This document shows, piece by piece, positions 1 to 64,000 of a DNA stretch of 64,000 nucleotides; within the stretch, counting starts at the first letter, position 1, and each line of letters opens with the position of its first letter. Origin of the DNA: a virus (lineage: Duplodnaviria; Caudoviricetes). Both the position numbers and the translations under genes were made by a program. The stretch is from the IMG/VR virus record IMGVR_UViG_3300022602_000004, positions 1,537 to 65,536 of that record. One strand, given 5' to 3'. The notes below the pieces were generated by a model. The model made no database searches. It was not told where the DNA came from and saw only the letters and a list, made by a program, of their open reading frames with translations.

Positions 1-2
1 AG

Positions 3-752
3 ACCGACTTGGTTCAAGACTTCAAACTGGGAAATGATGTTTACTCCACATTTGCGTCGAAAATATATGAGAGACCTATCACTAAAGAAAACCCTATTGA
101 AAGGTTCGTGGGTAAAACCTGCATTCTCGGTCTTGGATATGGTACTGGCGGATTAAAGTTACAACACACGCTAAAGACTAGTCCGCCTGGGGCTGATTTG
201 GAAATAGAAAAGTGTGAGCAAATAGTTAAACTATACAGAGATACCAACGACATGATTGTTAAGCTGTGGCGCGAAGGAGATAAAGCGTTAAAACAATTAG
301 CCGATTGGCAACCCGAACAAAAACCTTTTTACTATGGTAAGCACAGATGCGTAAGGATTGTGCAAGAAGGTATTGAGCTACCTAACGGGTTATACATACG
401 TTATCCTGAGTTACAGATCACTGATGAATCTAAAGGCGGATACCAATACAAATCACGAAAAGGCCCCGTGTCATTATGGGGCGGGTCAGTTGTGGAAAAC
501 GTAGTTCAAGCGTTGGCTAGGATTATTGTGGGTCAGCAGATGATTAAACTTACAGAGCGTTATAGACCAGTGCTAACTGTCCACGACGCTGCGGTGTGCG
601 TAGTTCCCGAAGATGAGGTAGATGAGGCTTGTGCATGGATTGTCGAGGTCATGTCTACCCCACCAGACTGGGCTAAGGATTTACCCGTAGCTTGTGAAGC
701 TCACTATGGACTTAATTACGGAGATATGGAAGAATGGAGAGCTAATGGGTAA
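3..752 (+). CDS. DNA polymerase family A, C-terminal part (5' end lies outside the window)
   Basis: Motif B RFVGKTCILGLGYG, ENVVQALAR, motif C VHDA; frame is open back to the window start. Confidence 0.92.
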   Translation, partial: TDLVQDFKLGNDVYSTFASKIYERPITKENPIERFVGKTCILGLGYGTGGLKLQHTLKTSPPGADLEIEKCEQIVKLYRDTNDMIVKLWREGDKALKQLADWQPEQKPFYYGKHRCVRIVQEGIELPNGLYIRYPELQITDESKGGYQYKSRKGPVSLWGGSVVENVVQALARIIVGQQMIKLTERYRPVLTVHDAAVCVVPEDEVDEACAWIVEVMSTPPDWAKDLPVACEAHYGLNYGDMEEWRANG

Positions 753-1230
753 GCATAAAAAGCCTAAAAATGCTAGTAAAAAACAACAGAAATGGCAAGC
801 GAAAACTTTGTCAGAAATGTTTGATAATATAAGACGCGGTCAAGAATATGTGACTGTCGTTATGCAAAGAGATAGTTGGGAAACATTACAATGGGCTATT
901 GCAGTTGCCCTAAGAGAAGAAGACAAATTTATTGAGGAAAATCAAGTGCCTAAGAAAATTATAGCCCCTGCGGTTAAAGATAAAAAGACTGGTGTTATCA
1001 TAGAAGCTCCTTCAAAGAAGTGGGCGCATGACCAGCTAGAAGCCAAAGAACATATCAAAGACAAGAACGCAAAGCGGGGCTTTGTTACTAATGAGGATAA
1101 GTTTGTTAAGCGTAAAGAAGCCGCGAAGATTGCTAAAAAAGCTGGTCAAATAAAAGACAAAGATATCAAGAAGTTACATTCAAGCGACCTGCGTAAGGCT
1201 GGCGGATTAGCCAAGAAAAAGATTAAATGA
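745..1230 (+). CDS. Basic hypothetical phage protein (possible internal start at GTG 946)
   Basis: ATG 745 preceded by GGAG and overlapping the polymerase end; C-terminal half has GFVTNEDKFVKRKEAAKIA. Confidence 0.7.
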   Translation: MGKHKKPKNASKKQQKWQAKTLSEMFDNIRRGQEYVTVVMQRDSWETLQWAIAVALREEDKFIEENQVPKKIIAPAVKDKKTGVIIEAPSKKWAHDQLEAKEHIKDKNAKRGFVTNEDKFVKRKEAAKIAKKAGQIKDKDIKKLHSSDLRKAGGLAKKKIK

Positions 1231-1415
1231 AAGAGCCAATTCCTTTTTATGGCTTTTTAGATTTAGAAGAGCCAGTAGTTAAAATGACTCAGGAAGAAGT
1301 AGCTATTGTATTGGGGGTGAGCCGACAGACAGTTAATAATATTGAGAAAAACGCGTTCAAGAAGATTCGTAAAGAATTGTTTAAAAGAGGTATTGATAAG
1401 GAAGATATTCTATGA
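1227..1415 (+). CDS. Small HTH protein (sigma70 region-4 / XRE-like)
   Basis: MTQEEVAIVLGVSRQTVNNIEKNAFKKIR helix-turn-helix pattern. Confidence 0.8.
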   Translation: MKEPIPFYGFLDLEEPVVKMTQEEVAIVLGVSRQTVNNIEKNAFKKIRKELFKRGIDKEDIL

Positions 1416-1498
1416 TTGAGAAATTGCTAAAAGAAGAAATGAAAAAATATTACGAATGGCTTGAAAATTATTTAAAACAATGTAATATGTCAACATGA
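1412..1498 (+). CDS. 28-aa hypothetical peptide MIEKLLKEEMKKYYEWLENYLKQCNMST (not in ORF track)
   Basis: ATGA overlaps with both neighbours; AAGGA upstream. Confidence 0.5.
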   Translation: MIEKLLKEEMKKYYEWLENYLKQCNMST

Positions 1499-2151
1499 AC
1501 TTTACTTGGTCGTTCTCCTCTCTAAAAGAATATGTTAATTGTCCTCGGCAATATCAGGAACTTAAGGTATTAAAGCGGTTTGAAAAGAAACAAACTGAGC
1601 AGATGCTATACGGGACTGTTGTCCATAAGGCATGCGAAGACTATGTTCGTGAGGGTAAACCCTTAGAGAAGAACTACCAAAGATTTAAACCCGTATTGGA
1701 TGAATTAATTGCTATTAAAGGAACTAAATATCCTGAGCATGAAATGGCTTTGAAAGCAGATAAGTCGCCATGCGGGTTCACTGACAAAGATAGATGGGTT
1801 CGGGGTATCGTAGACTTGTTAATTGTAGACGGAGAGCAAGCGTATATTATTGACTACAAGACTGGTTCTAATCGTTATCCTGACCCCAAGCAGTTAAAGT
1901 TGATGGCATTGATGACTTTTGCCCACTTCCCCGAAGTGCAAAGAATTAAAGCTGGATTGTTATTTGTAATGCACGAAAGCTTTATGGATGAGGAATATTC
2001 TAGGCATCAGATTCCAAAGCTATGGAGTTACTTTAGTACAGACCTTGAAAGATTAAACATATCATACGAAAATAATATATGGAATCCAAACCCTACTCCT
2101 TTGTGTGGCTGGTGTCCAGTTAAGAGTTGTGAGTTTCATAAGGAAAGATAA
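1495..2151 (+). CDS. PD-(D/E)XK Cas4/RecB-like exonuclease
   Basis: CPRQ, GTVVH, RGIVDLL...IIDYKTG, QLKLMA and C-terminal CGWCPVKSC Fe-S cysteines. Confidence 0.9.
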   Translation: MNFTWSFSSLKEYVNCPRQYQELKVLKRFEKKQTEQMLYGTVVHKACEDYVREGKPLEKNYQRFKPVLDELIAIKGTKYPEHEMALKADKSPCGFTDKDRWVRGIVDLLIVDGEQAYIIDYKTGSNRYPDPKQLKLMALMTFAHFPEVQRIKAGLLFVMHESFMDEEYSRHQIPKLWSYFSTDLERLNISYENNIWNPNPTPLCGWCPVKSCEFHKER

Positions 2152-2297
2152 TGATTGAACCACTAGTAAAACCTACCCCTCTTGATAATGATGTCGCAGT
2201 TATGAAGATAGTTCAGTTGCTTGGGCAGTTAACCCCAAATGACATTAAGTATGTTCAACAAGTAGTATTGCAAGTTGCCAATGTGGTGGAAGCATAA
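2151..2297 (+). CDS. 48-aa hypothetical protein (not in ORF track)
   Basis: MIEPLVKPTPLDNDVAVMKIVQLLGQL...; TAATG coupling at both ends. Confidence 0.6.
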   Translation: MIEPLVKPTPLDNDVAVMKIVQLLGQLTPNDIKYVQQVVLQVANVVEA

Positions 2298-2497
2298 TGG
2301 ATATCCGAGTACAAATTGTTAAGGAAAACAAAGATGGTTCTGCCGACGCTGAAGTTAAGTTTGATAAAGAAGGACTCGAAGTCCTTGTGCAGTGGGGGCT
2401 TGTTGCTATGCTTACCAAAGCAATTGATGCGTACAAGCCTAGACCCGAGGAAGCTAGCGCGCCTGTTATTAAACGGGCTAGAAAGAAAGTAAAATAA
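2297..2497 (+). CDS. Hypothetical protein
   Basis: Translationally coupled ORF in the operon. Confidence 0.7.
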   Translation: MDIRVQIVKENKDGSADAEVKFDKEGLEVLVQWGLVAMLTKAIDAYKPRPEEASAPVIKRARKKVK

Positions 2498-2498
2498 T

Positions 2499-2843
2499 AT
2501 GCCATATGTTAATAAACCTAGACCATATAAAAAAGAATATCAACAAGAGAAAGCTCGAGGTGAAGAACCTCGCCGTGCAGAACGCCAACGCGCTCGCCGC
2601 GCTATTGATAAAAAGTTTGCAGACAAGAATAAAAACGGTAAAGCAGATATTCGTGAAGGCAAAGATGTTGCGCACGTTAAGGCTTTGGATAAAGGTGGCT
2701 CAAATAGAGCTGGTGTATTTATTGAAACTGCGCATGGTAATCGTTCTTTCAAAAGGGATTCAAAAGGTAACTTGGTTTCTGAGAAATCTAAAGGCGAAAA
2801 AGGCGAAAAGAAATTAAGTAAGGTAGTAAAGCTTAAGAAGTAA
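2499..2843 (+). CDS. Small HNH-family endonuclease-like protein
   Basis: GKDVAHVKALDKGGSN...GNRS resembles a minimal HNH; Arg-rich N-terminal helix. Confidence 0.7.
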   Translation: MPYVNKPRPYKKEYQQEKARGEEPRRAERQRARRAIDKKFADKNKNGKADIREGKDVAHVKALDKGGSNRAGVFIETAHGNRSFKRDSKGNLVSEKSKGEKGEKKLSKVVKLKK

Positions 2844-2848
2844 AAGTT

Positions 2849-3001
2849 GTGTCGTTAGGCATGAGTAGACATTGAAGATTTTTATTGGTTTTTTTCTTCA
2901 TAGGTAAAACAACCATGTCAGTTGGGCGGTGTTTTTGAAGTCTTTGTACTTCTCCTTGGCGCGTCAGGCTCAACCGACTAACCCCCGTAAGGGGTCGACG
3001 T
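2849..3001 (+). ncRNA. Candidate multi-stem structured RNA containing an anti-RBS segment
   Basis: Pairings GTCG/CGAC, TTAG/CTAA, GGCATG/CATGTC, TGAAGA/TCTTCA, GTTGGGC/GCTCAAC, GAAGT/ACTTC and a CCCC-GTAA-GGGG GNRA hairpin in the only long gap of the replication operon. Confidence 0.6.
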
Positions 3002-3023
3002 TATATATAGTTAAAGGATAGTT

Positions 3024-4592
3024 GTGGAAATTGTAGATCAGCAAGCAATTAAATTTAAAATAAAATCTGACAGAGTACCCCTCGTTACTGACTACCTTGA
3101 AAGAAGTGAAGTCTTGGAGAATAACGGGGATGACGCTGAACTATTGGTTTATTGGGGCATTGAAGAAATGCAACATATGGTCAAAGTCTATGGCGATAAA
3201 GTTCCTTCACCGATACAAAAAGATTACGAGTGGCCCGGAATACATACACCTTTCAAACACCAAGAAGTTACAGCAGCGTTTCTATCATTACATCAACGCG
3301 CGTTCTGTTTTAACGAAGCGGGTACAGGTAAAACTTCTTCAGTTGTCTGGGCGGCTGACTACCTAATGCAACAGGGTTTAGTTAAAAGAGTTTTAGTTAT
3401 CTGTCCGCTATCCATTATGTATTCAGCTTGGCAAGCTGATATCTTTAAAACATCCATGCACAGAAGTGTGGCGGTAGCGTATGGCGATGCAGAGAAACGC
3501 AAGAAAATTATTAACGGTGTTTATGAGTTTGTCATCATTAATTATGATGGTGTAGGCATCGTGCAAGAAGATATTAAAAATGCAGGGTTTGACCTGATAG
3601 TAATTGATGAAGCTAACGCTTATAAAACAGTTACGACTAAGCGTTGGAAGACGCTAGCAAAATTAATTACACCCTCAACAAGGCTTTGGATGCTTACTGG
3701 TACACCAGCTTCTCAGTCACCACTAGATGCGTATGGCTTGGCGCGTTTGGTCAGCCCAGGAAATGTTCCTAAGTTCTATACAGCATGGCGAGATAAAGTC
3801 ATGTATCAAGTATCTAGGTTTAAGTATATGCCTAAGCCAACGGCAAGAAATGATGTGCATAGAGCGTTACAACCAGCTATTAGGTTTGAGAAAGCACAAT
3901 GTTTAGATTTACCTGATGTAACATATCAGACCCGTGTAGTCCCACTTACACCACAGGTCAACAAATACTACCAAGCCATTAAGAATCAAATGCTTATTGA
4001 AGCGGCAGGTGAAAAGATTAGTGCAGTTAATGCGGCGTCTAAGTTAACTAAGTTGTTACAGATTTCGGGTGGTGCGGTTTATACCGATACCCATGAAGTC
4101 ATAGAGTTTGATATTAGTCCCCGCCTTAATGCATTAATGGAAGTGATAGATGAGACGCTACACAAGGTTATTATTTTTGTTCCGTATCGTCACACTATAC
4201 AGTTGGTTTCAAACCATTTAAAAGCTAACAATATCTCTAATGAAATTATTAGTGGAGACGTGTCAGCTAGAGAGCGGTCTGAAATTATTAGTAGGTTTCA
4301 AATGTCAGAATTTCCACGAGTTCTAATTATTCAACCACAAGCTGCATCGCATGGTGTGACTCTAACCGCCGCTAATACTGTTGTTTTTTGGTCGCCGGTC
4401 ATGAGTGTGGAAACATATCTGCAGTGCGTAGCTCGTATTGACCGCGTAGGTCAGGTTAACAAAATGACTGTTGTACATTTGCAAGGCTCTGAAATAGAAC
4501 GAAAAATGTATTCCATGTTGCAGAACAAAGTTGATAACCACGAGAAGCTAGTTGACCTGTACAAAGAGGAGTTAGGTATAGAAGATGAGTGA
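3024..4592 (+). CDS. SNF2-family (SF2) helicase
   Basis: NEAGTGKT, IVIDEA, LTGTP, HGVTLTAA, QCVARIDRVGQ motifs. Confidence 0.93.
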   Translation: MEIVDQQAIKFKIKSDRVPLVTDYLERSEVLENNGDDAELLVYWGIEEMQHMVKVYGDKVPSPIQKDYEWPGIHTPFKHQEVTAAFLSLHQRAFCFNEAGTGKTSSVVWAADYLMQQGLVKRVLVICPLSIMYSAWQADIFKTSMHRSVAVAYGDAEKRKKIINGVYEFVIINYDGVGIVQEDIKNAGFDLIVIDEANAYKTVTTKRWKTLAKLITPSTRLWMLTGTPASQSPLDAYGLARLVSPGNVPKFYTAWRDKVMYQVSRFKYMPKPTARNDVHRALQPAIRFEKAQCLDLPDVTYQTRVVPLTPQVNKYYQAIKNQMLIEAAGEKISAVNAASKLTKLLQISGGAVYTDTHEVIEFDISPRLNALMEVIDETLHKVIIFVPYRHTIQLVSNHLKANNISNEIISGDVSARERSEIISRFQMSEFPRVLIIQPQAASHGVTLTAANTVVFWSPVMSVETYLQCVARIDRVGQVNKMTVVHLQGSEIERKMYSMLQNKVDNHEKLVDLYKEELGIEDE

Positions 4593-4995
4593 TACAACCT
4601 TAGATGAATTAGTAAAAATTTACTTGACAATTAGATCCGAACGTGAAAAAATGGAGTCCGATTGGAAAGAAAAAGATAAAGAATTACACAATGAACAAGC
4701 CCTCTTGGAACAACAAATGCTAGGTATCTGTAACGACACCAATGCAACAAGCATTAAGACCGAAGAAGGCACGATCATTAAGTCGTTGAAGGAAAGATTT
4801 ACGTTGTCAGACAGAGGAGCGTTTGATGACTTTGTCCGTGAGCATGATGCCGTAGAGTTGTATGAGGCTCGTATTCATCAGGGCAATTTCAAAGAATTCA
4901 TGGCTGAGCATGCAGACGAAGGTTTGCCGCCCGGTGTGAATGTTATGAGGGAGTTTACAATCGTTGTCCGTAAACCAACCTCTAAAGTTAATTAA
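4585..4995 (+). CDS. Conserved phage replication-module protein (coiled-coil N-terminus)
   Basis: Coupled ORF between helicase and SSB-like gene; LPPGVN C-terminal motif. Confidence 0.7.
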   Translation: MSDTTLDELVKIYLTIRSEREKMESDWKEKDKELHNEQALLEQQMLGICNDTNATSIKTEEGTIIKSLKERFTLSDRGAFDDFVREHDAVELYEARIHQGNFKEFMAEHADEGLPPGVNVMREFTIVVRKPTSKVN

Positions 4996-5013
4996 GTCAA
5001 AGGAGTAGTAAAC

Positions 5014-5859
5014 ATGAGTACACAGTTAGTTAATCTTAGTGAACTTGGCGCGCTGGCAAATGTAGGTGGATTGGATGAAGATACACTTGCCGTTGCTGGT
5101 GGTAATCGCCAAAGCAATAAACGTATTTCAATCAAAGGCGGAGTATTCCGCAAGTATGCAGGTGGCAAAGAAATCGGTGCAATCGAAGACCGTTACATGA
5201 ATGTCATCATAGTAAAAATGGCACACAAAGCCTCACGTATGTTTTATGACAAAGGCTACAAAGAAGGTGAGAAGGTAAGCCCAGCTTGCTGGTCATCTGA
5301 TTCTGAAAAGCCTGATGCGGACGTAAAAACTCCAGCATCATCTAGTTGTTTATCTTGTCCCAATAGCGCTAAAGGTTCAGGCGATAATGGTTTAGGCACA
5401 AAATGCAAACTGTCGTGGCGCACCGCAGTCGTTTTACCGAACGATCCAGCAGGTGATGTTATGCAGTTAGTCCTACCAGCTACCTCAGCGTTTGGTAAAG
5501 AAGATAATGGTCGTTGGCCTTTCCGTCCTTACATCCAGCACTTAGCGTCACACAATGTGTCAGCCGGCCGGGTTGTAACTAAGATGGCTTTTGATACAAA
5601 ATCTCCTACACCAAAAGTATTGTTTGCTCCGGTTGGTGCAGTACCAGATGGTGATTTGGAAATCATTGCCCGTCAAGCCAAAAGCCCAGCGGCAGAAGCA
5701 GCTATCAAGCTGAATGTATTCCAAACCGACTCTACTGGTGATGCAGAAGTTGCCCAGCCAGAGGAAGTTGCAGAGCCAGTCAAGCGGGAGTCAAAAGCAT
5801 CCGCCGGTGAGAAGGCATCCGACGTGTCGGATATAGTTAAAAAATGGTCTAAGAAGTAA
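5014..5859 (+). CDS. Putative ssDNA-binding/annealing protein
   Basis: KRISIKGGVFR, C-W-S...CxxCP...C motif, acidic tail ending in W; strong RBS AAGGAG. Confidence 0.6.
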   Translation: MSTQLVNLSELGALANVGGLDEDTLAVAGGNRQSNKRISIKGGVFRKYAGGKEIGAIEDRYMNVIIVKMAHKASRMFYDKGYKEGEKVSPACWSSDSEKPDADVKTPASSSCLSCPNSAKGSGDNGLGTKCKLSWRTAVVLPNDPAGDVMQLVLPATSAFGKEDNGRWPFRPYIQHLASHNVSAGRVVTKMAFDTKSPTPKVLFAPVGAVPDGDLEIIARQAKSPAAEAAIKLNVFQTDSTGDAEVAQPEEVAEPVKRESKASAGEKASDVSDIVKKWSKK

Positions 5860-5868
5860 GGAAACAGA

Positions 5869-6183
5869 ATGCCACGGACGTATAGCAAAGAATTTATTAA
5901 TGAGTTGGGAACACTGCGACCCTTTGATACCACTGGGGTTCAGCTAGCGAAGGCTTGTATAAGAGCAAACCTGCCGGCAAAGTATGTAGCCGTTGCGCTA
6001 GAAGTTACTCGTATGACGATTCATAGCTGGTTCCGTGGCAAACCTATCCGCGACAAAAACCGCAAATTAGTTGCTACATTTACAGACTTAGTTGAAAAGG
6101 ATTTGGATGACGGAATATTGCCAGCCAAGACAACCGCTAAAGCTAAGGCTTATATTGAGGAAATGATAGGCGAAAAGATTTAA
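5869..6183 (+). CDS. Cro/XRE-like HTH protein
   Basis: AKYVAVALEVTRMTIHSWFRG. Confidence 0.7.
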   Translation: MPRTYSKEFINELGTLRPFDTTGVQLAKACIRANLPAKYVAVALEVTRMTIHSWFRGKPIRDKNRKLVATFTDLVEKDLDDGILPAKTTAKAKAYIEEMIGEKI

Positions 6184-6211
6184 CCCTAGGGGAAACCCTA
6201 GCCTTATAACC

Positions 6212-6235
6212 GAGCCGAGGATATCTCGGCTTTTT
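6212..6235 (+). terminator. Intrinsic terminator (preceded by a CTAGGG-GAAA-CCCTAG hairpin at 6186-6201)
   Basis: GAGCCGAG-GATAT-CTCGGCTT stem followed by T-run. Confidence 0.65.
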
Positions 6236-6248
6236 AGACTCTGCGCAT

Positions 6249-9155
6249 ATGTTAAAACAATTTTACGAGAAAGCATTGCCATCGCAGGGTGTTTATTGTG
6301 TAAGTGGTATAGATCCGAATAACAACAAAATAACGAACCGCTTTGCAGAAACACTTGAAGATGTATTTGAATTAGTTGAGAAGTTTAAAAAGAAGAAAGT
6401 AAACGTATATGTAGCGCCAGCATCATTTGAAGGTTTTAGTAGGAAAGCAGAGAGTTGTGTTTATGTTAGGTCTTTTTTTATTGACATAGATACACACGGC
6501 AAAAATTCATACGATGACAAAGAGGGTACGCTAGAAGCCCTTCAACAATTACTTAGCGCAACGGAACTACCTAAACCTACCTGCATTGATTCGGGCGGCG
6601 GGCTTCATGCCTATTGGGTTATGGATAGGGATATACCCTATGAAGAATGGAAACCCTTAGCTGAAAAGTTTAAATCTTTATGCCTTAAACACATAGCTAT
6701 AGATACATCAGTGACAGCAGATGGCGCTAGGTTGATGCGTTGTCCTGATACATTTAACTACAGATACACGCCACCAATTATGGCTACTGTGTTGGATGAA
6801 GAGATAACAGTCTATGACTTTGATGAGTTTAAGAAGTTTATGGATGAGGTCGAAACTGACCAGCCAGCTCAAGATCCATTTGCGAATGTACGCAGGGGGT
6901 TAGATGAAGATACGCTAGCTATGAAACGGGTAGATAACTACCAGTGGGACTTTTATAAAATAGCCCAGCGTTCGCTGTCTGGTGACGGATGCGCCCAAGT
7001 TAAGTATTGGTTAGAAAACGCTGATACGCTTGGCTATGACGACTGGTTCTCCAGTATGAACATCGCTTATTTCTGTGCAGACGGAGATAAGATGATTCAT
7101 GAGGTATCTAAAGATCACCCAGACTACACAGAGAAACAAGTAGAAGAAAAGAAACTTGAGTTTATTAAACGCGGCAAACCACAGACTTGCGAGTACTTGG
7201 CTAGCCAAAACCCTGACAGATGCAAAGGATGCAAACATCGTGGAAAGATTCATACACCTATCGTTTTGGGCAAGACTATTAAGGAAGCAACCGAAGAAAC
7301 TTCAATCGTTGCCGAAGCCCCAAGAGTCGAACCAATCCCAGAAGCAATCTCAGCCCTCTTTGAAAAAACCAATGAAGCGGAGCCAGTTCGGCAGACACAG
7401 AATACCCAAAAAATTCCAGTCTTCCCAGACTATTTAAAGCCATACATTCGTGGAGAAGTTGGTGGTATTTATTACACTCCGCCACCGAAGCAAGATAAGA
7501 AAGGTCAGGTACATTACGAAGACCCAGTAGAGATACTTGCCCACATTCTTTATCCGACGCGTAGACTATTTAGTCCTCTAGATGGTGAGTGTATGACAAT
7601 GAATTTGATTCTTCCTAACGACGGATTAAAAGAATTTTTATTACCTATGAAATCAGTCTATGGTTTAGAAGACCTTAAAAAGACTTTAGCATTTCATCAG
7701 GTAATCTATACCCCTAAATACATTAATAATATCCAAGAGTATCTTGTGAAGTGGAGTCAGTACATGATTAATATTAGTAAAGCTCAGCAGATGCGTATGC
7801 AGTTTGGCTGGTCAATAGGGCGTACTAGTAAGGAATGGGAATCTCGTACTTTTGTTGCTGGTGAAAATGAAATCATATCTTCTACCCAATCAGTTGAAGC
7901 CCCTGTATCGCCTTATGTTAAGCAGTTGGCAAAATACTTTGAGCCTATAGGTACATTTGAGAAGTGGCAAGAAACTGCCCATGAGTTAAAACGACCTGGC
8001 TTTGAGTTGCATGCTTTAATTTGCCTATCGGGTTTCGGTTCTCCATTGTTAGAATTTATTGACCAGGGAGGGTTTACCCTAGGTTTATATGGTAGATCAG
8101 GTAATGGTAAGACTGGAGCCATGTATGCGGCTGTCAGCACGTTTGGTAGTCCTAAGCCTCTATGTGTATTTGATAGTACAGATAACGGCTTGGTGCAGCG
8201 TTTTGTAGCTTTGCATAGTATGGTCTTTGGTCTTGACGAGGTAACTAACAAGGACCCAGAAGTATTATCGCAACTCATCCATAAAATATCTCAAGGCTCA
8301 GCCAAAATTAGGATGCAATCTTCTGCAAACGCAGAGCGTGAACACTCATTAAATTGCTCGCTATTTGGTATTCTAACTACTAACGATTCTATTGAAGGTA
8401 AGATTGAGCGCTTTAGAAATAGTCCTGATGGTGAAAGAGCGCGCTACGCAGAGCTTTATATAGAGCAACCAGATGCCCTTAAAGGACCGGAAGGAGACGA
8501 GCTGGGTAGAAAGATATTTGACCCATTTAGATTTAACTATGGTCATGCAGGTCCTATGTTTATTAAAGAACTGTTTAAGTTAAGCACACCAGAAGTTATG
8601 GCAATGTTAGCTAAATGGGGTAAGCGTTATACAGACGATACTCAGGGTGATGCATCTTATCGTTACTACAAAAACTTTATATCTTGTACGTTTGCTGCGG
8701 CTGAGATTGTAGTTGGCGCGGGTATTCTTGACTATGACATAGAACATATTTATAAGAAGACTATTGATACTTTGAATTACATGAAGCAAAACATTTCTAA
8801 GATCAATGCCAACGACTTTACTGCGGTTCTTAATGACTTTATATATGAGAATATGGGTAACATACTACGCCTTAAAGATGGTAAGGTAATTGATGAACCG
8901 CGCGGTAAGTTAGTTGCTAGGGTTGCTACGGATGAACCTACTCGCATATCTAAAGAAGCGCTTAAAGAGTATTTAAATAAACGCAAGATGTCTACCAGAG
9001 AGTTTGAGAAAGACTTAAAAGAACGTGGTGTTCTACTTAAAGTAGATAGAAAGCATTTGGAAACTGGGTGGAAAGCAACAACTAACTCCCAAGCATCTTA
9101 TGTATATTTAATTAAGAATGATTTCTTAGATGATAAGTCCGAACCAGATCATTGA
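6249..9155 (+). CDS. Primase-helicase (AEP/RepB-like primase, DUF927-like region, P-loop helicase)
   Basis: FFIDID, DSGGGLHAYW, RLMRCPDTFN, Cys cluster TCE...CKGC, Walker A GRSGNGKT, Walker B FGLDE. Confidence 0.85.
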   Translation: MLKQFYEKALPSQGVYCVSGIDPNNNKITNRFAETLEDVFELVEKFKKKKVNVYVAPASFEGFSRKAESCVYVRSFFIDIDTHGKNSYDDKEGTLEALQQLLSATELPKPTCIDSGGGLHAYWVMDRDIPYEEWKPLAEKFKSLCLKHIAIDTSVTADGARLMRCPDTFNYRYTPPIMATVLDEEITVYDFDEFKKFMDEVETDQPAQDPFANVRRGLDEDTLAMKRVDNYQWDFYKIAQRSLSGDGCAQVKYWLENADTLGYDDWFSSMNIAYFCADGDKMIHEVSKDHPDYTEKQVEEKKLEFIKRGKPQTCEYLASQNPDRCKGCKHRGKIHTPIVLGKTIKEATEETSIVAEAPRVEPIPEAISALFEKTNEAEPVRQTQNTQKIPVFPDYLKPYIRGEVGGIYYTPPPKQDKKGQVHYEDPVEILAHILYPTRRLFSPLDGECMTMNLILPNDGLKEFLLPMKSVYGLEDLKKTLAFHQVIYTPKYINNIQEYLVKWSQYMINISKAQQMRMQFGWSIGRTSKEWESRTFVAGENEIISSTQSVEAPVSPYVKQLAKYFEPIGTFEKWQETAHELKRPGFELHALICLSGFGSPLLEFIDQGGFTLGLYGRSGNGKTGAMYAAVSTFGSPKPLCVFDSTDNGLVQRFVALHSMVFGLDEVTNKDPEVLSQLIHKISQGSAKIRMQSSANAEREHSLNCSLFGILTTNDSIEGKIERFRNSPDGERARYAELYIEQPDALKGPEGDELGRKIFDPFRFNYGHAGPMFIKELFKLSTPEVMAMLAKWGKRYTDDTQGDASYRYYKNFISCTFAAAEIVVGAGILDYDIEHIYKKTIDTLNYMKQNISKINANDFTAVLNDFIYENMGNILRLKDGKVIDEPRGKLVARVATDEPTRISKEALKEYLNKRKMSTREFEKDLKERGVLLKVDRKHLETGWKATTNSQASYVYLIKNDFLDDKSEPDH

Positions 9156-9339
9156 GCCAGAGTGGTTGCTACCGTTTGAGGGTATGGGGGTTGGGGATAG
9201 TTTTTTTATTCCTACCCTTCGTCCAGCGGAGTTAATCTATTCTATAGATTGTGGGGCTAAGCGCGCTGGAAAGCGCGTAAAGAGCTTTGTTACAAGTAAG
9301 GAAGGCTACCTAGGCGTACGTTGTTGGCGCACTGCCTAA
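9130..9339 (+). CDS. Small putative DNA-binding phage protein
   Basis: LPFEGMGVGDSFFIP...VRCWR pattern common in phage small proteins. Confidence 0.6.
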   Translation: MISPNQIIEPEWLLPFEGMGVGDSFFIPTLRPAELIYSIDCGAKRAGKRVKSFVTSKEGYLGVRCWRTA

Positions 9340-12300
9340 GGCTTTAAACCATATCCTCTGAACTGTTGTACAAGTTCATACTTAACAATGTTCTCTTCTT
9401 GCTTAATACCTTTCAAGGCTTCTGCTCGCTCTTTTGGGTTAAGCCCCTGCATCAATCTAATTTGATTAGCTTGTTGACGCAGTTCTTTTAATCTGCCATT
9501 AACTTGATGGTTATAAAAATCAATAATTTCTGGATCAAGCGGATTCTTTTCAAGATAACTGGCTTCTACTTCTGGCTTTAATTGAGCCTGTGTATAGACT
9601 TTTTCTTTTTCTTTAATTTGATTTTCAATAGATGAAAACTCGCGGCTATCTACGTTTGGTACAGAACCAATAAATGAACCAATTAATGGAGCGCTTTTTA
9701 ATCTAGCTAAAGTATCTTTTTCTTCCGCTTGCCCCGATGCTAAATACATACCATTAACTGTGGTTTCTATAACTCTAGCTGGGCCGTCTGCATAGCTATT
9801 GGAAAGGAAATAAATACTATTAGGCGACCAGTCAATAGCGCCGTCTGTAGCATCAAATAAACCTTTCGCAATGTTTTTATAAATTTCGGGAATATTGTCG
9901 CCACCTAAATAAGCATCGCCCATACGGCGGTTAGCATCGTTGTAAATGTTTTGACCTAGACCGTTCTTATTAACTACAAACTCCATAGCTGGACGTAACA
10001 TGCTAGGCGTTAAAGAATCAAGCATCCACAACGCTGGGTTGTCTTGGATTGGCATGCGGGATACTGGAATAGGTACAAATGAGTCTAAAGAGATCTGCGC
10101 TGCAATATTACCCACAGCGTTACCAAAAGACTGATGACCTGAACCAACCATAGCTAATTGAGCGCCAGCAGCTGCAAAAGAACCTAAACCAAAGCCCCAA
10201 GGCATTTGTATCGGGCTATCAGTTCCAGGGATAAAGAACCGTGCAAAGCGTGTCCATTGGCTTGGGTCATCGTTTTCTACTTTATTACGACCCAAATCAT
10301 CATCACCTGCCATCATATGTGACATGGTATAAGCCAGCGCGCCAAGACCCATTAAAGCCGTAGCCATATATCTTGCGTTTCTTTGGCGTTCTGCAAAGTT
10401 TTTTCTAAATGTATCAAGCGCTTCTTTACTGGTTCCGGGCGGTAAATCTCTAATTACATTTTCAACGCTTTGGAATGCAGGTGCAATAGCTTCAATAGCA
10501 CGAACAGCGCCAGTTGCAGATGGGCGGAAGAACATAAATACGGAACCAAGTTCTTTACCATACTTACCTACCTGTTCAAAGTTAGCTAAATTTTTAGCGT
10601 ATTCAACTGCTTTATTAGAAGCAGCTTCTTCATCCATACCACTTGCTTTAAAGTTTTGTTTTGATATAGCGTATGCGGCAGAACGGCTAGATAATTCAAA
10701 CATGTTATTCCATATGTCTAAAAACTTATCTAGTTGATCTTTACTACGCATTATTCTGCTACGACCTAAATCTTTATTTAATTGTTGTAAATTAGATTTA
10801 ATAGAAAGACCTTGCAAGTAACTAACTAAACCGCCTTTTTGGATATACTCATGCATATCCTTGATGATTGGATCACCACCTTTATGGTCACCATTTTTAC
10901 CTCCAGGTCCATACGCTAGTTTTTCAATTTCAGCCATGTCATTGTTTTCATACAACGAAGCTACTTTCATAGCTTTACCTAGGCTGTTTTGAGCCACAAC
11001 CTTGGTAGAAATATCAGCAATAAATTTAGCTGATTGCATCGGACCCATTTCAGCGCCAATAGCCCAAGCGTTGGTTAACGCGTCACGAACAAAGTTTAAA
11101 GGTGCAAAGTTAAAGTTATAACGAGTATGCATCATACCCAACGTGCTAGTAATTTTATTAGCTACATCAACCATAGGATTGGTTTGGGTAAACGTACGAC
11201 GGATAGACTCAAGCATTCTTCTATCTTTACCAGCGATTTCAATAACATCAATGCTACCATCTGGGTTGTAGTGGAATACGGTATTTTCTTTAGGTAATTT
11301 ATTTAATACGTCATCGCTTTTGCGGTCTTCAAAATTTAAATGAAGAATAACTTTTGCATGTTTTAAAATACCTTGACCATTAGGATTTAATTTTTTATCG
11401 TAAGCAGCTGCGTTTTTAATTGCTAAAGTCAAATCTTTACGACCGGCACGTCCCGCGGCGCTTACCGCATCTTTCATAGATTGAAGAACTACGTTATCAG
11501 ATTCTGTTGTACGACCTTCAAATGAATAGATTTTATCTTGTAATTCTCTACCCATACGTTTACTGTTAAAGTTTAAAGCTTCATCTTCATCTGTATGAAA
11601 CCCAACTAAAGGTACGTAATGATCCCAACCATAAAAAGCTACGTGGTTACTTACAGGCTGTGACCAATAGTTAGCCATTTTATTAAGCTCAGTTGTCTTA
11701 GTATGAAGCTCTTTAAGTTGTTCAAGCGCAGTATCTATTTCTTTTTTGTATGAAAATTTATGATATTCCAACAAACGTTGTTGCGCTTTTTGAAACGTTA
11801 ATGCGGATACGTTATATTCTACGTTATCAATATTTGTAGGCACCCCAATACGCGCCCCGTTTTGGTCTACTTTTTGCCGTGGGCTTTCACCTAGTTCATT
11901 AACATACTTGGTGTTGGGCGATAGCTCACCTTTAGAATTTTTAGTAAATACAATAGCGTTTAATTCATGCCGTAATTGGCGAGCTTGTGCGTCAGTAGTT
12001 TTATTATCGTTTAATTTACTAAATGCCATATCACGGAACTCTGCGGCAGTCATCTTTTGACCGTTATGAGTAAAGTCTTTTTTAGTATTATCTAATGGAA
12101 CAATTTTTAAATACTTAACTTCACGGCGCTCGTAATCGTGTAAAGCTACTGCAATATCATGGACTCTATCTAAAGTTTGTTGAATATTTAATCCAGATGA
12201 TTTAGATATATCATAAATAGCTTTGTCTAATTTTTCTCTTGTACCTTCAATAACAGATCGGTATAAATTCATAGCTTGTGCCGGCGCACGGACTAATTGC

Positions 12301-15300
12301 CCGTATATGTTATTCATCTTATTACCAGCGTAATAAATTAAACCAGCCAAGTCATTAATGTTTTGCCAGTGTTTAACTTCATACCGATCGTTTTGAACAG
12401 CGTTAGCGATCCGTCTCCAGCCTTGGCGTGTAAATAATAAATCTTTAAAGTATTTAAGATTCTTAGGTTGGTCTTTTTCTTTGATAGTAGTACCGTTACT
12501 ATCACTAGTCCACAACGTATCTTCAGTTTCTGCTTTTTTGGCATAAGATACTTCTTTACCAATAATGCCTTCGCTTGGCGCTGAGATAAGTCTAGCTAAA
12601 TCTTCAGCAATCTCTTTAAAGTTTACTGCTTCATCTTTACTGCTTACACCAAATACATTAGCAAGAGTTCTAACAATAGCTGTAAACATATTGTCTTTTG
12701 GCGCATAAGTAGATTCAGACGGCATCAACGCCAAATCCATTTGAAAATTAGAATTAGACCAAAACTCTGCAGCAAATTCTTTTATTGTGCCAATGTTATA
12801 TTTATTACCAAACTTAGCTTTAATCTTCTTGTAGTTATTATTTAATCTGTTTAATGCGGCGCGCGCTTCATCGCGTTTTTCGCCCGGCAAGGATTTAATA
12901 TAAGCTTCTGGATTATCAAATACGTGGTCTAACACGGAGTGCGATACTTCGTGCAAAGCAACTTCATCTAATGCGCGTTTACCTGTATAACCTTGTTCAT
13001 CATTACCTTGAATAGTAATAGTATCAGTAGCTGGATCATATTTACCGGGTGCGCCATTTTCTACTTCACCAAATTGAATCTTAGTATTAGTAGTAAATGT
13101 AGCTAGTAAGTTATCAAATATATTAGCAATCTGAACGGTAGCTGGATCACTGCCACGTCTTGTTCCGCCAACGGCTTTTAATAAAGCTGGTAAGCTTTTA
13201 TCTTTAATTGCCTGTGTAATATTCTGTATCCGTTTAGATACAGTTCTTTCTTTAGGAGAAGGAGGAGTCTTTTCTCTCTTAGGCAATACTTTTTCAGCGG
13301 CGGCAGATACTTCTTTAGCTGTCTGTTCTAAATCTTTTTCTTCACTAGCTTCTTTTTCAGCGGCTTCGTTTGCTTGTTTTTCACGCTCAGCTACGTCTGT
13401 TTTGGCTTCTTCCAGCTGTTGTTGTACATCAAAGAATGCTTTATCTTTTTGCTTCTTTTCTCTATTTTTGCGTTGGTCAGCTTCAGTAGTTTGTTTCTTA
13501 CGGCGTTCTCCAGCAATAACTTCATCTGCAAAAGAACGTTGCGCAACAGCATTAACTTTGGCTTGTTGTAAAGGCTCTAACGTACTTACAAACTGATTAC
13601 GAGACTCTTGGTCTTTTTTGCGGGTAGTGGCTTCACTCTTATCAAAATTAGTTTTGCCAGAGTGCTTGTCATATAAATCTACTAGCTCTTGTTCAGACAT
13701 AAACTCAAGGGGTGCCCCAGGTTTAAAATCTTTTATTTGTGCTAAAGCAGCTTTAATGGCTTTAGGACTTTCGCCGTTATCTTTCATTTGCGAAGCTAAT
13801 TTATCGCGCTTTTCTTGTTGCTGTTTATTTTTTTCTTCAGCTATTGTTTTAAGTTCTGGTAATACACCATTTTTATAGTCAACAGTATCGTAAGCATCAA
13901 ATGCCTGCTCATGTCCGGCATGATTAATACCTGTGTCAACATCTCCCGGTGCCTGTGCGCTATATACACTTTGAGTAGTTAAATAAGGTTTTTGTTCTTC
14001 AGTACCTAAGTTTTTTTGTGCTTTTATAGCTTCTACTCTTTGTTCCGCCGCAGACTTTTCTTTACCTTGTTGCTCAAGTCTATTTGCTTCTTCATTTAAA
14101 GCTCTAACCTGTGCGGCTCTTTGTTGTAGTGCCTCACCATCCAACCCACTATCTGGATTAAGTACGTCTTTATTTAATTCAAACGCTTGCTGACGAAGCT
14201 GTTCTATTTTTTCACCTAGTGTAGCGCGCTTTGGTCCTTCTCCTGCTTCAGACAAGTCAACAAATGGCTTAACTCCACCCAATCCTCCAGTGTCAGTGGT
14301 GGTAGTTCCTGAGGTAATTCCAGTGCTTCCTTGTTGTCCAGGTACTTGAGTGCCAGTTCTATCTGTTCCAGTGACAGTTGTTGTTCCGACATTTTGCGTC
14401 TCCTGTGTTAAATGATTTTTTAATGCTTCTAATGCTCTATCTCTAAACCCAGGACCAGTATCTGGCATTGTTGCGCCCACCGCCGCTAAATGTTTTTTAA
14501 GTGTAGAAGCGTTAGGTTGTGTTTCACCAGAATCTATTTTAGCAAGATAGTCAGATGCTTCTTGTTTAGGTACGTCATAAATAGATTCTTTAGCCGTTGT
14601 TTGGTCTGGCGCTACTTCATCTTTAATTTCTGGTTCTACAAGTGGTTTACCATCTGGACCTAGCGTAACAGGTGAGTTACCTTGTTTAGTAGCTAAAGCT
14701 TTTTCTTCTGCAGTTTCACCAACTCTATGCGCTAGATTAGCCCTGACACCACCAATACCAGCAGGGGCTACCGACATGGCATAAGAAGCGCCAATAGTAT
14801 TTAAATAGTCTTTAAGAGCGTCGGCATCAGTTAATGACATGTTTGCGCCGTAGCGCTGCGCAATCTCTTGAATTGTTTCTGGGACAGCTTCTTTAGTACC
14901 AGTAAGCGCAATAGCCTTAGCTATGTCTTGAATCATCTTGCCAGAAGACTTAGCTGCCATACCGTCTAAAGCATGTAACCCAATCTTTTCTGTAAAATAA
15001 TCGGCGACTCCATGTACTAATGCGGCTGGTACTACACGACCCATATCTATATCAGTAGGGGCACGACCTTCTTCTTGGGCTTGCTGTACCGCTTGTTGTG
15101 TAACTTCACCAGCTCCGTGTAAACCAGCTTGCGAAATAAGACCCATATTACCGCCAATGTTCTTAGCGGCTGTGCTAGCGTATTGTCTAGCTTGTATATC
15201 TGTTAATGTTTTAGCGGTTTCGTCGGCAATAAATTTTTCAGACGCTGATTTGGCAGCTGCTTGTGCGGCTTCTTTAGTTGCGCCCGCGGCTAATTCTTTT

Positions 15301-15875
15301 TGTGCGGTTTCTTTTAAAACACTCTCCGCAGCCATTAGAACGCCTTTTTTCACTAATGACTTTTCTACTACACCAGCCACAGCGCCCGGTAATGCCGCAG
15401 CACCCATACTTGTTAAAGCACCCGTGCCAGCACCAATTCCCATAAAGCCAAGAGTCTCAAGGATATTACCTGCCCCGCTACCCATTTGGTATGGAAGCCA
15501 ATCACCTACTACAGAACCAATACCTTTTTTCCAAGCTTCAGTTAAATCGTCGGTAGGCTTAACTTCTGTTCTAGCTTCGCCCTGTTTCATGGACTCTAAA
15601 CCAGACTGCATTAAATTTTCACTACCAAGCGCTTTACCAGCTAATACTTTAGCTCCGCCATATACTTGTTGAAGGCTACCTAATTCATTAGTAAGACCGC
15701 GCATAAAATCTGGCGCGTTTTCACCTACTTGTTTAGGTCCTTCTTGCGGCGCAGCTTCTTCAGATTTAGCAACAAATCTACCTAATGGATCAGCCTGCGG
15801 TTGCTGCTCAAGCTGAAAACCCTCAGGCAAATTTGGCTTTTGCTCTTCAAGTTGAAACCCTTCTGGGAGATTCAT
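9336..15875 (-). CDS. Giant internal virion/ejection protein (large polyvalent protein-like; zincin motif, LPD38-like C-terminus)
   Basis: 2179 aa, last late gene; HEVSH...EFAAE metallopeptidase motif; hydrophobic Gly/Ala segments; QMPWGFGLG region. Confidence 0.75.
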   Translation of the reverse strand: MNLPEGFQLEEQKPNLPEGFQLEQQPQADPLGRFVAKSEEAAPQEGPKQVGENAPDFMRGLTNELGSLQQVYGGAKVLAGKALGSENLMQSGLESMKQGEARTEVKPTDDLTEAWKKGIGSVVGDWLPYQMGSGAGNILETLGFMGIGAGTGALTSMGAAALPGAVAGVVEKSLVKKGVLMAAESVLKETAQKELAAGATKEAAQAAAKSASEKFIADETAKTLTDIQARQYASTAAKNIGGNMGLISQAGLHGAGEVTQQAVQQAQEEGRAPTDIDMGRVVPAALVHGVADYFTEKIGLHALDGMAAKSSGKMIQDIAKAIALTGTKEAVPETIQEIAQRYGANMSLTDADALKDYLNTIGASYAMSVAPAGIGGVRANLAHRVGETAEEKALATKQGNSPVTLGPDGKPLVEPEIKDEVAPDQTTAKESIYDVPKQEASDYLAKIDSGETQPNASTLKKHLAAVGATMPDTGPGFRDRALEALKNHLTQETQNVGTTTVTGTDRTGTQVPGQQGSTGITSGTTTTDTGGLGGVKPFVDLSEAGEGPKRATLGEKIEQLRQQAFELNKDVLNPDSGLDGEALQQRAAQVRALNEEANRLEQQGKEKSAAEQRVEAIKAQKNLGTEEQKPYLTTQSVYSAQAPGDVDTGINHAGHEQAFDAYDTVDYKNGVLPELKTIAEEKNKQQQEKRDKLASQMKDNGESPKAIKAALAQIKDFKPGAPLEFMSEQELVDLYDKHSGKTNFDKSEATTRKKDQESRNQFVSTLEPLQQAKVNAVAQRSFADEVIAGERRKKQTTEADQRKNREKKQKDKAFFDVQQQLEEAKTDVAEREKQANEAAEKEASEEKDLEQTAKEVSAAAEKVLPKREKTPPSPKERTVSKRIQNITQAIKDKSLPALLKAVGGTRRGSDPATVQIANIFDNLLATFTTNTKIQFGEVENGAPGKYDPATDTITIQGNDEQGYTGKRALDEVALHEVSHSVLDHVFDNPEAYIKSLPGEKRDEARAALNRLNNNYKKIKAKFGNKYNIGTIKEFAAEFWSNSNFQMDLALMPSESTYAPKDNMFTAIVRTLANVFGVSSKDEAVNFKEIAEDLARLISAPSEGIIGKEVSYAKKAETEDTLWTSDSNGTTIKEKDQPKNLKYFKDLLFTRQGWRRIANAVQNDRYEVKHWQNINDLAGLIYYAGNKMNNIYGQLVRAPAQAMNLYRSVIEGTREKLDKAIYDISKSSGLNIQQTLDRVHDIAVALHDYERREVKYLKIVPLDNTKKDFTHNGQKMTAAEFRDMAFSKLNDNKTTDAQARQLRHELNAIVFTKNSKGELSPNTKYVNELGESPRQKVDQNGARIGVPTNIDNVEYNVSALTFQKAQQRLLEYHKFSYKKEIDTALEQLKELHTKTTELNKMANYWSQPVSNHVAFYGWDHYVPLVGFHTDEDEALNFNSKRMGRELQDKIYSFEGRTTESDNVVLQSMKDAVSAAGRAGRKDLTLAIKNAAAYDKKLNPNGQGILKHAKVILHLNFEDRKSDDVLNKLPKENTVFHYNPDGSIDVIEIAGKDRRMLESIRRTFTQTNPMVDVANKITSTLGMMHTRYNFNFAPLNFVRDALTNAWAIGAEMGPMQSAKFIADISTKVVAQNSLGKAMKVASLYENNDMAEIEKLAYGPGGKNGDHKGGDPIIKDMHEYIQKGGLVSYLQGLSIKSNLQQLNKDLGRSRIMRSKDQLDKFLDIWNNMFELSSRSAAYAISKQNFKASGMDEEAASNKAVEYAKNLANFEQVGKYGKELGSVFMFFRPSATGAVRAIEAIAPAFQSVENVIRDLPPGTSKEALDTFRKNFAERQRNARYMATALMGLGALAYTMSHMMAGDDDLGRNKVENDDPSQWTRFARFFIPGTDSPIQMPWGFGLGSFAAAGAQLAMVGSGHQSFGNAVGNIAAQISLDSFVPIPVSRMPIQDNPALWMLDSLTPSMLRPAMEFVVNKNGLGQNIYNDANRRMGDAYLGGDNIPEIYKNIAKGLFDATDGAIDWSPNSIYFLSNSYADGPARVIETTVNGMYLASGQAEEKDTLARLKSAPLIGSFIGSVPNVDSREFSSIENQIKEKEKVYTQAQLKPEVEASYLEKNPLDPEIIDFYNHQVNGRLKELRQQANQIRLMQGLNPKERAEALKGIKQEENIVKYELVQQFRGYGLKP

Positions 15876-18559
15876 TATTTAACTCCAACAGGCTGCCAAG
15901 TTTTTCCACCATCATTAGATATAATACGGTCGCCCTTACCATTAGAAGCGTACAAAGGAGTAGACGCAGCTGCTGGTGCAGCGTTGCTTGAAGTTTTAAA
16001 CTTTGCTGGGGTAACATTTTCCATAACTTGTGAAGCGCGTTCGCTATTGGCCTTCATTCTTGCTTCAGCATCAGCAAGAGTTTTTTGCGCTATATCATAT
16101 GAATTTTTACCAAAATCACTTGTATTTTTTGCAAAGACTTTTACATCTTGTTTAGCTTTTTTATACTCGTCAGAATTTCGTATTTTTTCATTAGCAGCTT
16201 CCATATTTTCTACAAGTTTAGCGCCAGCTAAATAATTTGTATTTTCTTTTGTAGCTCCAGCTTTAGCATACTCTGCACCAACTTGCGCCATTTTAGTTTG
16301 GTAATCCATTATATAGTGGCTTGCTTCCAAATAATTTTTAGTCGCATCTTGTTTTAATTTATAAGCTTCACTAACCATACCGGCGCGTTCTAAGCGGTCT
16401 GATTTATAAATAGCGGCAATAGCATCGTCTACTTTATTCATTGCTTCATTACGTTTATCTGCACTACTAATTAAAGCTGGAATAGCTGATTGAACGCCAG
16501 TCATAGCAGCTACAATAAATGAACCGGGAGTAGTTGCCATTTTTGCAAACAACTGGGCATAAGCAAGATTGTCTCTAGTCTTAGCTGCTTTTTCTTCACG
16601 TTGGCGAATAGCTTCTTGTCTATCAACTTGGCTTTGTACATCATTTGGTCCAAGTAAATCTTGTTGTTCTTTTATTCTACTTCTTACGTAGTCGTCATCT
16701 GGCAGCTTCATACCAAATATATTGGTTGAGTTTGGATCAGTAGCGTTTCTAATTGTAGCTTCTTTAGCTTTAGCTTCGATTGTGCTATGGGCTTCACCAG
16801 GTGACAGTTGTTGTTTTGGCGCAGCTTGTTTAATAGAACCAGGCGCAACAGCAGGGGCGGCAGCGGGGGGATTAACTGCTGGAGTGGCGGCAGGAGTAGC
16901 AGCAGGAGTAGCAGGAGTAGCAGCGGGGGCGGCGTTAGTTATAGCACCGGGAGCTGGCTGTGCATTTCTAGCTTTGATTTGGTCATATTGCGCTTGAGTA
17001 ATTTGTTTATCTGCTAATAGCGCCTCAGGAGAACCTGATGTATTACGTTTCCACCAATCAGAAATACCACGACCGACATCCCCAAAATTACCAGTATCAG
17101 ATATTCCTGTATTTACTCCCATTGCATTAGAAGTATCTATAGGAGTTGGAGGCGCAGCTGGAGCAGGTTTAGGCGGTACATACCCAGATTCAGTGGCTTG
17201 ACGTTGTGCTGCTTCAATATAAGCTTTATTAACCATAGCTGGATCAGCTTGAGTTGGTTGGTCAGATTGTACTAAACTTTGATTATTTTCTGGAGTGCTA
17301 TCAGCAAAGGCAATAATGCCACCACCAGCCGCCGTCATAGGTGCGCCAGCGCGCATTGCAAGAATACTTTTAATTTGATTTTTAATGGTATCGCTATCAG
17401 TTGAAGCCAGTTCTTTTTGCAAATCTAAAGTAGGCATGTCCATTAAATCATACTTGGTACTATCAACAATATCACCTTCACCATAGCTAGCAATACCACC
17501 ACTAGCCATCTTTTTAGACTTAAGCAAACCACCTTCTTTAGATTTAGTTAACGCGCTAAGTGTTGCGGCAGTGCCTGCGGCGCCCACGCCTTGAGCTAAT
17601 GAACTTGGCGCTGCTTGATATTGCTGGGTAGTTGCAGATTGCATTGGTAGACCACGCAACATATTGGACATAGTGCCCAACTCCATAAGCGGATATTGCT
17701 GCGCTGTAGCGTAGTTTTGAATGCCTTGGTTAATAACGTTTTGCGCGTTCTGTTGTTGCAACTGACCTTGCGCTGCTTGTGTACCAAGAATACTTTGTTG
17801 CGCTGCAAGCTGCTGTCCACCTAAACCAGCTAATTGATTAGCTCCACTTAGACCTTGACCAATTGCGCCAAGTGCGGCTTGGTTTGCTTGTAACTGATAG
17901 CCAGCGTCTTGGTTGTATTGGTTTTGTGCAGCGCCAAAAGCTTGGTTATAGGCATTACCAATTAATTGATTTTGCGCCAACATTTGGTTTTGTTGATTTA
18001 AACCTTGTTGTAACGCGCTACGTGTTCCACCAAAAGCACCTTGCCCAGTAGCTTGACCGGCCATTTGAGTTCCAGCTATACCGTACTGTTGATTAGCTAA
18101 TTGCAGTGCTGGAGCTAAAGCGTTTTGAATGTAGGGGTTCATATAACCACCTACTTGGTTTTGAAAGTTTTGTGGGTTAGCCGCTTGACCTAGCGCAGCA
18201 TTTTGGTTGGCTAAGTTATATGACCCCATAATACCCTGACCGGTAACACCCATAGCTTGTCCATATTGACCCGGTGTTTGTAAATTAGCAGCGGAAGATT
18301 GAGCTTGTTGTTGGAGCGGAGAAAACCCTGCCACAGCTTGCTGAGCATTTTGTAACTCTTGGGCATTCATCCCTGTATAGGGTTGATACTGATTAAACCC
18401 AGTTATGTTTCCGCTAGAGTCGCTATTAAACAGCTGCGCTTGAGTAGCGTTAAGCATGTTTGTAACATACGGCTGCGCATAATCAGGAATATTAGTCTGA
18501 TATACGTTACTAGACGTTTGTTGTGGTGCTGCTGGTGCTGATCCGCCGCCTCCGCCCAT
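15875..18559 (-). CDS. Internal virion (DNA ejection) protein
   Basis: Gln/Ala/Gly-rich, YMNPYIQN motif, N-terminal MGGGGGS, Pro/Ala/Thr linker; gene position. Confidence 0.7.
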   Translation of the reverse strand: MGGGGGSAPAAPQQTSSNVYQTNIPDYAQPYVTNMLNATQAQLFNSDSSGNITGFNQYQPYTGMNAQELQNAQQAVAGFSPLQQQAQSSAANLQTPGQYGQAMGVTGQGIMGSYNLANQNAALGQAANPQNFQNQVGGYMNPYIQNALAPALQLANQQYGIAGTQMAGQATGQGAFGGTRSALQQGLNQQNQMLAQNQLIGNAYNQAFGAAQNQYNQDAGYQLQANQAALGAIGQGLSGANQLAGLGGQQLAAQQSILGTQAAQGQLQQQNAQNVINQGIQNYATAQQYPLMELGTMSNMLRGLPMQSATTQQYQAAPSSLAQGVGAAGTAATLSALTKSKEGGLLKSKKMASGGIASYGEGDIVDSTKYDLMDMPTLDLQKELASTDSDTIKNQIKSILAMRAGAPMTAAGGGIIAFADSTPENNQSLVQSDQPTQADPAMVNKAYIEAAQRQATESGYVPPKPAPAAPPTPIDTSNAMGVNTGISDTGNFGDVGRGISDWWKRNTSGSPEALLADKQITQAQYDQIKARNAQPAPGAITNAAPAATPATPAATPAATPAVNPPAAAPAVAPGSIKQAAPKQQLSPGEAHSTIEAKAKEATIRNATDPNSTNIFGMKLPDDDYVRSRIKEQQDLLGPNDVQSQVDRQEAIRQREEKAAKTRDNLAYAQLFAKMATTPGSFIVAAMTGVQSAIPALISSADKRNEAMNKVDDAIAAIYKSDRLERAGMVSEAYKLKQDATKNYLEASHYIMDYQTKMAQVGAEYAKAGATKENTNYLAGAKLVENMEAANEKIRNSDEYKKAKQDVKVFAKNTSDFGKNSYDIAQKTLADAEARMKANSERASQVMENVTPAKFKTSSNAAPAAASTPLYASNGKGDRIISNDGGKTWQPVGVK

Positions 18560-18560
18560 A

Positions 18561-19019
18561 TTAATTTCCTATCATTTTGCTAAAAACTTTATCAGTTTGT
18601 TTATAACCCAAATACTCGAATAATCTGGAATTGTCCAAATGCACTTTAGTATGCATAATTATTCTTTGTACCCCACGTTCTTTCAATACCTTTTCAGCAT
18701 ACTGAAATAACTTAATTCCTACTCTACCTTTGCGATAATCTTTTCGCACAAAATACAAATCTTCTGTTGCCGTAATACAGGACTTATAATGCAAGTGGGG
18801 GGATATAAAAAATATAATGTACCCAATCAATTCACCATCTGCCCTACAAGTAATAACTCTTAACATTCCTGCTTCAGCTAAACGTCTATATGCGTCATAG
18901 TCTGGTTCATACTCAAACTCTTTTGTTACACATAATTCATCGTAATGCGCTGGAAATAAATCATCTAACTCATTAACAATTTTAAATCCGTCTACGTCTG
19001 CGTATACAAGTGTTGTCAT
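18561..19019 (-). CDS. GNAT-family acetyltransferase
   Basis: LYFVRKDYRKGRVGIKLF acetyl-CoA motif A; LFEYLGY. Confidence 0.85.
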   Translation of the reverse strand: MTTLVYADVDGFKIVNELDDLFPAHYDELCVTKEFEYEPDYDAYRRLAEAGMLRVITCRADGELIGYIIFFISPHLHYKSCITATEDLYFVRKDYRKGRVGIKLFQYAEKVLKERGVQRIIMHTKVHLDNSRLFEYLGYKQTDKVFSKMIGN

Positions 19020-20569
19020 TTTGGTATGTATTTATCTGCCTTAACTGCGGGTGCTTGTTTCTTTTTACCCGTTCTATCCATTCTAACTTTATCCATCATT
19101 GTATGTAATTTTTGAGCACCAGCGTCAGTAGAACCATTCCCAAGATGAGAGACGACATCCGCAGGGACAACAAACTCACCATCAGCCAAACGGGCAGGTT
19201 GTCTATCACCGATAGTAGCAGGGATGTTATCAGACATACCATCGCCAGGACCTTTAAGTAAACGGGGATTTCCACCACTTGCATAGCCTCCTAAGCTGTA
19301 ACCCATGATGCCACCTTGCGCAGCGCCTTGTATTTGTTGTTGCTGTTGTGCCATAGCCGCACGAACCATAGCTGGGTCTGTATTAACAGTACCGTAATTC
19401 ATAGTAGGTTGAACAATACCTCTACCAGCAGAAGTGGGCATACCAGCTCCTGCCATAGCTTGGGCAGTTCTATAATTGGCGGCTTCATAAGGCATCATAC
19501 CTTTAGTATTTGCATCTACTAATTGATTATCTGCTGGTATGGTTGGATTAGTTATCCAAGAAGGATCTTGCGAACTTGGCGCGTTTGAACCGGTCATCAT
19601 ATTTTCATACTGGCTCATCATAGCGCTTTCATCTTGAACGTCTTTTACATCTCTATAATTACTGTTTTTATAACTTGCTATACCGCCTGACGCCATGCCA
19701 GGACCTTGATACGGAGTATTTACATAATTTGGATATGTAGGCTGAACAGGGTTTTGTGTTACCGGCATACGACCGGGTTGAAACGTACTTGGGTTTAAAT
19801 TGTAATGCCCAGTATTCATAGTGTTGCTAGCGCCGGGAGTACTATATGTAGTTGGACGCCCTAAACCAAGTTGCTTTGCGCCAAAATACAAACCAAGCCC
19901 CGTAACAATTGGGTGGTCACCCATCCAGTTCAAAGCAGAGTTAAAACCGCTGCCTAATGAATCAATACCCGATGGAGATTGCGGTGCAAAAGCATTTAAT
20001 GGTCCAGTATTAGCGGCTCCTGGGTTTAAACCTTGACCAGAATATGGGGTTCCAGTTGGTGTAGAGCTATATGCCGGAGCGTTTAATACTTGGTCAGCAG
20101 TGGGTGTAGGGGTAGCGGAAGGATTAAATTCACCGGGTAAAGGATTGTTTGGGATAGTTTGACCACTATTAAGAGCATTTTGCCAAGCTGTGTAATCAGG
20201 GTTTACACCTACATCAGATACAACTCCTGGAGCATTTGCTACTTGATTAATACCAACTTGAGGACCGCCAGTTAATTCCGCAGAGGGTCCAGCAACAGCC
20301 TCTGGAGTAGCAGCGACAGCAGGGGCAGCTCCACTAACGGTTTCAGCAGCAATTTCGGGGGCAGCAGAACTAACAACTCCAGGCATAGCAGCACCGGCAT
20401 ATGTCTCAGCCGCCCCAGCCATAAGAGAAGCATCAAGAATTTCTGGGGCTGCTAATAAACCAGCATCAAGAGTAAATCCAGCGCCAGCAGTCAACGCTAA
20501 GCCAGCATCGGTGGCTACAAATGCGCCTTCGGCGGCTGCGCCAGCTACTGCTACATCTACCATTGCCAT
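19016..20569 (-). CDS. Internal virion protein with C-terminal GPGDGMSD..IPA..LADGEFV motif
   Basis: YASGG...GPGDGMSDNIPA...ARLADGEFVVPA resembles the motif at tape-measure C-termini; low-complexity body. Confidence 0.7.
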   Translation of the reverse strand: MAMVDVAVAGAAAEGAFVATDAGLALTAGAGFTLDAGLLAAPEILDASLMAGAAETYAGAAMPGVVSSAAPEIAAETVSGAAPAVAATPEAVAGPSAELTGGPQVGINQVANAPGVVSDVGVNPDYTAWQNALNSGQTIPNNPLPGEFNPSATPTPTADQVLNAPAYSSTPTGTPYSGQGLNPGAANTGPLNAFAPQSPSGIDSLGSGFNSALNWMGDHPIVTGLGLYFGAKQLGLGRPTTYSTPGASNTMNTGHYNLNPSTFQPGRMPVTQNPVQPTYPNYVNTPYQGPGMASGGIASYKNSNYRDVKDVQDESAMMSQYENMMTGSNAPSSQDPSWITNPTIPADNQLVDANTKGMMPYEAANYRTAQAMAGAGMPTSAGRGIVQPTMNYGTVNTDPAMVRAAMAQQQQQIQGAAQGGIMGYSLGGYASGGNPRLLKGPGDGMSDNIPATIGDRQPARLADGEFVVPADVVSHLGNGSTDAGAQKLHTMMDKVRMDRTGKKKQAPAVKADKYIPK

Positions 20570-20570
20570 A

Positions 20571-20963
20571 TTAACTTCCTTCTAATAGGGGATTATCTAC
20601 AAACATATCTTCTAGTTTTTCTATATCAGTTTCATCTGTTGCAAAAACATTTTGAAAAACTACAGTTTCAATTATGTAAGCTATCTTTCTACCCGGTTTT
20701 CCTACAAAAGTCATAGGAGCAACAAGCTCCACAACCTCCCCATCCTGCTTAAGCAACTTCATACGCCCTTGAAGCATGATGCACAAATGTTCTGTTTTAT
20801 GCGGCTTCCCCACTATAATGGAACCAGCTGGCATAGTTATTTCTTTTACATATAAGCCTGGCGCAAAATGATGTTTTTCAATACACTCAACTTGCGGCGC
20901 TGTTCGTAACGCTGGCAATATAGCTTCAATTTTACTAAAAGTTGCATGAATTAGCTCATTCAT
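20571..20963 (-). CDS. Cupin-fold protein
   Basis: HHFAPGLYVKEITMPAG...GKPHKTEH. Confidence 0.7.
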   Translation of the reverse strand: MNELIHATFSKIEAILPALRTAPQVECIEKHHFAPGLYVKEITMPAGSIIVGKPHKTEHLCIMLQGRMKLLKQDGEVVELVAPMTFVGKPGRKIAYIIETVVFQNVFATDETDIEKLEDMFVDNPLLEGS

Positions 20964-21256
20964 ACTGCACTTCCGCTAGAATTTACCCATTTTTTACCGT
21001 TCCACCATATAGGATAACCTAGAGTTGTATCAAAGTAAAACTGCCCAATTTGTTGGTTTGCCGTTGGTCTATTAACCGTTGTACCATTATCGGGCGTTGC
21101 CGTAGCCTGAGAAAAGTTATTTAGCTGGTTAAAGTACAGCCGTAGCACATTAAGGATTTGGTTCTCAAACTGCGGGGTATAGTTTTCTGGCGCTGAAACG
21201 GGCAAGTTTGGCGGTGCTGGATTTAACGCAGTACCATTGTAGAATTTAATAGCCAT
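20960..21256 (-). CDS. Small tail-associated structural protein
   Basis: LRLYFNQL helix plus GTTVNRP..GQFYFDTTLGYPIWWNGKKW fibre-type motif. Confidence 0.6.
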   Translation of the reverse strand: MAIKFYNGTALNPAPPNLPVSAPENYTPQFENQILNVLRLYFNQLNNFSQATATPDNGTTVNRPTANQQIGQFYFDTTLGYPIWWNGKKWVNSSGSAV

Positions 21257-23745
21257 TATCTACGACCATCCATACGAATATCTATACGAGGTGCGCCTAG
21301 CTGCCATGCTACCCCAGTACCGGTAGACTGTAATCTAAATGCCATTTGGCGACCCCGAACACGGGTATAGACCTGCCCAGTAAACTGGTCAACTGTATAT
21401 GCTGGTACATTAGTAGAAAAGTTTTGGCTACTTTGAACCGTGGGGTTATCTGCATTGGTGTTATAAGCCGTACCCGAATTTAACCTAGGCTGGAGCTGGA
21501 TAGTGACCGATGGCTGGTTAGTTGTTGAACTATTAAAGTTTACGTCCGGCAACATTCTCCATACAAACCCAAAGTTATTACCATCCCCAATATCAAAGTC
21601 TGAAGACTGGATATAAGCATTTATAGGTGTGGTTACGCCCTGTACTGAGTTATCGTCATTACCATTCTCATGATAAAGTAATCTGCCGTTGTAATCGGCT
21701 GCAATAGGGTAAGGCTGAGTTCCAGTTTGATACCAAGCAGTTCTTGCCATGCTACCGTAGTACCAGCAATTATCTAAATAGTTATAAACCACATACTTAT
21801 CTACTTTAGTGTCTTGGCTTGAGTTGCTGCAATAGAACCACCATACTTCATTAAAACCTTCATTAGCGCCAGCAAATACTTGGTAGGATTGATTTTGGTT
21901 TAAGTCTTCAAATATGTATTGTTTTAATGAACATGGTAGGGTTTTAACTGTACCGTCATACATATAGAAACGGTCTCGTCCCATCCAGTAAGTAATATTG
22001 TTTACTGTAATCATGCAGTTAGGTGACATGATAGATATGTTGTCCATCAAAATCTGAAAGCCCCAAACATAAGGAGCGCCAATATACTGCATAGAATAAA
22101 TAGCTGAATCAGTCCAAACTAAAATCTCTTGGCGGGTTGCCCGTGCGCCCATAATGTAGGAGCCGTTAGATAACGTATATTCACCGGCTTGATTGGTAAT
22201 AATTGGAATCCATTGATATTGATTAGCTTGGTCAGACCAACGTACTGTCATTGGATTAAATGTAGTATTGGCGTTATTAGGACTATATTGATTAGCGCCA
22301 AAACATATTAAAAACTCTTGAACTTCCGAAGAAATAACTTGGTATGTCTCGGTAGGCACAAATGCCCCTGCGTACGAGAAGTTATATATAGAAGAGCTAG
22401 TTCCAGTAGTTGGAGATGTAATAGGTACCGTTGTTGACCCAGTAATATATGTAGAAGCTACTTGTGTCCCAGCAGAAATATTATTACCCGTAATATACAT
22501 GTAAGGATAAATATACGGAGCGTTGGCGGATGTTACAGTAATAGATGTGGCGCTAGCCGTAAAAGTAGAAGCATCGCTTACCGCAGTTGTAGTATTAGCT
22601 AAACTACTTAAATATATAGAGCGGGTAGATACCCCATTAACATCTTGCCAATAAAATACTGGTCCGCCACGAGGTGCAATAACTAAGTCGGCTCCAAAAT
22701 TATCATTAGACCAAAGACGTAACTGAGAACCAATACCTGATGAATATGCTTGACCCCAACCTTGTGACCCAGATTGTCCATACTCAATAACTCCAGCACC
22801 ACCACCCACCATATTAGCAAGCACGGTCTTTTGAACCACAATCGTATAAGCACTTGCATTTGTTATGCTAGCAATCGTAAAGGTTCCGTTTAAATAGTTA
22901 GAACCCAAAGTATCATAAGTAGCGCCAGAAAGATCATAAGTGCCAGATTTAAAACCGTAAGTACCCGATGTAAAAGAATATGTAGTTGGTGTAGTTGCTA
23001 AACCATTTACATTAGAAAATGCTACATATTGACCAGCCGCAGTAAATCCATGATTAGGTTGCGTAACTGTAACTACGTTGCTACCTGCGTTAATTTGGAA
23101 TGGATTATTAGGGAGTAAAGTAGCGATTGCTGGAGTAATTCCACCCCAAGGCCCTGCGCCCCATCCAGTACCCACAGAATAAACAGTATTACCTGATGGA
23201 TATTCATATTGGGCTGTAACTGTGCCACCGCCTGTAACCGTTGCAGATGCAGTTTGAGCAACAATAATTGTGTACTGAGTGCCTGATAATACAGAGGCAA
23301 CCATATAGTCACCAGAAACTAATACCCCACCGATTGCGGTGGCGCCTGAAAAATTGACATAATCACCCGCTGCTGGGCTATAGGCATTATCGGTTACTGT
23401 AACAATAGATGAACCAGATGCAGTTGTAAAAGGTCCTGTAAGGGTTTCAGTTTTATAAATAGGTGTAATGTCGTTATAGACACCGCCAGAATAGATGTAG
23501 TATTTAGAGCTTGTGCCTACGCCAATATATTGATTACCTACACCAGAATCACCATCAAGCCAGTTCCAAATAGACCGGCAAACACCTTGAAATTGATTAT
23601 TGGATACTTGAACCCAACCACCTATTTTTTCTGGTAGCCCAGAACGAAACCGAATTTTATCCCCGTCATACCAGCCACCCTCGTTAGAGTAGATAGTACC
23701 TTCACGATTTAAGCCCGGTCTAAATTGTAGTTTTTGTAATGGCAT
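21256..23745 (-). CDS. Tail nozzle/stabilization protein (P22 gp10 / tubular B-like) with inserted beta domains
   Basis: KIRFRSGLPEKIGGW start, VRWSDQ, EVWWFY, RVRGRQ...DGRR end. Confidence 0.7.
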   Translation of the reverse strand: MPLQKLQFRPGLNREGTIYSNEGGWYDGDKIRFRSGLPEKIGGWVQVSNNQFQGVCRSIWNWLDGDSGVGNQYIGVGTSSKYYIYSGGVYNDITPIYKTETLTGPFTTASGSSIVTVTDNAYSPAAGDYVNFSGATAIGGVLVSGDYMVASVLSGTQYTIIVAQTASATVTGGGTVTAQYEYPSGNTVYSVGTGWGAGPWGGITPAIATLLPNNPFQINAGSNVVTVTQPNHGFTAAGQYVAFSNVNGLATTPTTYSFTSGTYGFKSGTYDLSGATYDTLGSNYLNGTFTIASITNASAYTIVVQKTVLANMVGGGAGVIEYGQSGSQGWGQAYSSGIGSQLRLWSNDNFGADLVIAPRGGPVFYWQDVNGVSTRSIYLSSLANTTTAVSDASTFTASATSITVTSANAPYIYPYMYITGNNISAGTQVASTYITGSTTVPITSPTTGTSSSIYNFSYAGAFVPTETYQVISSEVQEFLICFGANQYSPNNANTTFNPMTVRWSDQANQYQWIPIITNQAGEYTLSNGSYIMGARATRQEILVWTDSAIYSMQYIGAPYVWGFQILMDNISIMSPNCMITVNNITYWMGRDRFYMYDGTVKTLPCSLKQYIFEDLNQNQSYQVFAGANEGFNEVWWFYCSNSSQDTKVDKYVVYNYLDNCWYYGSMARTAWYQTGTQPYPIAADYNGRLLYHENGNDDNSVQGVTTPINAYIQSSDFDIGDGNNFGFVWRMLPDVNFNSSTTNQPSVTIQLQPRLNSGTAYNTNADNPTVQSSQNFSTNVPAYTVDQFTGQVYTRVRGRQMAFRLQSTGTGVAWQLGAPRIDIRMDGRR

Positions 23746-23751
23746 ACGGGT

Positions 23752-24342
23752 TTACCCTAGTACTTGTTTTGCTTTAGTTATTTTAGCAATTCTGTCTTCC
23801 AGCCCTAATGTACCACCATTAATGCGTCTAGTCATCTGACCGTATTCTTGAGCGTCCGCCAAATCGTTGAGGCCAAGTTTATTCCAGAACCAACCGGCAG
23901 ACAAAACAGCGTAATGAGGCTCAACCAAAAGCTGTGGTTGATTAATAAGGTCAGCGCTAATTGCCGTTCCACAACGCTCATAGTTTTCTCGCCCAGTTAA
24001 TTGAATAACGCCACGTCCATGATATTTCCAGCCATCACCTTCTTCTGTATTTCCCATGCGTCCTGCATATACTTTGTTTGCAATCTTTTCTGGATTGTTT
24101 GCATATTGTTGAGCCACATCTGCACTAGGAAATCTTGAGGGCCATGTACGCATAAGTCCATCGGCAGAGTAATGAAGGTTCTCTTCCAAAGTTCTGAAAT
24201 TGTTTGACTCATGTTGGCACTGTCCTATAAAAGATGCTTGGCGCTGCGTAGTATTAATGTTATACCTAGCAAACATATCTATTAGTGGGGTATACCATGT
24301 TGCTGCGTCAATACCAAGCTGTGTTAGTTGTTCTGGTTTCAT
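23752..24342 (-). CDS. Endolysin, glycoside hydrolase family 19
   Basis: FIGQCQHES, YHGRGVIQLTGRENY, SAGWFW, TRRINGG. Confidence 0.93.
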   Translation of the reverse strand: MKPEQLTQLGIDAATWYTPLIDMFARYNINTTQRQASFIGQCQHESNNFRTLEENLHYSADGLMRTWPSRFPSADVAQQYANNPEKIANKVYAGRMGNTEEGDGWKYHGRGVIQLTGRENYERCGTAISADLINQPQLLVEPHYAVLSAGWFWNKLGLNDLADAQEYGQMTRRINGGTLGLEDRIAKITKAKQVLG

Positions 24343-24554
24343 TCGTCTGAACCTATTTTAATACCTGTAATTAATCCAATAAAGCCACCTACAATAGTTT
24401 GGAAAGCTGGTCCGACTATTTCAAATAACTTGTTGTTGTCTACTTGAGGGTCAAAAAAACCCATCATAAATACGCTGACCATAGACACTACTGTTACACA
24501 TAACGTGAAAGTAGCAATTAAAGTCACCCAAGCGGCTAGCTGTTCTTTATTCAT
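24339..24554 (-). CDS. Two-TM membrane protein (holin-like)
   Basis: Two hydrophobic segments; adjacent to endolysin. Confidence 0.55.
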   Translation of the reverse strand: MNKEQLAAWVTLIATFTLCVTVVSMVSVFMMGFFDPQVDNNKLFEIVGPAFQTIVGGFIGLITGIKIGSDE

Positions 24555-24958
24555 TTGACACTCAACTGTTCATTAATCCACTGCTGGAGTGTTACGGTTT
24601 GGAGGGTTGTGGCTGCGCAATCTGAAGCAAGTTGATTGTAGGCGGCGATTGCATCAGAGAGCTTGGTGGTTGAGGAAATGCCGGACACTGTACTGGCACC
24701 ATTGTTGTTCCGCACCCCGTTAGCATAATACTGGCGCAAAAGACTAAGCTTCGCATCATATTCATCTTGGATTCCTTTAGTAATTAATGCCTGTTGTTTC
24801 TGGACCGACTCCGTATGTGCTTGAGCTTTCTCTGCTTCAATTCGGACTTGATCTTTGTAAATAGTAAAATCCCTATCCCTAGTATGCCAGCCAGCGAAAA
24901 ACACACCACATACAAGTACAATAAGTAAACCAGCTTTGATGTAGGTTCCATATAACAT
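24551..24958 (-). CDS. Rz-like spanin
   Basis: N-terminal TM, coiled coil, C-terminal C...LQQWI. Confidence 0.65.
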   Translation of the reverse strand: MLYGTYIKAGLLIVLVCGVFFAGWHTRDRDFTIYKDQVRIEAEKAQAHTESVQKQQALITKGIQDEYDAKLSLLRQYYANGVRNNNGASTVSGISSTTKLSDAIAAYNQLASDCAATTLQTVTLQQWINEQLSVK

Positions 24959-25185
24959 TACGCCCCCGGTTCTGAGTTCTGTTTCATCATTACACTAGCC
25001 CCACCCGCACCAGATACAATACCTAATGCCGAAGCAAGTTCGGTTAAGCTAATTTGGTGGGACTGCATAACTTCATAAACTGCAATCGCAATAACGGCAA
25101 TAAATCCAATAAACCAAGTCCAGCGCCCTAGATCATGAGTTTGGTTATCTTTGCCAGTAAGAAGTTGTTTAAATATTTCATTCAT
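24958..25185 (-). CDS. Holin-like two-TM protein
   Basis: LLTGKDNQTHDLGRW followed by two TM segments; lysis cluster. Confidence 0.55.
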   Translation of the reverse strand: MNEIFKQLLTGKDNQTHDLGRWTWFIGFIAVIAIAVYEVMQSHQISLTELASALGIVSGAGGASVMMKQNSEPGA

Positions 25186-25761
25186 TTAAAACTCAGTCCA
25201 TCCAGTTATAATATATTTATCATTACTTAGTGGGGGATTACCCCTGTGAGTGTGAGTAAAAGCAGCGGGCCAGATAACTAACGTCCCTTGTTTAGGTTTA
25301 ACTCTTAAATGTTGGTAAAGAAACTCAGTTTCCCCACCTTCTTCTACGTCATTAAGATATACCGTCCAAGTTAACAAACGATTACACATTTCTCTATTGC
25401 AAGATTCATAATGCCACACATGGTAACCTCCACCAATAGGCGTTTTTTGAATTTTAAATGCGTAATTATTGTGATAGCCAGAATCTTCTAAAACACCAAA
25501 ATTAGGTAAATATTGTTCTTTATAAATTGTCCAAAAAATTTCATTAAATTCTTGGTACATTTTTCCCATTCCTGACAAATTAATAATTTCTTCGTCATGA
25601 CCAAATAAAGCATCGTCTTGCTTTATGGTTTTTAATGCGTTTTCAGCTTGCATACGGTTTTTTGTAAACCCATTAGCTTTCATATTTTCAAAATATTTTA
25701 TTGTTCTTTTGCAATATTCTTTTGAAAAAGCATTTTCGTATATACCAATAAACTGCGTCAT
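25186..25761 (-). CDS. 2OG-Fe(II) oxygenase (prolyl-hydroxylase-like)
   Basis: GYHVWHYE, YLNDVEEGGETEF, HTHRG, KYIITGW. Confidence 0.9.
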   Translation of the reverse strand: MTQFIGIYENAFSKEYCKRTIKYFENMKANGFTKNRMQAENALKTIKQDDALFGHDEEIINLSGMGKMYQEFNEIFWTIYKEQYLPNFGVLEDSGYHNNYAFKIQKTPIGGGYHVWHYESCNREMCNRLLTWTVYLNDVEEGGETEFLYQHLRVKPKQGTLVIWPAAFTHTHRGNPPLSNDKYIITGWTEF

Positions 25762-25776
25762 TTAGTTTGCACTCTT

Positions 25777-26043
25777 TTAAAATACATTAATAAATACGGT
25801 ATTATCTTCTAACGCTTCAATTTCATGCCATTCATTAGCAGGTAAATTTAATGGCTGACTATTTTTATCAATACTATAGTTACGACCTTCTAGACTAATT
25901 AAACAACTTCCAGAATTGCACATAGTTACATGAGAAAAATTATGCTCATGCTTAGGTAAACCTTGTCCTTTGTTTGCATGGTAAACATCAATTCTTGTAT
26001 TTCCACAAGTAAATTGATGAGTTATACCAATATTGTTTACCAT
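25777..26043 (-). CDS. Cupin-fold protein
   Basis: LPKHEHNFSH...LPANEWHEIEALED. Confidence 0.75.
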   Translation of the reverse strand: MVNNIGITHQFTCGNTRIDVYHANKGQGLPKHEHNFSHVTMCNSGSCLISLEGRNYSIDKNSQPLNLPANEWHEIEALEDNTVFINVF

Positions 26044-26360
26044 TATGCAGCTACTGTGCCTGTTGTTTTAACTTGCGATTTAGCTGGTGGAACTGGAACA
26101 GGTGGTGTAGATGGTTCTGGTTCATTAGTAGTTAAAACTGCTCCGTTCCATGTAAAACCAATAGCGCCGGCCCCAATAACTTCCGTTAATACCCAAGCCG
26201 TTGGTGCAGTAGGATTATTTGGTTCCCACACCATTGCTGGAGTAGTTGCTTGAACTAACATGGTTGCACCTGCTGGAGGAGTCCAATCTGTTCCCCCATC
26301 CCAATAAACAATATTAGTAACAACATTGTTTTGTATTTGTAAATAATTTTGTTCTGGCAT
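26043..26360 (-). CDS. Tail-fibre-associated (assembly chaperone-like) protein
   Basis: NNVVTNIVYWDG...IGFTWNG; follows a Gly-rich fibre gene. Confidence 0.55.
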   Translation of the reverse strand: MPEQNYLQIQNNVVTNIVYWDGGTDWTPPAGATMLVQATTPAMVWEPNNPTAPTAWVLTEVIGAGAIGFTWNGAVLTTNEPEPSTPPVPVPPAKSQVKTTGTVAA

Positions 26361-26372
26361 TTTATTTTCCTT

Positions 26373-26960
26373 TTACCATTCAACAAGAACAACACCAGAA
26401 TTACCGGGACTTCCGGGAACTCCACCGCCACCATTTGAATTTCCACCAGCGCCTACCGTAACAGAAACTGTTCCTCCGGGTGTTAATCCAGTTACAAAAC
26501 CTGTCCCTATACCTCCGCCACCACCAAAACTACCACCATAATTAGGAGAGCCTCCAGTACCTTTAGAGGGAAGCCCATAAAAAACTCCTAGTGGATATCC
26601 ACCATAAGCCCCACAACCTTGGTTACCGCCAGCTCCATTTATAGCGTACGCTAATGTATTGCCACCACCTGTACCACCGCCTACACCACCACTTGGGCTA
26701 CCACCGCTACCACCAGTACCAGTTACATATGATCCAAAGGAAGAAGTGCCACCACTATTTCCATAGCCGCCATTACTAAATCCAGTGCCGCCGCCGCCGC
26801 CACCAAGAGCCGTAACTTTTACACCAGTAACTCCAGTAGGGACTGTAAATGTTCCAGAAGAATTAAAAAATTGACCGTTTATAAAAGTACCGGGAAAAGC
26901 GGTAGTTTGAGATGTTGCATCATTAAAAGTTATTGAAGTACCAGATTGTGTAATTGACAT
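26373..26960 (-). CDS. Glycine-rich tail fibre/receptor-binding domain protein
   Basis: SSGTFTVPTGVTGVKVTALGGGGGG...GVVLVEW. Confidence 0.75.
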   Translation of the reverse strand: MSITQSGTSITFNDATSQTTAFPGTFINGQFFNSSGTFTVPTGVTGVKVTALGGGGGGTGFSNGGYGNSGGTSSFGSYVTGTGGSGGSPSGGVGGGTGGGNTLAYAINGAGGNQGCGAYGGYPLGVFYGLPSKGTGGSPNYGGSFGGGGGIGTGFVTGLTPGGTVSVTVGAGGNSNGGGGVPGSPGNSGVVLVEW

Positions 26961-26973
26961 GTTTTGCTCCTAA

Positions 26974-27525
26974 TTAAGGTGTAGTACCAGTTTGAGTTGT
27001 AAGTAATACTTTAAAGTTTCCAGATGAGTCTAACGAGGCAACGTTAGTGCCATTGTAATTAAAGTAAAGCTTTGTTCCTGTTGGAGTAATGTTCCAACCA
27101 CCCGTATTAGCAATCGCATTTGCACTTGGTATAGTTGCGCTAGTTATTGTTCCGGTTATATTTGCACCGGGAATAGTTAGGCTTGTTGCTGTTCCATAAA
27201 GGTTTGGTCCAGCTATGTTTAGGCTAGCTGCAGTTCCAGTAATGTTAGTTCCAACTAAAGTAGTGGGCGTACCTAAATTAGGCGCAGTTAAGGTAGGAGT
27301 TGTAATTGTTGGACTTGTTGCTAAAACTGCATACCCAGAACCTGTGGCTGTATTTGTACCTGTACCACCAGAAGCAACTGCTAAAGGCGTAGTTAAAGTT
27401 ACAACTCCGCTGGCAATAGTCATAGCAGTACCAGTGCCGCCTACAAAAGCTAAAGTGCCAGAAGTATCCGAATTAATAACAAGCGAAGTTGCCGTAGTTG
27501 TGCCGGCTGTTAATATAGTTGCCAT
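26974..27525 (-). CDS. Tail fibre protein
   Basis: Thr-rich; LAVASGGTG, ATSPTITTP fibre motifs. Confidence 0.65.
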   Translation of the reverse strand: MATILTAGTTTATSLVINSDTSGTLAFVGGTGTAMTIASGVVTLTTPLAVASGGTGTNTATGSGYAVLATSPTITTPTLTAPNLGTPTTLVGTNITGTAASLNIAGPNLYGTATSLTIPGANITGTITSATIPSANAIANTGGWNITPTGTKLYFNYNGTNVASLDSSGNFKVLLTTQTGTTP

Positions 27526-27526
27526 A

Positions 27527-27745
27527 TTAGGTTCCTGATGTAGAAGCTAGCAAGTAGTACGTTGTGCCACCAATGTTTACGGCAATTTTATTAGTCACAG
27601 TATTGGTAGATGAGCTTGATACCGCAGTAGAAGCTAAAGCGTTGCCCGTTACGTTGGGAAACGTAATAACTGTACTACCAGCCGATGCTGGGGCAGCTAA
27701 AGATAAAGTCCCGCTTGTATCGCCACTTATTGTAAATTGAGCCAT
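27527..27745 (-). CDS. Small fibre subunit
   Basis: GDTSGTLSLAAPASAG...KIAVNIGGTTYYL. Confidence 0.55.
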   Translation of the reverse strand: MAQFTISGDTSGTLSLAAPASAGSTVITFPNVTGNALASTAVSSSSTNTVTNKIAVNIGGTTYYLLASTSGT

Positions 27746-27754
27746 GATTTATTC

Positions 27755-28462
27755 CTATGGTGTTCCGTTTGGAGTTATGGTACTAGCAGAAACTATGGCG
27801 CCTGTAGAGCTTATTGATGCTACTGCAGTACCTTGGTATTTAATAACCAATTTACCACCAGATTCAGAAATTGAAAAATTAGTTGTTGTTAAGGTATTAG
27901 CAGAACCTGCAGTTAAACTTGATGCAGTTCCATTTAATCCTGTTCCGGGTCCGGAAAATTGATTAGACGCCGCAATGGTAGTGCCAGTTAAAGATCCTAC
28001 ATCTGCCAAATTACCAGTAACATTTAAGTTACCATTAATTGTAAAATTTCCTGCAGAACCAGTTTGGGCTGAGTAAAAACCAGTAGATCCATCGCAATAA
28101 ACTTGAGCGGTAGTTCCATTAGGAATAGTAATAACAGATCCAGTAGAAGCGCCAATCGTAATTGCGTTACCGCCAGTAGTGTTGTTAGTGACCACATACA
28201 TTTTAGAAACTAATGGGGCGATAACTTGGTAGGTAGTATTGTTTGTGCCTTGCACAATAAGTACCATGTTGCGGGCTTCATCTGATAACCCATTAAGAGC
28301 GGTTAACGTATAGTTGCTATTACTCATGGTAATAGTACGCACACCAGCTACGGCTTGTTCTATTAAGTCCCAGTTTGTATTGGTAGTAGAACCCCAAATG
28401 CCGGATTGTTCACCATTTCCAATTTTTTGGATTTGTAAGCTAGTTGTATATGAAGATGACAT
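27755..28462 (-). CDS. Tail fibre / fibre adaptor
   Basis: GEQSGIWGSTTNTNWDLIEQA N-terminus; C-terminal domain similar to that of 26974-27525. Confidence 0.65.
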   Translation of the reverse strand: MSSSYTTSLQIQKIGNGEQSGIWGSTTNTNWDLIEQAVAGVRTITMSNSNYTLTALNGLSDEARNMVLIVQGTNNTTYQVIAPLVSKMYVVTNNTTGGNAITIGASTGSVITIPNGTTAQVYCDGSTGFYSAQTGSAGNFTINGNLNVTGNLADVGSLTGTTIAASNQFSGPGTGLNGTASSLTAGSANTLTTTNFSISESGGKLVIKYQGTAVASISSTGAIVSASTITPNGTP

Positions 28463-28471
28463 ATCTATCCC

Positions 28472-29374
28472 TTATTGCTGCGTATTATTAATTACTACCC
28501 AGTTGGGGGTTTGTGCATCCCCAATATTAGACCAAGTTACGGATCCAGTATTATTAATGGCGTTCCACGTAATTGTCTGATTATCGTTGATTTTAAACCA
28601 TCCTGTATTAAATAGGGAGTCTAAAAGGCTAAAGTTTTCTGTAATAGACTCTAGGAAAGCCGACTGGGTAGCGTTAGAATCGGCTAAATTAAGGTTTTCG
28701 GTAATTGCTTCTAGGAATCCAGCGGCCGCAGTATTGGCATCAGCTACGCTAAGGTTTTCTACGATAGACAAGAAAAACACGGAAACAATGGTTTCTAAGT
28801 CCGCCAGCGTTAAGTTTTCCATTCTAGAGGCAGCAAACTGGGCGGTTATAGTTTCAAAGTCAGCCAAGGTAAATGCCTCGGAAACCGATTGGGCAAACTG
28901 AGCAGTTATAGTTCTAGAGTCCGCCATAGTAAACGGCTCTGTAATAGACTGCCCAAAAGCAAACTGGTTTGTGTTGGAATCGGCAAAAATAGCGTCTTGG
29001 GTAATGCTTTCTAATGCAGCAAAATAAGTAGATGGGGTATCAGTTAGGCTAAAGTTTTCGGTATCGGATACGGCAAATGCGGCAGTTATAGCCTCAGAAT
29101 CTGCAAGGTTTACATTTTCCGTAATGGATTCTAAAAAGGCTTTCGTAGCGGTATTGGAATCGGCTAAAGTAAATCCTTCTGAAATAGTCTCAATAAACAA
29201 CCCTGCTTGCGAATTATTGTCCGTTATCGTAAAAGGCTCATTAATAGATTGTAAAAGCGCTGCAGTTACCGAGTTAGAATCGGCTAAACTAAAGTTTTCT
29301 GTAAGCGAGAATACATAAGCATTACCACCTAATGCGGCAAACGGGGCTTGGGCAAAGGCAGTTATTCCAAACAC
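28472..29374 (-). CDS. Structural protein with eleven tandem 20-aa repeats
   Basis: Repeat E-x-[FL]-x-[LI]-[AT]-D-S...S-I-T with exact period 20; MFG...FAQAPFA start; W-rich tail. Confidence 0.75.
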   Translation of the reverse strand: MFGITAFAQAPFAALGGNAYVFSLTENFSLADSNSVTAALLQSINEPFTITDNNSQAGLFIETISEGFTLADSNTATKAFLESITENVNLADSEAITAAFAVSDTENFSLTDTPSTYFAALESITQDAIFADSNTNQFAFGQSITEPFTMADSRTITAQFAQSVSEAFTLADFETITAQFAASRMENLTLADLETIVSVFFLSIVENLSVADANTAAAGFLEAITENLNLADSNATQSAFLESITENFSLLDSLFNTGWFKINDNQTITWNAINNTGSVTWSNIGDAQTPNWVVINNTQQ

Positions 29375-29733
29375 TATTTAACCCAAGTTTTAGTTGTTTC
29401 ATCCCATTTATAAGGACCGCCTGTAGTAGGCATTGAGGTTGGGGCTTCCCATTTGCAACTAGTTTCGTTTAGCATCCATGAAGCATATGGTTTTGGGTTA
29501 ATAAACGCATCTAATCTTGGATCGTATGTGCCGCCCGTCCAAGCATAATTTTTTCTAAAATTAGCGTTATATGAAGTTTGAACCCATTTAGTATTTTGGC
29601 CAAATAAAAACTTGCAAAAATCAATACCTTTTTGTTCTATTTCATTGCCGTGTTCATCCAATAATTCATTATTAGCAACTACTGCTATTCCTATAACAAC
29701 ATTATTATCATTTAGTTGAGCAAAGTGAGCCAT
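29374..29733 (-). CDS. Tail-fibre-associated (chaperone-like) protein
   Basis: MAHFAQL..., WVQTSYNANFRKNYA, WEAP..MP. Confidence 0.65.
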   Translation of the reverse strand: MAHFAQLNDNNVVIGIAVVANNELLDEHGNEIEQKGIDFCKFLFGQNTKWVQTSYNANFRKNYAWTGGTYDPRLDAFINPKPYASWMLNETSCKWEAPTSMPTTGGPYKWDETTKTWVK

Positions 29734-29735
29734 GA

Positions 29736-30608
29736 TTAAAAAGTAATAGTTCCTGAACCTGTAAATGTATAAATTTTAAATCCGCCCGTATTAGAAAATG
29801 AAGGAGAACCTGTTGTAGATGTTGCATTTGCATAAGTATTGGGATATCTAATTACTACTATACCAGAACCGCCATTACCTCCACCAGAATCTCCTGAGTT
29901 AGTTCCATTAGCAAGAGAACCTCCTCCGCCTCCCGAATTTACCCTTCCATCTCTTGATCCATTTTGAGGCCCACCACCACCATATCCAGTTTGAACGGAC
30001 CCTGCTTTACCGCCAAAATCTGCGTAATCTAATCCTGATCCAGCACCGCCGCCAGCGTATCCGGTTGATGTTCCACTAATAGAACTTAAATACCCGTTAC
30101 CACCATTACCGCCTTGAGCATATGATCCAGCTGTACCAGCTGAAGAATAGCCACCACCACCGCCGCCACCAGATTGACCACCAGCATCGCCGTATCCAGT
30201 TCCGCCTGAGCTACCTTGACCTGATGTTCCACCACCGGGAGTGGGGCTGCCACCACCACTAGAGTATCCAGCGCCTCCGCCACCCGAACCACCTGAAAGT
30301 GATGTTCCAGAATCTCGACCGCCACCAGCTCCGCCACCTACTGCAGCTGTTTGTCCTGTAATGCTTGAATTGCCTCCGCTTACCCCAGAGTCACCGCCAC
30401 CTGAAGTACCACCGTTAGCAGCACCAACGACAACTGTATATGTTGAACCTGCAGTAATAGAGTAAGAAGCGGTATATACAACACCTCCAGCACCGCCACC
30501 GCCGCCACCATTCTGACCTGCAGTACCGCCAGCAGCAATAACTAAAGTTTCTATGGTAGTTGTTTTTAAAATTCCTATACTTCCTAAAAACATTTGTTGT
30601 ATAGTCAT
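29736..30608 (-). CDS. Glycine-rich receptor-binding/fibre protein
   Basis: LVIAAGG...GGGGAGG...GGSGIVVIRY...IYTFTGSGTITF. Confidence 0.75.
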   Translation of the reverse strand: MTIQQMFLGSIGILKTTTIETLVIAAGGTAGQNGGGGGGAGGVVYTASYSITAGSTYTVVVGAANGGTSGGGDSGVSGGNSSITGQTAAVGGGAGGGRDSGTSLSGGSGGGGAGYSSGGGSPTPGGGTSGQGSSGGTGYGDAGGQSGGGGGGGYSSAGTAGSYAQGGNGGNGYLSSISGTSTGYAGGGAGSGLDYADFGGKAGSVQTGYGGGGPQNGSRDGRVNSGGGGGSLANGTNSGDSGGGNGGSGIVVIRYPNTYANATSTTGSPSFSNTGGFKIYTFTGSGTITF

Positions 30609-30609
30609 A

Positions 30610-32130
30610 TTAGGTTAATCCTGCTCCAGATATAACTGCATTAGTTGAAGTTATATATATAAGAGTAGCAATACCATATAAACCTAGAGTTCTATTGCCG
30701 GTTGTTGAAGATGCTTGCCCAGCCCACTGTAGTGTTAATCCACTTCCTTGAGTAATAGTTTGGCTTGAGCTTGAGTTGTTATAGATAGTAACAATATTAC
30801 CTGAAGACAATACAGAAGATGGTATGGTAACACCGCCAGTGGTAATTGAAATTGTTTTACCAGCATCTGAAGCAACTAATGTATAAGCTGATGTTTGAGA
30901 ATTAATTGTTGAGCCAGTAGCGCTAAATGTAACTGCTGTAGATCCATTGTATGAAGTTCCACTTAAACCTGTTCCTGTTGTTAAAGCATAGGCTACTGAA
31001 GCGGCTTGTCCAGAAGTATTTCCAGTGCCGCCATAAGACACAGCTAAAGCCGAACCCAACGCTAAAGAACTAGCGCTTGCTACACCCAACGTTGGAGTAA
31101 CTAAAGTAGGTGAAGTATTTAATACGTTAGAACCAGAACCTGTAGAAGTTGTTACGCCCGTACCACCAGCAAGAACGGGTAAAGTACCCGCAACTAAAGT
31201 AGATGGCGATGTAGAATAAATGGCATAGTTAGAGGAGCTAAATGTAGTTAATCCTGTACCACCAAATGCTGTAGTAATCGTAGATCCACTCCACGATGCA
31301 TTAGTAATTGTGGCACCGCCAAAAGCAGCGGTAGTAGTATTAAAGTCATACGAAGCTGGGATAAATGCGTACTGTCCCCAAGAACCAGCATTGGTTCCGT
31401 TAGCTTCTAAATAAATCCAGTCAAGCGATCCGGGCTGAATAGTATCTACTGCGCCACCAGCGTTATCTTGAATGATTAAATTACCAGTCGAATCGTTGTC
31501 AAAAATATATGTTGCGCCAGTAGGCAGGGTGGTTGCATCTGGCAGCTTAAATGTTTGGTTTCCTGATCCTGCAACTAACTTCTGATAAAAGCTAGAAGCC
31601 GCTGTCATTGTGGTCGTTAGACCTGCCGCTGTAACTGCTGTGTAACTATTAAAAGTATTATTTGCCGCTATATTTACGTTGGCATCTCTTAATACAACCG
31701 AGTTAGCACTATTGCTAGCTGAAGTAGTAACGCCTGTACCGCCAGAAGCTACGGCAATCGTAGTAGCGCTCCAAGTTCCTGATGTAATCGTACCTAATGG
31801 GCTTACGTTACCGCTAGCATTTAAATAAACTGCATCTTCAGCAGGGTATGTAACAAATATGTTAACAGAGCCACTAAACGTGCTAACCGCAGTATTGGAG
31901 CTTGAAGACGATAAAATCGTTGTGCGTGTTAATGTTGGCCCAGAAGTAGAGTAAGTGCCAAGACCTACTTCCCAGTTACCAGAAGCATCTACAGCGCCAT
32001 AATAGGTGGTGTTTCCGTTACCGACAACGGCAAAAGACTGATACCCTGTAACGCTTCCGCTTAATGTAAAACTTACGGTTGTGTTAGCAGTACCAGTCTG
32101 TTGGACTCGGTCATACAGCACTAGAGCCAT
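30610..32130 (-). CDS. Long tail fibre protein
   Basis: MALVLYDRV start; repeated (L/I)AVxxGGTG; YTLVASDAGK C-terminal domain. Confidence 0.75.
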   Translation of the reverse strand: MALVLYDRVQQTGTANTTVSFTLSGSVTGYQSFAVVGNGNTTYYGAVDASGNWEVGLGTYSTSGPTLTRTTILSSSSSNTAVSTFSGSVNIFVTYPAEDAVYLNASGNVSPLGTITSGTWSATTIAVASGGTGVTTSASNSANSVVLRDANVNIAANNTFNSYTAVTAAGLTTTMTAASSFYQKLVAGSGNQTFKLPDATTLPTGATYIFDNDSTGNLIIQDNAGGAVDTIQPGSLDWIYLEANGTNAGSWGQYAFIPASYDFNTTTAAFGGATITNASWSGSTITTAFGGTGLTTFSSSNYAIYSTSPSTLVAGTLPVLAGGTGVTTSTGSGSNVLNTSPTLVTPTLGVASASSLALGSALAVSYGGTGNTSGQAASVAYALTTGTGLSGTSYNGSTAVTFSATGSTINSQTSAYTLVASDAGKTISITTGGVTIPSSVLSSGNIVTIYNNSSSSQTITQGSGLTLQWAGQASSTTGNRTLGLYGIATLIYITSTNAVISGAGLT

Positions 32131-32140
32131 TTAGGACTCC

Positions 32141-32752
32141 TTAGCTAGTCGCAGTTGTAGAATATGTAACGCTTACAGTATCGCCAGCTGTTGTGGTCTT
32201 AGCTGTACCAAATGCGCCAGCGCTGTATAAAGTACCACCAGTATTACCAAAAGTAGATGTAGCGCCAGTACCGGTAACCAAGAAGCATCCACCAACTACA
32301 CCGCCTGAACCAGTAATTGTGTAAGTAATAGCAGTAGCAGATGCTGTTACAACATTAGAACCGGGGGTGGTATTGTTGTTACCAGTAGGCGTTGCAAATA
32401 CGGCAGTGCCACGAACAGCGGAAGAAGATACGGTGTAAGCAGTAAACTCAGTCCATCCAGCATGGGATGTCATGGTATCGGTTGGCGAGAATGTGTTTCC
32501 TGTACCAACTACTAGTCCAAGATAAGGACCAACTAAAGCAACTGGTGAAGACAATAAAGTTTGTGACAACATGAAAATTTTGCCAACCTGAACTACTTGG
32601 TTAGGGAAGTCTTCAGTCCATTTTAAGTTACCATTTGCATCACGGCACTCTACGTGATAGTGGCCTTCAATACCAAATGTCTCGTCTTTAATAGCGTTAG
32701 TCTGCAGAGTAATTTCTGCGTGGTCGCCAGATCCTGTAAATTCTTTATGCAT
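32141..32752 (-). CDS. Virion structural protein
   Basis: GHYHVECRD..G.LKW...NQVV; GDTVSVTY end; late module. Confidence 0.65.
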   Translation of the reverse strand: MHKEFTGSGDHAEITLQTNAIKDETFGIEGHYHVECRDANGNLKWTEDFPNQVVQVGKIFMLSQTLLSSPVALVGPYLGLVVGTGNTFSPTDTMTSHAGWTEFTAYTVSSSAVRGTAVFATPTGNNNTTPGSNVVTASATAITYTITGSGGVVGGCFLVTGTGATSTFGNTGGTLYSAGAFGTAKTTTAGDTVSVTYSTTATS

Positions 32753-32760
32753 AATTACTC

Positions 32761-33216
32761 CTAGTCTGAACTACTATAGTTAATACTACTTGAGGTAGTA
32801 CCAATGGTTAAAATTGCGGACGAATAACTCGCCGTTGGAAATTGCACGGTAAAGCTGGATGTACAAGTCTTGTCTGACCCAAAATTTAGTACAAAACACG
32901 CTGCTCCTGTAGTTGCATTGTATACTAACGCCCCCCTAGCGGTAAAGGAAGCTGGATTCCATACGGCATTATTAAATGATACGTAAGTGACGTTATATTG
33001 GGTATTTTGGGTAGGTGGGGTAGAGATAGTTAAAACCTGACCTCCAGCCGTATATCCTGTACCTACAACCTCATTGGTTGAGGTATAAGCCGTAGTCTGC
33101 TGTCCTAAATTAGCCAACGCATTATAGAGGGCAATCTTATAGGTTCCGGTAGTAAAGTTCTCATTACCGTTAAGCAAATTCTGCTGAAAAATTGTGCAAG
33201 AAGTTTGGGTAATCAT
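32761..33216 (-). CDS. Virion structural protein
   Basis: YKIALY, NEVVGTGYTAGG, TARGALVYN, FGSDKT. Confidence 0.65.
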   Translation of the reverse strand: MITQTSCTIFQQNLLNGNENFTTGTYKIALYNALANLGQQTTAYTSTNEVVGTGYTAGGQVLTISTPPTQNTQYNVTYVSFNNAVWNPASFTARGALVYNATTGAACFVLNFGSDKTCTSSFTVQFPTASYSSAILTIGTTSSSINYSSSD

Positions 33217-34172
33217 GAGACCACATTACCTTTAAGATTGATATTAAGTTTTGTTTGACCGTCACGATAACTATCACCACGATCAAGACCGTCACAGAAG
33301 CGTCTAAATTCCATCAAAGCTTCTTGGTATTTTTGCTCATAATTAGTTACTAAATCAGCTTCTTGCTTCATAAACAACATAGCTTCCCGCATAGCGCCGT
33401 AGAATAAAACGGGGTCAAAATTATCGCCTAGCCAGCTAGTTCCTGTAGCATTAGATACGCTAGATACAGTTAATTGAAAACCAGAACCAGTAGAACCTAA
33501 AGATGAGCAGGAAAGCACGTCCCCTACAACATAGAAATTACCACCAAAAGTAATATTACAACTAGTGACAATTCCACCACTAATGACGATATTAGCTGTA
33601 GCATTTGCTCCTGAGCCTCCTGTTAATGAAACATTTTGGTATACACCGTTGGTATATAGCGTACCTGCATTACTGATATTAGTACCATTAATCTGACCCT
33701 GCACAATAGTAGGTGGGTAGTAGTAATAGTGCATTTCTATTGGGTAAGCTTGGTCTGGTGCAGGGGCTACCATCAAAGTCATTTCATTTACATCAGAATA
33801 CTGCGAGCCAAATAAGGCGTAGTACTTAGGCGTACCACCCGGAGTTCCTTGATAGGTCGTACCGTTATTGGTCGCATAAGGATAGGCTTGGCGCATAAAG
33901 TTTACGTCTTTGTTAATCAGATAGTTATACATCCCCGTAGTTGGGTCTATAACTGCCACTGAATAATTTGCCAGCCAGTCCATTGGAAGCGCTACATATT
34001 GGTTTCCAGCAGTCATTGTACCGGTTACATTTTTACGCAGCGATGGTACGTTTACTGAGTTATATATACGAAGTTCAGCCTCTTCCACAAAAACGGGAAT
34101 ATTTGCTACGAACAGCTGTTCAGTGTTCTCAGCGTAAGCTTGAATCGAGTTATATAACGTAATGTAATTCAT
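33213..34172 (-). CDS. Head-tail adaptor / tail tubular A-like protein with inserted domain
   Basis: FVEEAELRIY, PKYYA, APAPD, WLGDNFDPVLFYG. Confidence 0.65.
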   Translation of the reverse strand: MNYITLYNSIQAYAENTEQLFVANIPVFVEEAELRIYNSVNVPSLRKNVTGTMTAGNQYVALPMDWLANYSVAVIDPTTGMYNYLINKDVNFMRQAYPYATNNGTTYQGTPGGTPKYYALFGSQYSDVNEMTLMVAPAPDQAYPIEMHYYYYPPTIVQGQINGTNISNAGTLYTNGVYQNVSLTGGSGANATANIVISGGIVTSCNITFGGNFYVVGDVLSCSSLGSTGSGFQLTVSSVSNATGTSWLGDNFDPVLFYGAMREAMLFMKQEADLVTNYEQKYQEALMEFRRFCDGLDRGDSYRDGQTKLNINLKGNVVS

Positions 34173-34474
34173 TATGCCATTGGGCCTCTAGCCATACGAC
34201 CTTTAGTTGCGGCGCCAGAACCACGAACTTCAATACCGTCTTCTTTTGGTCCACGATCAATATTGCCAATACTTACACGCATAGGTACTGTTTTAGGAGT
34301 AACTTCATTTGCGCTAAATGTATTTGGATCTTTTGCATCGTGACCGGTTGATTTGCGCATAGCCGCTACACCAGTACCGTTCTTTTCATACATCTCAGCA
34401 GGACCATTATTTTTAGCCTTGCCAGTACGCATAGGCGAACTGTTTTTGGTTGTAGGTTTAATTTGAGTTGCCAT
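34172..34474 (-). CDS. Small basic virion-associated protein
   Basis: GIEVRGSGAATKG motif; Lys-rich. Confidence 0.65.
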   Translation of the reverse strand: MATQIKPTTKNSSPMRTGKAKNNGPAEMYEKNGTGVAAMRKSTGHDAKDPNTFSANEVTPKTVPMRVSIGNIDRGPKEDGIEVRGSGAATKGRMARGPMA

Positions 34475-34475
34475 A

Positions 34476-34787
34476 TTAACGACCTCTTGAAGTAGACTTC
34501 TGGTTCATAGCACGAGCCATATTACGACCCATAGCTTTTTCTTGAGCGCTAGTTACACCACCTTTAGCCATTTTTTTAACGGCTTTACCGCCCTTTTTCA
34601 TACCGGGCATTTCTTTTTTCTCAGACGACTTAATCATTTTGCTGATTAATTTTTTGTCTTGAGCTTCATCATCGTGTTTCATTTTTGCTTTTTCCATAAC
34701 TTTACCGCCTTTTTTCATGTTATCTTCTACGTTTTTAGGTTCAAAAGGTTCATTAGTCTTAATCCCCTTTTGTCTTTGCATTGCCAT
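34476..34787 (-). CDS. Small basic protein with MKKGG/MAKGG motifs
   Basis: RBS AGGAG; three x-x-G-G motifs. Confidence 0.65.
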   Translation of the reverse strand: MAMQRQKGIKTNEPFEPKNVEDNMKKGGKVMEKAKMKHDDEAQDKKLISKMIKSSEKKEMPGMKKGGKAVKKMAKGGVTSAQEKAMGRNMARAMNQKSTSRGR

Positions 34788-34797
34788 GTTAATACTC

Positions 34798-35226
34798 CTA
34801 AGTTGTTAGTACAGTTACTGTACCTATTGTAATAGCTAAATTTAAATCGTTGGGGGTAAAAGCATCTGCAAAACCCCGTGCCCCGCCCACAGGATTCCAT
34901 GCCCACTGCGTTTGCCTACTACCGTCGCTAGGATAACCAGCATTATTTGTGTTGTTGCTAGCATTAGGGTTTATATATAACCCTGTACTTCCTGACGAAT
35001 AATAACTTACATCTGGTCTTGGGTCACGTACTGCTTGTGGATCATTAACCGGATACATACCCAACTGCAACTGTGGCTGATCTGGATCCCAACAAGTACT
35101 ACAAACCTTTACTTTATATGGTTTAGTTTTTAGGGTTTGAATATGTAACTGAGATAACTTATATCTTTGACCACAACGATCACATTCGGCAATCGCATAT
35201 TTACCGGCTGAGAACTTATTTGGCAT
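34798..35226 (-). CDS. CxxC-CxxC (Zn-binding) late protein
   Basis: ECDRCG...VCSTCWD, DPQAVRDPRPD. Confidence 0.7.
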   Translation of the reverse strand: MPNKFSAGKYAIAECDRCGQRYKLSQLHIQTLKTKPYKVKVCSTCWDPDQPQLQLGMYPVNDPQAVRDPRPDVSYYSSGSTGLYINPNASNNTNNAGYPSDGSRQTQWAWNPVGGARGFADAFTPNDLNLAITIGTVTVLTT

Positions 35227-35228
35227 GG

Positions 35229-36182
35229 TTATCTATAGTAGAACATATTACGTGGTACAAACCGTAAAGGTGCCTTTTCCCTATCCTCATCCTGAGCCAG
35301 TTGGAACTGCTGTTCATAATCCGCTTTTAATAATGGAATACGGTTCATATCAATCTGCGGTAACTTCATAGCTAAGTAATACGCCAAGCCAGCTGCCATG
35401 CATGGAATAAACCGGAATGGAATATCTTCAGTATTAACACCCGTGCCAGCATCCTGTACGCGACGCATGCGCCAGTAAACAAAGTTATATTGTGTACCGG
35501 GATTACCGGTAGGCCAGATGTTTATGTTTGGCAAATAATTATTATATATGAGAGCGCCCGCTGAATGGGACGTTGCAGTAGTTCCGTTTTGAGCGCGGTA
35601 GCAGTTTAATAATTGGTTAGCGTTGCTGGTATTTGCAGTGCCAATATTTTGGTAAAGGATGGTTTCACCATCAATATTAATATAACCCTGAGTGCGTAAA
35701 TTCTGAGTAGAGGTTACATAAATGGTAGTATCGGTAGCGCTAATAGGATAGCCGCTTGCAACGCTAGTAACTGGTGTCGAATCTACATTTCCGGACTGGC
35801 GGTCAACCCAAACTTGAATAGGACGCCCGTAAGCGTTTTTAGTTGGGATTGTTAAATAGGTATCCCCGGAGATCCGTGTGATATTAATATCGACCTGATT
35901 TTGGCCAACGCCTTGTCTGATGACGTGATCGTATAAATCAATGGTGTCTACGGGAATTGGGTAGCTAATCTGTCCGCCGTTAATGTTAATCGGAATCTGA
36001 CCTTGTTCAATAGTCCAAAGGTTTATACCCCGATTTGCCCACTCAATGGTAAGCATATTAACGCTGCGGGCAGCGGTTCTAAAATCATATCCAGAACGAG
36101 ATTGTGTGCCACAACGCTCAAAGGCTTCCTCAATGAGGTCGCCCATATCTAAATTAAATAGCGTTGTGCCGGAAGTAGCCAT
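35229..36182 (-). CDS. Head-tail connector/adaptor-like protein with inserted domain
   Basis: IEEAFERCG, WANRGINLW, PFRFIPCMAAGLAYYLA, QDEDRE. Confidence 0.65.
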   Translation of the reverse strand: MATSGTTLFNLDMGDLIEEAFERCGTQSRSGYDFRTAARSVNMLTIEWANRGINLWTIEQGQIPININGGQISYPIPVDTIDLYDHVIRQGVGQNQVDINITRISGDTYLTIPTKNAYGRPIQVWVDRQSGNVDSTPVTSVASGYPISATDTTIYVTSTQNLRTQGYINIDGETILYQNIGTANTSNANQLLNCYRAQNGTTATSHSAGALIYNNYLPNINIWPTGNPGTQYNFVYWRMRRVQDAGTGVNTEDIPFRFIPCMAAGLAYYLAMKLPQIDMNRIPLLKADYEQQFQLAQDEDREKAPLRFVPRNMFYYR

Positions 36183-36394
36183 TACTTAGCCTTTTTAGCA
36201 ACTTTAGTTGCCTTTTTAGCAACAGTTTTCTTAGCAGCTGGTTTTTTAGACGTACGAGTTGTAGCCTTTTTTACTTGTGGACGTTTCTTTTTTGGAGGTA
36301 CAGGAAAAGGCCATGCGGCTAATTCCGGATCAGTAAAAATAACTTCCTCTTTTGGTTTGCTAAACAAACCCAGTATCCAAGAAACTAATTTCAT
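36182..36394 (-). CDS. Histone H1-like Lys/Ala-rich small protein with AAWPFP motif
   Basis: KKPAAKKTVAKKATKVAKKAK tail; amphipathic N-terminus. Confidence 0.65.
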   Translation of the reverse strand: MKLVSWILGLFSKPKEEVIFTDPELAAWPFPVPPKKKRPQVKKATTRTSKKPAAKKTVAKKATKVAKKAK

Positions 36395-36567
36395 TTTTTC
36401 ATTCCTTTTAGGGTTTCCGCCAGCCTAGCCCGCTTACCCATCTTGCCGGGTTTCTTTGCAGCTGCAGCTAATTTTGCTGACGGAATCTTTTTGCCAGCTG
36501 GTACGCCTAGCTCTTTATGCAGCGCTCCGGGTTTTTTAATAGCTTTTTGAATCCATTTTTCTGCCAT
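36391..36567 (-). CDS. 58-aa basic protein MAEKWIQKAIKKPGALHKELGVPAGKKIP... (not in ORF track)
   Basis: Translated by hand; fills the gap exactly with coupled start and stop. Confidence 0.75.
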   Translation of the reverse strand: MAEKWIQKAIKKPGALHKELGVPAGKKIPSAKLAAAAKKPGKMGKRARLAETLKGMKK

Positions 36568-36827
36568 TATTTTTTCCTAGCGGCTCTCATGTTATCAACT
36601 AAATTAGGATAAGGTCTACCGGCTGCTTTAGCCATAGCTTTTGCACTAGACTTTTTAGCAGCTGACATTTTTTTAGGTTTACCAAGCCCTTTTGGACGGG
36701 GCTTATCCCAAACCTCACCACCTTTTTTATACATAGTTACATCATTTGGATTGTCTTTACGGACAATCGTTTTAGCCTTAGGCATCTTAGATGGGTTAAT
36801 ATCGCCCATCCCACGACTAGCTTTCAT
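36567..36827 (-). CDS. Small basic protein
   Basis: SRGMGDINPSK, YKKGG, GRPYPNLVDNM. Confidence 0.7.
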   Translation of the reverse strand: MKASRGMGDINPSKMPKAKTIVRKDNPNDVTMYKKGGEVWDKPRPKGLGKPKKMSAAKKSSAKAMAKAAGRPYPNLVDNMRAARKK

Positions 36828-37171
36828 TACTTAGCTTTCTTAGTCATGCCACCACCACACATGGCTTTTACATGGTCGTGATGCATTTTGTGAGGAGCTT
36901 CACCGTACATCTTAGAAACTTTCTCTTGCTCATGCATGTGATCATGGCCTTTGCCATAGTGATGCTTAACGTGTTCTACATTGTGCTTATGTTCCATAAC
37001 TTTCCCACCTTTCTTATAGGCATTGCCCATTACGTCCATACGACCTTCTTCCATGCCCTTACGAGCAGCGTCACCACGAGATCCAAAGACTTCGTAGTCC
37101 TGTTTAGCTTCAGCAGCTTTACCTTTTGCTGCGTTATCAGCGTAATACTTTTTTTGCTGTTCTGGGGTCAT
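36827..37171 (-). CDS. His-rich small protein
   Basis: YKKGG followed by His-rich segment; MCGGG near end. Confidence 0.65.
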   Translation of the reverse strand: MTPEQQKKYYADNAAKGKAAEAKQDYEVFGSRGDAARKGMEEGRMDVMGNAYKKGGKVMEHKHNVEHVKHHYGKGHDHMHEQEKVSKMYGEAPHKMHHDHVKAMCGGGMTKKAK

Positions 37172-37173
37172 GA

Positions 37174-37347
37174 TTATTTGCAGTTAACTAATGGACCATT
37201 ACCGATGGTGTTACCACTCATCTTTGGATACTTAGTTTTAGTCTTACCACGCTCAGCAATACCATCAATGCTTGGAGCACCGGTTTTAACTTTTTGCATA
37301 GACTCACTACCCATTGTCTCTTTTTGAGAGAATTTTTTAGTTGCCAT
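37174..37347 (-). CDS. 57-aa basic protein MATKKFSQKETMGSESMQKVKTGAPSIDGIAERGKTK... (not in ORF track)
   Basis: Translated by hand; coupled to upstream gene. Confidence 0.7.
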   Translation of the reverse strand: MATKKFSQKETMGSESMQKVKTGAPSIDGIAERGKTKTKYPKMSGNTIGNGPLVNCK

Positions 37348-37640
37348 CATTTTTTCTTCACTTTCCCGCCAGTTTTTTTGCCGACGTATTTATTTAAATT
37401 AACATCTGGTGCATTCTTTTGTTGCCCTAGAATACTACCAAACCTTGTCTCTTGACGGTTAATTTGGTTCTTGCCGCCTCGAGTAATACCAACACCACCA
37501 CCTAGACCAAATTTCTTACCTTTATCAGCTTTAGCAAACTCTTTACCAATAGACTGTTTAATCCCTACTTTTTTAGCAAACGATGGGCTATGCGCTACAG
37601 CCTCCATCAAATTATGCTGCTTTTTGCTTTTACTTGGCAT
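37347..37640 (-). CDS. Small basic protein
   Basis: MPSKSKKQHNLMEAVAHSPSFAKKVGI. Confidence 0.7.
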   Translation of the reverse strand: MPSKSKKQHNLMEAVAHSPSFAKKVGIKQSIGKEFAKADKGKKFGLGGGVGITRGGKNQINRQETRFGSILGQQKNAPDVNLNKYVGKKTGGKVKKK

Positions 37641-37891
37641 TATTTCCCCAAATATCCTCTAAGTCCAGACCAAGCTAAGCCTAGTAAACCAACTACTGCC
37701 ATCCATACTAAACCAGCTAAAGTTTTTTCAATAATCGCTTTGCGTAATTGAGCGCGCTCAGCCTCTGCTTTAATAGCCATTCTAACCCATTGAATTTCTT
37801 CGTCGGTTAGTGGGTGATGCTCTACTGCTTCAAGAACTGCTTCTTTTAACAGAGTTATTAACTCAGATTTAGTTTGGTCATCTAAAGTCAT
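37640..37891 (-). CDS. Small protein with C-terminal TM helix
   Basis: LAGLVWMAVVGLLGLAW. Confidence 0.65.
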   Translation of the reverse strand: MTLDDQTKSELITLLKEAVLEAVEHHPLTDEEIQWVRMAIKAEAERAQLRKAIIEKTLAGLVWMAVVGLLGLAWSGLRGYLGK

Positions 37892-37892
37892 A

Positions 37893-38153
37893 TTAACATT
37901 TCCAACGTTTTAAGCTAGCTGCCTTACGAGTAGGTTTACCGTTTTCATCTTTCATCGGACCGGGCATACCAGACATTCTTGCACAAAATGACTCCTTACG
38001 TGAACCACCTTCAGGTTGCGGAGCCTTTAAATGAGACCCCGTTTCCCGATTATATTTTGCACGACCTTTGGCGGTAAGACCAGCACCTTTTGATACTGGA
38101 AGCTTCTCACCTCTACCAACTGCAAGTGATGGGCCTTTTTTCTTAGTTGCCAT
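37893..38153 (-). CDS. Small basic conserved phage protein
   Basis: GLTAKGRAKYN...SFCARM...SLKRWKC. Confidence 0.7.
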   Translation of the reverse strand: MATKKKGPSLAVGRGEKLPVSKGAGLTAKGRAKYNRETGSHLKAPQPEGGSRKESFCARMSGMPGPMKDENGKPTRKAASLKRWKC

Positions 38154-38154
38154 A

Positions 38155-38940
38155 TTAGCTGCCGTTAGAAATTAACTTACCAATCACAATAACGCCAGCT
38201 GCAATACTTCCAGTATTTGTTTTTAATTGCCATTGAACATCAGATTTTTCTTGATACATAAATGGATCTGAAGACCTATTAGCTGTGTATATAGAAACGA
38301 ATGGTTGTTGCAACAGACTATAACTTACACCAGTAAGGTTGTTGCCAACTTGTACGTTGTAAGTAACAATAGTAGAGCCAGTATAACTATTTGAAGTATT
38401 TACTTCTACCCAGTCTAAATAGAAAGTATTGCCAGCTGGTACTGTATAAATTGTGCTTTGAGACTTACCAATACCAGCGTTAATTTGGGCAAGAATATTG
38501 GTAGTTTGCTTAACGGTAATTGTTCCAACGTTAGAAGTTTGACCAGAAGCTACGCCAACCATATTTAAACTATTAACTCTTAAATATTTATTTTGGGTTG
38601 TTACACCAGTTGTTCCATTTAATACAACAACTTCAGAAACTGGGTTAAAGTTTGCATCTAAACCATTGATAATAAAAGCGGCTGGGCTTACATCAGTTAC
38701 AGAGGTGCTAGAACAAGTTAATGTTGTAGCTGTAGTTGGGAAAGTGTAAGTTGTAGCATTTTCCCAAATAGGAATAGATGTTGCAGTTACGGCTGCTTGA
38801 TAGCCAAAAATACTTACAGTTTGATGACCAGCAATTTGACCACGTGCTACTTGTAAATCAAAAGGCTCAGTTTGACCTGAACGGGTAATCGACATTACCG
38901 AGTTATTAGTGCTCGGTATTCCACTTGGGCTTTGTGCCAT
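38155..38940 (-). CDS. Virion structural protein (beta-rich)
   Basis: FDLQVARGQIAGH, GLDANF, YTVPAG. Confidence 0.65.
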   Translation of the reverse strand: MAQSPSGIPSTNNSVMSITRSGQTEPFDLQVARGQIAGHQTVSIFGYQAAVTATSIPIWENATTYTFPTTATTLTCSSTSVTDVSPAAFIINGLDANFNPVSEVVVLNGTTGVTTQNKYLRVNSLNMVGVASGQTSNVGTITVKQTTNILAQINAGIGKSQSTIYTVPAGNTFYLDWVEVNTSNSYTGSTIVTYNVQVGNNLTGVSYSLLQQPFVSIYTANRSSDPFMYQEKSDVQWQLKTNTGSIAAGVIVIGKLISNGS

Positions 38941-38952
38941 ATTAATCTCCTA

Positions 38953-38980
38953 AAATTTAAAGAAGGGGACCGAAGTCCCC
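38953..38980 (-). terminator. Intrinsic terminator
   Basis: Minus strand GGGGAC-TTCG-GTCCCC followed by TTCTTT. Confidence 0.7.
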
Positions 38981-38991
38981 TAGGGAATTAA

Positions 38992-39693
38992 TTAGTCAAA
39001 GTTACCGTATGGGTAGGTTGTCGCATTACCAATGTTCATATCATTTTGTGCGTAACGTAAAGTTACTTCAATCTGACCAGAAGTTGGCGCTGTCAAACTA
39101 GAAGCAGTAATTGCCAAAGTAACAACAACTTGGCTAAACCATGCTGGCTCGTTACCGGGTTGCAAGTTTTGAACGTCTTGCAAAGTAGCTGCTGAATACT
39201 GAAGTTGTGTACCAACAAAAGTTGCTGTACCACGAGTTGCAGATGTAATTGCAGCCATAGTAGCGTATACGCCAGTAGAAGTAGCAAACTTGTTAGAAAC
39301 ATATGGCTGAATAGAAGTTGCAGTGTGTGTACCGTCAGTTGGTAATGTACCAACGTCAACGATTACATCAGAAATATTGCAAGAGTATGGGAGCCAAAAT
39401 ACTGCGCCACGATAAATAGTGCCAGCGGTATCAGCAGTTGGCAAAGTTGCAACTGTAGGACCAGTGTTGCTGTATTGACCAGACTGTGGATTGTAAATAA
39501 CAGCTTGGCTATTTGGAATGTTGTTAGATGCAACAAACTGTTGTGAACCACCGCCGTAGTTAGCAGTATTAGGAGTTGTTACAGCAAAATCCAAAAAAGC
39601 TGTTTGAGTTAAATCAGTATAGCCAACATCACGAAGAGGGCCAAAACGATTGGCGCCAGATAGAATTGGGCCACTGAAGGTAGAACGTGCCAT
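38992..39693 (-). CDS. Putative capsid decoration/minor head protein
   Basis: MARSTFSGPI start; first late gene downstream of the capsid; own RBS and terminator. Confidence 0.6.
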   Translation of the reverse strand: MARSTFSGPILSGANRFGPLRDVGYTDLTQTAFLDFAVTTPNTANYGGGSQQFVASNNIPNSQAVIYNPQSGQYSNTGPTVATLPTADTAGTIYRGAVFWLPYSCNISDVIVDVGTLPTDGTHTATSIQPYVSNKFATSTGVYATMAAITSATRGTATFVGTQLQYSAATLQDVQNLQPGNEPAWFSQVVVTLAITASSLTAPTSGQIEVTLRYAQNDMNIGNATTYPYGNFD

Positions 39694-39701
39694 GTTAAGT
39701 T

Positions 39702-39775
39702 TCCTTATGCAAAAGTCCCTGTACCAATCATTGCATTGTCTGCTGGGGCAGTCCGGTACAGGTAATCACCCAGAT
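39702..39775 (-). ncRNA. Double-pseudoknot leader RNA, probably Mu-gpT-DE-like motif
   Basis: Minus strand order CUGGG, CCUGUACC, CCCAG, AUGCAA, GGUACAGG, UUGCAU, then AAGGA (three crossing stems). Confidence 0.6.
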
Positions 39776-39796
39776 GTTGTAATTCTACACTAAAAA

Positions 39797-39826
39797 TTGC
39801 ATTTGCAAAATGTTTTAATATACAAT
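39797..39826 (+). promoter_or_regulatory. Sigma70-type promoter, probably leaderless, for the glycosyltransferase cassette
   Basis: TTGCAT-N18-TACAAT, ATG 7 nt after the -10, no SD. Confidence 0.55.
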
Positions 39827-39833
39827 CGGGCAA

Positions 39834-41384
39834 ATGAACAAAAACCTCACGAACCAGGTTCAAGTCCTATACAACCGAGCTTTAGCGCTAAAAAATCAAG
39901 GACAAGCACAGGCATCTTTAGCCGAGTGCGACAGAATACTAAGCATAGTACCAAAGCAGTTTGACGCCTTAATCTTAAAAGGTATTATTCTTGGTGAACA
40001 TGGTAAACAAATAGACGCACTTACTTTTTTTAATGATGCGTTAAGTGTCAAAAAAGACCCAGCAATTCTTAATAATAGGGCAAATATTTACCAGCAAATG
40101 AAGCAATTTGACCTTGCTATGGAAGATTATGACGCTGCAATTAAGTTAAATCCGCGGTTTTTAGAGGGTCATTATAATAAAGCAAACTGCTATAAAGAAC
40201 TAAATCAATACCGCGAAGCTATTATTTGGTACAAAAAAGCCTTAAAAATCAACCCTAAATACTTCCATGCTTGGAATAATATGGGGCTTTGCTGTCAGTC
40301 TATACAAGACTTTGAAGGTGCTTTAGCAGCTTGCCAAGAAGCAGTCAAGATTGAACCCAATAACTATGTAATCTATAACAACATGGGGTTTACCCTACAT
40401 GTGCTAATGCGCCTAGATGAGTCTATTGCAGCTTTTAAAAAATCCATAGAACTTAACCCAGAACAAACTGATTCCAAATTTAATATCGGGTTTGTTTATC
40501 TTTTAAAAGGTGATTTAGAAAAAGGCTGGGCTGGGCATGAAGAACGCTGGAAAAATAAGTACCGTCCCGCAGCTTTACCTAGAGTTTGGAATGGCGAGGA
40601 TTTAACAGGAAAGACCATTTATATTGTCCATGAACAAGGCTTGGGAGATACTATTCAGTTTATCCGCTACGCCAAGCAATTAAAGGCTGCGGGGACTGCT
40701 AAGATTATTGCGGGGGTTAAGCCAGAAATAGTTAAGTTGGTAAGCTCTATGCCCGAAATAGACGTTATTAACGCTGATCCTAAGTTTATTCCTGAGTATG
40801 ACTATCAGTGTCCTATGATGTCGCTCCCATATGTATTTAAGACTAGGGTTGACAATATTCCGTATCACAGATACTTTTCTGCAGATCCAGAAAAAGTAGC
40901 ATATTTTAATACCAAAATGGGACCAAAAACCCGATTACGAGTAGGATTAGTGTGGTCGGGCGGGTTTCGTGCGGATCAGCCAGAAATCTGGGCGGTTAAT
41001 GAAAGAAGAAATATTAAACCGGAAAAGCTAGCTGAAATATATAACCCTAATATTGAGTTTTTTAACCTGCAATTTGGTGCTAAAGAGTTACCTTTTCCTA
41101 TGGTTGATTTAATGCATGAGGTAAAAGATTTTTCAGACACGGCAGCTATTATTGAAAATCTGGACCTAGTTATTAGTGTAGATACTTCTACTGCCCACGT
41201 AGCAGGCGCTATGGGAAAAGAGGTGTGGATGCTTAACCGTTTTGATACTTGCTGGCGTTGGTTAGAAGACCGTAAAGACTCTCCTTGGTATCCTAGCTTT
41301 ACCATCTATCGCCAAGAAAAATTTAATAACTGGGATAACGTAGTTGCTGATATTAAAAGGGATTTAAATGCAAGAGCAAAATAG
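39834..41384 (+). CDS. TPR-repeat protein with C-terminal GT9-like (GT-B) glycosyltransferase domain
   Basis: About 6 TPRs; EQGLGDTIQFIRY; DLVISVDTSTAHVAGAMGK. Confidence 0.88.
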   Translation: MNKNLTNQVQVLYNRALALKNQGQAQASLAECDRILSIVPKQFDALILKGIILGEHGKQIDALTFFNDALSVKKDPAILNNRANIYQQMKQFDLAMEDYDAAIKLNPRFLEGHYNKANCYKELNQYREAIIWYKKALKINPKYFHAWNNMGLCCQSIQDFEGALAACQEAVKIEPNNYVIYNNMGFTLHVLMRLDESIAAFKKSIELNPEQTDSKFNIGFVYLLKGDLEKGWAGHEERWKNKYRPAALPRVWNGEDLTGKTIYIVHEQGLGDTIQFIRYAKQLKAAGTAKIIAGVKPEIVKLVSSMPEIDVINADPKFIPEYDYQCPMMSLPYVFKTRVDNIPYHRYFSADPEKVAYFNTKMGPKTRLRVGLVWSGGFRADQPEIWAVNERRNIKPEKLAEIYNPNIEFFNLQFGAKELPFPMVDLMHEVKDFSDTAAIIENLDLVISVDTSTAHVAGAMGKEVWMLNRFDTCWRWLEDRKDSPWYPSFTIYRQEKFNNWDNVVADIKRDLNARAK

Positions 41385-42135
41385 CCCGCTTTTTTATAGC
41401 GAAGGTGGGGTCGGAGATACACTTCAACATTTACCTTTTATGGTGCTAAATAAAAAAGCTCGCTACTGTATGATGAATCATTACAAAGGTGCTAAAGAAC
41501 TTTTAAAGTACTTAGGCATAAAACCTGAGCATACATTTCATTACAAAACGGACATACAAAAATTAGAACTGTTAAAAGGCATGGGTTTAAAAGAACCTAT
41601 GCAACAGGTGCCTAGAACAAAATATTTTAGTTCCAATCCGTTCCCACAGCAAAAACCTTTGTTTACTAACGGTAAACCCGTAGTCGGCGTGCATTTATGT
41701 GGTAGTAAGTTTTCTTCGGATCAATATATTAAAAATGGTGTAGCAACTAAAACTATTCCATCTAGCATTATTAAAGACTTAAATGACTATAACGTTATAG
41801 TTTTTGGACTTCCGGAAGAAGTTAGTAGGTTAAATTTAAAACAATCCGACACCTTAAAAACAATAACTTTTTTAGATATAGCTAAAAGCCTATCTTATGT
41901 AGGGCAATGTGCGGCTGTAATCGGCGCTGATAGTTCTATAAAAACTATGAGTTCAATGCTCAAAATACCAACCTTTGTTTGGGTGTCAGACCACGCAGAC
42001 TATTTTAGAGACGCTGTATTTATTAACCCTTATGTAGACGATGGGGTAATAAAGGTATTTAGGTATAAAAATGCTTTTGCACAACGGCATGATGGCATGA
42101 ACGCGACCCACGAATTTTTAAAAGGAGTTTTATGA
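41368..42135 (+). CDS. GT9/heptosyltransferase-like glycosyltransferase
   Basis: GGVGDTLQHLP, VVGVH, VIGADSSIKTMSSMLKIPT. Confidence 0.65.
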   Translation: MQEQNSPLFYSEGGVGDTLQHLPFMVLNKKARYCMMNHYKGAKELLKYLGIKPEHTFHYKTDIQKLELLKGMGLKEPMQQVPRTKYFSSNPFPQQKPLFTNGKPVVGVHLCGSKFSSDQYIKNGVATKTIPSSIIKDLNDYNVIVFGLPEEVSRLNLKQSDTLKTITFLDIAKSLSYVGQCAAVIGADSSIKTMSSMLKIPTFVWVSDHADYFRDAVFINPYVDDGVIKVFRYKNAFAQRHDGMNATHEFLKGVL

Positions 42136-42833
42136 ACTACGTTATATCTTTAACACGCACCCCAGAACGTCTTAATTCGTTTTTAAACAATAACCAACAT
42201 ATGGATTTTCAGATATTTGATGCTATAGATGGTACGGATTTACAGCCTTTTGGTCAATATAATAAGTACGCCCGCGCGAACGCATTATCTCATATTGCTC
42301 TTTGGAAAAAGTGCGCCTCTGGCAACGAAGATTTTTTAATTTGTGAAGATGATGCTGAACTGCATAAAGACTTGCAAAGAGCTTTGAATGGTTTAAAAGA
42401 AGCTAAACACCCTTATGATTTTATTGCGTGGGGGTGGAATTTCGATGCTGAACTTTTTGCCAGTATTTTCCCAACGCTAAGTCCAGTTAGTATGCGGTTT
42501 AGTCCACAACATATGGGAAAGAATAAACAAACTTATCTTAATACTCCAGTAGACCCTGTGTTTATGCAATTACACTATTTGTTTGGTAGCTGTTGTTATT
42601 CAATCAGTCCAGAAGGAGCTAAAAGATTTTTGGAGATTTTAAACCCGTTAACAGAAGTAGTTACCGCGGAAATACCAGATATTAGAACTTGGAGTTTTCA
42701 ACCACCCGGCATGGATTGCGCTATGGCTGCAGCGTTTGCTAAAACACTAAGCGTAGTTTGTTTTCCGCCACTGGCATTAACTATGAACGACCACACAATT
42801 AGTACGGTACATGGCAAATATGACCAAGCTTAA
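42132..42833 (+). CDS. Glycosyltransferase family 25
   Basis: YVISLTRTPERL, FDAIDG, LSHIALWKK, ICEDDA. Confidence 0.85.
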   Translation: MNYVISLTRTPERLNSFLNNNQHMDFQIFDAIDGTDLQPFGQYNKYARANALSHIALWKKCASGNEDFLICEDDAELHKDLQRALNGLKEAKHPYDFIAWGWNFDAELFASIFPTLSPVSMRFSPQHMGKNKQTYLNTPVDPVFMQLHYLFGSCCYSISPEGAKRFLEILNPLTEVVTAEIPDIRTWSFQPPGMDCAMAAAFAKTLSVVCFPPLALTMNDHTISTVHGKYDQA

Positions 42834-43374
42834 TTTAGGTTGTGGGGGCAACATCTTTCCGGGGTATGTCAACGTAGGTTTTGAAGATGGTAAAGAAGAC
42901 TCTGAGTTGTATATGAATTGCGACTTAAGTAAGGATTTTCCATTTAAAGACGTAGACGTTATTTACAACTGCCATTTTTTAGAACATTTAAGTTATTACG
43001 ACGGGATTGAGTTTTTACGTAAGTGTTACGCAGCCATGAATGATGGGGCAGTTATGCGCATTGTGGTTCCTGATTTGGCTTTGTGGTGTTTGAAATATTT
43101 ACAGCATGATAGGGCGTTTTTGGATGCATATCGCAACGCTTATCTTGGTCCTGACTATCCTACAGACGGTTCAATCTTTATGGGTATGCTACACAATCAT
43201 GGGCATAAGATGGGTTGGGATTATGAAACGCTATACTTTTTACTAACATGGTGTGGGTTTAAAGAAGTAAAACAAACTAAATATCGTGAAAGTTGTCTAA
43301 CAGATATTGATATGTTAGAGCCAGTTAATCCTGGTAGGGAACTAGAAAGCCTTTGCGTAGAGTGTTATAAATAA
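42811..43374 (+). CDS. SAM-dependent methyltransferase (type 11-like)
   Basis: KLNLGCG, HFLEHL, MRIVVPD. Confidence 0.85.
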   Translation: MANMTKLNLGCGGNIFPGYVNVGFEDGKEDSELYMNCDLSKDFPFKDVDVIYNCHFLEHLSYYDGIEFLRKCYAAMNDGAVMRIVVPDLALWCLKYLQHDRAFLDAYRNAYLGPDYPTDGSIFMGMLHNHGHKMGWDYETLYFLLTWCGFKEVKQTKYRESCLTDIDMLEPVNPGRELESLCVECYK

Positions 43375-43405
43375 AAAACCCCGCCTTGTGAGCGGGGTTC
43401 TTGTT
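43373..43405. terminator. Bidirectional terminator between the cassette and the capsid gene
   Basis: A-run, AACCCCGC-loop-GCGGGGTT, CTTGTT. Confidence 0.75.
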
Positions 43406-43418
43406 GGGGCTTACTAGA

Positions 43419-44321
43419 TTAGTAAGAACCGTAGATTCCCAAAGGATCAGAAACACCGAAGGAATAACGCTCACGAGACTTGTAACGTACGTTACCAGTA
43501 TCAAAGTCGCCGTCCATGCTGTTCTGCAATGGGATACGAACAAAGTGCTTCAAACCGTTTGGAACATCAGTGGTCAAGAACCATGCATTGGTTGCGGTCA
43601 AGAAGTGGTTAATTGTGTAACCTTCTGGAACAGAACCGTTGTTCTTAATTGCATTGATGTCGTTGTTGTTAGTACCAACACGGAGTTCAGTGTCGAGCAA
43701 ACGAGTTGCAACGAACTGGAGTGCAGGTGGAACAACTAACTTCTTAGGTTTAGCAGCGATCAACAGACCACGCTCATCAGTCCAAGCAGCGATTTGAATA
43801 ACAGCATTTTCCAACGCGGTTTCATTCAAGTCAGCAGGAGTAGATGGAGTGTTGGCGTTAACACCGCCAGAAATCAAAGGATGTGCGGTAGAGAACAAAG
43901 GCTGGCCGTCACCGTAGGTAACTTGGCTGTTAAAACCGTTGTTCAAAACTGCAGCAGCTTTAACCTGTTTGGTGTAAGCCATAGCACGAGCTAAGCCTTT
44001 GGTGTAGCGAGCAGATAAAGAATCATAGAGGTTGTCCTCGATTGCCTCTTCTGTCAAGCTAAAGCCAAGAGCAATAGTTTCGTGGTTGTAACGTGCAGTC
44101 CATGCTTCTTGCGCGTTGTCGTAAGCGATGGCTTGGCCTTCGTTCTTGACTGGTGCAGCGCTAAAGCCGGACAGTTTTGTTTCTTCTTCAAAAGAACGCT
44201 CAGAGGTCTCAGTTTCATAGATCTCTTTGTGTTCTTCACCGTAGCGAGCATACTCAAGTCCGAACAAAGCGTTCAAGCCTGGGAGCAACTCTTTCAGTAG
44301 TTGTGCGCGTGAAATAGCCAT
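43419..44321 (-). CDS. Major capsid protein (Mu gpT-like / HK97 fold)
   Basis: MAISRAQLLKELLPGLNALFGLEY, PKKLVVPPAL, RERYSFG; strong RBS and terminator. Confidence 0.88.
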   Translation of the reverse strand: MAISRAQLLKELLPGLNALFGLEYARYGEEHKEIYETETSERSFEEETKLSGFSAAPVKNEGQAIAYDNAQEAWTARYNHETIALGFSLTEEAIEDNLYDSLSARYTKGLARAMAYTKQVKAAAVLNNGFNSQVTYGDGQPLFSTAHPLISGGVNANTPSTPADLNETALENAVIQIAAWTDERGLLIAAKPKKLVVPPALQFVATRLLDTELRVGTNNNDINAIKNNGSVPEGYTINHFLTATNAWFLTTDVPNGLKHFVRIPLQNSMDGDFDTGNVRYKSRERYSFGVSDPLGIYGSY

Positions 44322-44335
44322 TATTTAGCTCCTAA

Positions 44336-45208
44336 TTAAACGCCAGTGGCATTGAAGTAGCTATGGTAACCGAAGTTCCATGTTACTAATGCTTCTGGGT
44401 AGCCAGTGAATGAGAACTGCGCTGCAGTAGATTGAGCTGTTGTAACTGCTTGGCTCAAAGTAACTGTAGTGCCGTTTACGGATGTAACCCAAGTATTGGA
44501 ACCAGCGTTAATGCCAGGACCAGCTACTACCATACCTGCTTGTAAACCGGTAACAGCAGCAGATAAAGTCAAAGTTGTGGAGCTGGTTGTGCCAGTGCCG
44601 GTAACAGTGACAGCAGATGCTGTAACAAGTTGGACAATACGGAATGGAGCGGTTGTAGTTAATGGGCTAGCTACGCCAGTACCAATAGCGGTAGTAGCAA
44701 TAGCGATACCAGCAGATGAATCACCAGTAGTTGTTGAGCCAGTGTTACTATTAGCGTTACCAAGGTAGTAAGCATTAGAACCAATGAAAGCTGGGTTAAT
44801 GTACTGAATGGTAGAGCTGTTAGAACCTTGGGACAATACAACTGCTTGGAATACTGCTTGTGGATCATCTACAACGTAACCAATTGCGTCAGGAGCGGTT
44901 GTGCCGGCCTGATAGAACTGATAACGGTTTTTACCGTAGATAGGACCACCTGTTGTTGAATATTCGCAACCAACGAAAACGCCGATAGTACCAGCAGTAC
45001 CACCGTTAGCGGTTGTTGGGGCTAGAGTTGAAGCAACCAGTGTGCCTGCTGCTGTGCCAACACCAATTTGAACAACGTCGCCGTTGAACAAGCTAGTAGC
45101 ATAGCCATTGTAGATCGGAAACATGCGGGTAGAACCAGCAAATACACGACCACCAATGAGGTTAACTGGCTTTAGTCCGTAAGGACCTTGTACTGTAGGA
45201 TAAGCCAT
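44336..45208 (-). CDS. Minor capsid/head decoration protein
   Basis: PYGLKPV, FNGDVV, GVFVGCEY, VVDDP; directly upstream of the capsid gene. Confidence 0.65.
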   Translation of the reverse strand: MAYPTVQGPYGLKPVNLIGGRVFAGSTRMFPIYNGYATSLFNGDVVQIGVGTAAGTLVASTLAPTTANGGTAGTIGVFVGCEYSTTGGPIYGKNRYQFYQAGTTAPDAIGYVVDDPQAVFQAVVLSQGSNSSTIQYINPAFIGSNAYYLGNANSNTGSTTTGDSSAGIAIATTAIGTGVASPLTTTAPFRIVQLVTASAVTVTGTGTTSSTTLTLSAAVTGLQAGMVVAGPGINAGSNTWVTSVNGTTVTLSQAVTTAQSTAAQFSFTGYPEALVTWNFGYHSYFNATGV

Positions 45209-45224
45209 TTAAATCTCCTAAAAA

Positions 45225-45677
45225 TTATTGAGAACCACTTCCAAACGTAACAGTAGACTTCCGCTCCATAAAGATTGGCATTCTAGAGTCACTTTGGCGC
45301 ATTAAATTATTGTCTACAGCCTCTGCCTGTTGAGATGTTTGTTTAGCTTCGTAGTCCATACGTTGCTGCACTAACTCTTCAGGGATTTTGCAGAGCAATA
45401 ACCCGCCAATCTCGATATTGTCTTTATATTGACCTTCGCGACTAGCTAACAGTTTATATTTTGGTTGTTCGTCTACATGGACAGGTTCCCAACCCTCACG
45501 AAATTTCGCAGAAATATTGCGGGGATCAGCATTGTTCAACATGGATACACGAATCCAGCGATAGGCATAACCAGCCTGTTTATCAGGCTCAGGGAGAAGT
45601 TCAGGTGGCATCCACTGTTTAGGACGCTCTGTAATTTCACGGTTTTCCATCTCACGTTTTAATCTATTTGTTGCCAT
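45225..45677 (-). CDS. Conserved head-module protein
   Basis: GYAYRWIR, REGWEPV, IGGLLLCKIP. Confidence 0.7.
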   Translation of the reverse strand: MATNRLKREMENREITERPKQWMPPELLPEPDKQAGYAYRWIRVSMLNNADPRNISAKFREGWEPVHVDEQPKYKLLASREGQYKDNIEIGGLLLCKIPEELVQQRMDYEAKQTSQQAEAVDNNLMRQSDSRMPIFMERKSTVTFGSGSQ

Positions 45678-45679
45678 TT

Positions 45680-46645
45680 TTAGGCCTCCAATTTGCTAAG
45701 TTCACGGGCGTACTGCTCAGGGGATAAGCCAAGTTTCTTTGACAGAGCCACCTGCGTTTTGGTTAATACAATCTTTTTGGAAGATGTACTGCGCTTCGCG
45801 GGAGCCACGACCGTACTTAATTTCGTACGCTGAGGTTTCTCGTCCTCATCGTTTCTTACCACTTCGCCAAATTCCTCCGGGAATCGACGTTTTACTTCTT
45901 TGTCGATAGACTTATAGTACTCATCGGTACCAACAAAGCCCATACCATATTTCTCTTGTAGTTCTTCGTGGACACCCTCAGCATATTTGCGCATCGACTT
46001 CTTAGCCGGATCTACAAACCACTGATTACGTGATACCCATTCAGCAACTTTAGGGTCCATCTGCTGTTGAGCAGCTGGTCTTTGTTGTATTTGTACATCA
46101 TTTTCCAGTTTTTGTACAGTATTTTTAAACTTCTTTGACTTATCCAGCTTGATTTGAGCCTTCATTAACTGCTCTTGAGCTTCTAATAGCTTATCAGCAT
46201 CACCAGAGTCATAAGCTTCCTTATATTCTCGTTTGGCTTTTTCTAATTCAGCTTTAGCAGTTGACTTATAACTATCATTTAGCTCTTTTTCACCATAATG
46301 AATTGCGTTTTTAAGGCGTTTATTTTCATCAAGGATAGCTTGCGCTGCTTTTAAGGCTTCTTGCTGCTCGCGTAGGGCTGCTTCTTTAGCACGTCTTTCT
46401 TCGTGCCAAGCCTTTTTATACTGGGCAAACTTTTCTTTTACGTTTTTAGAGTATTCTTCAGACTCATCTAAAGCCTCTAGTTGTTCCTTAGCTTCTGGGT
46501 CTAGTGGCTTTCTATTGCGGTCTTCTTTAGGAGTGTCGTCAACAATCTCAACGCTAAACTCCTCTTCATCCAATGTATCTACAGCTGTATCTACGGGTTT
46601 ACCCTGATCTTCCATTTCATCAGGAAATTTGAATTCTTCTGGCAT
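45680..46645 (-). CDS. Capsid scaffolding protein
   Basis: Acidic N-terminus, long coiled coil, C-terminal KLGLSPEQYA. Confidence 0.7.
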   Translation of the reverse strand: MPEEFKFPDEMEDQGKPVDTAVDTLDEEEFSVEIVDDTPKEDRNRKPLDPEAKEQLEALDESEEYSKNVKEKFAQYKKAWHEERRAKEAALREQQEALKAAQAILDENKRLKNAIHYGEKELNDSYKSTAKAELEKAKREYKEAYDSGDADKLLEAQEQLMKAQIKLDKSKKFKNTVQKLENDVQIQQRPAAQQQMDPKVAEWVSRNQWFVDPAKKSMRKYAEGVHEELQEKYGMGFVGTDEYYKSIDKEVKRRFPEEFGEVVRNDEDEKPQRTKLSTVVAPAKRSTSSKKIVLTKTQVALSKKLGLSPEQYARELSKLEA

Positions 46646-46654
46646 ATATACTCC

Positions 46655-47068
46655 TTAAATAAATTTACGTGTAATGCCGCGTGGGTCTTGAACTACAGCC
46701 TCTACGGAATCGTCATTAATAATGCGGAACTCACGACCGTGAATTACTAAGCGTGTACCAGCATTGGGGCGTGTCAGGACAAAATCACCTTCTTGACAAT
46801 ACGCTCCAGTTGGAAAACGCTCTGGGTCTTTATAGCAATCTGGTCCCATCTTGACCACAAAAAGAACTGTGGTTAGAAGTTCGTCATGCCGACGAGTTTC
46901 GTCTGATTTAAGGATGCCACTATCAAAAGCTTCTTCTGCTTCTGGGATTGCGCACAAAATGCGATATCCTTTTGGCTCGGGAAGTTGTTTGGCTTTCTCT
47001 TCTGCTTCTCTCATTACTGCTCGTAAGTCAATCGCTTGACTTAAATCTACTACCGTTTGGTCACTCAT
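46655..47068 (-). CDS. groES: GroES-like co-chaperonin
   Basis: PKGYRILC...SGIL...VVKMGP...GDFVL...FRIINDDSVEAVV. Confidence 0.8.
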   Translation of the reverse strand: MSDQTVVDLSQAIDLRAVMREAEEKAKQLPEPKGYRILCAIPEAEEAFDSGILKSDETRRHDELLTTVLFVVKMGPDCYKDPERFPTGAYCQEGDFVLTRPNAGTRLVIHGREFRIINDDSVEAVVQDPRGITRKFI

Positions 47069-47258
47069 CGGAGTTCTCCATAGTTTTATTAAGGTCAGTT
47101 ATAAAGTTTCGTGCGGCAAAGAGACCTTTTACTTCTCCGCATACTTTTTTGTAGTCTTCAATCGTCTTACAGTTGTCGTCTGCTAAGCTTTCTTGAAGTT
47201 GCAAAATCCGTTCATCTAGTTGTCGTACTATATGACTTAAAGCCTGGTGGGCATCCAT
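47061..47258 (-). CDS. Small head-module protein
   Basis: YKKVCGEVKGL motif; between portal and GroES. Confidence 0.7.
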   Translation of the reverse strand: MDAHQALSHIVRQLDERILQLQESLADDNCKTIEDYKKVCGEVKGLFAARNFITDLNKTMENSDE

Positions 47259-49813
47259 TATTTAGCTTTCTCCTTTGGTTTAGTCTCAGTTTGTTTCGTA
47301 GCTAATTCTTTTTGCGCTTCTGTTTGCATTTTTGCAACGTCCTTAAGATGTTGATTTTGCTCACGTTGTTTGCCTACATCAATAGCCAATTTTGCACCTT
47401 CAAGCGTATGGTCGGCTATCTCTTTGCGCTTAGCAAGTGATGCTTGGATTGCCATCTTAGCTCCTTCAGTTTCTTGTTGGGCGGCAATCCGTTTTGCTTC
47501 AAGTTGAATCTGCTGCATCTTAAGCTGGAAGTCATCTTGGTCTTTCTTAGACTTGCGTTGCTGTTCAGCCATCTTGATCTGCAGTTCTTGTTGTTGCAGT
47601 TGGATGATTGGGTCTTGAGCTTGTTGTTGCGCTTGTTGCTGTTGAGCTTGTTGTTGGTTTTGCATTAACAGTTTTTGTGCAGCTTGTGCCATCAACGGAG
47701 ATAACTGAGCTTCCATTTCTGGAGTCATATTAAGATCCTGCTCGCCTTCCATATGAGTATCGTGCTGTGCTGGTAAAGGCATGCCCATTTGCTGACTAAT
47801 CTGATTGCGGTACTCAAACCCGATATGCTCATTAACGTGAGACATCATAGCCTGCATTAACTGCTGAGCCATTGGATTGTTAGCTAAAAGAGCTTGAATC
47901 TTAGGGTCTTGTATAGCAGCCATATGCACTTGAATGTGGGCTGGATGGTTTTGGTGAGCAAACGCCTTGACAGGCTTCATCATTAATACGTTTTGATTTT
48001 CCGTTACAGGATCCTGTGGCTTCATATCTTCTGGTAGTGGTACCAGCTTCTGATAGTTTTTGATTCCCAACACGTCCAACATTTGACGGTGTAATACTGG
48101 TAAGTCATATAGCTGCGGGGCAGTTTGAGCCAGTTGTAAAGCAGCCTGATACTGTACTACTTTTTGCGCCATAGTAGCCGCATTGGGATCGGAGACAGGT
48201 ATTACAAACACCATGTCATAGTCTGATTGCTTAGCCATACGAGAGCCTTCGGTTGGCTCATAGTCATATTCTTCTGGCGTGTAATCTCTAATAATATCTT
48301 TAAGCAGCTGGAACTCTTGCTTCATTGCATAGTGAATACGCGCTTGGATTGCGCTCATCGACTTCAATGTTCTTTCTAGAATTGCCAGTGTTGTTCCAAC
48401 GGGAGCGTTTGCGCTCATGTCAGATGCTTGAATCTCCGCAGAACCTGCAAACTTGCGGCCTTCTTCTACGATAGTTCCTAATAAACTGTAAAGGACTTGA
48501 CTTGGTTCTTTGTAGGGGAGAGGTAAGAGATTATCACGCATGGTGCCAGCTGGCACATCGACATCTCTCCATTCACCAGGGGCGATAGGGGTGTCATCTC
48601 CTTTAACTCGCATACCACGGGTCTTAAACCCGCCGGGCAAATTCGATAATGTACCTGCGTCGACAAGTTGACGAATAAGGCTAGTACCAGACTTAGCAAA
48701 AGCGCCGATAAGATGTATAAGGCCAAAGGCGTAGAAACCAAAGCCCGGAATGTACGGATAATGTACGAAATGCTGTCTCTTATGATGTTGTTCATCTTCT
48801 GGTCTCCAGTTGCGACGGATAGCAAGAATAGTATTAGTACCCTTTTCAATCGTCACGATGTATGGCAACGCTATGCCAGTTGGTTCGCCGTCTTCATCAG
48901 TATGCTCAAACCCTTGAAGGTCTAGCTCTACGTGCATTTCTAACAGCTTAAAACGATCATCGGTTGTAGCTTTAAAGCCAAGCTTTTCCGCAATTTTCTT
49001 TTCAATTTCATCCATTACTTGGGTTGGTTCGCCCAAGTCTACGTCTCGGTAAAAACCTTCATGCTGCAAACGACGTACTTCATTCTCAGTCTTACGCATC
49101 ACATGTGTAACACGCTCAGCTGACTCTAAGCTAGAAGCTCCATAAGGGACAACTACATCTTCTGCAGGGACGTACATAGATACTTGACGCTGTAAGCTTG
49201 GGTCAAAGTACACTTTCTTAAACGCGTTACCTGCAAGTCCTAAGCCCCATAACATACGCTCATGCTCAGGTCTGTATTCTTTCATCACATCTGTAATCTG
49301 GTAGTTCATGTCCTGCTGCACACGGTCTGCGGCATCTTTTTTCTCAGGAGTTTCTTTACCAATGATTTGTGTTTTAACTGGGCCTGCTGCTGGAAACGTT
49401 TCCATCATGGTCTCAGCTTGGAACTTAACTACTGCCTCAGACAAGAGTGGGTGGTATACACCGCAAGCGCCTTCCCAAGGTTCAGCACGTTCTTCAATCT
49501 TTAAGCCAAGTAACTCAAGACCATCAACATAAGTTTGAATCCAGTCTTTTCTTGACGATACATCATTATCAAAATCACCAGTCAATTCACTAGCTAATGT
49601 AGCAAGTACTTGCTCATCTAATACTTCAGCAAGGTTATCGTCAAACCCTTCTGGCTCTTCGTCTTTTTCCGTGCGCATGATGGGCTGTCCATCAATGCCA
49701 ATCTCTACAGCTTCGGGATCTTCAATAGATATTTCTAGCTCAGGCTGATCGCCCTCTTCGTCAAGTTGATCTAAACCCTGTGGGGCCTGGTACATTGCTT
49801 TATCTATTGCCAT
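47258..49813 (-). CDS. Portal protein
   Basis: 851 aa directly after terL; GNAFKKVYFD, FYAFGL, Gln-rich coiled-coil barrel. Confidence 0.85.
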   Translation of the reverse strand: MAIDKAMYQAPQGLDQLDEEGDQPELEISIEDPEAVEIGIDGQPIMRTEKDEEPEGFDDNLAEVLDEQVLATLASELTGDFDNDVSSRKDWIQTYVDGLELLGLKIEERAEPWEGACGVYHPLLSEAVVKFQAETMMETFPAAGPVKTQIIGKETPEKKDAADRVQQDMNYQITDVMKEYRPEHERMLWGLGLAGNAFKKVYFDPSLQRQVSMYVPAEDVVVPYGASSLESAERVTHVMRKTENEVRRLQHEGFYRDVDLGEPTQVMDEIEKKIAEKLGFKATTDDRFKLLEMHVELDLQGFEHTDEDGEPTGIALPYIVTIEKGTNTILAIRRNWRPEDEQHHKRQHFVHYPYIPGFGFYAFGLIHLIGAFAKSGTSLIRQLVDAGTLSNLPGGFKTRGMRVKGDDTPIAPGEWRDVDVPAGTMRDNLLPLPYKEPSQVLYSLLGTIVEEGRKFAGSAEIQASDMSANAPVGTTLAILERTLKSMSAIQARIHYAMKQEFQLLKDIIRDYTPEEYDYEPTEGSRMAKQSDYDMVFVIPVSDPNAATMAQKVVQYQAALQLAQTAPQLYDLPVLHRQMLDVLGIKNYQKLVPLPEDMKPQDPVTENQNVLMMKPVKAFAHQNHPAHIQVHMAAIQDPKIQALLANNPMAQQLMQAMMSHVNEHIGFEYRNQISQQMGMPLPAQHDTHMEGEQDLNMTPEMEAQLSPLMAQAAQKLLMQNQQQAQQQQAQQQAQDPIIQLQQQELQIKMAEQQRKSKKDQDDFQLKMQQIQLEAKRIAAQQETEGAKMAIQASLAKRKEIADHTLEGAKLAIDVGKQREQNQHLKDVAKMQTEAQKELATKQTETKPKEKAK

Positions 49814-49822
49814 AATTTATCC

Positions 49823-51343
49823 TTAATAATAGGCTGCTTTTTTGCGATATTTGTAAAGTATATCGTCATCAGGTTCGTCACTTGGCAGACGAATAAATCC
49901 GCCCTGCCTGAATCTTAACAGAGCTAGCGTAGTTGAGTCTACTAAGTCATCATTTAGACCACTAGGAAAGTCATTACATTCCTCAATTACATCCTTCGCC
50001 CAGCGGTGCGATGGCGCCCAGACGACCCCTCCCGAGAACAGATCGCTAATAGCATTAACTCGAGAGATTTTGTCTTGACCTTTGCCAGGTGTGAACTCCT
50101 GCGCTGGTATACCCATACGTCTGAACTCTTGATAGAGTGCCGCCCCATTGGACTTCTTTTCAACCATAAACGCATCCGGTTGCCATTCTTTATATTCTTC
50201 GAGACAAAGTTTCTTAAGTTCCGGAAACTCCAGCCGCTTTTTGATCGCATTAAGTAGGATGATGTTGTAATTGTTGACCTCTTCGTTAAAGAAGACGCCC
50301 CACGTTGTGAGCGCATTAAAGTCCGCACGGTTGTTTGCCTCCTGAGCCGCGTCTAGCGACATGATAATAAATTCACACTGCGGTGGCTGTTCCTTGTCCC
50401 AGATGTTCCACCACTCCCTTTTAATTAAAGCGCCTTCTTCAGATACTGGATTTTGCATATACTGAGCATTCCAATACCTAATGTCAAGCGCCGCTTTCTT
50501 AGCTAACAACTCCTCTACGGGCCAGAACTCAGGCCAAAGGCTTTCGCCATCATCTTTAATAGCAGGAAACTCAATAACTTCCCAAGGGTCAACCTCGTCG
50601 TTATTCTCTAGCTGTTTTATGATCTGTCCGGTTAAGTCAAGTTTAGACCACCGCGTCATCACAACAATGATCGCACCACCCGGCATAAGGCGCTGAAGAG
50701 GCCCAGACTGGAACCACTCCCAAGCAGGAAGAAAAACGTCTGGTCGTCCTGTTTTGGCGTCTTGCTCAGAATGTGGATCGTCAATAATGAACAAATCAGC
50801 GCCCCTACCAGCGAGAGCACCTCCAACACCAATAGCAAAGTATTCACCATTAAAATTTGTTCCCCAACGCGAAGCCGATTTACTGTCAGCTTGTAATTCT
50901 ACCTGCGGAAATATTGTTTTATAGTTGTCTGAACCAACAAGGTTCCTAACACGACGTCCAAAGTTAACAGCCAAATCCGCTGTGTGAGACGCCATGATGA
51001 TTTTTTTCTGAGGATACTTACCCAAGAACCAGGCAGGAGCGAGATAGGATATAAGTTCTGACTTACCATGACGCGGAGCGATATTAACAATGACTCGTTT
51101 TTTCTTACCGTTAGCAATATCTTCAAAAATTTGAGCCAGTTTAAGATGGTGCGGTCCGACTTTATAGCCCGGGTATACGTGTTTAACAAAGTCCAAAAAG
51201 GATACTTTGCCTCGTTCTTGGGTGAGAAATTCGTCATATTTTTCTAATAAATCCTTAGTTTTCCGCTTAATTTGCTCTGGAGTTTTGGGGTTTTGGACCA
51301 ATAATCGCAGCTTAAATAGCTGTTCCTGAGACAATTTATGCAT
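49823..51343 (-). CDS. terL: Terminase large subunit
   Basis: IAPRHGKSEL, FIIDD, VMTRW, SLDAA, DDLVDS. Confidence 0.93.
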   Translation of the reverse strand: MHKLSQEQLFKLRLLVQNPKTPEQIKRKTKDLLEKYDEFLTQERGKVSFLDFVKHVYPGYKVGPHHLKLAQIFEDIANGKKKRVIVNIAPRHGKSELISYLAPAWFLGKYPQKKIIMASHTADLAVNFGRRVRNLVGSDNYKTIFPQVELQADSKSASRWGTNFNGEYFAIGVGGALAGRGADLFIIDDPHSEQDAKTGRPDVFLPAWEWFQSGPLQRLMPGGAIIVVMTRWSKLDLTGQIIKQLENNDEVDPWEVIEFPAIKDDGESLWPEFWPVEELLAKKAALDIRYWNAQYMQNPVSEEGALIKREWWNIWDKEQPPQCEFIIMSLDAAQEANNRADFNALTTWGVFFNEEVNNYNIILLNAIKKRLEFPELKKLCLEEYKEWQPDAFMVEKKSNGAALYQEFRRMGIPAQEFTPGKGQDKISRVNAISDLFSGGVVWAPSHRWAKDVIEECNDFPSGLNDDLVDSTTLALLRFRQGGFIRLPSDEPDDDILYKYRKKAAYY

Positions 51344-51905
51344 CTTTTTCGTCTTTTTCTGTGATGTTTTTAGCTTCTACATCAATATATTTACCCTCAA
51401 CATCATCTAAAAGGGTCAATAACTCAGCCTCAACCTCTTCCATAGACTGGATTTTGACTGTAACTTCGCTTCTTTTCTTGAACGCATCGACTCCATCAAC
51501 CTCACCAAGCACCCGCAGAGCTGCAACTTTGGTCTTTACATCCTTGGCAGCCTCTACAGAATGCACTAAGTTGTTGACTACATAGGTTTTTAGGTCGGAT
51601 AACTCATCTACGATGCTCACATTCATCTGGGCTACCATGCCAGCTAACATAGCAAGAGTCTCGTTGGGGTACTGATTAAACTCTGGGCGGAACTTGGGGT
51701 CACTTGCCATCTGCACGGCTAGCTTTTTAGCGTCGTCAACGTTACCTTTGTTGGGTGAGATGGGTTGTCCGCTTAGTTCAGACATTAAAGCCACTACGTT
51801 TGCCCGCATGTTTAACTCTTCTTGGGGCGTGAGTTCAGGAAATGCTTCGGTAGCATTCTTTGGTAGGGGGATGTTACTCTCGATTTCTGGAATATACGCG
51901 TCCAT
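51336..51905 (-). CDS. Putative terminase small subunit
   Basis: Directly upstream of terL; ALRVLGEVDGVDAF helix motif. Confidence 0.6.
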   Translation of the reverse strand: MDAYIPEIESNIPLPKNATEAFPELTPQEELNMRANVVALMSELSGQPISPNKGNVDDAKKLAVQMASDPKFRPEFNQYPNETLAMLAGMVAQMNVSIVDELSDLKTYVVNNLVHSVEAAKDVKTKVAALRVLGEVDGVDAFKKRSEVTVKIQSMEEVEAELLTLLDDVEGKYIDVEAKNITEKDEKDA

Positions 51906-51911
51906 GCGCGA

Positions 51912-51940
51912 AGTATATAAGGGTTTTAACTATGTGTAAA
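51912..51940 (-). promoter_or_regulatory. Sigma70-type promoter, leaderless, for the terminase operon
   Basis: TTTACA-N17-TATACT-N6-ATG on the minus strand, no SD. Confidence 0.65.
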
Positions 51941-52041
51941 GAGTTTCTTTACAGAAAAAGAATGGGGCGACGGCTAAAAATGCGCATCTTTAATTCTACG
52001 GAAACCCCTAAAAACACACCCTCACGTGTATGAGTAATATG

Positions 52042-52416
52042 TTACACCTTTTTCTTTTTACGCCGAACCTTTTTCTTTTCCTCTCGTTCTTCGTGATGAT
52101 GAATGCGATGGCAATTGGCGCATAGGGGTATGCACTTTTTAATTTCTTCTTTAGCTTTTTTGTAATTACCTAATTGAGCTAGGCGGTTTACTGAGTGGTA
52201 ATCTGTTCTATCTACGTGGTGAAAGTCTAGTGCTGCTGGATGAGAGAACCCACACATCGTACATTTAAATGTACTCTTAAATGCATACCACTCTTCACGC
52301 TTGTCGCGTTTTAATTTAGCCGCCCTAGCTTTTACTTCTACTTGATTAGCTAGGTAATGCTTACGGCTGTACTCCTTGTGTTTGTTTTTTCTTACGTTCG
52401 CGTCTTTGTACGGCAT
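52042..52416 (-). CDS. HNH endonuclease
   Basis: CTMCG...LDFHH...KCIPLCANCHRIHH; probable start MPYKD at 52416. Confidence 0.85.
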   Translation of the reverse strand: MPYKDANVRKNKHKEYSRKHYLANQVEVKARAAKLKRDKREEWYAFKSTFKCTMCGFSHPAALDFHHVDRTDYHSVNRLAQLGNYKKAKEEIKKCIPLCANCHRIHHHEEREEKKKVRRKKKKV

Positions 52417-52849
52417 CGGGATGAACCTTATATCTCCAGTAGATAGCGTTTTTAAAAGACCACTTGTTGGCAGGAGTATATATCTTAAATCCACAAGATA
52501 TCAAAGAGTTTGATGATGCGGGGTTATTTGTTGTATCAGTGATGAGCCAATTCCAACCTAACTTCTTAGCTTGTGCTTGTCGTACTTTGATTAATCTTTT
52601 CTGTAATCCTTTGCCTGTGTACTCATACATCACACCTGCTCTACATAAGTAACCTGTATCGTTCCAAGCAATCGACCGAACAAGACCAGCAAATCCCACG
52701 GGCTTGCCATCCTCTGTATATACGATCCACCAATGCCCACGATCTGGTTTGTAGATAGAGTCGCTCGGCAGGATTTTCTTTTGTAAGTAACATAGCATCG
52801 TAACGTTAGCAGGTTCGCGTAGATCAACTTTTCGGACAAAGAACTTCAT
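52361..52849 (-). CDS. GNAT-family acetyltransferase
   Basis: RAGVMYEYTGKGLQKRLI, NPASSNSLISCGF; RBS AGGAG. Confidence 0.85.
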   Translation of the reverse strand: MKFFVRKVDLREPANVTMLCYLQKKILPSDSIYKPDRGHWWIVYTEDGKPVGFAGLVRSIAWNDTGYLCRAGVMYEYTGKGLQKRLIKVRQAQAKKLGWNWLITDTTNNPASSNSLISCGFKIYTPANKWSFKNAIYWRYKVHPDAVQRRERKKKQTQGVQP

Positions 52850-53096
52850 AGCAACTCCTAAGAATTTTTAAATATTATCCCCCATATATGACAGTTTTGG
52901 GTCCCCTTGACGGGGGGTGTTTCTGTATAAATGTAAAGTTATGGATAGGCGCAATTTAGGTCAGGGGTGTGGCGTTTTTTATTTTTATATTCAATAAGTT
53001 AGGTCAATAATGGAGTCGTCTGAGTTTGGAAATTTAGTGGAGTTATTTGTGTAGATCAAAGGGTATAGGGCACGGATGGAACCAATCTAGGAATCA

Positions 53097-53126
53097 GGGG
53101 GGTGGGGGGTCGGGATTGGGGGCGGG
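53097..53126 (+). other. G-quadruplex-forming tract at the late/early boundary
   Basis: G6-T-G6-TC-G3-ATT-G5-C-G3. Confidence 0.7.
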
Positions 53127-53167
53127 AAACTTGACATATGCCAGCGCTTGGTATAGAACTGTAATCA
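53125..53167 (+). promoter_or_regulatory. Early promoter, class 1, copy 1
   Basis: GGAAAC-TTGACA-N17-TAGAAC-TGTAATCA followed by a 5' hairpin. Confidence 0.7.
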
Positions 53168-53203
53168 CTGACACGGTGTCAGTATTAACTAAAGGAGAAG
53201 GCA

Positions 53204-53413
53204 ATGTATAAACTATTCTATACAACCAACATGAAGCAAGTAGATACAGGAGATGTAGTTCACTTCGCTAACAGGGCTTGGACAGTAGAAGGCATAGATG
53301 AATCAGCCAAGTATCTAGAGACTAGGGTTTGGGTTCGGTCGATGGATGAACAACACCTATGCATCAGCGCATCACCTAATGACTTCGGTGCGCGATTTAT
53401 TCTAACTAAGTAA
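53204..53413 (+). CDS. Early hypothetical protein
   Basis: Own promoter and RBS AAGGAGAAG. Confidence 0.75.
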   Translation: MYKLFYTTNMKQVDTGDVVHFANRAWTVEGIDESAKYLETRVWVRSMDEQHLCISASPNDFGARFILTK

Positions 53414-53439
53414 CACTCGGTCCCTGCGAAAGCAGGGAT

Positions 53440-53461
53440 TGAAACCAGTTACTTGTTGTCG
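53440..53461 (+). repeat. 22-bp direct repeat, copy 1 (TGAAACCAGTTACTTGTTGTCG)
   Basis: Identical to 54276-54297; follows a GAAA hairpin at 53419-53440. Confidence 0.9.
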
Positions 53462-53505
53462 GGCGCGTCTATGCGAGTGCGTTATTTAGTGTGCCATTCT
53501 TGCGT

Positions 53506-53548
53506 GGAAACTTGACTAATGAGCTTGTGTCGCGTAGAACTGTAATCA
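53506..53548 (+). promoter_or_regulatory. Early promoter, class 1, copy 2
   Basis: GGAAAC-TTGACT-N17-TAGAAC-TGTAATCA. Confidence 0.7.
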
Positions 53549-53604
53549 GCCAAGCAATTCCGCTTGGTCTATGTAGTATTTCATTTTATGAAAGGTAATA
53601 CAAA

Positions 53605-54222
53605 ATGGCTAAAAACCAAAACCTAGCAGTAGATTTAATCGCCTCCCTCAAAGACGGAGCTTACAAACAAGCCTCAGCTAATGACCGCATTGTATCGGTT
53701 GCGAAGTATGTAATCGAAAAGGTCAAGGGCTTTCCTGAGGCTTTGCCTGATGAGGCTAAGGCTGAGTTAGTCGAGGGTTATCGTCTACGCTTTAATGAGA
53801 ATAACCCTGCTATTCAGTATGTCATTGTTAATGACCACTACTTGTTAGCTAGCGACTGCCCTGATGTAAAAGAGGGGTTTGTTAATATCGGGGTAGATTA
53901 TGCCTACTCATTCAGCCAACAGCAGTTTGGCAAGCTCAAGAATGAGAACCCCTACTTGTATGACATTATCAAGCCTTTGCGTGATAAGTGTTCTACCTAT
54001 TGCAGTAATCGTATCAACGACCTAAAGCGTCAAGCTCGGGCTTTGCTCAAGACTGATACTAAGGGTAATCGTGGTGCAACTCTTGATTTTGGACAACGCT
54101 TAGTCAAGGTCTTTGATGACCTCGAGGCTAAGTGCAAGGTAGCCAAAGAAAGAGGTGATACAACGGCTGATCTAGTCAAGTATCGCAAAGCAGTCGAGGC
54201 TTTTAACAAGGCTTGGGCTTAA
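53605..54222 (+). CDS. Early hypothetical protein (205 aa)
   Basis: Monocistronic: own promoter, RBS AAGG, terminator. Confidence 0.8.
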   Translation: MAKNQNLAVDLIASLKDGAYKQASANDRIVSVAKYVIEKVKGFPEALPDEAKAELVEGYRLRFNENNPAIQYVIVNDHYLLASDCPDVKEGFVNIGVDYAYSFSQQQFGKLKNENPYLYDIIKPLRDKCSTYCSNRINDLKRQARALLKTDTKGNRGATLDFGQRLVKVFDDLEAKCKVAKERGDTTADLVKYRKAVEAFNKAWA

Positions 54223-54231
54223 GTAGTATCG

Positions 54232-54263
54232 AGGGACAGGGCTTCGGCTCTGTCCCTTTTTTT
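54232..54263 (+). terminator. Intrinsic terminator
   Basis: AGGGACAGGGC-TTCG-GCTCTGTCCCT plus T-run. Confidence 0.85.
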
Positions 54264-54275
54264 GTGCCTTGAAAA

Positions 54276-54297
54276 TGAAACCAGTTACTTGTTGTCG
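54276..54297 (+). repeat. 22-bp direct repeat, copy 2
   Basis: Identical to 53440-53461. Confidence 0.9.
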
Positions 54298-54450
54298 CGT
54301 GCGTGAGTGCGTGTGTTAAATATCTCATAGCCCATGTGCCAGCGCAAGGTCATTGATTAGTGTTCCACGGGATAGTGGAATCTGCCCTGTATCATTTAGA
54401 ATTCTAAGAACTGATGCGACAATATCAGCCAACGCTAAGTTATTACAAAA

Positions 54451-54844
54451 AATTCCAAGTTTAGAATCGGGGGTTCTGAGTTCCGCAGAAAAATTCCAAG
54501 TGGTTTGGAATTTAATTTGTTTTATAAATCATGGACTTACACAGGAAATTCCAAAATTCCAAGTTTTTTAGAAATAGGCTAGGGGGTAAAGAGTTATTTT
54601 AGAAAAGTTGTGTCAGCAAGAAGTCTTTTTTCCCGATGTATTTTAGTAAAGCAGAAAACACTCGCAAGGTATTGTTACCTCAAAAAAACTTGGAATTTTG
54701 GAATTTTTCTTATTCTTCTTCTTTTTTAATTTAATAAATAATATATATAACAAGGACTTATAGCATTTTTTACCCCGAAAATTAAATTCCAAAACCATTT
54801 TTAAACTTGGAATTTTTCTTGGAATTTTTTACAAACTTGGAATT
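54451..54844. repeat. Iteron-like array (11 x AATTCCAA/TTGGAATT) with a 24-bp inverted repeat; putative replication origin
   Basis: Forward copies at 54451, 54492, 54547, 54555, 54785; reverse copies at 54505, 54690, 54698, 54807, 54819, 54837; AT-rich core. Confidence 0.75.
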
Positions 54845-54884
54845 TTTTTGGTCTACCCTCGCCTAAAAAAGTTATCCACTAAGA

Positions 54885-54913
54885 TTGTGTTAAAGGTAAA
54901 GTTATACTATAAT
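54885..54913 (+). promoter_or_regulatory. Early promoter, class 2, copy 1
   Basis: TTGTGT-N17 (contains GTAAAGTT)-TATAAT. Confidence 0.65.
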
Positions 54914-55027
54914 TATAGTGTTGGTTGGCGAGAAAATAAGACGGCAACATAGTCCCCTCACCCACCAGCATTACTTAGCGTTCCACGATGTAGTGGAATT
55001 TGATTGTAGTTTTTATCGGAGATTGGC

Positions 55028-55210
55028 ATGAATACTTATCTGATTCACTTTGATGGTAAGCAGTATGAAGTAGTTGGGAAAGATGTTTATAGCACTAAGG
55101 TGGCTTTCGTTAATAAGTTCAATATCCCAAAGCGTAAGCAGTCGTTAGTATCAATTAACCTTTGTAAGAAGGCAGACCAAGTAGTAGTTCATTCAACCGC
55201 ATCACTATAA
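55028..55210 (+). CDS. Early hypothetical protein
   Basis: RBS GGAG; first gene after the promoter. Confidence 0.65.
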   Translation: MNTYLIHFDGKQYEVVGKDVYSTKVAFVNKFNIPKRKQSLVSINLCKKADQVVVHSTASL

Positions 55211-55220
55211 GGAGTAAAAC

Positions 55221-55421
55221 ATGGGCAAACTTAAAAACCTTATTATCGAGAACGAGGAAGCGTTCAATCGCATCTTCAAAGCCAAGCAACAAATTACCGA
55301 CCCACGAGATAGTGGACTCGAACCTACTGATGAAGACTTAGCTAGATACGAAGCTGAGTTCGCAGACTGGTTGGATATGTATGAGAAGTCTTTTGGTGAC
55401 GAGAAGGGATACCTACCATGA
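55221..55421 (+). CDS. Early hypothetical protein with acidic C-terminus
   Basis: RBS AAGGAG. Confidence 0.7.
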   Translation: MGKLKNLIIENEEAFNRIFKAKQQITDPRDSGLEPTDEDLARYEAEFADWLDMYEKSFGDEKGYLP

Positions 55422-55636
55422 TTGATGAAACTTTTACCCCACAGTGTAAGCTATGCGGTGATGTATATGACTCGAAGCGCTTAGCGTTGGGCTATGCGGT
55501 GTGCTGTGAGTGTGGCGACGAGATAGCACGAAAGCTAAACACCAAGCGCACGATAGTCCCGATGAACAAGTCGAACTATCAATTAGTCACAGACATGACC
55601 ATTCTCAAACAGTTAAACCCCAAGAGGACATCATGA
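55418..55636 (+). CDS. Zn-finger protein
   Basis: CKLCG...RLALGYAVCCECG; PMNKSNY. Confidence 0.75.
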   Translation: MIDETFTPQCKLCGDVYDSKRLALGYAVCCECGDEIARKLNTKRTIVPMNKSNYQLVTDMTILKQLNPKRTS

Positions 55637-55800
55637 ATGAGCTAATGAAAAGGCGCATGGAGTTTTCCAAGCTATACCAAGAGAACCAAGCTAATCAGAA
55701 AGTGTTTGATTGGATGGTTGAAAGCCTAACTAACAATGCGCTGGCAAAAGAAACCACCAAGAAGTTGGGCGCATATAACAGGAGAGAATATCGTGGATGA
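55633..55800 (+). CDS. Early hypothetical protein
   Basis: Start MNELMK at 55633 with GAGG; ATGA overlap. Confidence 0.6.
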   Translation: MNELMKRRMEFSKLYQENQANQKVFDWMVESLTNNALAKETTKKLGAYNRREYRG

Positions 55801-55966
55801 AGCGGAAAAAAATAGCCTTTCATACAATGCTCAGATGGCATGGGATAGATATGCAAAAGAGCATGAGTCCAAGCTAGACGATCTAACCGATGATCAATTC
55901 TTCATGTTGGGCGATGCTTTTGTTGATGGATACATGCAAGCCATAGGAGATATTTATGGGATATAG
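55793..55966 (+). CDS. Early acidic hypothetical protein
   Basis: GTG start after AGGAG. Confidence 0.55.
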   Translation: MDEAEKNSLSYNAQMAWDRYAKEHESKLDDLTDDQFFMLGDAFVDGYMQAIGDIYGI

Positions 55967-56387
55967 GTCTAGTGTTGCATACACAATTAGATTCACACCC
56001 GATAGCGGTGATATGACGCAAGAGAAATTAAAAGGTGCGTTCGCAGTCTTTCTCGAAGAAGCTACGGCTAATGAAGATACTAAGCTATGTTTCACCCAAG
56101 AAGAAGCTAGAGAGTTCATAAAAGTGGACAGGGAAGGATGCGCCATCAATTTCTTTGCTAGTGATGTGAAGTGGTATGAAGACTATACCGATGTGAAGTG
56201 CCATATAGCTTTACTTGAAATGGTAGAAGATTGGTTAGCTGAAGATAACCCTCACTCAAAGTATCTAGGTTATATCTTTGTGCGTATCGGTGAAAGTCCT
56301 GACGACATTATTGAAGAATGTGGTGGTAATTACGACTGGGACTGGCTAAGTGTGTCTCGCTCGATTAACTGTGACTGGTTCAATTAA
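55956..56387 (+). CDS. Conserved phage early protein
   Basis: MGYRS.V, VKWY, FVRIGE..DD; RBS AGGAG. Confidence 0.75.
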   Translation: MGYRSSVAYTIRFTPDSGDMTQEKLKGAFAVFLEEATANEDTKLCFTQEEAREFIKVDREGCAINFFASDVKWYEDYTDVKCHIALLEMVEDWLAEDNPHSKYLGYIFVRIGESPDDIIEECGGNYDWDWLSVSRSINCDWFN

Positions 56388-56405
56388 AAATCTCATGTAT
56401 CACTC

Positions 56406-56434
56406 TTGTGTTATATGTAAAGTTGTAGTATACT
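56406..56434 (+). promoter_or_regulatory. Early promoter, class 2, copy 2
   Basis: TTGTGT-N17 (contains GTAAAGTT)-TATACT. Confidence 0.65.
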
Positions 56435-56459
56435 TATAGAATGAAGAAAGGAGAAGTAT

Positions 56460-56543
56460 ATGCACTGGTTCAAGTTGGTATGTATTTTGATTTGGTTGTA
56501 TTTAGTAATCCACTTAGTAGTGGACTTTAATTTAATTAAGTAA
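56460..56543 (+). CDS. 27-aa hydrophobic peptide MHWFKLVCILIWLYLVIHLVVDFNLIK (not in ORF track)
   Basis: Preceded by AAGGAGAAGT; stop abuts the next RBS. Confidence 0.55.
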   Translation: MHWFKLVCILIWLYLVIHLVVDFNLIK

Positions 56544-56556
56544 AGGAGAAGTTGTT

Positions 56557-57471
56557 ATGAATGAACTAAAAATGCCTGAGCATTTAATCTCATTGGCGAG
56601 TAGTGCGGTGTTAATCAGCGTAGATATTTCTGTGTGGTCAGCAACGAAACAGGACAGAGGTATCAGCGATGAAGTTACTACGGCAAAGAACGCTGATAAA
56701 AGCGCGGGTCGGTATGTTAAGAATCTATTAGCTAATCACCCCTCGCATAAGGCAGTCGTGAACTATCGTCAAACCATCTATAACTGGCTTCAGCGTCGGA
56801 CTTATCGGTGGAATCAAAGCCAGCAGTTATTACCTAGTATTGATATGCCCAAGTTTAAGCAAGAGTATCACGAGCATCAAGTAGCGTTCCACGCATTAGT
56901 GGATTCGTTAATAGATAACTACGATTCAATCGTATCGGATATGGCTTTCAAACAAGGTGATATGTTTAACCGCAGTGACTATCCAACCAAAGAGCAAGTT
57001 GCATCTAAATTTAGTTTAAATCTGTATGTATCAGAAGTCCCGACCAATGACTTTCGTTGTGGTATAGCCCAAGATATTGCAGAGGACTTGTTCAACAACC
57101 TATCTTCACAAACTAAAACAATCATAGACAACATAGCTAGTGACCAAGCGCAACGGCTTGTCGATGTAATGGAGTCCATTACTCATTGTTGTGGTGTTGA
57201 TGAGATTGATTTGGAGAATGGCGAGGTGCGGACTAAGCGTCGCAAGATATACGACACGACGATACAGAAAGCATTAGAAATGTGCGAAAGTTTTAAGCGA
57301 TTTAATCTTAAGAATGATTCAGGATTAGAGCAAGCTCGTGCATCGCTAGAGAAAGTCTTGCGTGGTGTATCAGCAGAGGACATTCGTGATTCAGATGCAG
57401 TCCGTCATCATGTCAAAGAAGGTATTGATGACATTCTTAGTAAGTTCGGTAGTTTCAGTTCCATTGTCTAG
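56557..57471 (+). CDS. DUF3150-like protein
   Basis: LISVDISVWSATKQD N-terminus; upstream of an AAA/vWA pair. Confidence 0.55.
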   Translation: MNELKMPEHLISLASSAVLISVDISVWSATKQDRGISDEVTTAKNADKSAGRYVKNLLANHPSHKAVVNYRQTIYNWLQRRTYRWNQSQQLLPSIDMPKFKQEYHEHQVAFHALVDSLIDNYDSIVSDMAFKQGDMFNRSDYPTKEQVASKFSLNLYVSEVPTNDFRCGIAQDIAEDLFNNLSSQTKTIIDNIASDQAQRLVDVMESITHCCGVDEIDLENGEVRTKRRKIYDTTIQKALEMCESFKRFNLKNDSGLEQARASLEKVLRGVSAEDIRDSDAVRHHVKEGIDDILSKFGSFSSIV

Positions 57472-57554
57472 TGGATTCATAGGTAGTGCATGCACTAATA
57501 GACCAAGAGTGCATTTTTCAGTAGTTTATATTTTTAACCAAAGGAGAAGTAAAC

Positions 57555-58631
57555 ATGGCAACAAAAATCAATATGGTTCAAACAGTATCTATCAAGGAAT
57601 TGCGTAAAACCATTCCGCTAATAGGCTCATCACTCACACCAATCATACAGAGTGAACCTGGTTGTGGTAAGACCTCTCTCTTATCTATGATGCGTGAGGA
57701 TTTGGGAGAAGGTTATGACTATATCTATGTGGACTGTCCCGTAAAAGATATGTCCGACATCGGTATGACTATTCCCAACCATGCAACCAAGACTCTCGAA
57801 TACTATGTGAGTTCCCTATTCAAACTAGATAGTCCGAAACCTAAAGTCATTCTGCTCGACGAGTTCATGAAGTCACCCAAGTTATTGCAAGTAATCTTTA
57901 CTCGCTTGATGTTGGAAAGAATGGTAGGTGATGTTCCACTACCTAGTGGGTCGATAGTTTTCGGCACAAGTAACAATGCGTCAGACGGCGTTGGTGATAC
58001 GATGCTTGCTCATGCTGGTAATCGTGTGTGCATTATGCGTATGGCAAAACCAACACCGAACGAATGGTTGGAGTGGGCATCAGCTAATGGTATTTCTCGT
58101 GTTGTTCGTGCGTTCGTGGCATTGTTCCCTCGCACCCTCGCTTCATATACTGAGGGCAACCAAGAGGACAACCCATATATCTTTAAACCAAGCATGACTA
58201 GTTTATCTTTCTGCTCACCTCGTTCGCTTGCCAAGTGTGATGTCATTGTTAAGAATCGGGACATACTAGGTGAGAACGCTACGGCGGTGGCATTGGCTGG
58301 CACGATCGGTGCTAGTGCGTCTGCGGATATGAGTGCGTTCCTATCGCTAGAGAAAACCCTTCTTGATGTGAAAGACATTATCAAATCACCAGATAGCATT
58401 AAAGTTCCCGAAGAAGTATCAGCACAGTTAATGATTATGTTCCAAGCAGTCGATGTTCTAGAAACGCAAGACGAGTTGACTAAGTTCATGTCATTCGTCA
58501 ATAAGATTCCTAGTTCAGAAGTTCAATCAGTATTCTTTACCATGATGATGCGTAATAGTAAGTCCATCAAACTTGCTCGCAATAATATGCAGATTGCAGA
58601 GTGGGCTAAGAATAATCACGAGTTGTTTTAA
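57555..58631 (+). CDS. MoxR/dynein-related AAA+ ATPase
   Basis: EPGCGKTS, ILLDE, GTSN, NR, SPRS. Confidence 0.85.
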   Translation: MATKINMVQTVSIKELRKTIPLIGSSLTPIIQSEPGCGKTSLLSMMREDLGEGYDYIYVDCPVKDMSDIGMTIPNHATKTLEYYVSSLFKLDSPKPKVILLDEFMKSPKLLQVIFTRLMLERMVGDVPLPSGSIVFGTSNNASDGVGDTMLAHAGNRVCIMRMAKPTPNEWLEWASANGISRVVRAFVALFPRTLASYTEGNQEDNPYIFKPSMTSLSFCSPRSLAKCDVIVKNRDILGENATAVALAGTIGASASADMSAFLSLEKTLLDVKDIIKSPDSIKVPEEVSAQLMIMFQAVDVLETQDELTKFMSFVNKIPSSEVQSVFFTMMMRNSKSIKLARNNMQIAEWAKNNHELF

Positions 58632-58650
58632 TTAACCAAAGGAGAAGTGC

Positions 58651-58857
58651 ATGACACTAGAAATAACTTATAGCGAAATGTTTTTAATTATGTGGGCGGT
58701 GGGTATGACCCTCATGTATTTAATTACTAGGTCTAATGCGGAAGACTTTAGAAAGCACACCCTCGCCAAGCTGATGCAAGTATATAAAGGTGAAGCGAGG
58801 ATTGTCTTTGAAGAAACCGATGAAGGCTACCATATATCAATCGTAAACAAGGAGTAA
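58651..58857 (+). CDS. Small membrane protein
   Basis: N-terminal TM helix; RBS AAGGAGAAGT. Confidence 0.65.
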   Translation: MTLEITYSEMFLIMWAVGMTLMYLITRSNAEDFRKHTLAKLMQVYKGEARIVFEETDEGYHISIVNKE

Positions 58858-58860
58858 TAA

Positions 58861-60153
58861 ATGATTGCAAATAACAGACAGGAAGTCCGCTTGAAGAAAG
58901 CGCATATTGCCCTGATGAAACACCCTGAGACTGCGTTGTATTCGGGAGTGATGCTCATGGGTAAGTCAGAGGTAAGCGACGAGATGTTTACAGCATATAC
59001 AGATGGTGTGAATAAGAGATACTCTAAGCCATTCCTCGAGACAATCAGTAGTGAATCTAAGTTGCGTGGCTTAGTGTTGCATGAGAATCTTCATGTGGCA
59101 TTAAAGCAAATCCCTCGTGGTAAGGATATGTTCAAGGAAGATTCTAAGATTGCAAACATGGCGGCGGATTTTGTAGTCAATGACATTATCGCTAACATCA
59201 AAGGAACAGTAAGCGGTGGAAATGAATCTATCGTGACCTTGCCCGAAGGTGCGTTGTATGACCCTTTCTTTCATAACTGGAATATGCGTGAGATATATAA
59301 CTATATCCGTAAAGAGAATCCTCAACGACAAAAACAATCAGGTGGCTCATCAGATGAATCTAACAGTCCATCAGAGAGTGGAACGCAAGGTAGCGGTGGT
59401 GATAACAAGATCAAAGCTAACGGCAAAGAGTATGACATGGGCGGTAGCGGATTCGATGAGCATGATTGGGAAAGCTATATCGAAGGACTATCAGACGAAG
59501 AACGCAAAGACTTGGGTGACAAGATAGACAGAGCGTTGCGTGAAGGTGGTATGTTGGCTGGTCGCATGGGCGGTAAGATGCCACGAGCAATCGGTGAACT
59601 ACTTGAACCCAAGATTGACTGGCGGGAAGCGTTGCGTGACTTTGTAGCATCGAGCATGAAAGGCAAAGATGAATTTACTTGGCGACGCATGAACAAGCGA
59701 CACATGGCTAATGACATCTATATGCCAAGCATGGAGAATGAAACTATCGGCGAGGTCATCGTAGCTATTGATACATCGGGGTCGATTGGTGGCAAAGAAC
59801 TTACAGAGTTTGCGACAGAACTGGCTTCAATCTGTGACCTAGCGTCGCCTGATGTGGTAAGAATTATATGGTGGGATGCTGATGTGCATGGTGAGCAAGT
59901 ATTCAAACCTGACCAATATCAGAACATCGCATCGCTATTAAAACCATTAGGCGGTGGTGGCACTAGGGTATCGTGCGTAAGCAAATACATCAATGAGAAG
60001 AAACTTAGCGCAGAAGCAGTCATCGTGTTTACCGACGGCTATGTTGAACATGACATTGAATGGAATATCGTTCCACCTACCCTGTGGATGATTACTCAGA
60101 ATCGAAACCTTGATGTGCCTGTCGGTAAAAAGGTTATGTTCGGAGATAACTAA
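58861..60153 (+). CDS. DUF2201-like metallopeptidase-vWA protein
   Basis: TAYTDG, LHENLH (HExxH), IDTSGS MIDAS, GGGT, FTDG. Confidence 0.88.
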   Translation: MIANNRQEVRLKKAHIALMKHPETALYSGVMLMGKSEVSDEMFTAYTDGVNKRYSKPFLETISSESKLRGLVLHENLHVALKQIPRGKDMFKEDSKIANMAADFVVNDIIANIKGTVSGGNESIVTLPEGALYDPFFHNWNMREIYNYIRKENPQRQKQSGGSSDESNSPSESGTQGSGGDNKIKANGKEYDMGGSGFDEHDWESYIEGLSDEERKDLGDKIDRALREGGMLAGRMGGKMPRAIGELLEPKIDWREALRDFVASSMKGKDEFTWRRMNKRHMANDIYMPSMENETIGEVIVAIDTSGSIGGKELTEFATELASICDLASPDVVRIIWWDADVHGEQVFKPDQYQNIASLLKPLGGGGTRVSCVSKYINEKKLSAEAVIVFTDGYVEHDIEWNIVPPTLWMITQNRNLDVPVGKKVMFGDN

Positions 60154-60344
60154 TGGGTGACGGCGGACTAGCTAGAATCAGAAACGACTTAGTAAATGAA
60201 CTAATAAAACATTATGGGAAAGGAGCGTATACATGTGCAGTAGAAAGAATGTCTGCCTATGAGGGCGATGAACTCATGATAGATATGTGGCGAAAAGTAG
60301 TAGAAGAAATTGATGAACATTTTAAACAAGGAGAAGTGAAATGA
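60153..60344 (+). CDS. Early hypothetical protein
   Basis: Coupled ORF, RBS GGAG. Confidence 0.6.
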   Translation: MGDGGLARIRNDLVNELIKHYGKGAYTCAVERMSAYEGDELMIDMWRKVVEEIDEHFKQGEVK

Positions 60345-61354
60345 AAGCATTAGAATGGGATAGACTTACTAACATCAGTAAGACAGTAAAGCCTTATCGT
60401 GGGACTACAAATCGTTTTCCTATCGACAAGAGAACTCACAATACAAAGTGTTTCTATGTTGAAGAACGCAACGGCGAGCAAGTGTATGTGATTACCTACG
60501 GCTTTAGACACAACGAGCATTACCATACGAAAGCAGAGTATGAAGCAAACCCATCTAGGATTCATCACAGACAATGGGAAGAAGACGAAACTAAAAAGTA
60601 TGTAACCTACTCACCTGTGCCTAGAGAGTTGGGCATAGTGCGTTCCGACAATACCTTTGAGTTTACTGCGCCTTACTATGGGCAAGGAGATAATCAGATC
60701 ATGAGTATGTGGAGTCGTGGTTACTTTTCTAGGAGTTCACGACATGGTGGAATGGTATATGGCGAAAGAGGTAGTCTTTTTCATCCGATCTTTAAAGGTA
60801 TGCGATTAAACTGCAACACCATGATGCCAGCAGAAGGTAGCGAATACAAAGTTGTTGGTAAGCGAGTCAGTCGTAAAGATGCTAAAGAGTTTCTTAGCGG
60901 ATACGATGATTTCTACAAGGTCAATGAGGTTATGTTCAAAGCGATGGAATATAAAAACTTTATGGATACTGTCGCCGATGTTGCTGAACAAGTTAATGCA
61001 AAATTTGACTCGTGGTGTTTAGATTCTGATGTAAGGAGAAACCTATACAAGTTCTTTGAAGATAACAAAGATACTGCGCCGTTGGATGCGTGTTGTGCGT
61101 TCGTTCTTGCTGATGATATACAGAGTATGTATCGTCGTGTGCGAGAGCATGTAAAACAACAAGCAAGCTATCGCATGGAAGACTTAGAGTTGCAGAATTT
61201 ATTTGACAATGTCAAGCGCAGACTCAACAAAGAGTTGTATCGTAAAAATCCACAATGTATGAAACTAACAGAGTATACCCCCTATCAGTATTACGCACCT
61301 AGCGAGTGGGGTGTTGAAGTGTATGTTAATGGTAACGAAGTTGAACAATACTAA
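60341..61354 (+). CDS. Early hypothetical protein (337 aa)
   Basis: Long ORF, RBS AAGGAGAAGT. Confidence 0.8.
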   Translation: MKALEWDRLTNISKTVKPYRGTTNRFPIDKRTHNTKCFYVEERNGEQVYVITYGFRHNEHYHTKAEYEANPSRIHHRQWEEDETKKYVTYSPVPRELGIVRSDNTFEFTAPYYGQGDNQIMSMWSRGYFSRSSRHGGMVYGERGSLFHPIFKGMRLNCNTMMPAEGSEYKVVGKRVSRKDAKEFLSGYDDFYKVNEVMFKAMEYKNFMDTVADVAEQVNAKFDSWCLDSDVRRNLYKFFEDNKDTAPLDACCAFVLADDIQSMYRRVREHVKQQASYRMEDLELQNLFDNVKRRLNKELYRKNPQCMKLTEYTPYQYYAPSEWGVEVYVNGNEVEQY

Positions 61355-61364
61355 GGAGAAGTAA

Positions 61365-62303
61365 ATGAGCTATATCGTAGATGGTTTTAAGACCGAAGAA
61401 CTGGCTTCAAAAATAGATGCGTCACCATGTAAGAAACTAATACAAGAACTGAACTTCAAGTATGGACTCAAGGTGATTGACTCTAGACCACTTCAAAACT
61501 GGGGTGCGGATAATGTAGAGTTTTATTTAACCGAATCGACTGGTGCTTTTGTTGCTGGTCGTGTGTGGACATACAAGGAAGATGGAAACATTATCTATAA
61601 CTTTCGCACACCATTCTACCGAAAGGACAGAGGGTCGGACAATGCAGATAGAGAAACAATCCATAGCAAGAAACTTTCTACATTGATGGCTACATTAAAA
61701 CGGCAAGATGTTGTTCCATCATTGGGTGGAATGTTAAAGAGTCGGCATCAAGATTCTTTTGAGAACGCAGTCAACAGTCTAGAATCTCATCATGGTAATA
61801 CTTATAAGCGTGTCGAGTTAGAACCCGATGAACTTCATGCGTTGTTGCGTAAAGCCATCATAGGTGTAAATACTAGTAACCTAGATATAAATAAATGTAA
61901 AGAACTTCTTGACAAATACGATAAGATAGATAGAATCAAAGATGAAAGAGCTAAGGATGTTGAAAGATTTTTTGGCGGTGGCTTTCATGCGGTAGGCGCA
62001 GACAAGCTAGGTCATTTAGTCATCGGCACTCTAAAGCGTATTGACTCTAGTAAGTATGAAATTATCAATCCATTCAAGCGTGTAAAGGATTTATCAGAGC
62101 ATGAGGAATTACAACCAATTATGCTAATGCAAAAAACAATTTTCCAAGATAGATTTACGACAGGCGAGACAGGCAAGCTACATTCAAACTATGTGCCAGT
62201 ATCTAATCAATATATGGCAGACCTTGATATTGCCTACTGTGCGGTGCGTGGTATTGATTACTTTGACCTTGCTTGGATTCTTGTCCCATGCTCGACAAAC
62301 TAA
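61365..62303 (+). CDS. Early hypothetical protein (312 aa)
   Basis: Long ORF, RBS AAGGAGAAGT. Confidence 0.8.
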   Translation: MSYIVDGFKTEELASKIDASPCKKLIQELNFKYGLKVIDSRPLQNWGADNVEFYLTESTGAFVAGRVWTYKEDGNIIYNFRTPFYRKDRGSDNADRETIHSKKLSTLMATLKRQDVVPSLGGMLKSRHQDSFENAVNSLESHHGNTYKRVELEPDELHALLRKAIIGVNTSNLDINKCKELLDKYDKIDRIKDERAKDVERFFGGGFHAVGADKLGHLVIGTLKRIDSSKYEIINPFKRVKDLSEHEELQPIMLMQKTIFQDRFTTGETGKLHSNYVPVSNQYMADLDIAYCAVRGIDYFDLAWILVPCSTN

Positions 62304-62623
62304 GCCCAATCGTGCATCAATATAACTGGGACTTGTATCGTGTGCCTTTGCGTAAGGTAGGAAATAAATACACGATGTATGTGGCTGATGGATTTACTCG
62401 GGAATTTGATGAACATACATTACCCGATGAAGTCAAAACCAAGATGGCTATGATACTGTCAAGGCATGGAATTATAGAACGAGACGAGCAATTAACCCCG
62501 TTAGCGTTGATGGAAACAGTAAGAGATTCAGAGTTGCAAGAGATAGGGTGGCGAGCAAGCGACAGTTATTTTATTGTAGTGTTACCTTATTCGTCGTTAA
62601 TGAAACTAAAAGGAGAAGCGTGA
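62288..62623 (+). CDS. Early hypothetical protein
   Basis: ORF overlapping both neighbours; start uncertain (62273 or 62288). Confidence 0.65.
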   Translation: MLDKLSPIVHQYNWDLYRVPLRKVGNKYTMYVADGFTREFDEHTLPDEVKTKMAMILSRHGIIERDEQLTPLALMETVRDSELQEIGWRASDSYFIVVLPYSSLMKLKGEA

Positions 62624-62910
62624 TGGCACAAACCCCCGAAGGGAAAGTGAAGGATAAGGTTAAGAAGATACTCAAAGAGCAAAACATATACTATGTGATG
62701 CCAGCGACAGGCGGTTATGGTAGTAGCGGTGCGCCTGATTTCCTAGTGTGTCATAAAGGAAAGTTTTTTGGTATAGAGTGTAAAGCTGGAGATAACCAAC
62801 CGACTGCGTTGCAAACTGACAACATGAACTGGCTTGAAGATAACGGCGGAACTGCTATTGTCGTAAATGAGAATACAGTTATGCCTTACATGGAGTTGTA
62901 TTTTAAATAA
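62623..62910 (+). CDS. VRR-NUC domain nuclease (resolvase-like)
   Basis: TPEGKVK, GAPDF, IECKA, PTALQ, GG.AIVVN; start follows AAGGAGAAG. Confidence 0.88.
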   Translation: MAQTPEGKVKDKVKKILKEQNIYYVMPATGGYGSSGAPDFLVCHKGKFFGIECKAGDNQPTALQTDNMNWLEDNGGTAIVVNENTVMPYMELYFK

Positions 62911-62922
62911 AGGAGAAGTGAA

Positions 62923-63129
62923 ATGAGATTATATCCACGCAGGTATCAAGTAGTAGAACCAGTAGTAAAAGAACCTGAGAAACCAAAGCTAACCGATAAA
63001 GGTTCTAAGTTTGTTTGGACTAAAGGCGCTGATGTTATGAAGACTTTTAGACGACATGGATTTGTCCCGCCATCAGAGTATCGCAACGACTACTTGTTCA
63101 AAAAGAATCGAGAACTAACCAATGAATGA
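62923..63129 (+). CDS. Hypothetical protein
   Basis: RBS AAGGAGAAGT; DVMKTFRRHGFVPPSE. Confidence 0.7.
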   Translation: MRLYPRRYQVVEPVVKEPEKPKLTDKGSKFVWTKGADVMKTFRRHGFVPPSEYRNDYLFKKNRELTNE

Positions 63130-63310
63130 GAATGATTTACGAGATTGTTTTGCGATGATGCTAACTGTTGGTTTTGCCATGAAAGGTGAAATAAACCCAA
63201 AAGCAATATGGGAAATAGCAGATATGATCGTTGAAGCAAGAAAACCGCCCGACATGGGCATAACCGCAGTAAAACCTAAAAGGAGAAGTAAAGATGGCAA
63301 AGCAAGCTGA
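63122..63310 (+). CDS. Hypothetical protein
   Basis: LRDCFAM...AWEIAD-type phage motif (IWEIADMIVEAR). Confidence 0.65.
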   Translation: MNENDLRDCFAMMLTVGFAMKGEINPKAIWEIADMIVEARKPPDMGITAVKPKRRSKDGKAS

Positions 63311-63512
63311 CAATGTAAACAGTCCAGCACACTACACTACTGGTGGAATTGAAACCATAGACTTTATCGAAGCGAAAAACTTAGGTTATAACTTAGGTAA
63401 TGTCGTCAAATATGTTTCTAGGGCACACTACAAAGGTAGAAAGATTGAAGACTTAAAGAAAGCTGAGTGGTATCTAAAGCGTGAGATAGCTATACTAGAG
63501 AAACTATCATGA
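63294..63512 (+). CDS. DUF3310 (T7 gp1.7 / SaV-like) protein
   Basis: DNVNSPAHY, IETIDFI, GNVVKYVSR, EDLKKAEWYL. Confidence 0.88.
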   Translation: MAKQADNVNSPAHYTTGGIETIDFIEAKNLGYNLGNVVKYVSRAHYKGRKIEDLKKAEWYLKREIAILEKLS

Positions 63513-63751
63513 ACAATGAACCAGTAGCATGGAAAGCATACGATGAAGTGCATTTTAGTGACCAATACATCTTGCGTTGGGTGCGTGAAGGTGACGAGTA
63601 TGTAAACCGTATTGGCAAAGAGATGATGGAAGACTTGCATACCGTAGTGCGTCAGCAAAAAGCTGAAATAGAATTATTAAATGCAAAGCTGGCTTATATG
63701 TTTGAGCAAGAGATTAAAAGTGCAATACTAAGAAAGGCACAAGAGAAATGA
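63509..63751 (+). CDS. Hypothetical protein (EPVAW...RQQKAEIE family)
   Basis: ATGA-coupled ORF. Confidence 0.7.
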   Translation: MNNEPVAWKAYDEVHFSDQYILRWVREGDEYVNRIGKEMMEDLHTVVRQQKAEIELLNAKLAYMFEQEIKSAILRKAQEK

Positions 63752-64000
63752 ATGCAAAACAAATAGCTGATGAATTGGAAAACATTTATTGGATACAGGG
63801 CGATGGAAAAGGCAAACCATTTCAGCAATATGCAGACTTTGTACGCCAGCAACAAGCTGAAATAGAGGAGTTAAAAACCTGTTTAATTGTCGAACAGGAA
63901 CACAACGAGCTTATGGTAGAAGACCGAAGCAAGTACGAAGCACTAGCACACGCTGGTGGTGTTGAAGTGGGTAAAGAACTAAAGACACTAACAGATGAGG
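63748..64000 (+). CDS. Hypothetical protein, partial (RQQQAEIE family)
   Basis: MNAKQIADELE...; runs off the window end. Confidence 0.6.
   Translation, partial: MNAKQIADELENIYWIQGDGKGKPFQQYADFVRQQQAEIEELKTCLIVEQEHNELMVEDRSKYEALAHAGGVEVGKELKTLTDE

What the first reader, a model, noticed from the sequence alone, without database searches (positions are those of the whole stretch)
2849..3001. Structured phage RNA carrying the exact antisense of the early-gene ribosome-binding motif: candidate early-translation shut-off sRNA
Seen: this intergenic stretch folds into a closed multi-stem RNA. Nucleotides 2948-2957 read ACTTCTCCTT, the perfect complement of AAGGAGAAGT. That motif precedes eight early genes, and ten carry the 9-mer; four sites extend to 11 bp with T2947. 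In my fold UCCUU (2953-2957) lies in an internal loop and ACUUC is masked by GAAGU (2937-2941), a toehold and strand-displacement layout. A chance 10-mer match in ~150 nt is about 1e-4 by rough estimate. Most late genes use other RBS contexts (e.g. TAGGAG). Inference: an RNA made with the replication operon pairs with many early RBSs at once and drives the early-to-late switch. I know of no described system like this.
Basis: partly seen in the sequence, partly recalled or inferred. Interest (0 to 1): 0.88.

Follow-up and report, generated by a model that had tools for sequence, protein, structure and literature searches.

The report
Conserved knotted phage RNA, ribosome-site-like loop
The stretch is a real folded RNA shared by hundreds of uncultured water phages and absent from the RNA catalogue, but its exact match to early-gene ribosome-binding sites occurs in only one close group of phages, so the proposed translation shut-off role is unproven.

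Summary
ACTTCTCCTT lies at 2948-2957. Its complement AAGGAGAAGT occurs 8 times on the + strand, where 0.19 matches are expected, each time 2-4 nt before an ATG.

The stretch at about 2846-2996 is one member of a large phage RNA family. Rfam 15 does not hold it, and no cultured-phage record in the INPHARED set matches. Covariation supports five helices, including an H-type pseudoknot that single-sequence folding misses. On 34 sequences, 95% of cells pair and 21 of 30 pairs show compensatory changes. On 87 distinct rows of a model-based alignment the result is the same.

There is exactly one copy in each of 11 genomes, always on the gene strand. It sits ahead of SNF2 helicase genes, DNA polymerase A genes, small ORFs or tRNA arrays.

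The apical loop is pyrimidine-rich and anti-Shine-Dalgarno-like across the family: CUCC occurs in 49 of 73 loops against 14 expected.

Matches of 9 nt or more between a genome's loop and its ribosome-binding sites occur in 5 of 5 clade genomes. In six other genomes the counts are 0, 2, 0, 0, 0 and 0.

My best reading, at about 0.35, is an RNA that pairs with Shine-Dalgarno sequences and is tuned in this clade to its early genes. Whether it acts in cis or in trans, and its function generally, remain open.

The parts
2499..2843 (+). Upstream gene: small HNH-like protein of 114 aa with an Arg-rich helix. Its stop codon lies 2 nt before the CM match to the element (2846-2996).
   Evidence: ORF. 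PHROG phrog_4590, E 8e-5. The protein and its RMERQRARR helix are kept in relatives with and without the RNA.
2846..2996 (+). Whole RNA element: the covariance-model match to family model R1.
   Evidence: 100.6 bits, E 2.5e-26, full model 1-143, the only hit in the window. No Rfam family matches.
2849..2872 (+). Hairpin S1. The stem is 2849-2853 with 2868-2872. Its loop GUUAGGCAUGAGUA supplies one strand of the pseudoknot.
   Evidence: All 5 pairs show changes on both sides in A1. The same holds in A3, where S1 was not part of the model.
2858..2919 (+). Long-range pseudoknot helix P2: GGCAUG-A-GU (2858-2866) pairs with AC-CAUGUC (2912-2919).
   Evidence: RNAalifold predicts it. 98.5% of cells pair and 7 of 8 pairs show double changes on 87 rows, e.g. 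CG:56 UA:16 and AU:58 GC:16. G-U is the commonest type at one pair (GU:51), which fixes the + strand as the RNA strand.
2873..2900 (+). Variable hairpin (UGAAGA...UCUUCA). Its length and sequence are not conserved, and L017 lacks it.
   Evidence: Fold. Alignment A1.
2921..2974 (+). Helix H3 (2921-2927 with 2968-2974) and helix H4 (2929-2933 with 2958-2962). Together they enclose the pyrimidine-rich region.
   Evidence: H3: 6 of 7 pairs with double changes. H4: 5 of 5.
2937..2952 (+). Clade-specific extension hairpin GAAGU / ACUUC.
   Evidence: Fold. GAAG and CUUC are invariant in the clade, while the inserted outer stems co-vary (CUGGG:CCCAG, CUGAG:CUCAG, GCUAG:CUAGC). L181 keeps CUUCUCC without the GAAG strand.
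2948..2957 (+). ACUUCUCCUU, the anti-SD-like tract that is the exact complement of the AAGGAGAAGU ribosome-binding motif.
   Evidence: CUCC occurs in 49 of 73 family loops against 14 expected.
2975..2980 (+). Conserved single-stranded linker CGACUA. With C2974 it makes up the CCGACU box.
   Evidence: Invariant or nearly invariant columns in A1 and A2.
2981..2995 (+). 3' hairpin ACCCC-CGUAA-GGGGU (GNRA-type loop).
   Evidence: The outer pair co-varies: GC:44 against AU:42. L017 has a compensated inner pair. A U-run follows in 37 of 78 members but not here.
3013..3026 (+). Shine-Dalgarno AAAGGA and GTG start of the downstream SNF2 gene. This is the candidate cis target: 5 Watson-Crick pairs with UCCUU.
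   Evidence: The test for cis co-variation was negative.
3024..4592 (+). SNF2-family helicase gene.
   Evidence: PHROG phrog_62, E 1e-104.
53192..63289 (+). Block of ten ribosome-binding sites reading AAGGAGAAG. Eight continue with U: 56448, 56543, 57541, 58639, 60328, 61353, 62910 and 63280. The other two are at 53192 and 62610.
   Evidence: All lie upstream of the element in the same + strand block of the circular map.

Best explanation
Window 2846-2996 encodes one member of a large phage RNA family that Rfam 15 does not hold. The RNA is read from the + strand and occurs once per genome, inside early or replication transcription units.

Shown:
- A 5' H-type pseudoknot (S1 plus P2).
- An optional variable hairpin.
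- A long stem (H3/H4) that presents a pyrimidine-rich, CUCC-type (anti-Shine-Dalgarno-like) loop.
- A conserved CGACU linker.
- A GNRA-capped G+C hairpin.

Inferred: the scaffold displays the loop so that it can pair with GGAG-type Shine-Dalgarno regions and withhold them from ribosomes. In this phage's clade the loop has been extended to CUUCUCCUU. It is half masked by GAAG(U). It matches the (A)AGGAGAAG sites of about ten genes transcribed before it. The RNA could therefore damp their translation once the polymerase has reached the replication genes.

Not settled: whether pairing is in trans (to those sites) or in cis (to the AAGGA of the SNF2 gene about 60 nt downstream). What the pseudoknot core binds is unknown.
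For: - Structure is real. On 34 sequences, 95.1% of cells pair, 21 of 30 pairs have double changes and 0 of 500 shuffles reach this; slid controls pair 29-43%. On 87 distinct rows, 91.5% pair and 24 of 30 pairs have double changes.
- RNA strand. G-U pairs are frequent on the + strand.
- Copy number. 11 hits in 11 genomes over 528,058 bases.
- Loop. CUCC in 49 of 73 unique loops against 14.1 in composition-kept shuffles (maximum 25). A pyrimidine run of 6 or more in 65 of 73.
- Some members have no ORF downstream to regulate in cis. They lie ahead of six-tRNA arrays (L124-type, L109) or ahead of tRNA-Met (L115-type) and keep CUCC loops.
- Clade association. AAGGAGAAG occurs 28 times in 100,458 nt of same-strand flanks of 10 loci whose loop has CUUCUCC. 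It occurs 49 times in 765,287 nt of 78 other loci.
- Own-loop matches of 9 nt or more to plus-strand start regions: 9/49, 6/57, 9/53, 2/29 and 4/31 in the five clade genomes.
- CUUCUCC is kept even where the masking strand is lost, in L181.
- About half of members end in a hairpin plus U-run, as base-pairing sRNAs do: 37 of 78.
Against: - No co-variation of loop and RBS outside one clade.
- The clade counts as one event. Within it, position 10 does not co-vary.
- Loop against own downstream SD: own -6.98 and foreign -6.44 kcal/mol; median rank 23.5 of 52; naive p 0.013 without correction for relatedness.
- Pyrimidine loops and purine-rich RBS flanks match easily by chance.
- So elaborate and sequence-conserved a pseudoknot core is not needed for base pairing. 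It points to an unknown partner (ligand, protein or polymerase).
- Only 1 of 78 members, plus 3 variant members, has a sigma-70-type promoter directly upstream, so a discrete transcript would need processing.
- In this window no U-run follows the 3' hairpin.
- No RNA data.
- A short anti-SD tract would have to compete with abundant ribosomes.
Confidence: 0.35

Rival explanations
1. A cis-acting element at the level of transcription: processive antitermination or attenuation, in the manner of lambda nut, HK022 put or Bacillus EAR. On this reading the nascent RNA acts on the polymerase that made it, so that long early or replication operons and untranslated tRNA arrays are read through.
For: - The element lies at the head of or inside long same-strand units, ahead of both protein genes and tRNA arrays.
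- It is promoter-proximal in L139, in the variant group L077/L086/L088 and, behind operator-like palindromes, in L124.
- In RNA-less relatives the same gap holds a sigma-70 promoter instead.
- A conserved linear box (CGACU) followed by a GNRA-type hairpin recalls boxA plus boxB (recalled). This module also occurs alone and in second copies, as in L115 and L224.
Against: - No sequence likeness to a boxA core: CUCUUU in 1 of 73 loops.
- No Rfam hit, including to EAR (epsC), if it is among the families scanned.
- The Arg-rich protein is kept with or without the RNA.
- This reading does not explain the CUCC enrichment.
- L109 may use a phage-type polymerase promoter. That rests on a likeness to the SP6 promoter that I recalled, and I did not test it.
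Confidence: 0.2
2. A riboswitch-like or protein-responsive leader that controls the gene just downstream (here SNF2). The pseudoknot core would bind an effector. The CUCC loop or the 3' hairpin would then sequester the Shine-Dalgarno sequence or terminate transcription.
For: - The size, the pseudoknot, the conserved junction bases and the GNRA loop are typical of aptamers.
- The element ends 15-30 nt before a start codon with an SD in most members. 52 of 61 loop/start-region pairs have spacings of 15-50 nt.
- UCCUU can pair with the AAGGA of the SNF2 site.
- A U-run follows the hairpin in 37 of 78.
- Downstream genes are mostly replication genes.
Against: - Members ahead of tRNA arrays have no ORF to control.
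- There is no loop/SD co-variation.
- The 3' module is conserved in sequence across unrelated contexts and occurs alone, which expression platforms do not do.
- No conserved alternative pairing was found.
- Tight spacing is uninformative in compact phage genomes.
Confidence: 0.17
3. A stable RNA with a function unrelated to SD pairing. Candidates are a self-cleaving or processing/stability element, or a decoy or mimic (for example of the 16S rRNA 3' tail) for a host or phage protein.
For: - The sequence-conserved paired core and junctions suggest a specific partner or catalysis.
- It sits next to tRNA genes in several lineages, as other phage RNAs of unknown role do (the passage of PMC5737381 seen notes GOLLD/ROOL near tRNAs and possible phage use).
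- The commonest loop type, AGAUCUCCCUCUCCUUUC, resembles the bacterial 16S 3' end as I recall it.
- The 3' module is also joined to other 5' domains: T-arm-like hairpins in L107 and L136.
Against: - No match to any Rfam ribozyme model.
- The helix order does not fit the HDV-like, hammerhead or pistol layouts as I recall them.
- The likeness to the 16S tail is confined to one subgroup.
- Nothing was tested directly.
Confidence: 0.2
4. The match between loop and RBS in this clade is coincidence. On this reading the extended AGGAGAAG sites exist for another reason, such as a protein like T4 RegA or RegB, or shared descent of the start regions.
For: - Only one clade shows the match.
- Position 10 does not co-vary.
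- I estimate the chance of a 3-4 base extension between a pyrimidine tract and a purine-rich RBS flank at 1 in 8 to 1 in 30.
Against: - CUUCUCC and its masking GAAG are invariant through the clade while neighbouring stems change.
- The motif is 6-fold enriched per GGAG in exactly the loci with that loop: 28/290 against 49/3270.
Confidence: 0.45

Closest known systems
Base-pairing sRNAs whose C/U-rich loops bind Shine-Dalgarno regions of many mRNAs (e.g. Staphylococcus RsaE / RNAIII 'UCCC' loops; recalled, no call)
   Same: An exposed pyrimidine tract complementary to GGAG-type sites, presented in a loop. About half of the members end in a hairpin followed by a U-run.
   Different: This RNA has a large sequence-conserved pseudoknot core. 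It is phage-encoded. It mostly lacks its own promoter. No target or transcript has been shown.
Phage T4 early-translation shut-off by RegB (cuts GGAG in early sites) and RegA (binds start regions); recalled, no call
   Same: The proposed outcome is the same: selective silencing of a block of early genes marked by a shared ribosome-site motif.
   Different: Those are proteins. Here an RNA is proposed, and nothing has been demonstrated.
Pseudoknot riboswitches that hide the SD (preQ1-II, SAM-II/V) and the T4 gene 32 leader pseudoknot; recalled. The gene 32 leader is also mentioned in PMC10690425 (passage seen)
   Same: An H-type pseudoknot upstream of a start site in a phage replication context, with a possible anti-SD:SD pairing.
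   Different: No Rfam match. The element also occurs ahead of tRNA arrays. The downstream genes differ, so autoregulation by one protein is unlikely.
Processive antitermination RNAs: lambda nut (boxA + boxB), HK022 put, Bacillus EAR; recalled
   Same: A single site or a few sites per genome, in the sense strand of long early operons. A linear box is followed by a GNRA-type hairpin.
   Different: No boxA-like core (1 of 73 loops). The fold is different. Nothing was tested.
Orphan structured RNAs of phages and metagenomes (GOLLD, ROOL, the candidates of Weinberg 2010/2017, and the >10,000 candidates of Fremin et al. 2023, PMC10690425)
   Same: Found by comparative analysis of uncultured sequence. 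Function unknown. Some lie near tRNA genes.
   Different: It matches none of the 4227 Rfam 15 models. Whether it is among the unnamed 2023 candidates could not be checked, because the supplements are closed.

Membership tests
Any Rfam 15 family | Covariance-model score at or above the family's gathering threshold | tested here: not met
   0 hits in the whole window at gathering thresholds. At E up to 10 on 2780-3080 there were only 3 chance-level hits, with E 0.78-6.7. Seven relatives' loci gave only tRNAs and RT-15 elsewhere.
Conserved structured RNA (generic) | Base pairs kept through compensatory changes in independent sequences | tested here: met
   21 of 30 pairs and 24 of 30 pairs have changes on both sides. 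0 of 500 shuffles reach the observed values. Slid controls pair 29-48%.
   Met only within one clade (5 genomes). Six other genomes gave 0/92, 2/59, 0/49, 0/40, 0/51 and 0/47. 72 other loci gave a ratio of 1.14.
   A promoter lies directly upstream in 1 of 78 members, plus 3 variant members. A U-run follows the hairpin in 37 of 78 but not in this window. No RNA run holds the stretch.
   Needs reporters or ribosome profiling.
Riboswitch / cis leader | Always in the 5' UTR of a regulated ORF | tested here: not met
   Full elements lie ahead of tRNA arrays with no ORF in the L124-type, L109 and L115-type loci.
Riboswitch / cis leader | A conserved alternative pairing between aptamer and expression platform, or loop/SD co-variation | tested here: inconclusive
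   Own -6.98 against foreign -6.44 kcal/mol; median rank 23.5 of 52. Inspection found no conserved alternative helix.
lambda-type nut site | A boxA core (GCUCUUUA-like, recalled) next to a boxB hairpin | tested here: not met
   CUCUUU in 1 of 73 loops and GCUCUUU in 0 of 73. The hairpin with a GNRA-type loop is present.
Intrinsic terminator (3' hairpin) | A G+C stem followed at once by a U-run | tested here: inconclusive
   4 or more U in the next 8 nt in 37 of 78 members. In this window the tail is CGACGUUAUA, and the terminator scan of 2000-4000 reports no site in the gap.

The most novel reading that the evidence does not exclude
Phages carry a dedicated RNA that displays a 16S-like anti-Shine-Dalgarno tract on a rigid pseudoknotted scaffold and so reprogrammes translation. 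In general it would compete for GGAG sites. In this clade it would be retuned, with a toehold-like masked extension, to the 9-10-nt sites of the phage's own early genes. Because it is transcribed minutes after them, it would act as a built-in RNA timer for the switch from early genes to replication genes.
Probability: 0.13. Interest if true: 0.9.

Novelty: new variant of a known kind. Interest (0 to 1): 0.66.

Why it matters
The RNA is widespread and strongly conserved. The SNF2 protein has more than 586 relatives, and most of the best 80 carry the element. Rfam 15 does not hold it.

The pseudoknotted core and the anti-SD-like loop make it a well-defined target for probing, reporter work and structure determination. 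If the loop does act on ribosome-binding sites, this would be an RNA route to temporal control of translation in phages, a job known so far from proteins. If it does not, it is still a new orphan phage RNA class that sits with replication genes and tRNA arrays.

Tried and rejected
- **Minus-strand gene.** On the - strand, AAGGAGAAGT is followed by ACAAAGACTTC, with no start codon at RBS spacing. I rejected this reading.
- **DNA-level site (promoter or multi-copy phage-polymerase promoter).** There is one copy per genome. There are compensatory changes and + strand G-U pairs. The sigma-70 scan finds nothing in the gap. I rejected this reading.
- **Folding energy as evidence.** The z-scores are -0.38 and +0.50 on the + strand. 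They are uninformative.
- **Cultured relatives.** Megablast of 2000-6000 gave no match. blastn of the element gave 49 records, none covering 80% or more, with best E = 2. No named phage carries it.
- **Bacterial genomes.** There are 7 exact 3' modules in one genome per species. The model finds full elements only on small MAG contigs, L240-L243. Matches on three large contigs are weak, at 25-32 bits. I did not follow the host up.
- **Expression.** No RNA holder is listed for 2300-3600.
- **Partnership with the upstream Arg-rich HNH-like protein.** The protein and its helix are kept in RNA-less relatives, so there is no support.
- **boxA reading of the loop.** Rejected.
- **Ribozyme layouts (HDV-like, hammerhead, pistol, twister).** I compared them from recall only. 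The helix order does not fit and Rfam models give no hit.
- **Literature.** Searches. I saw passages of PMC10690425 and PMC5737381. Neither mentions an RNA beside SNF2 or HNH genes in the text I saw. Their supplements are closed and may list it.
- **Earlier notes of this scan.** These gave only the Arg-rich-helix lead.
- **Limits of my counts.** Start regions came from a crude ORF caller of my own that requires an SD-like word. The model R1 was given only 15 of the 30 RNA-less SNF2 loci. It matched four of them: L085 (46.8 bits) and the variant group L077/L086/L088 (25-29 bits). It found nothing at E up to 1 in the other 11. The A3 alignment is fitted to the model, except for helix S1.

Full report
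**Setting.** The window is bases 1537-65536 of a 65,536-bp uncultured virus record. The record has a 122-bp terminal repeat, so the assembly is circular. G+C is 41%. Plus-strand genes run from about 53.2 kb, across the record's ends, to 9.15 kb of the window. Minus-strand (structural) genes fill most of the rest.

The finding lies in a 180-nt gap inside the replication module. The gene order is: DNA polymerase; exonuclease; a small HNH-like protein (2499-2843); the gap; an SNF2-family helicase (3024-4592, GTG start); then a primase/helicase.

**The observation.** ACTTCTCCTT is at 2948-2957. Its complement AAGGAGAAGT occurs 8 times on the + strand and once on the - strand, which is the element itself. 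Shuffles give 0.19 matches on average and never more than 2. The 9-mer occurs at 10 + strand sites and the 11-mer at 4.

Every site stands 2-4 nt before an ATG. One of the eight 10-mer sites (56448) precedes only a mini-ORF of under 30 aa. All sites lie at 53.2-63.3 kb, which is upstream of the element in the same transcription block. Minus-strand genes prefer other contexts.

But it is no more stable than shuffled sequence, with z = -0.38.

**A conserved RNA family.** The SNF2 protein has at least 586 relatives in viral contigs. I examined the best 80 loci. In 50 of the 80, the gap before the SNF2 gene holds the same element. Three more hold a variant with a different hairpin sequence. In L085 the model found a diverged copy. 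I gave the model 15 of the 30 loci that lacked one or both sequence anchors; the 11 of those apart from L085 and the three variants gave no hit. Relatives without the RNA have a sigma-70-type promoter in that gap instead.

Alignment of 34 distinct copies shows five helices:
- S1, a hairpin whose 14-nt loop contains GGCAUGAGU.
- P2, pairing of that loop with ACCAUGUC about 50 nt downstream. Together with S1 this forms an H-type pseudoknot.
- H3 and H4, which close a pyrimidine-rich region.
- H5, ACCCC-CGUAA-GGGGU.

A variable hairpin lies between S1 and P2, and the invariant linker CGACU lies between H3 and H5.

95.1% of cells pair, and 21 of 30 pairs show changes on both sides. None of 500 shuffles reaches this, and slid controls pair 29-43%.

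A covariance model built without S1 found 101 matches in 100 further loci. Those loci had been collected with the 3' module as a pattern. On the 87 distinct rows, 91.5% of cells pair and 24 of 30 pairs have double changes. This includes all 5 pairs of S1, which the model did not impose. One P2 pair is mostly G-U (51 rows), so the RNA is the + strand.

There is exactly one copy in each of 11 genomes or long contigs. Rfam 15 holds nothing like it. No cultured-phage record matches. The 20 listed sequencing runs that hold the stretch are freshwater or lake-water DNA metagenomes, and none is on record as RNA.

**Contexts.** Among 81 module instances in 80 loci, 45 are followed by an SNF2 gene. Others are followed by DNA polymerase A genes (L131, L133), by small ORFs, or by nothing recognisable. 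In G+C-rich phages the helices are kept with quite different sequences.

Two lineages place the full element ahead of tRNA genes with no ORF between:
- the L124-type and L109 loci, ahead of six tRNAs;
- the L115-type loci, ahead of tRNA-Met.

The 3' module alone (CCGACU plus hairpin) also occurs elsewhere. It is found after stop codons, ahead of a P22-type coat gene, inside a tRNA array, and behind a different 5' domain with T-arm-like hairpins.

Only 1 of 78 distinct members, plus the 3 variant members, has a sigma-70-type promoter directly upstream. 37 of 78 have 4 or more U in the 8 nt after the hairpin. This window does not.

**The loop.** The region enclosed by H3 is pyrimidine-rich in nearly all members. 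A run of 6 or more pyrimidines occurs in 65 of 73. CUCC occurs in 49 of 73, against 14.1 expected from composition-kept shuffles with a maximum of 25.

Typical forms are AGAUCUCCCUCUCCUUUC, UUUCUCCCUUUCC, GCUUUAUUGCUUUUCC and, in this window's clade, (A)CUUCUCCUU. An anti-Shine-Dalgarno-like loop is therefore a family trait and not a peculiarity of this phage. A boxA-like core (CUCUUU) is not present: 1 of 73.

I fetched ten further genomes or long contigs with the element.

The five from the window's clade have loops with CUUCUCCUU. They share the extended RBS (A)AGGAGAAG on 4 to 12 plus-strand genes upstream of the element; G006, a 40%-complete fragment, has 2. Their plus-strand start regions with a perfect match of 9 nt or more to their own loop number 9/49, 6/57, 9/53, 2/29 and 4/31.

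In the six other genomes the counts are 0/92, 2/59, 0/49, 0/40, 0/51 and 0/47. No dominant extension follows GGAG in the three of them that I examined for it (G003-G005).

Over 82 loci, 8-mers complementary to a locus's own loop are 1.94-fold enriched in the 10 clade loci (8 of 10 above the foreign mean). They are 1.14-fold enriched in the other 72 (40 of 72). AAGGAGAAG makes up 28 of 290 same-strand GGAG sites in clade loci, against 49 of 3270 elsewhere.

Inside the clade the tenth position does not follow the loop. CUUCUCC and the masking GAAG are invariant, while the stems inserted between them co-vary. One member (L181) keeps CUUCUCC without the mask.

In short, the complementarity is a real trait of the clade, but it counts as one evolutionary event. 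The family as a whole fails the co-variation test.

A parallel test for cis pairing compared each loop with the start region of its own downstream gene. It gave -6.98 kcal/mol for own pairs and -6.44 for foreign pairs, with a median rank of 23.5 of 52. That is no real signal.

**Reading.** The following are solid:
- a new, widespread, pseudoknotted phage RNA;
- read from the + strand;
- single-copy;
- with an anti-SD-like loop.

The following are inferred. The loop works by pairing with GGAG-type sites. I put SD pairing of any kind at about 0.35 and the specific early shut-off timer at about 0.13.

The elaborate conserved core, the free-standing 3' module and the tRNA-array contexts leave three alternatives open. 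The first is a cis element at the level of transcription, at about 0.2. The second is a riboswitch-like leader, at about 0.17. The third is some other role, such as processing, a ribozyme or a decoy, at about 0.2. That the clade's exact match is coincidental is compatible with any of these (about 0.45).

**Comparison with the known.** The comparisons with C/U-rich-loop sRNAs, T4 RegB and RegA, SD-hiding pseudoknot riboswitches, and nut, put and EAR rest on my recall and not on a call.

**Literature seen.**
- Search listings.
- Passages of PMC10690425. It reports more than ten thousand unnamed phage RNA candidates and notes that the gene 32 pseudoknot has no Rfam model.
- Passages of PMC5737381.

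Their supplements, which I could not open, may already list this motif without a name.

Noticed in passing
L134:5254-5274, L215:10515-10535, L115:3352-3372, L224:849-869, L106:9991-10011: The 3' module (CCGAYU, 2 nt, CCCC-CGUAA-GGGG) occurs on its own, without the pseudoknot domain. It is seen after stop codons, ahead of a P22-type coat gene, 175 nt ahead of a tRNA-Gly, inside a four-tRNA array, and as a second copy about 300 nt after a full element and ahead of tRNA-Met.
   Followed up: partly
L124:8300-8470: Four copies of the palindrome GGATACCGGTATCC (some imperfect) lie in the non-coding stretch just upstream of the element and a six-tRNA array. They look like repressor operators of an early promoter region.
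   Followed up: no
L107:1900-2036 and L107:7324-7515: Two T-arm-like hairpins (GGTTCGATTCC type) precede the 3' module in L107 and L136. The same locus holds a strong match to Rfam RT-15 RNA (180.5 bits).
   Followed up: no
L049, L051, L053, L069, L070 (about 45 nt before the SNF2 start): SNF2 relatives without the RNA have TTGACA, a 17-nt spacer and TATACT or TATGAT ending 3 nt before the ATG. This implies a leaderless SNF2 mRNA.
   Followed up: no
window 2499-2843: The small HNH-like protein has an Arg-rich N-terminal helix (RRAERQRARRA here, RMERQRARR in relatives). The helix is conserved whether or not the RNA follows.
   Followed up: partly
window 9336-15875 (-): A 2179-aa ORF beside the structural genes has no PHROG family match at E 0.001.
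   Followed up: no
window about 45160-45200 (+ strand reading, inside a minus-strand gene): A hairpin GUCCGUAAGGAC with conserved flanks (UUAACUGGCUUUAG...ACUGUAGGAU) recurs at the matching place in G001 and G002.
   Followed up: no
window 56448-56556: One of the eight AAGGAGAAGT sites precedes only a mini-ORF of under 30 aa, and a second site follows 95 nt later. This may be a small leader peptide or a decoy site.
   Followed up: no

Follow-up and report, generated by a model that had tools for sequence, protein, structure and literature searches.

Restriction-type words are missing from the early gene block of an uncultured freshwater phage family

In the phage genome analyzed here, R-M target words were missing from one contiguous block and present elsewhere in the same genome. 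The window, a stretch of 64,000 nt, covers nearly all of a circularly assembled genome of 65.4 kb, and the block occupies its last part, from 52850 onward. Our results suggest that this early block has probably been purged of the Type II restriction target words of the host population, because it would be the leading DNA, entering from a fixed end at the adjoining non-coding gap and meeting the host enzymes when no phage protein has yet been made. The source is best read as a virulent, uncultured freshwater (lake) phage, and the block as its early region.

The initial annotation had found by eye no ACGT, CCGG, GGCC, or GCWGC in 52850-64000. Exact counts were 0 for all four words, compared with 144, 94, 36, and 135 sites, respectively, in the whole window, and the effect was stronger than had been stated. 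The last sites to the left of the zone were at 52803 (ACGT), 51169 (CCGG), 50700 (GGCC), and 52232 (GCWGC), and the landmarks given for the words elsewhere were right (ACGT at 398 and 52803, GGCC at 462, CCGG at 5564 and 5568). GTAC was nearly absent, with 2 of its 187 window sites in the block, at 63841 and 63933, and GCNGC had a single site in the zone (59161). GATC (9 observed, 38.6 expected), CCNGG (1 and 17.7), and CGCG (6 and 19.0) were also low there. GTAC, GCNGC, GATC, CCNGG, and CGCG had been overlooked in the initial annotation. The site-free zone extends beyond the end of the window, its strictly empty part stopping between 63841 and 64790; on the circle, the site-free arcs were 13,009 nt for ACGT, 13,621 for CCGG, 15,176 for GGCC, 12,756 for GCWGC, and 11,222 for GTAC. 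The zone makes up 17% of the genome.

The initial annotation had estimated that roughly tens of each tetramer should occur. An order-1 Markov model gave 37.3 ACGT, 37.1 GTAC, 20.1 GGCC, 17.7 GCWGC, and 15.9 CCGG for the arc 52850-64790. The regional depletion of these five words was upheld, with Poisson P values from 6e-17 to 1e-7. Maximal-order Markov expectations were lower, yet still 9-34. In a synonymous-codon control (300 shuffles that kept the proteins and the codon usage), expectations were 30.7 ± 4.1 for ACGT (minimum 18), 26.7 for GTAC, 32.6 for GATC, 8.0 for CCGG, and 7.0 for GGCC; GCWGC reached 4.2 with a minimum of 0, and as a single word it is weak in this control. The G+C content of the zone (0.40-0.44) was similar to that of the remaining genome. 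When the 136 strand-symmetric 4-mer classes were ranked by depletion, the top six all belonged to the 16 palindromes (P = 1e-6), and other palindromes occurred in the zone at expectation, including GCGC (25/24.1, observed/expected), CATG (61/51.6), AGCT (47/49.1), and CTAG (47/38.5). The depletion exceeds composition and coding effects and is specific to palindromic, Type II-like words. GGCC and CCWGG were low genome-wide too, with 36 GGCC against 141 expected outside the early block. TCGA showed the reverse of the pattern, being at expectation in the early block (34/35.9) and scarce elsewhere (33/99.5), which counts against our main reading; rare TCG and CGA trinucleotides in the late genes account for its scarcity there only partly (maximal-order expectation 52.3).

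The genome encodes the tailed-phage genes for terminase, portal, and capsid. Its TerL shares no more than about 51% identity with that of any GenBank phage, and the best GenBank TerL matches were lake and Pelagibacter podophages. The tested stretch was present in 21 of the 24 listed runs, spanning 19 studies, and the lake phage family is uncultured, abundant, and widespread in freshwater. As clues to the host, nine matches in genome bins bore inconsistent labels. On the terminase side, the minus-strand flank at 49823..52849 contains the large terminase gene (49823-51343), an ORF of 189 aa, and a GNAT acetyltransferase gene (52361-52849). The ORF map places a divergent non-coding gap at 52850..53127, between this minus-strand operon and the early operon. 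The early gene block follows on the plus strand (53047..64000, continuing to window-equivalent position 64104), with about 20 ORFs mostly lacking a known function. Next on the circular map comes the plus-strand replication block (1..9339), with the PolA end, a PD-(D/E)XK exonuclease, a SNF2 helicase, and a DUF927 primase-helicase.

The assignment of the block as an early region, already made in the initial annotation, was supported by its content and position: small ORFs of unknown function follow repeated promoter-like elements, the replication genes come next, and the terminase operon points the other way. Two copies of a putative early promoter were recognized on the plus strand. The first, at 53128..53166, consists of TTGACA, 17 nt, TAGAAC, and a conserved TGTAATC (repeat families D13 and D14), and the second, at 53509..53547, was identified by repeat and pattern matching. 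The 39-nt pattern, with 21 specified bases, was matched exactly at 2 places in the window and at none in 100 shuffles, and a general promoter scan gave no enrichment (22 found, 30.3 expected). A protein of 304 aa (56557..57471, plus strand) had no Pfam or PHROG match and is conserved across the family by synteny; a language-model comparison led to clusters bearing DUF3150 in 12-18% of their members (atlas score 0.97), which we treat as a lead only. Further along the plus strand are genes for an AAA+ ATPase (57555..58631; phrog_1297, 6e-51, with weak AAA Pfam matches under the cut-off), a DUF2201 protein with putative metallopeptidase and VWA-like domains (58861..60153; PF13203, 4.7e-26; PF09967, 1.4e-15), a small endonuclease-like protein (62548..62910; phrog_93, 1.9e-14), and a DUF3310 protein close to the right edge of the zone (63294..63512; PF11753, 1.6e-21). 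The DUF2201 protein has 313 relatives in IMG/VR, and homologues 25-29% identical occur in phages of 72-80 kb infecting enterobacteria, Acinetobacter, and Vibrio; it is labelled an HNH endonuclease in some records.

Along the genome, the five words formed a one-sided sawtooth. In 2-kb bins from 52850, their observed/expected ratio (O/E) was 0, 0, 0, 0, 0, 0.18, 0.33, 0.54, 0.55, 0.60, 0.74, and 0.75, and then about 1 across the structural genes up to the opposite side of the gap. On the left, the site-free zone is bounded sharply by the gap: O/E was 0.87 in the 2 kb just before it and 0.00 to its right, and the nearest ACGT (52803) lies 47 nt before the gap, some 320 nt away from the first promoter-like element. 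Over 10 kb, the terminase flank was normal (ACGT 39/30.3, GTAC 37/30.0, GCWGC 28/22.7, CCGG 14/16.4). The right limit of the zone is a terminator-like hairpin shortly before the DNA polymerase gene. Beyond it, the missing words recovered gradually over the replication block (bins of 0.33 to 0.75; in total 78 observed, 132.9 expected, P = 2e-7), and the ramp from 0.18 to 0.75 was monotonic and about 12-14 kb long. A profile that is sharp at the gap and graded toward the polymerase is what polar entry from the gap end would predict.

All 10 family genomes that are complete or nearly so repeated the same sawtooth. The pooled O/E in 3-kb bins from the gap was 0.26, 0.06, 0.02, 0.10, 0.35, 0.54, 0.60, 0.67, and 0.98, rising to 1.14; words were picked using the bins at 3-9 kb and >24 kb, and the remaining bins are independent of the picking. 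These profiles bear on a model in which the whole genome enters at once and selection acts by time of need, early and then replication genes being kept intact and transcribable until restriction is neutralized while cuts in late DNA are tolerated or repaired by phage exonuclease and recombination functions. The depth of depletion does track the presumed expression order (early > replication > structural), and the genome encodes the PD-(D/E)XK exonuclease and helicases. However, sites are back at full density as little as 47 nt beyond the left side of the gap, where a cut would at once open the early operon to exonuclease attack. Such a model therefore predicts a two-sided trough, and the trough was one-sided in all 10 genomes. 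Entry of the whole genome at once is rather improbable.

The ramp also bears on a T5-like two-step transfer, in which the block of 11-12 kb would come in alone as a first-step-transfer segment and entry would then halt, to resume only once early proteins are made. This shares the selective logic of our main reading and differs in the entry mechanism. The right edge of the zero zone is discrete and near the terminator-like hairpin, the zone's 17% share of the genome would suit such a segment, and a non-coding, AT-rich inverted-repeat array of about 500 nt inside the early block (54400-54900) is reminiscent of the region, rich in repeats, at which injection stops in T5 as described in 10.1101/866236. 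In its strict form, however, the two-step model predicts a step, and a ramp of about 12 kb (0.18-0.75) was seen in the window and in the pooled family; nor is a long terminal repeat visible. Two-step transfer is thus unlikely, although it is the alternative to which we give most weight. Entry could be T7-like and progressive or T5-like in two steps, and the progressive geometry is favored because of the ramp.

The hairpin itself (13-bp stem and T-run, window-equivalent 64222-64251, just before the PolA gene) was recognized from sequence features and is retained in close relatives, with stem sequences differing between clades. A crude terminator scan of all relatives found candidates in 16 of 49 windows, compared with 33 of 186 control windows; this enrichment is only modest and counts against the main reading.

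We propose that the gap at 52850..53127 is the leading end of the genome. The only terminal identity found in the record was a 122-nt overlap, and a search of the genome for a long terminal repeat revealed none. The "direct terminal repeats" of the family records were overlaps of 91-127 nt at 8 different map positions, and from their sizes they look like assembler word sizes. The available runs consisted of contigs, and no starts or stops of molecules were seen in them. The genome may instead be circularly permuted and headful-packaged, which would make a fixed leading end impossible; this counts against the main reading.

A depleted core was present in 23 of 23 distinct loci, with word sets that depended on the lineage. 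The set comprised CCGG, CGCG, GGCC, and GCWGC in L009, ACGT and GATC in L035, and ACGT, CCGG, CGCG, GATC, GGCC, TCGA, and GCWGC in L062; relatives missed up to nine palindromes at once, and relatives whose proteins are about 80% identical already had different sets. That particular palindromes only were avoided, in sets varying by lineage within the same syntenic block, agrees with the earlier proposal that the missing words point to host R-M. It agrees poorly with the idea that they are targets of the phage's own early host-DNA-degrading nuclease, the first phage DNA being free of them. The early block does encode the phrog_93 endonuclease-like protein and the DUF2201 protein with its occasional HNH label, and a similar idea has been published for A1 of T5 (10.1101/866236). 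However, a single nuclease would hardly account for at least five unrelated palindromes missing together (up to nine in relatives), phages sharing 56-77% identity in the endonuclease-like protein have different word sets, and late phage DNA is rich in the same words. An own-nuclease origin of the pattern is very improbable.

Equally hard to credit is mosaicism, in which the early block would have come from a phage that had lived on other hosts, its word usage being inherited rather than selected in place. No other part of the genome varies as much: metagenome contigs in 3 of 4 runs joined 53139 to 53530, a variant lacking the cassette between the promoter-like copies, a second deletion variant joined 53413 to 57536, and in the near-identical strain L004 the cassette directly behind the first promoter has been replaced by another, about 560 nt long. 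The usage of TCG and CGA trinucleotides is also unlike that of the late genes. Against an import, the block matches its surroundings in synteny and level of divergence throughout the family. L009 shares 92% identity with the window phage in TerL, 80-83% in early proteins, and 85% in PolA, with gene order kept across the border, and the early block is therefore not a recent import. The trough, moreover, is found in all 23 loci with lineage-specific words, the ramp reaches into conserved replication genes, and avoidance is maintained between strains 2-3% apart. Strains sharing 97-98% of their nucleotides carry 250 distinct substitutions between 52850 and 63500; if independent and neutral, these would create 12.4 forbidden words, and only 1 real site was found (P = 6e-5); one A>G change that would create GTAC was accompanied by C>T two bases further. 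Two relatives count against selection on the early block as we propose it. The replacement cassette of L004 contains 2 ACGT, 4 GTAC, and 1 GGCC, and the distant relative Pag-Yong1, with the same layout, shows genome-wide avoidance only (GANTC 0/314 expected, GTAC 0/50) and no regional pattern.

Taken together, purging of first-entering DNA could proceed as follows. The packaged genome would have a fixed end at the gap near 52850-53130, and this end would enter first. Host RNA polymerase may then start at the sigma-70-like elements at 53128 and 53509, transcribe rightward through about 11 kb of early genes, and stop at the hairpin. One or more early proteins would then blunt restriction. Selection would become progressively weaker on later-arriving DNA, giving the ramp over the replication genes, and the structural genes would enter last despite adjoining the gap on the circular map and show no avoidance. 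More tentatively, the sawtooth might be a quantitative record of slow internalization from the gap end, probably pulled by host RNA polymerase, in a phage family unrelated to T7 and T5, with a new broad Type II inhibitor among its conserved, unannotated early proteins. In this more doubtful reading, these proteins include the set of DUF3150-like protein, AAA+ ATPase, and VWA-metallopeptidase, and the inhibitor would act while the replication genes enter.

Of the interpretation in the initial annotation, the early region and the link of the missing words to host R-M were supported by our results, and entry of this end first would fit the one-sided sawtooth. Its anti-restriction genes found no counterpart in the searches made: the Ocr profile PF08684 had no match in the genome at E ≤ 0.1, and searches for ArdA and ArdB/KlcA gave none. 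Two early proteins of unknown function were folded in silico, and comparison of the predicted structures gave no informative match; one of them, which is 143 aa long and the most acidic of the early proteins (pI 4.3), has a predicted double ferredoxin-like domain. The single-subunit RNA polymerase profile PF00940 had no match, but control genomes were equally without one, and in scans of 52 distinct ORFs with Pfam or PHROGs none was annotated as an RNA polymerase. Self-methylation of late DNA was considered separately. No C5, N4/N6, or Dam-type methyltransferase was found in the genome, and PF00145 had no match in 10 relatives, so this explanation was rejected.

With at least five words of 4-5 bp wholly absent over 11-13 kb, a monotonic ramp, and a signature that recurs in 10 of 10 genomes, this is an unusually clean case. 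It implies that R-M pressure is understated by whole-genome avoidance statistics; that such statistics dilute or miss sub-genomic avoidance is a point made for phages in PMC12455610. For uncultured phages, the leading end and the type of packaging would be predictable from the position of the trough, the sets of missing words would serve as testable fingerprints for host prediction, and the conserved early genes of unknown function define a place to search for new anti-restriction functions. If the slow-entry record were true, entry polarity, timing, and the host R-M repertoire of uncultured phages could be read from sequence alone.

Similar patterns have been described in other systems. In T5, EcoRI sites are reported to be absent from the first-step-transfer (FST) DNA and present in the rest, yet the rest is not restricted, and pre-early genes in the FST segment are thought to neutralize restriction (10.1101/866236; PMC12455610). 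The lake phage resembles T5 in that a presumably leading segment (about 8-17% of the genome) is site-free and the remainder carries sites. However, it is unrelated, lacks a long terminal repeat, shows a ramp rather than a step, and misses many 4-bp words where T5 misses one 6-bp word. As in T7-type phages, the early genes would lie at one end, behind clustered elements resembling host-type promoters, and be closed by a terminator-like hairpin. In Murciavirus (Autographiviridae, NAR 2025), Type I R-M sites are reported to matter only in the first-injected region, which is hypervariable (PMC12455610), as is the early region of the lake phage. In contrast to T7-type phages and Murciavirus, the lake phage has a genome of 65 kb, another architecture, and no Ocr that could be found, and it is known here from its sequence; its words are Type II-like palindromes of 4-5 bp, whereas the Murciavirus motif is a bipartite Type I one. 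Phages with genome-wide avoidance have likewise lost short palindromes, but avoidance in the lake phage is mostly sub-genomic and polar. In the leading regions of conjugative plasmids, R-M targets are depleted and anti-defense genes enriched (cited in PMC12455610). The depletion of R-M targets there resembles that in the presumably first-entering DNA of the lake phage, which is a tailed phage. Conjugative plasmid DNA enters the recipient single-stranded. That restriction acts on the first-injected DNA is already known from T5, T7-type phages, and, since 2025, Murciavirus, and our results would extend this principle to an uncultured freshwater phage family.

The 65,536-nt record, of which the window takes up bases 1537-65536, begins and ends with the same 122 nt and closes into a 65,414-nt circular map. 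Virion and packaging genes occupy the minus strand at 9336-52849, including the major head protein (43419-44321), the portal (47258-49813), the large terminase (49823-51343) and, at the end of the block, a 2179-aa protein (9336-15875) whose sole Pfam domain is the LPD38 polyvalent-protein domain. A plus-strand island at 39834-43374 lies inside this block, with four genes coding for a 516-aa TPR protein, a family-25 glycosyltransferase and two unannotated proteins. Plus-strand genes begin at a divergent gap (52850-53047), from which an early block of ~20 small, mostly unannotated ORFs extends, with an AAA+ ATPase (57555-58631), a DUF2201 metallopeptidase/VWA protein (58861-60153), an endonuclease-like protein (62548-62910) and a DUF3310 protein. 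PolA, a PD-(D/E)XK exonuclease, an SNF2 helicase and a DUF927 primase-helicase follow on the same strand, across the record end to ~9339.

Exact counts bore out the absence of ACGT, CCGG, GGCC and GCWGC from 52850-64000 reported in the initial annotation (0 of 144, 94, 36 and 135 window sites, respectively), and the landmark site positions quoted there were correct. A fifth word missed at that stage, GTAC, has 2 of its 187 window sites in the zone, at 63841 and 63933. Comparison of k-mer counts with an order-1 Markov model, which had been suggested as a check, revealed a regional depletion over the arc 52850-64790, where the expected counts are 37.3 for ACGT, 37.1 for GTAC, 20.1 for GGCC, 17.7 for GCWGC and 15.9 for CCGG. 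GCNGC has one site in the zone, and GATC, CGCG, CCNGG, GGNCC and CASTG are also strongly lowered. The site-free arcs on the circle measure 11.2-15.2 kb and all overlap, starting between 50700 and 52803 and ending between 63841 and window-equivalent 65876 (circular-map coordinates continued past the window). Enzymes that recognize the five words include MaeII (ACGT), RsaI (GTAC), HpaII (CCGG), HaeIII (GGCC) and TseI (GCWGC). Host assignment from genome bins was rejected, as the 9 matches carried labels from Rhodocyclaceae to an archaeon and Kaiserbacteria and look like mis-binned phage contigs.

The G+C content of the zone is unremarkable. In 300 synonymous-codon shuffles within the early ORFs, the expected counts were 30.7 ± 4.1 for ACGT (minimum 18), 26.7 for GTAC, 32.6 for GATC, 8.0 for CCGG, 7.0 for GGCC and 4.2 for GCWGC, the last being weak by itself under this control because the shuffle minimum was 0. 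Composition or coding as the cause is ruled out by the Markov and shuffle controls. Of 136 strand-symmetric 4-mer classes, the six with the strongest depletion are without exception palindromes (P = 1e-6); general palindrome avoidance is nevertheless ruled out, since TCGA, GCGC, CATG, AGCT and CTAG occur at expectation in the early block. Self-methylation of late DNA is ruled out by the methyltransferase profiles, as PF00145, PF01555 and PF02086 had no match in the genome and PF00145 had none in ten relatives. TCGA behaves opposite to the other words: its frequency is normal inside the early block and reduced outside it, which is explained only in part by late genes being poor in TCG and CGA and by CpG re-housing in the early block. 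The structural block also has voids of its own: CGCG is absent over 15.9 kb (19580-35459; ~19 expected from a genome-wide density of 77 in 65.4 kb), and TCGA over 9.4 kb (7327-16776) and 11.7 kb (18616-30315), with CpG O/E (observed/expected) only mildly low there, at 0.68-0.81.

The profile of site density is a sawtooth: it falls abruptly at the gap, stays at zero for ~11 kb and then recovers slowly. Counted in 2-kb bins from 52850 along the direction of early transcription, the O/E of the five words is 0, 0, 0, 0, 0, 0.18 and 0.33, then 0.54, 0.55, 0.60, 0.74 and 0.75, and ~1 over the remaining 40 kb, the final bin, on the far side of the gap and directly adjoining it, standing at 0.87. Across the whole replication block, 78 sites were counted where 132.9 were expected (P = 2e-7). 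On the left of the gap, sites are back at full density after 47 nt, at a distance of ~320 nt from the first early promoter-like element. This one-sidedness is the decisive feature. If the whole genome were inside the cell at once, a cut just left of the gap should do as much harm as a cut within the block, yet sites stand there at full density, which disfavours simultaneous presence. One-sided depletion fits a linear virion genome led from the gap, and the ramp through the replication genes fits progressive entry with protection building up. A two-step entry like that of T5 fits in part, as it agrees with the discrete right edge of the zone but does not fit the ramp. The best-supported reading is that the early block has been under host-restriction selection on DNA that precedes phage proteins, as in T5, T7 and Murciavirus. 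Restriction would act on DNA inside the cell ahead of any phage protein; the leading end would lie at the gap, with the terminase end last in; and entry would be progressive, possibly driven by transcription, so that protection accrues while the replication genes come in. The promoter-like elements and a terminator-like hairpin may act as such in this process, together with a putative protective protein. The 'direct terminal repeats' of the records were rejected as physical ends, being overlaps of 91-127 nt that fall at 8 different places on the map.

Several sequence elements lie at the edges of the zone or within it. At the left edge, a promoter-like element (TTGACA, 17 nt, TAGAAC, then TGTAATC) is present in two exact copies (53128-53166 and 53509-53547), and its pattern has 2 matches in the window against 0 in 100 shuffles. 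G-runs (GGGGGGTGGGGGGTCGGGATTGGGGGCGGG; 53095-53125) stand immediately upstream of the first copy, and the gap holds a G/C hairpin (52898-52920). At the right edge, just before PolA, there is a terminator-like hairpin with a 13-bp stem and a T-run (window-equivalent 64222-64251; L001 344-373). It is kept before PolA in close relatives (L003 5509-5538, L008 8853-8882, L009 14827-14856, L013 10722-10751, L016 8201-8228 and L019 12340-12369), the stems varying between clades and the TTTTTGTAT tail remaining constant. The clade at ~62% identity has in its stead another conserved hairpin (GGCATGG TTCG CCATGCC). Inside the zone, ~500 nt of AT-rich non-coding DNA (54400-54900) contain at least 8 AAAATTCCAAGTTT-like 14-mers in two inverted clusters with an AT-only core; the array looks like a replication origin or an operator array, and the short ORFs called within it are probably spurious. 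In addition, a hairpin element (TTCCAC, 6 nt, GTGGAA, with conserved flanks) recurs in five copies between early genes (54356-54382, 54974-55000, 55293-55319, 56501-56527 and 56880-56906). These may be sites for RNA processing, attenuation or a regulator.

The same pattern recurs among relatives. The DUF2201 protein identified 313 relatives in IMG/VR, of which 80 loci were retrieved, and synteny is conserved, with the terminase on one strand, then the gap, and the early proteins, ATPase, DUF2201 protein, endonuclease and PolA on the other. Where both borders are covered (17 distinct relatives), short palindromes are depleted in the early block and not in the terminase flank, and the depleted set differs from relative to relative. 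For example, loci L009 and L012 are without CCGG, GGCC, GCWGC and CGCG and retain ACGT and GTAC; in L035 the early block has 2 ACGT against 43.0 expected (flank, 12 against 8.2) and 1 GATC against 42.8 (flank, 9 against 11.0); and L062 has seven words missing. A phage-encoded nuclease targeting the missing words is an unlikely cause, as a single enzyme would have to recognize between five and nine unrelated words, with the set shifting from one close relative to the next. Recent import of the block is ruled out by the like identities to L009 of TerL (92%), the early proteins (80-83%) and PolA (85%). When 23 distinct loci were pooled, with the words of each chosen from its 3-9 kb core alone and the border approximate, O/E was 0.78-0.80 within 3 kb on the terminase side, 0.53, 0.36 and 0.17 in kb 1-3 past the border, and 0.07 at 9-10 kb, climbing to 0.57 by 18 kb. 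With nine further whole records added, all 10 genomes show the same sawtooth. Their pooled O/E in 3-kb bins is 0.26, 0.06, 0.02, 0.10, 0.35, 0.54, 0.60, 0.67, 0.98 and 1.09, on to 1.14, the values at 0-3 and 9-24 kb being selection-free and those at 3-9 and >24 kb having been used in word choice. The longest strictly site-free run was rejected as a border measure in relatives, as it is not robust because of occasional leak sites.

Strain variation points in the same direction. Three contigs of 97-98% nucleotide identity (L002-L004) carry 250 distinct substitutions relative to the window in 52850-63500, and 12.4 word-creating changes would be expected from the substitution types if these were independent and neutral. 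Seven seemed to create sites; six of them are not real sites since neighbouring bases differ too, one would-be GTAC being averted by a second change two bases off. The homologous parts thus hold one real forbidden site, a GCAGC in L004 (P = 6e-5, under an assumption of independence that is violated because the substitutions are clustered), a deficit that suggests ongoing selection. However, a replacement cassette of ~560 nt in L004 (3722-4282), behind the first promoter-like element, contains 2 ACGT, 4 GTAC and 1 GGCC; it may be a recent acquisition, or L004 may be a strain with other hosts. In metagenomes, a deletion between the two promoter-like copies (53139-53530) was found in 3 of 4 runs, and a 4.1-kb deletion (53413-57536), replaced by 26 nt, in 2 of 4. 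Contigs from four of the 24 listed runs, all of them contig sets, revealed no position at which molecules start or stop. Contig depth at 53.4-54.5 kb was ~1.5-2x that of its neighbours in the four runs, a value from summed contigs that is unreadable as a terminal repeat. In four lake metagenomes, the summed contig depth of 63429-64000 was 850-1500, compared with 10-90 in other parts, and contigs here join in many alternative ways. The DUF3310 gene and its neighbours lie in this segment, which is common to many other abundant genomes and contains the ends of the record itself as well as the first GTAC sites.

The initial annotation had proposed anti-restriction functions at this end. Searches of the genome for Ocr, ArdA and ArdB/KlcA found none, and 16 of the 20 early-block ORFs scanned had no significant match in Pfam or PHROGs, the exceptions being the ATPase, DUF2201, endonuclease-like and DUF3310 proteins. 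AlphaFold models of two conserved early proteins, an acidic one of 143 aa (pLDDT 90) and one of 205 aa (pLDDT 87), had no Foldseek match at E <= 0.001. Among VIA comparisons of the early-protein models, the top Z score was 5.8, to generic and uninformative ferredoxin-like folds; the phage SAM lyase 6zm9 gave only 4.9. Atlas returned unnamed viral clusters and one DUF3150 lead. A conserved trio at 56557-60153 comprises this DUF3150-like protein (a lead only), the AAA+ ATPase and the DUF2201 protein; many 72-80 kb phages of enterobacteria, Acinetobacter and Vibrio encode homologues of the DUF2201 protein at 25-29% identity, frequently under the wrong label of HNH endonuclease. The 2179-aa virion protein was rejected as an N4- or crAss-type virion RNA polymerase, with no PDB sequence match at E <= 1. 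A search of the genome for T7-type RNA polymerase gave no match, nor did the control genomes. Large polyvalent proteins are thought to enter the cell injected together with the DNA, and the LPD38 protein could add protection if it does so. Its counterpart in phage Pag-Yong1 bears the annotation 'large polyvalent protein'.

In a megablast comparison of the block with GenBank phages, the sole match was 53 nt long. By terminase, the nearest GenBank phages (44-51% identity) are lake phage DSL-LC04, Pelagibacter phages HTVC027P and HTVC023P, and the 65-kb Pag-Yong1 (OL906435; L082 and L083). Pag-Yong1 has the same divergent layout as the window phage and carries an annotated SAM lyase in its early block. 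Unlike the window phage, it avoids GANTC (0 of 314 expected) and GTAC (0 of 50 expected) genome-wide only. Its G+C content is 68.9%, and that of Planktothrix is ~40%. This G+C content together with the missing words would be odd for a Planktothrix phage and would better suit a host that has a GANTC methylase or R-M system. In T5, T7 and Murciavirus, restriction selects on DNA present in the cell before phage proteins (PMC12455610; 10.1101/866236). Restriction-shaped first-entering DNA is an already known phenomenon. Among the titles and abstracts listed by literature searches, none described the pattern in this phage family; that it occurs in an uncultured freshwater phage group, so cleanly and throughout the family, seems to be new.
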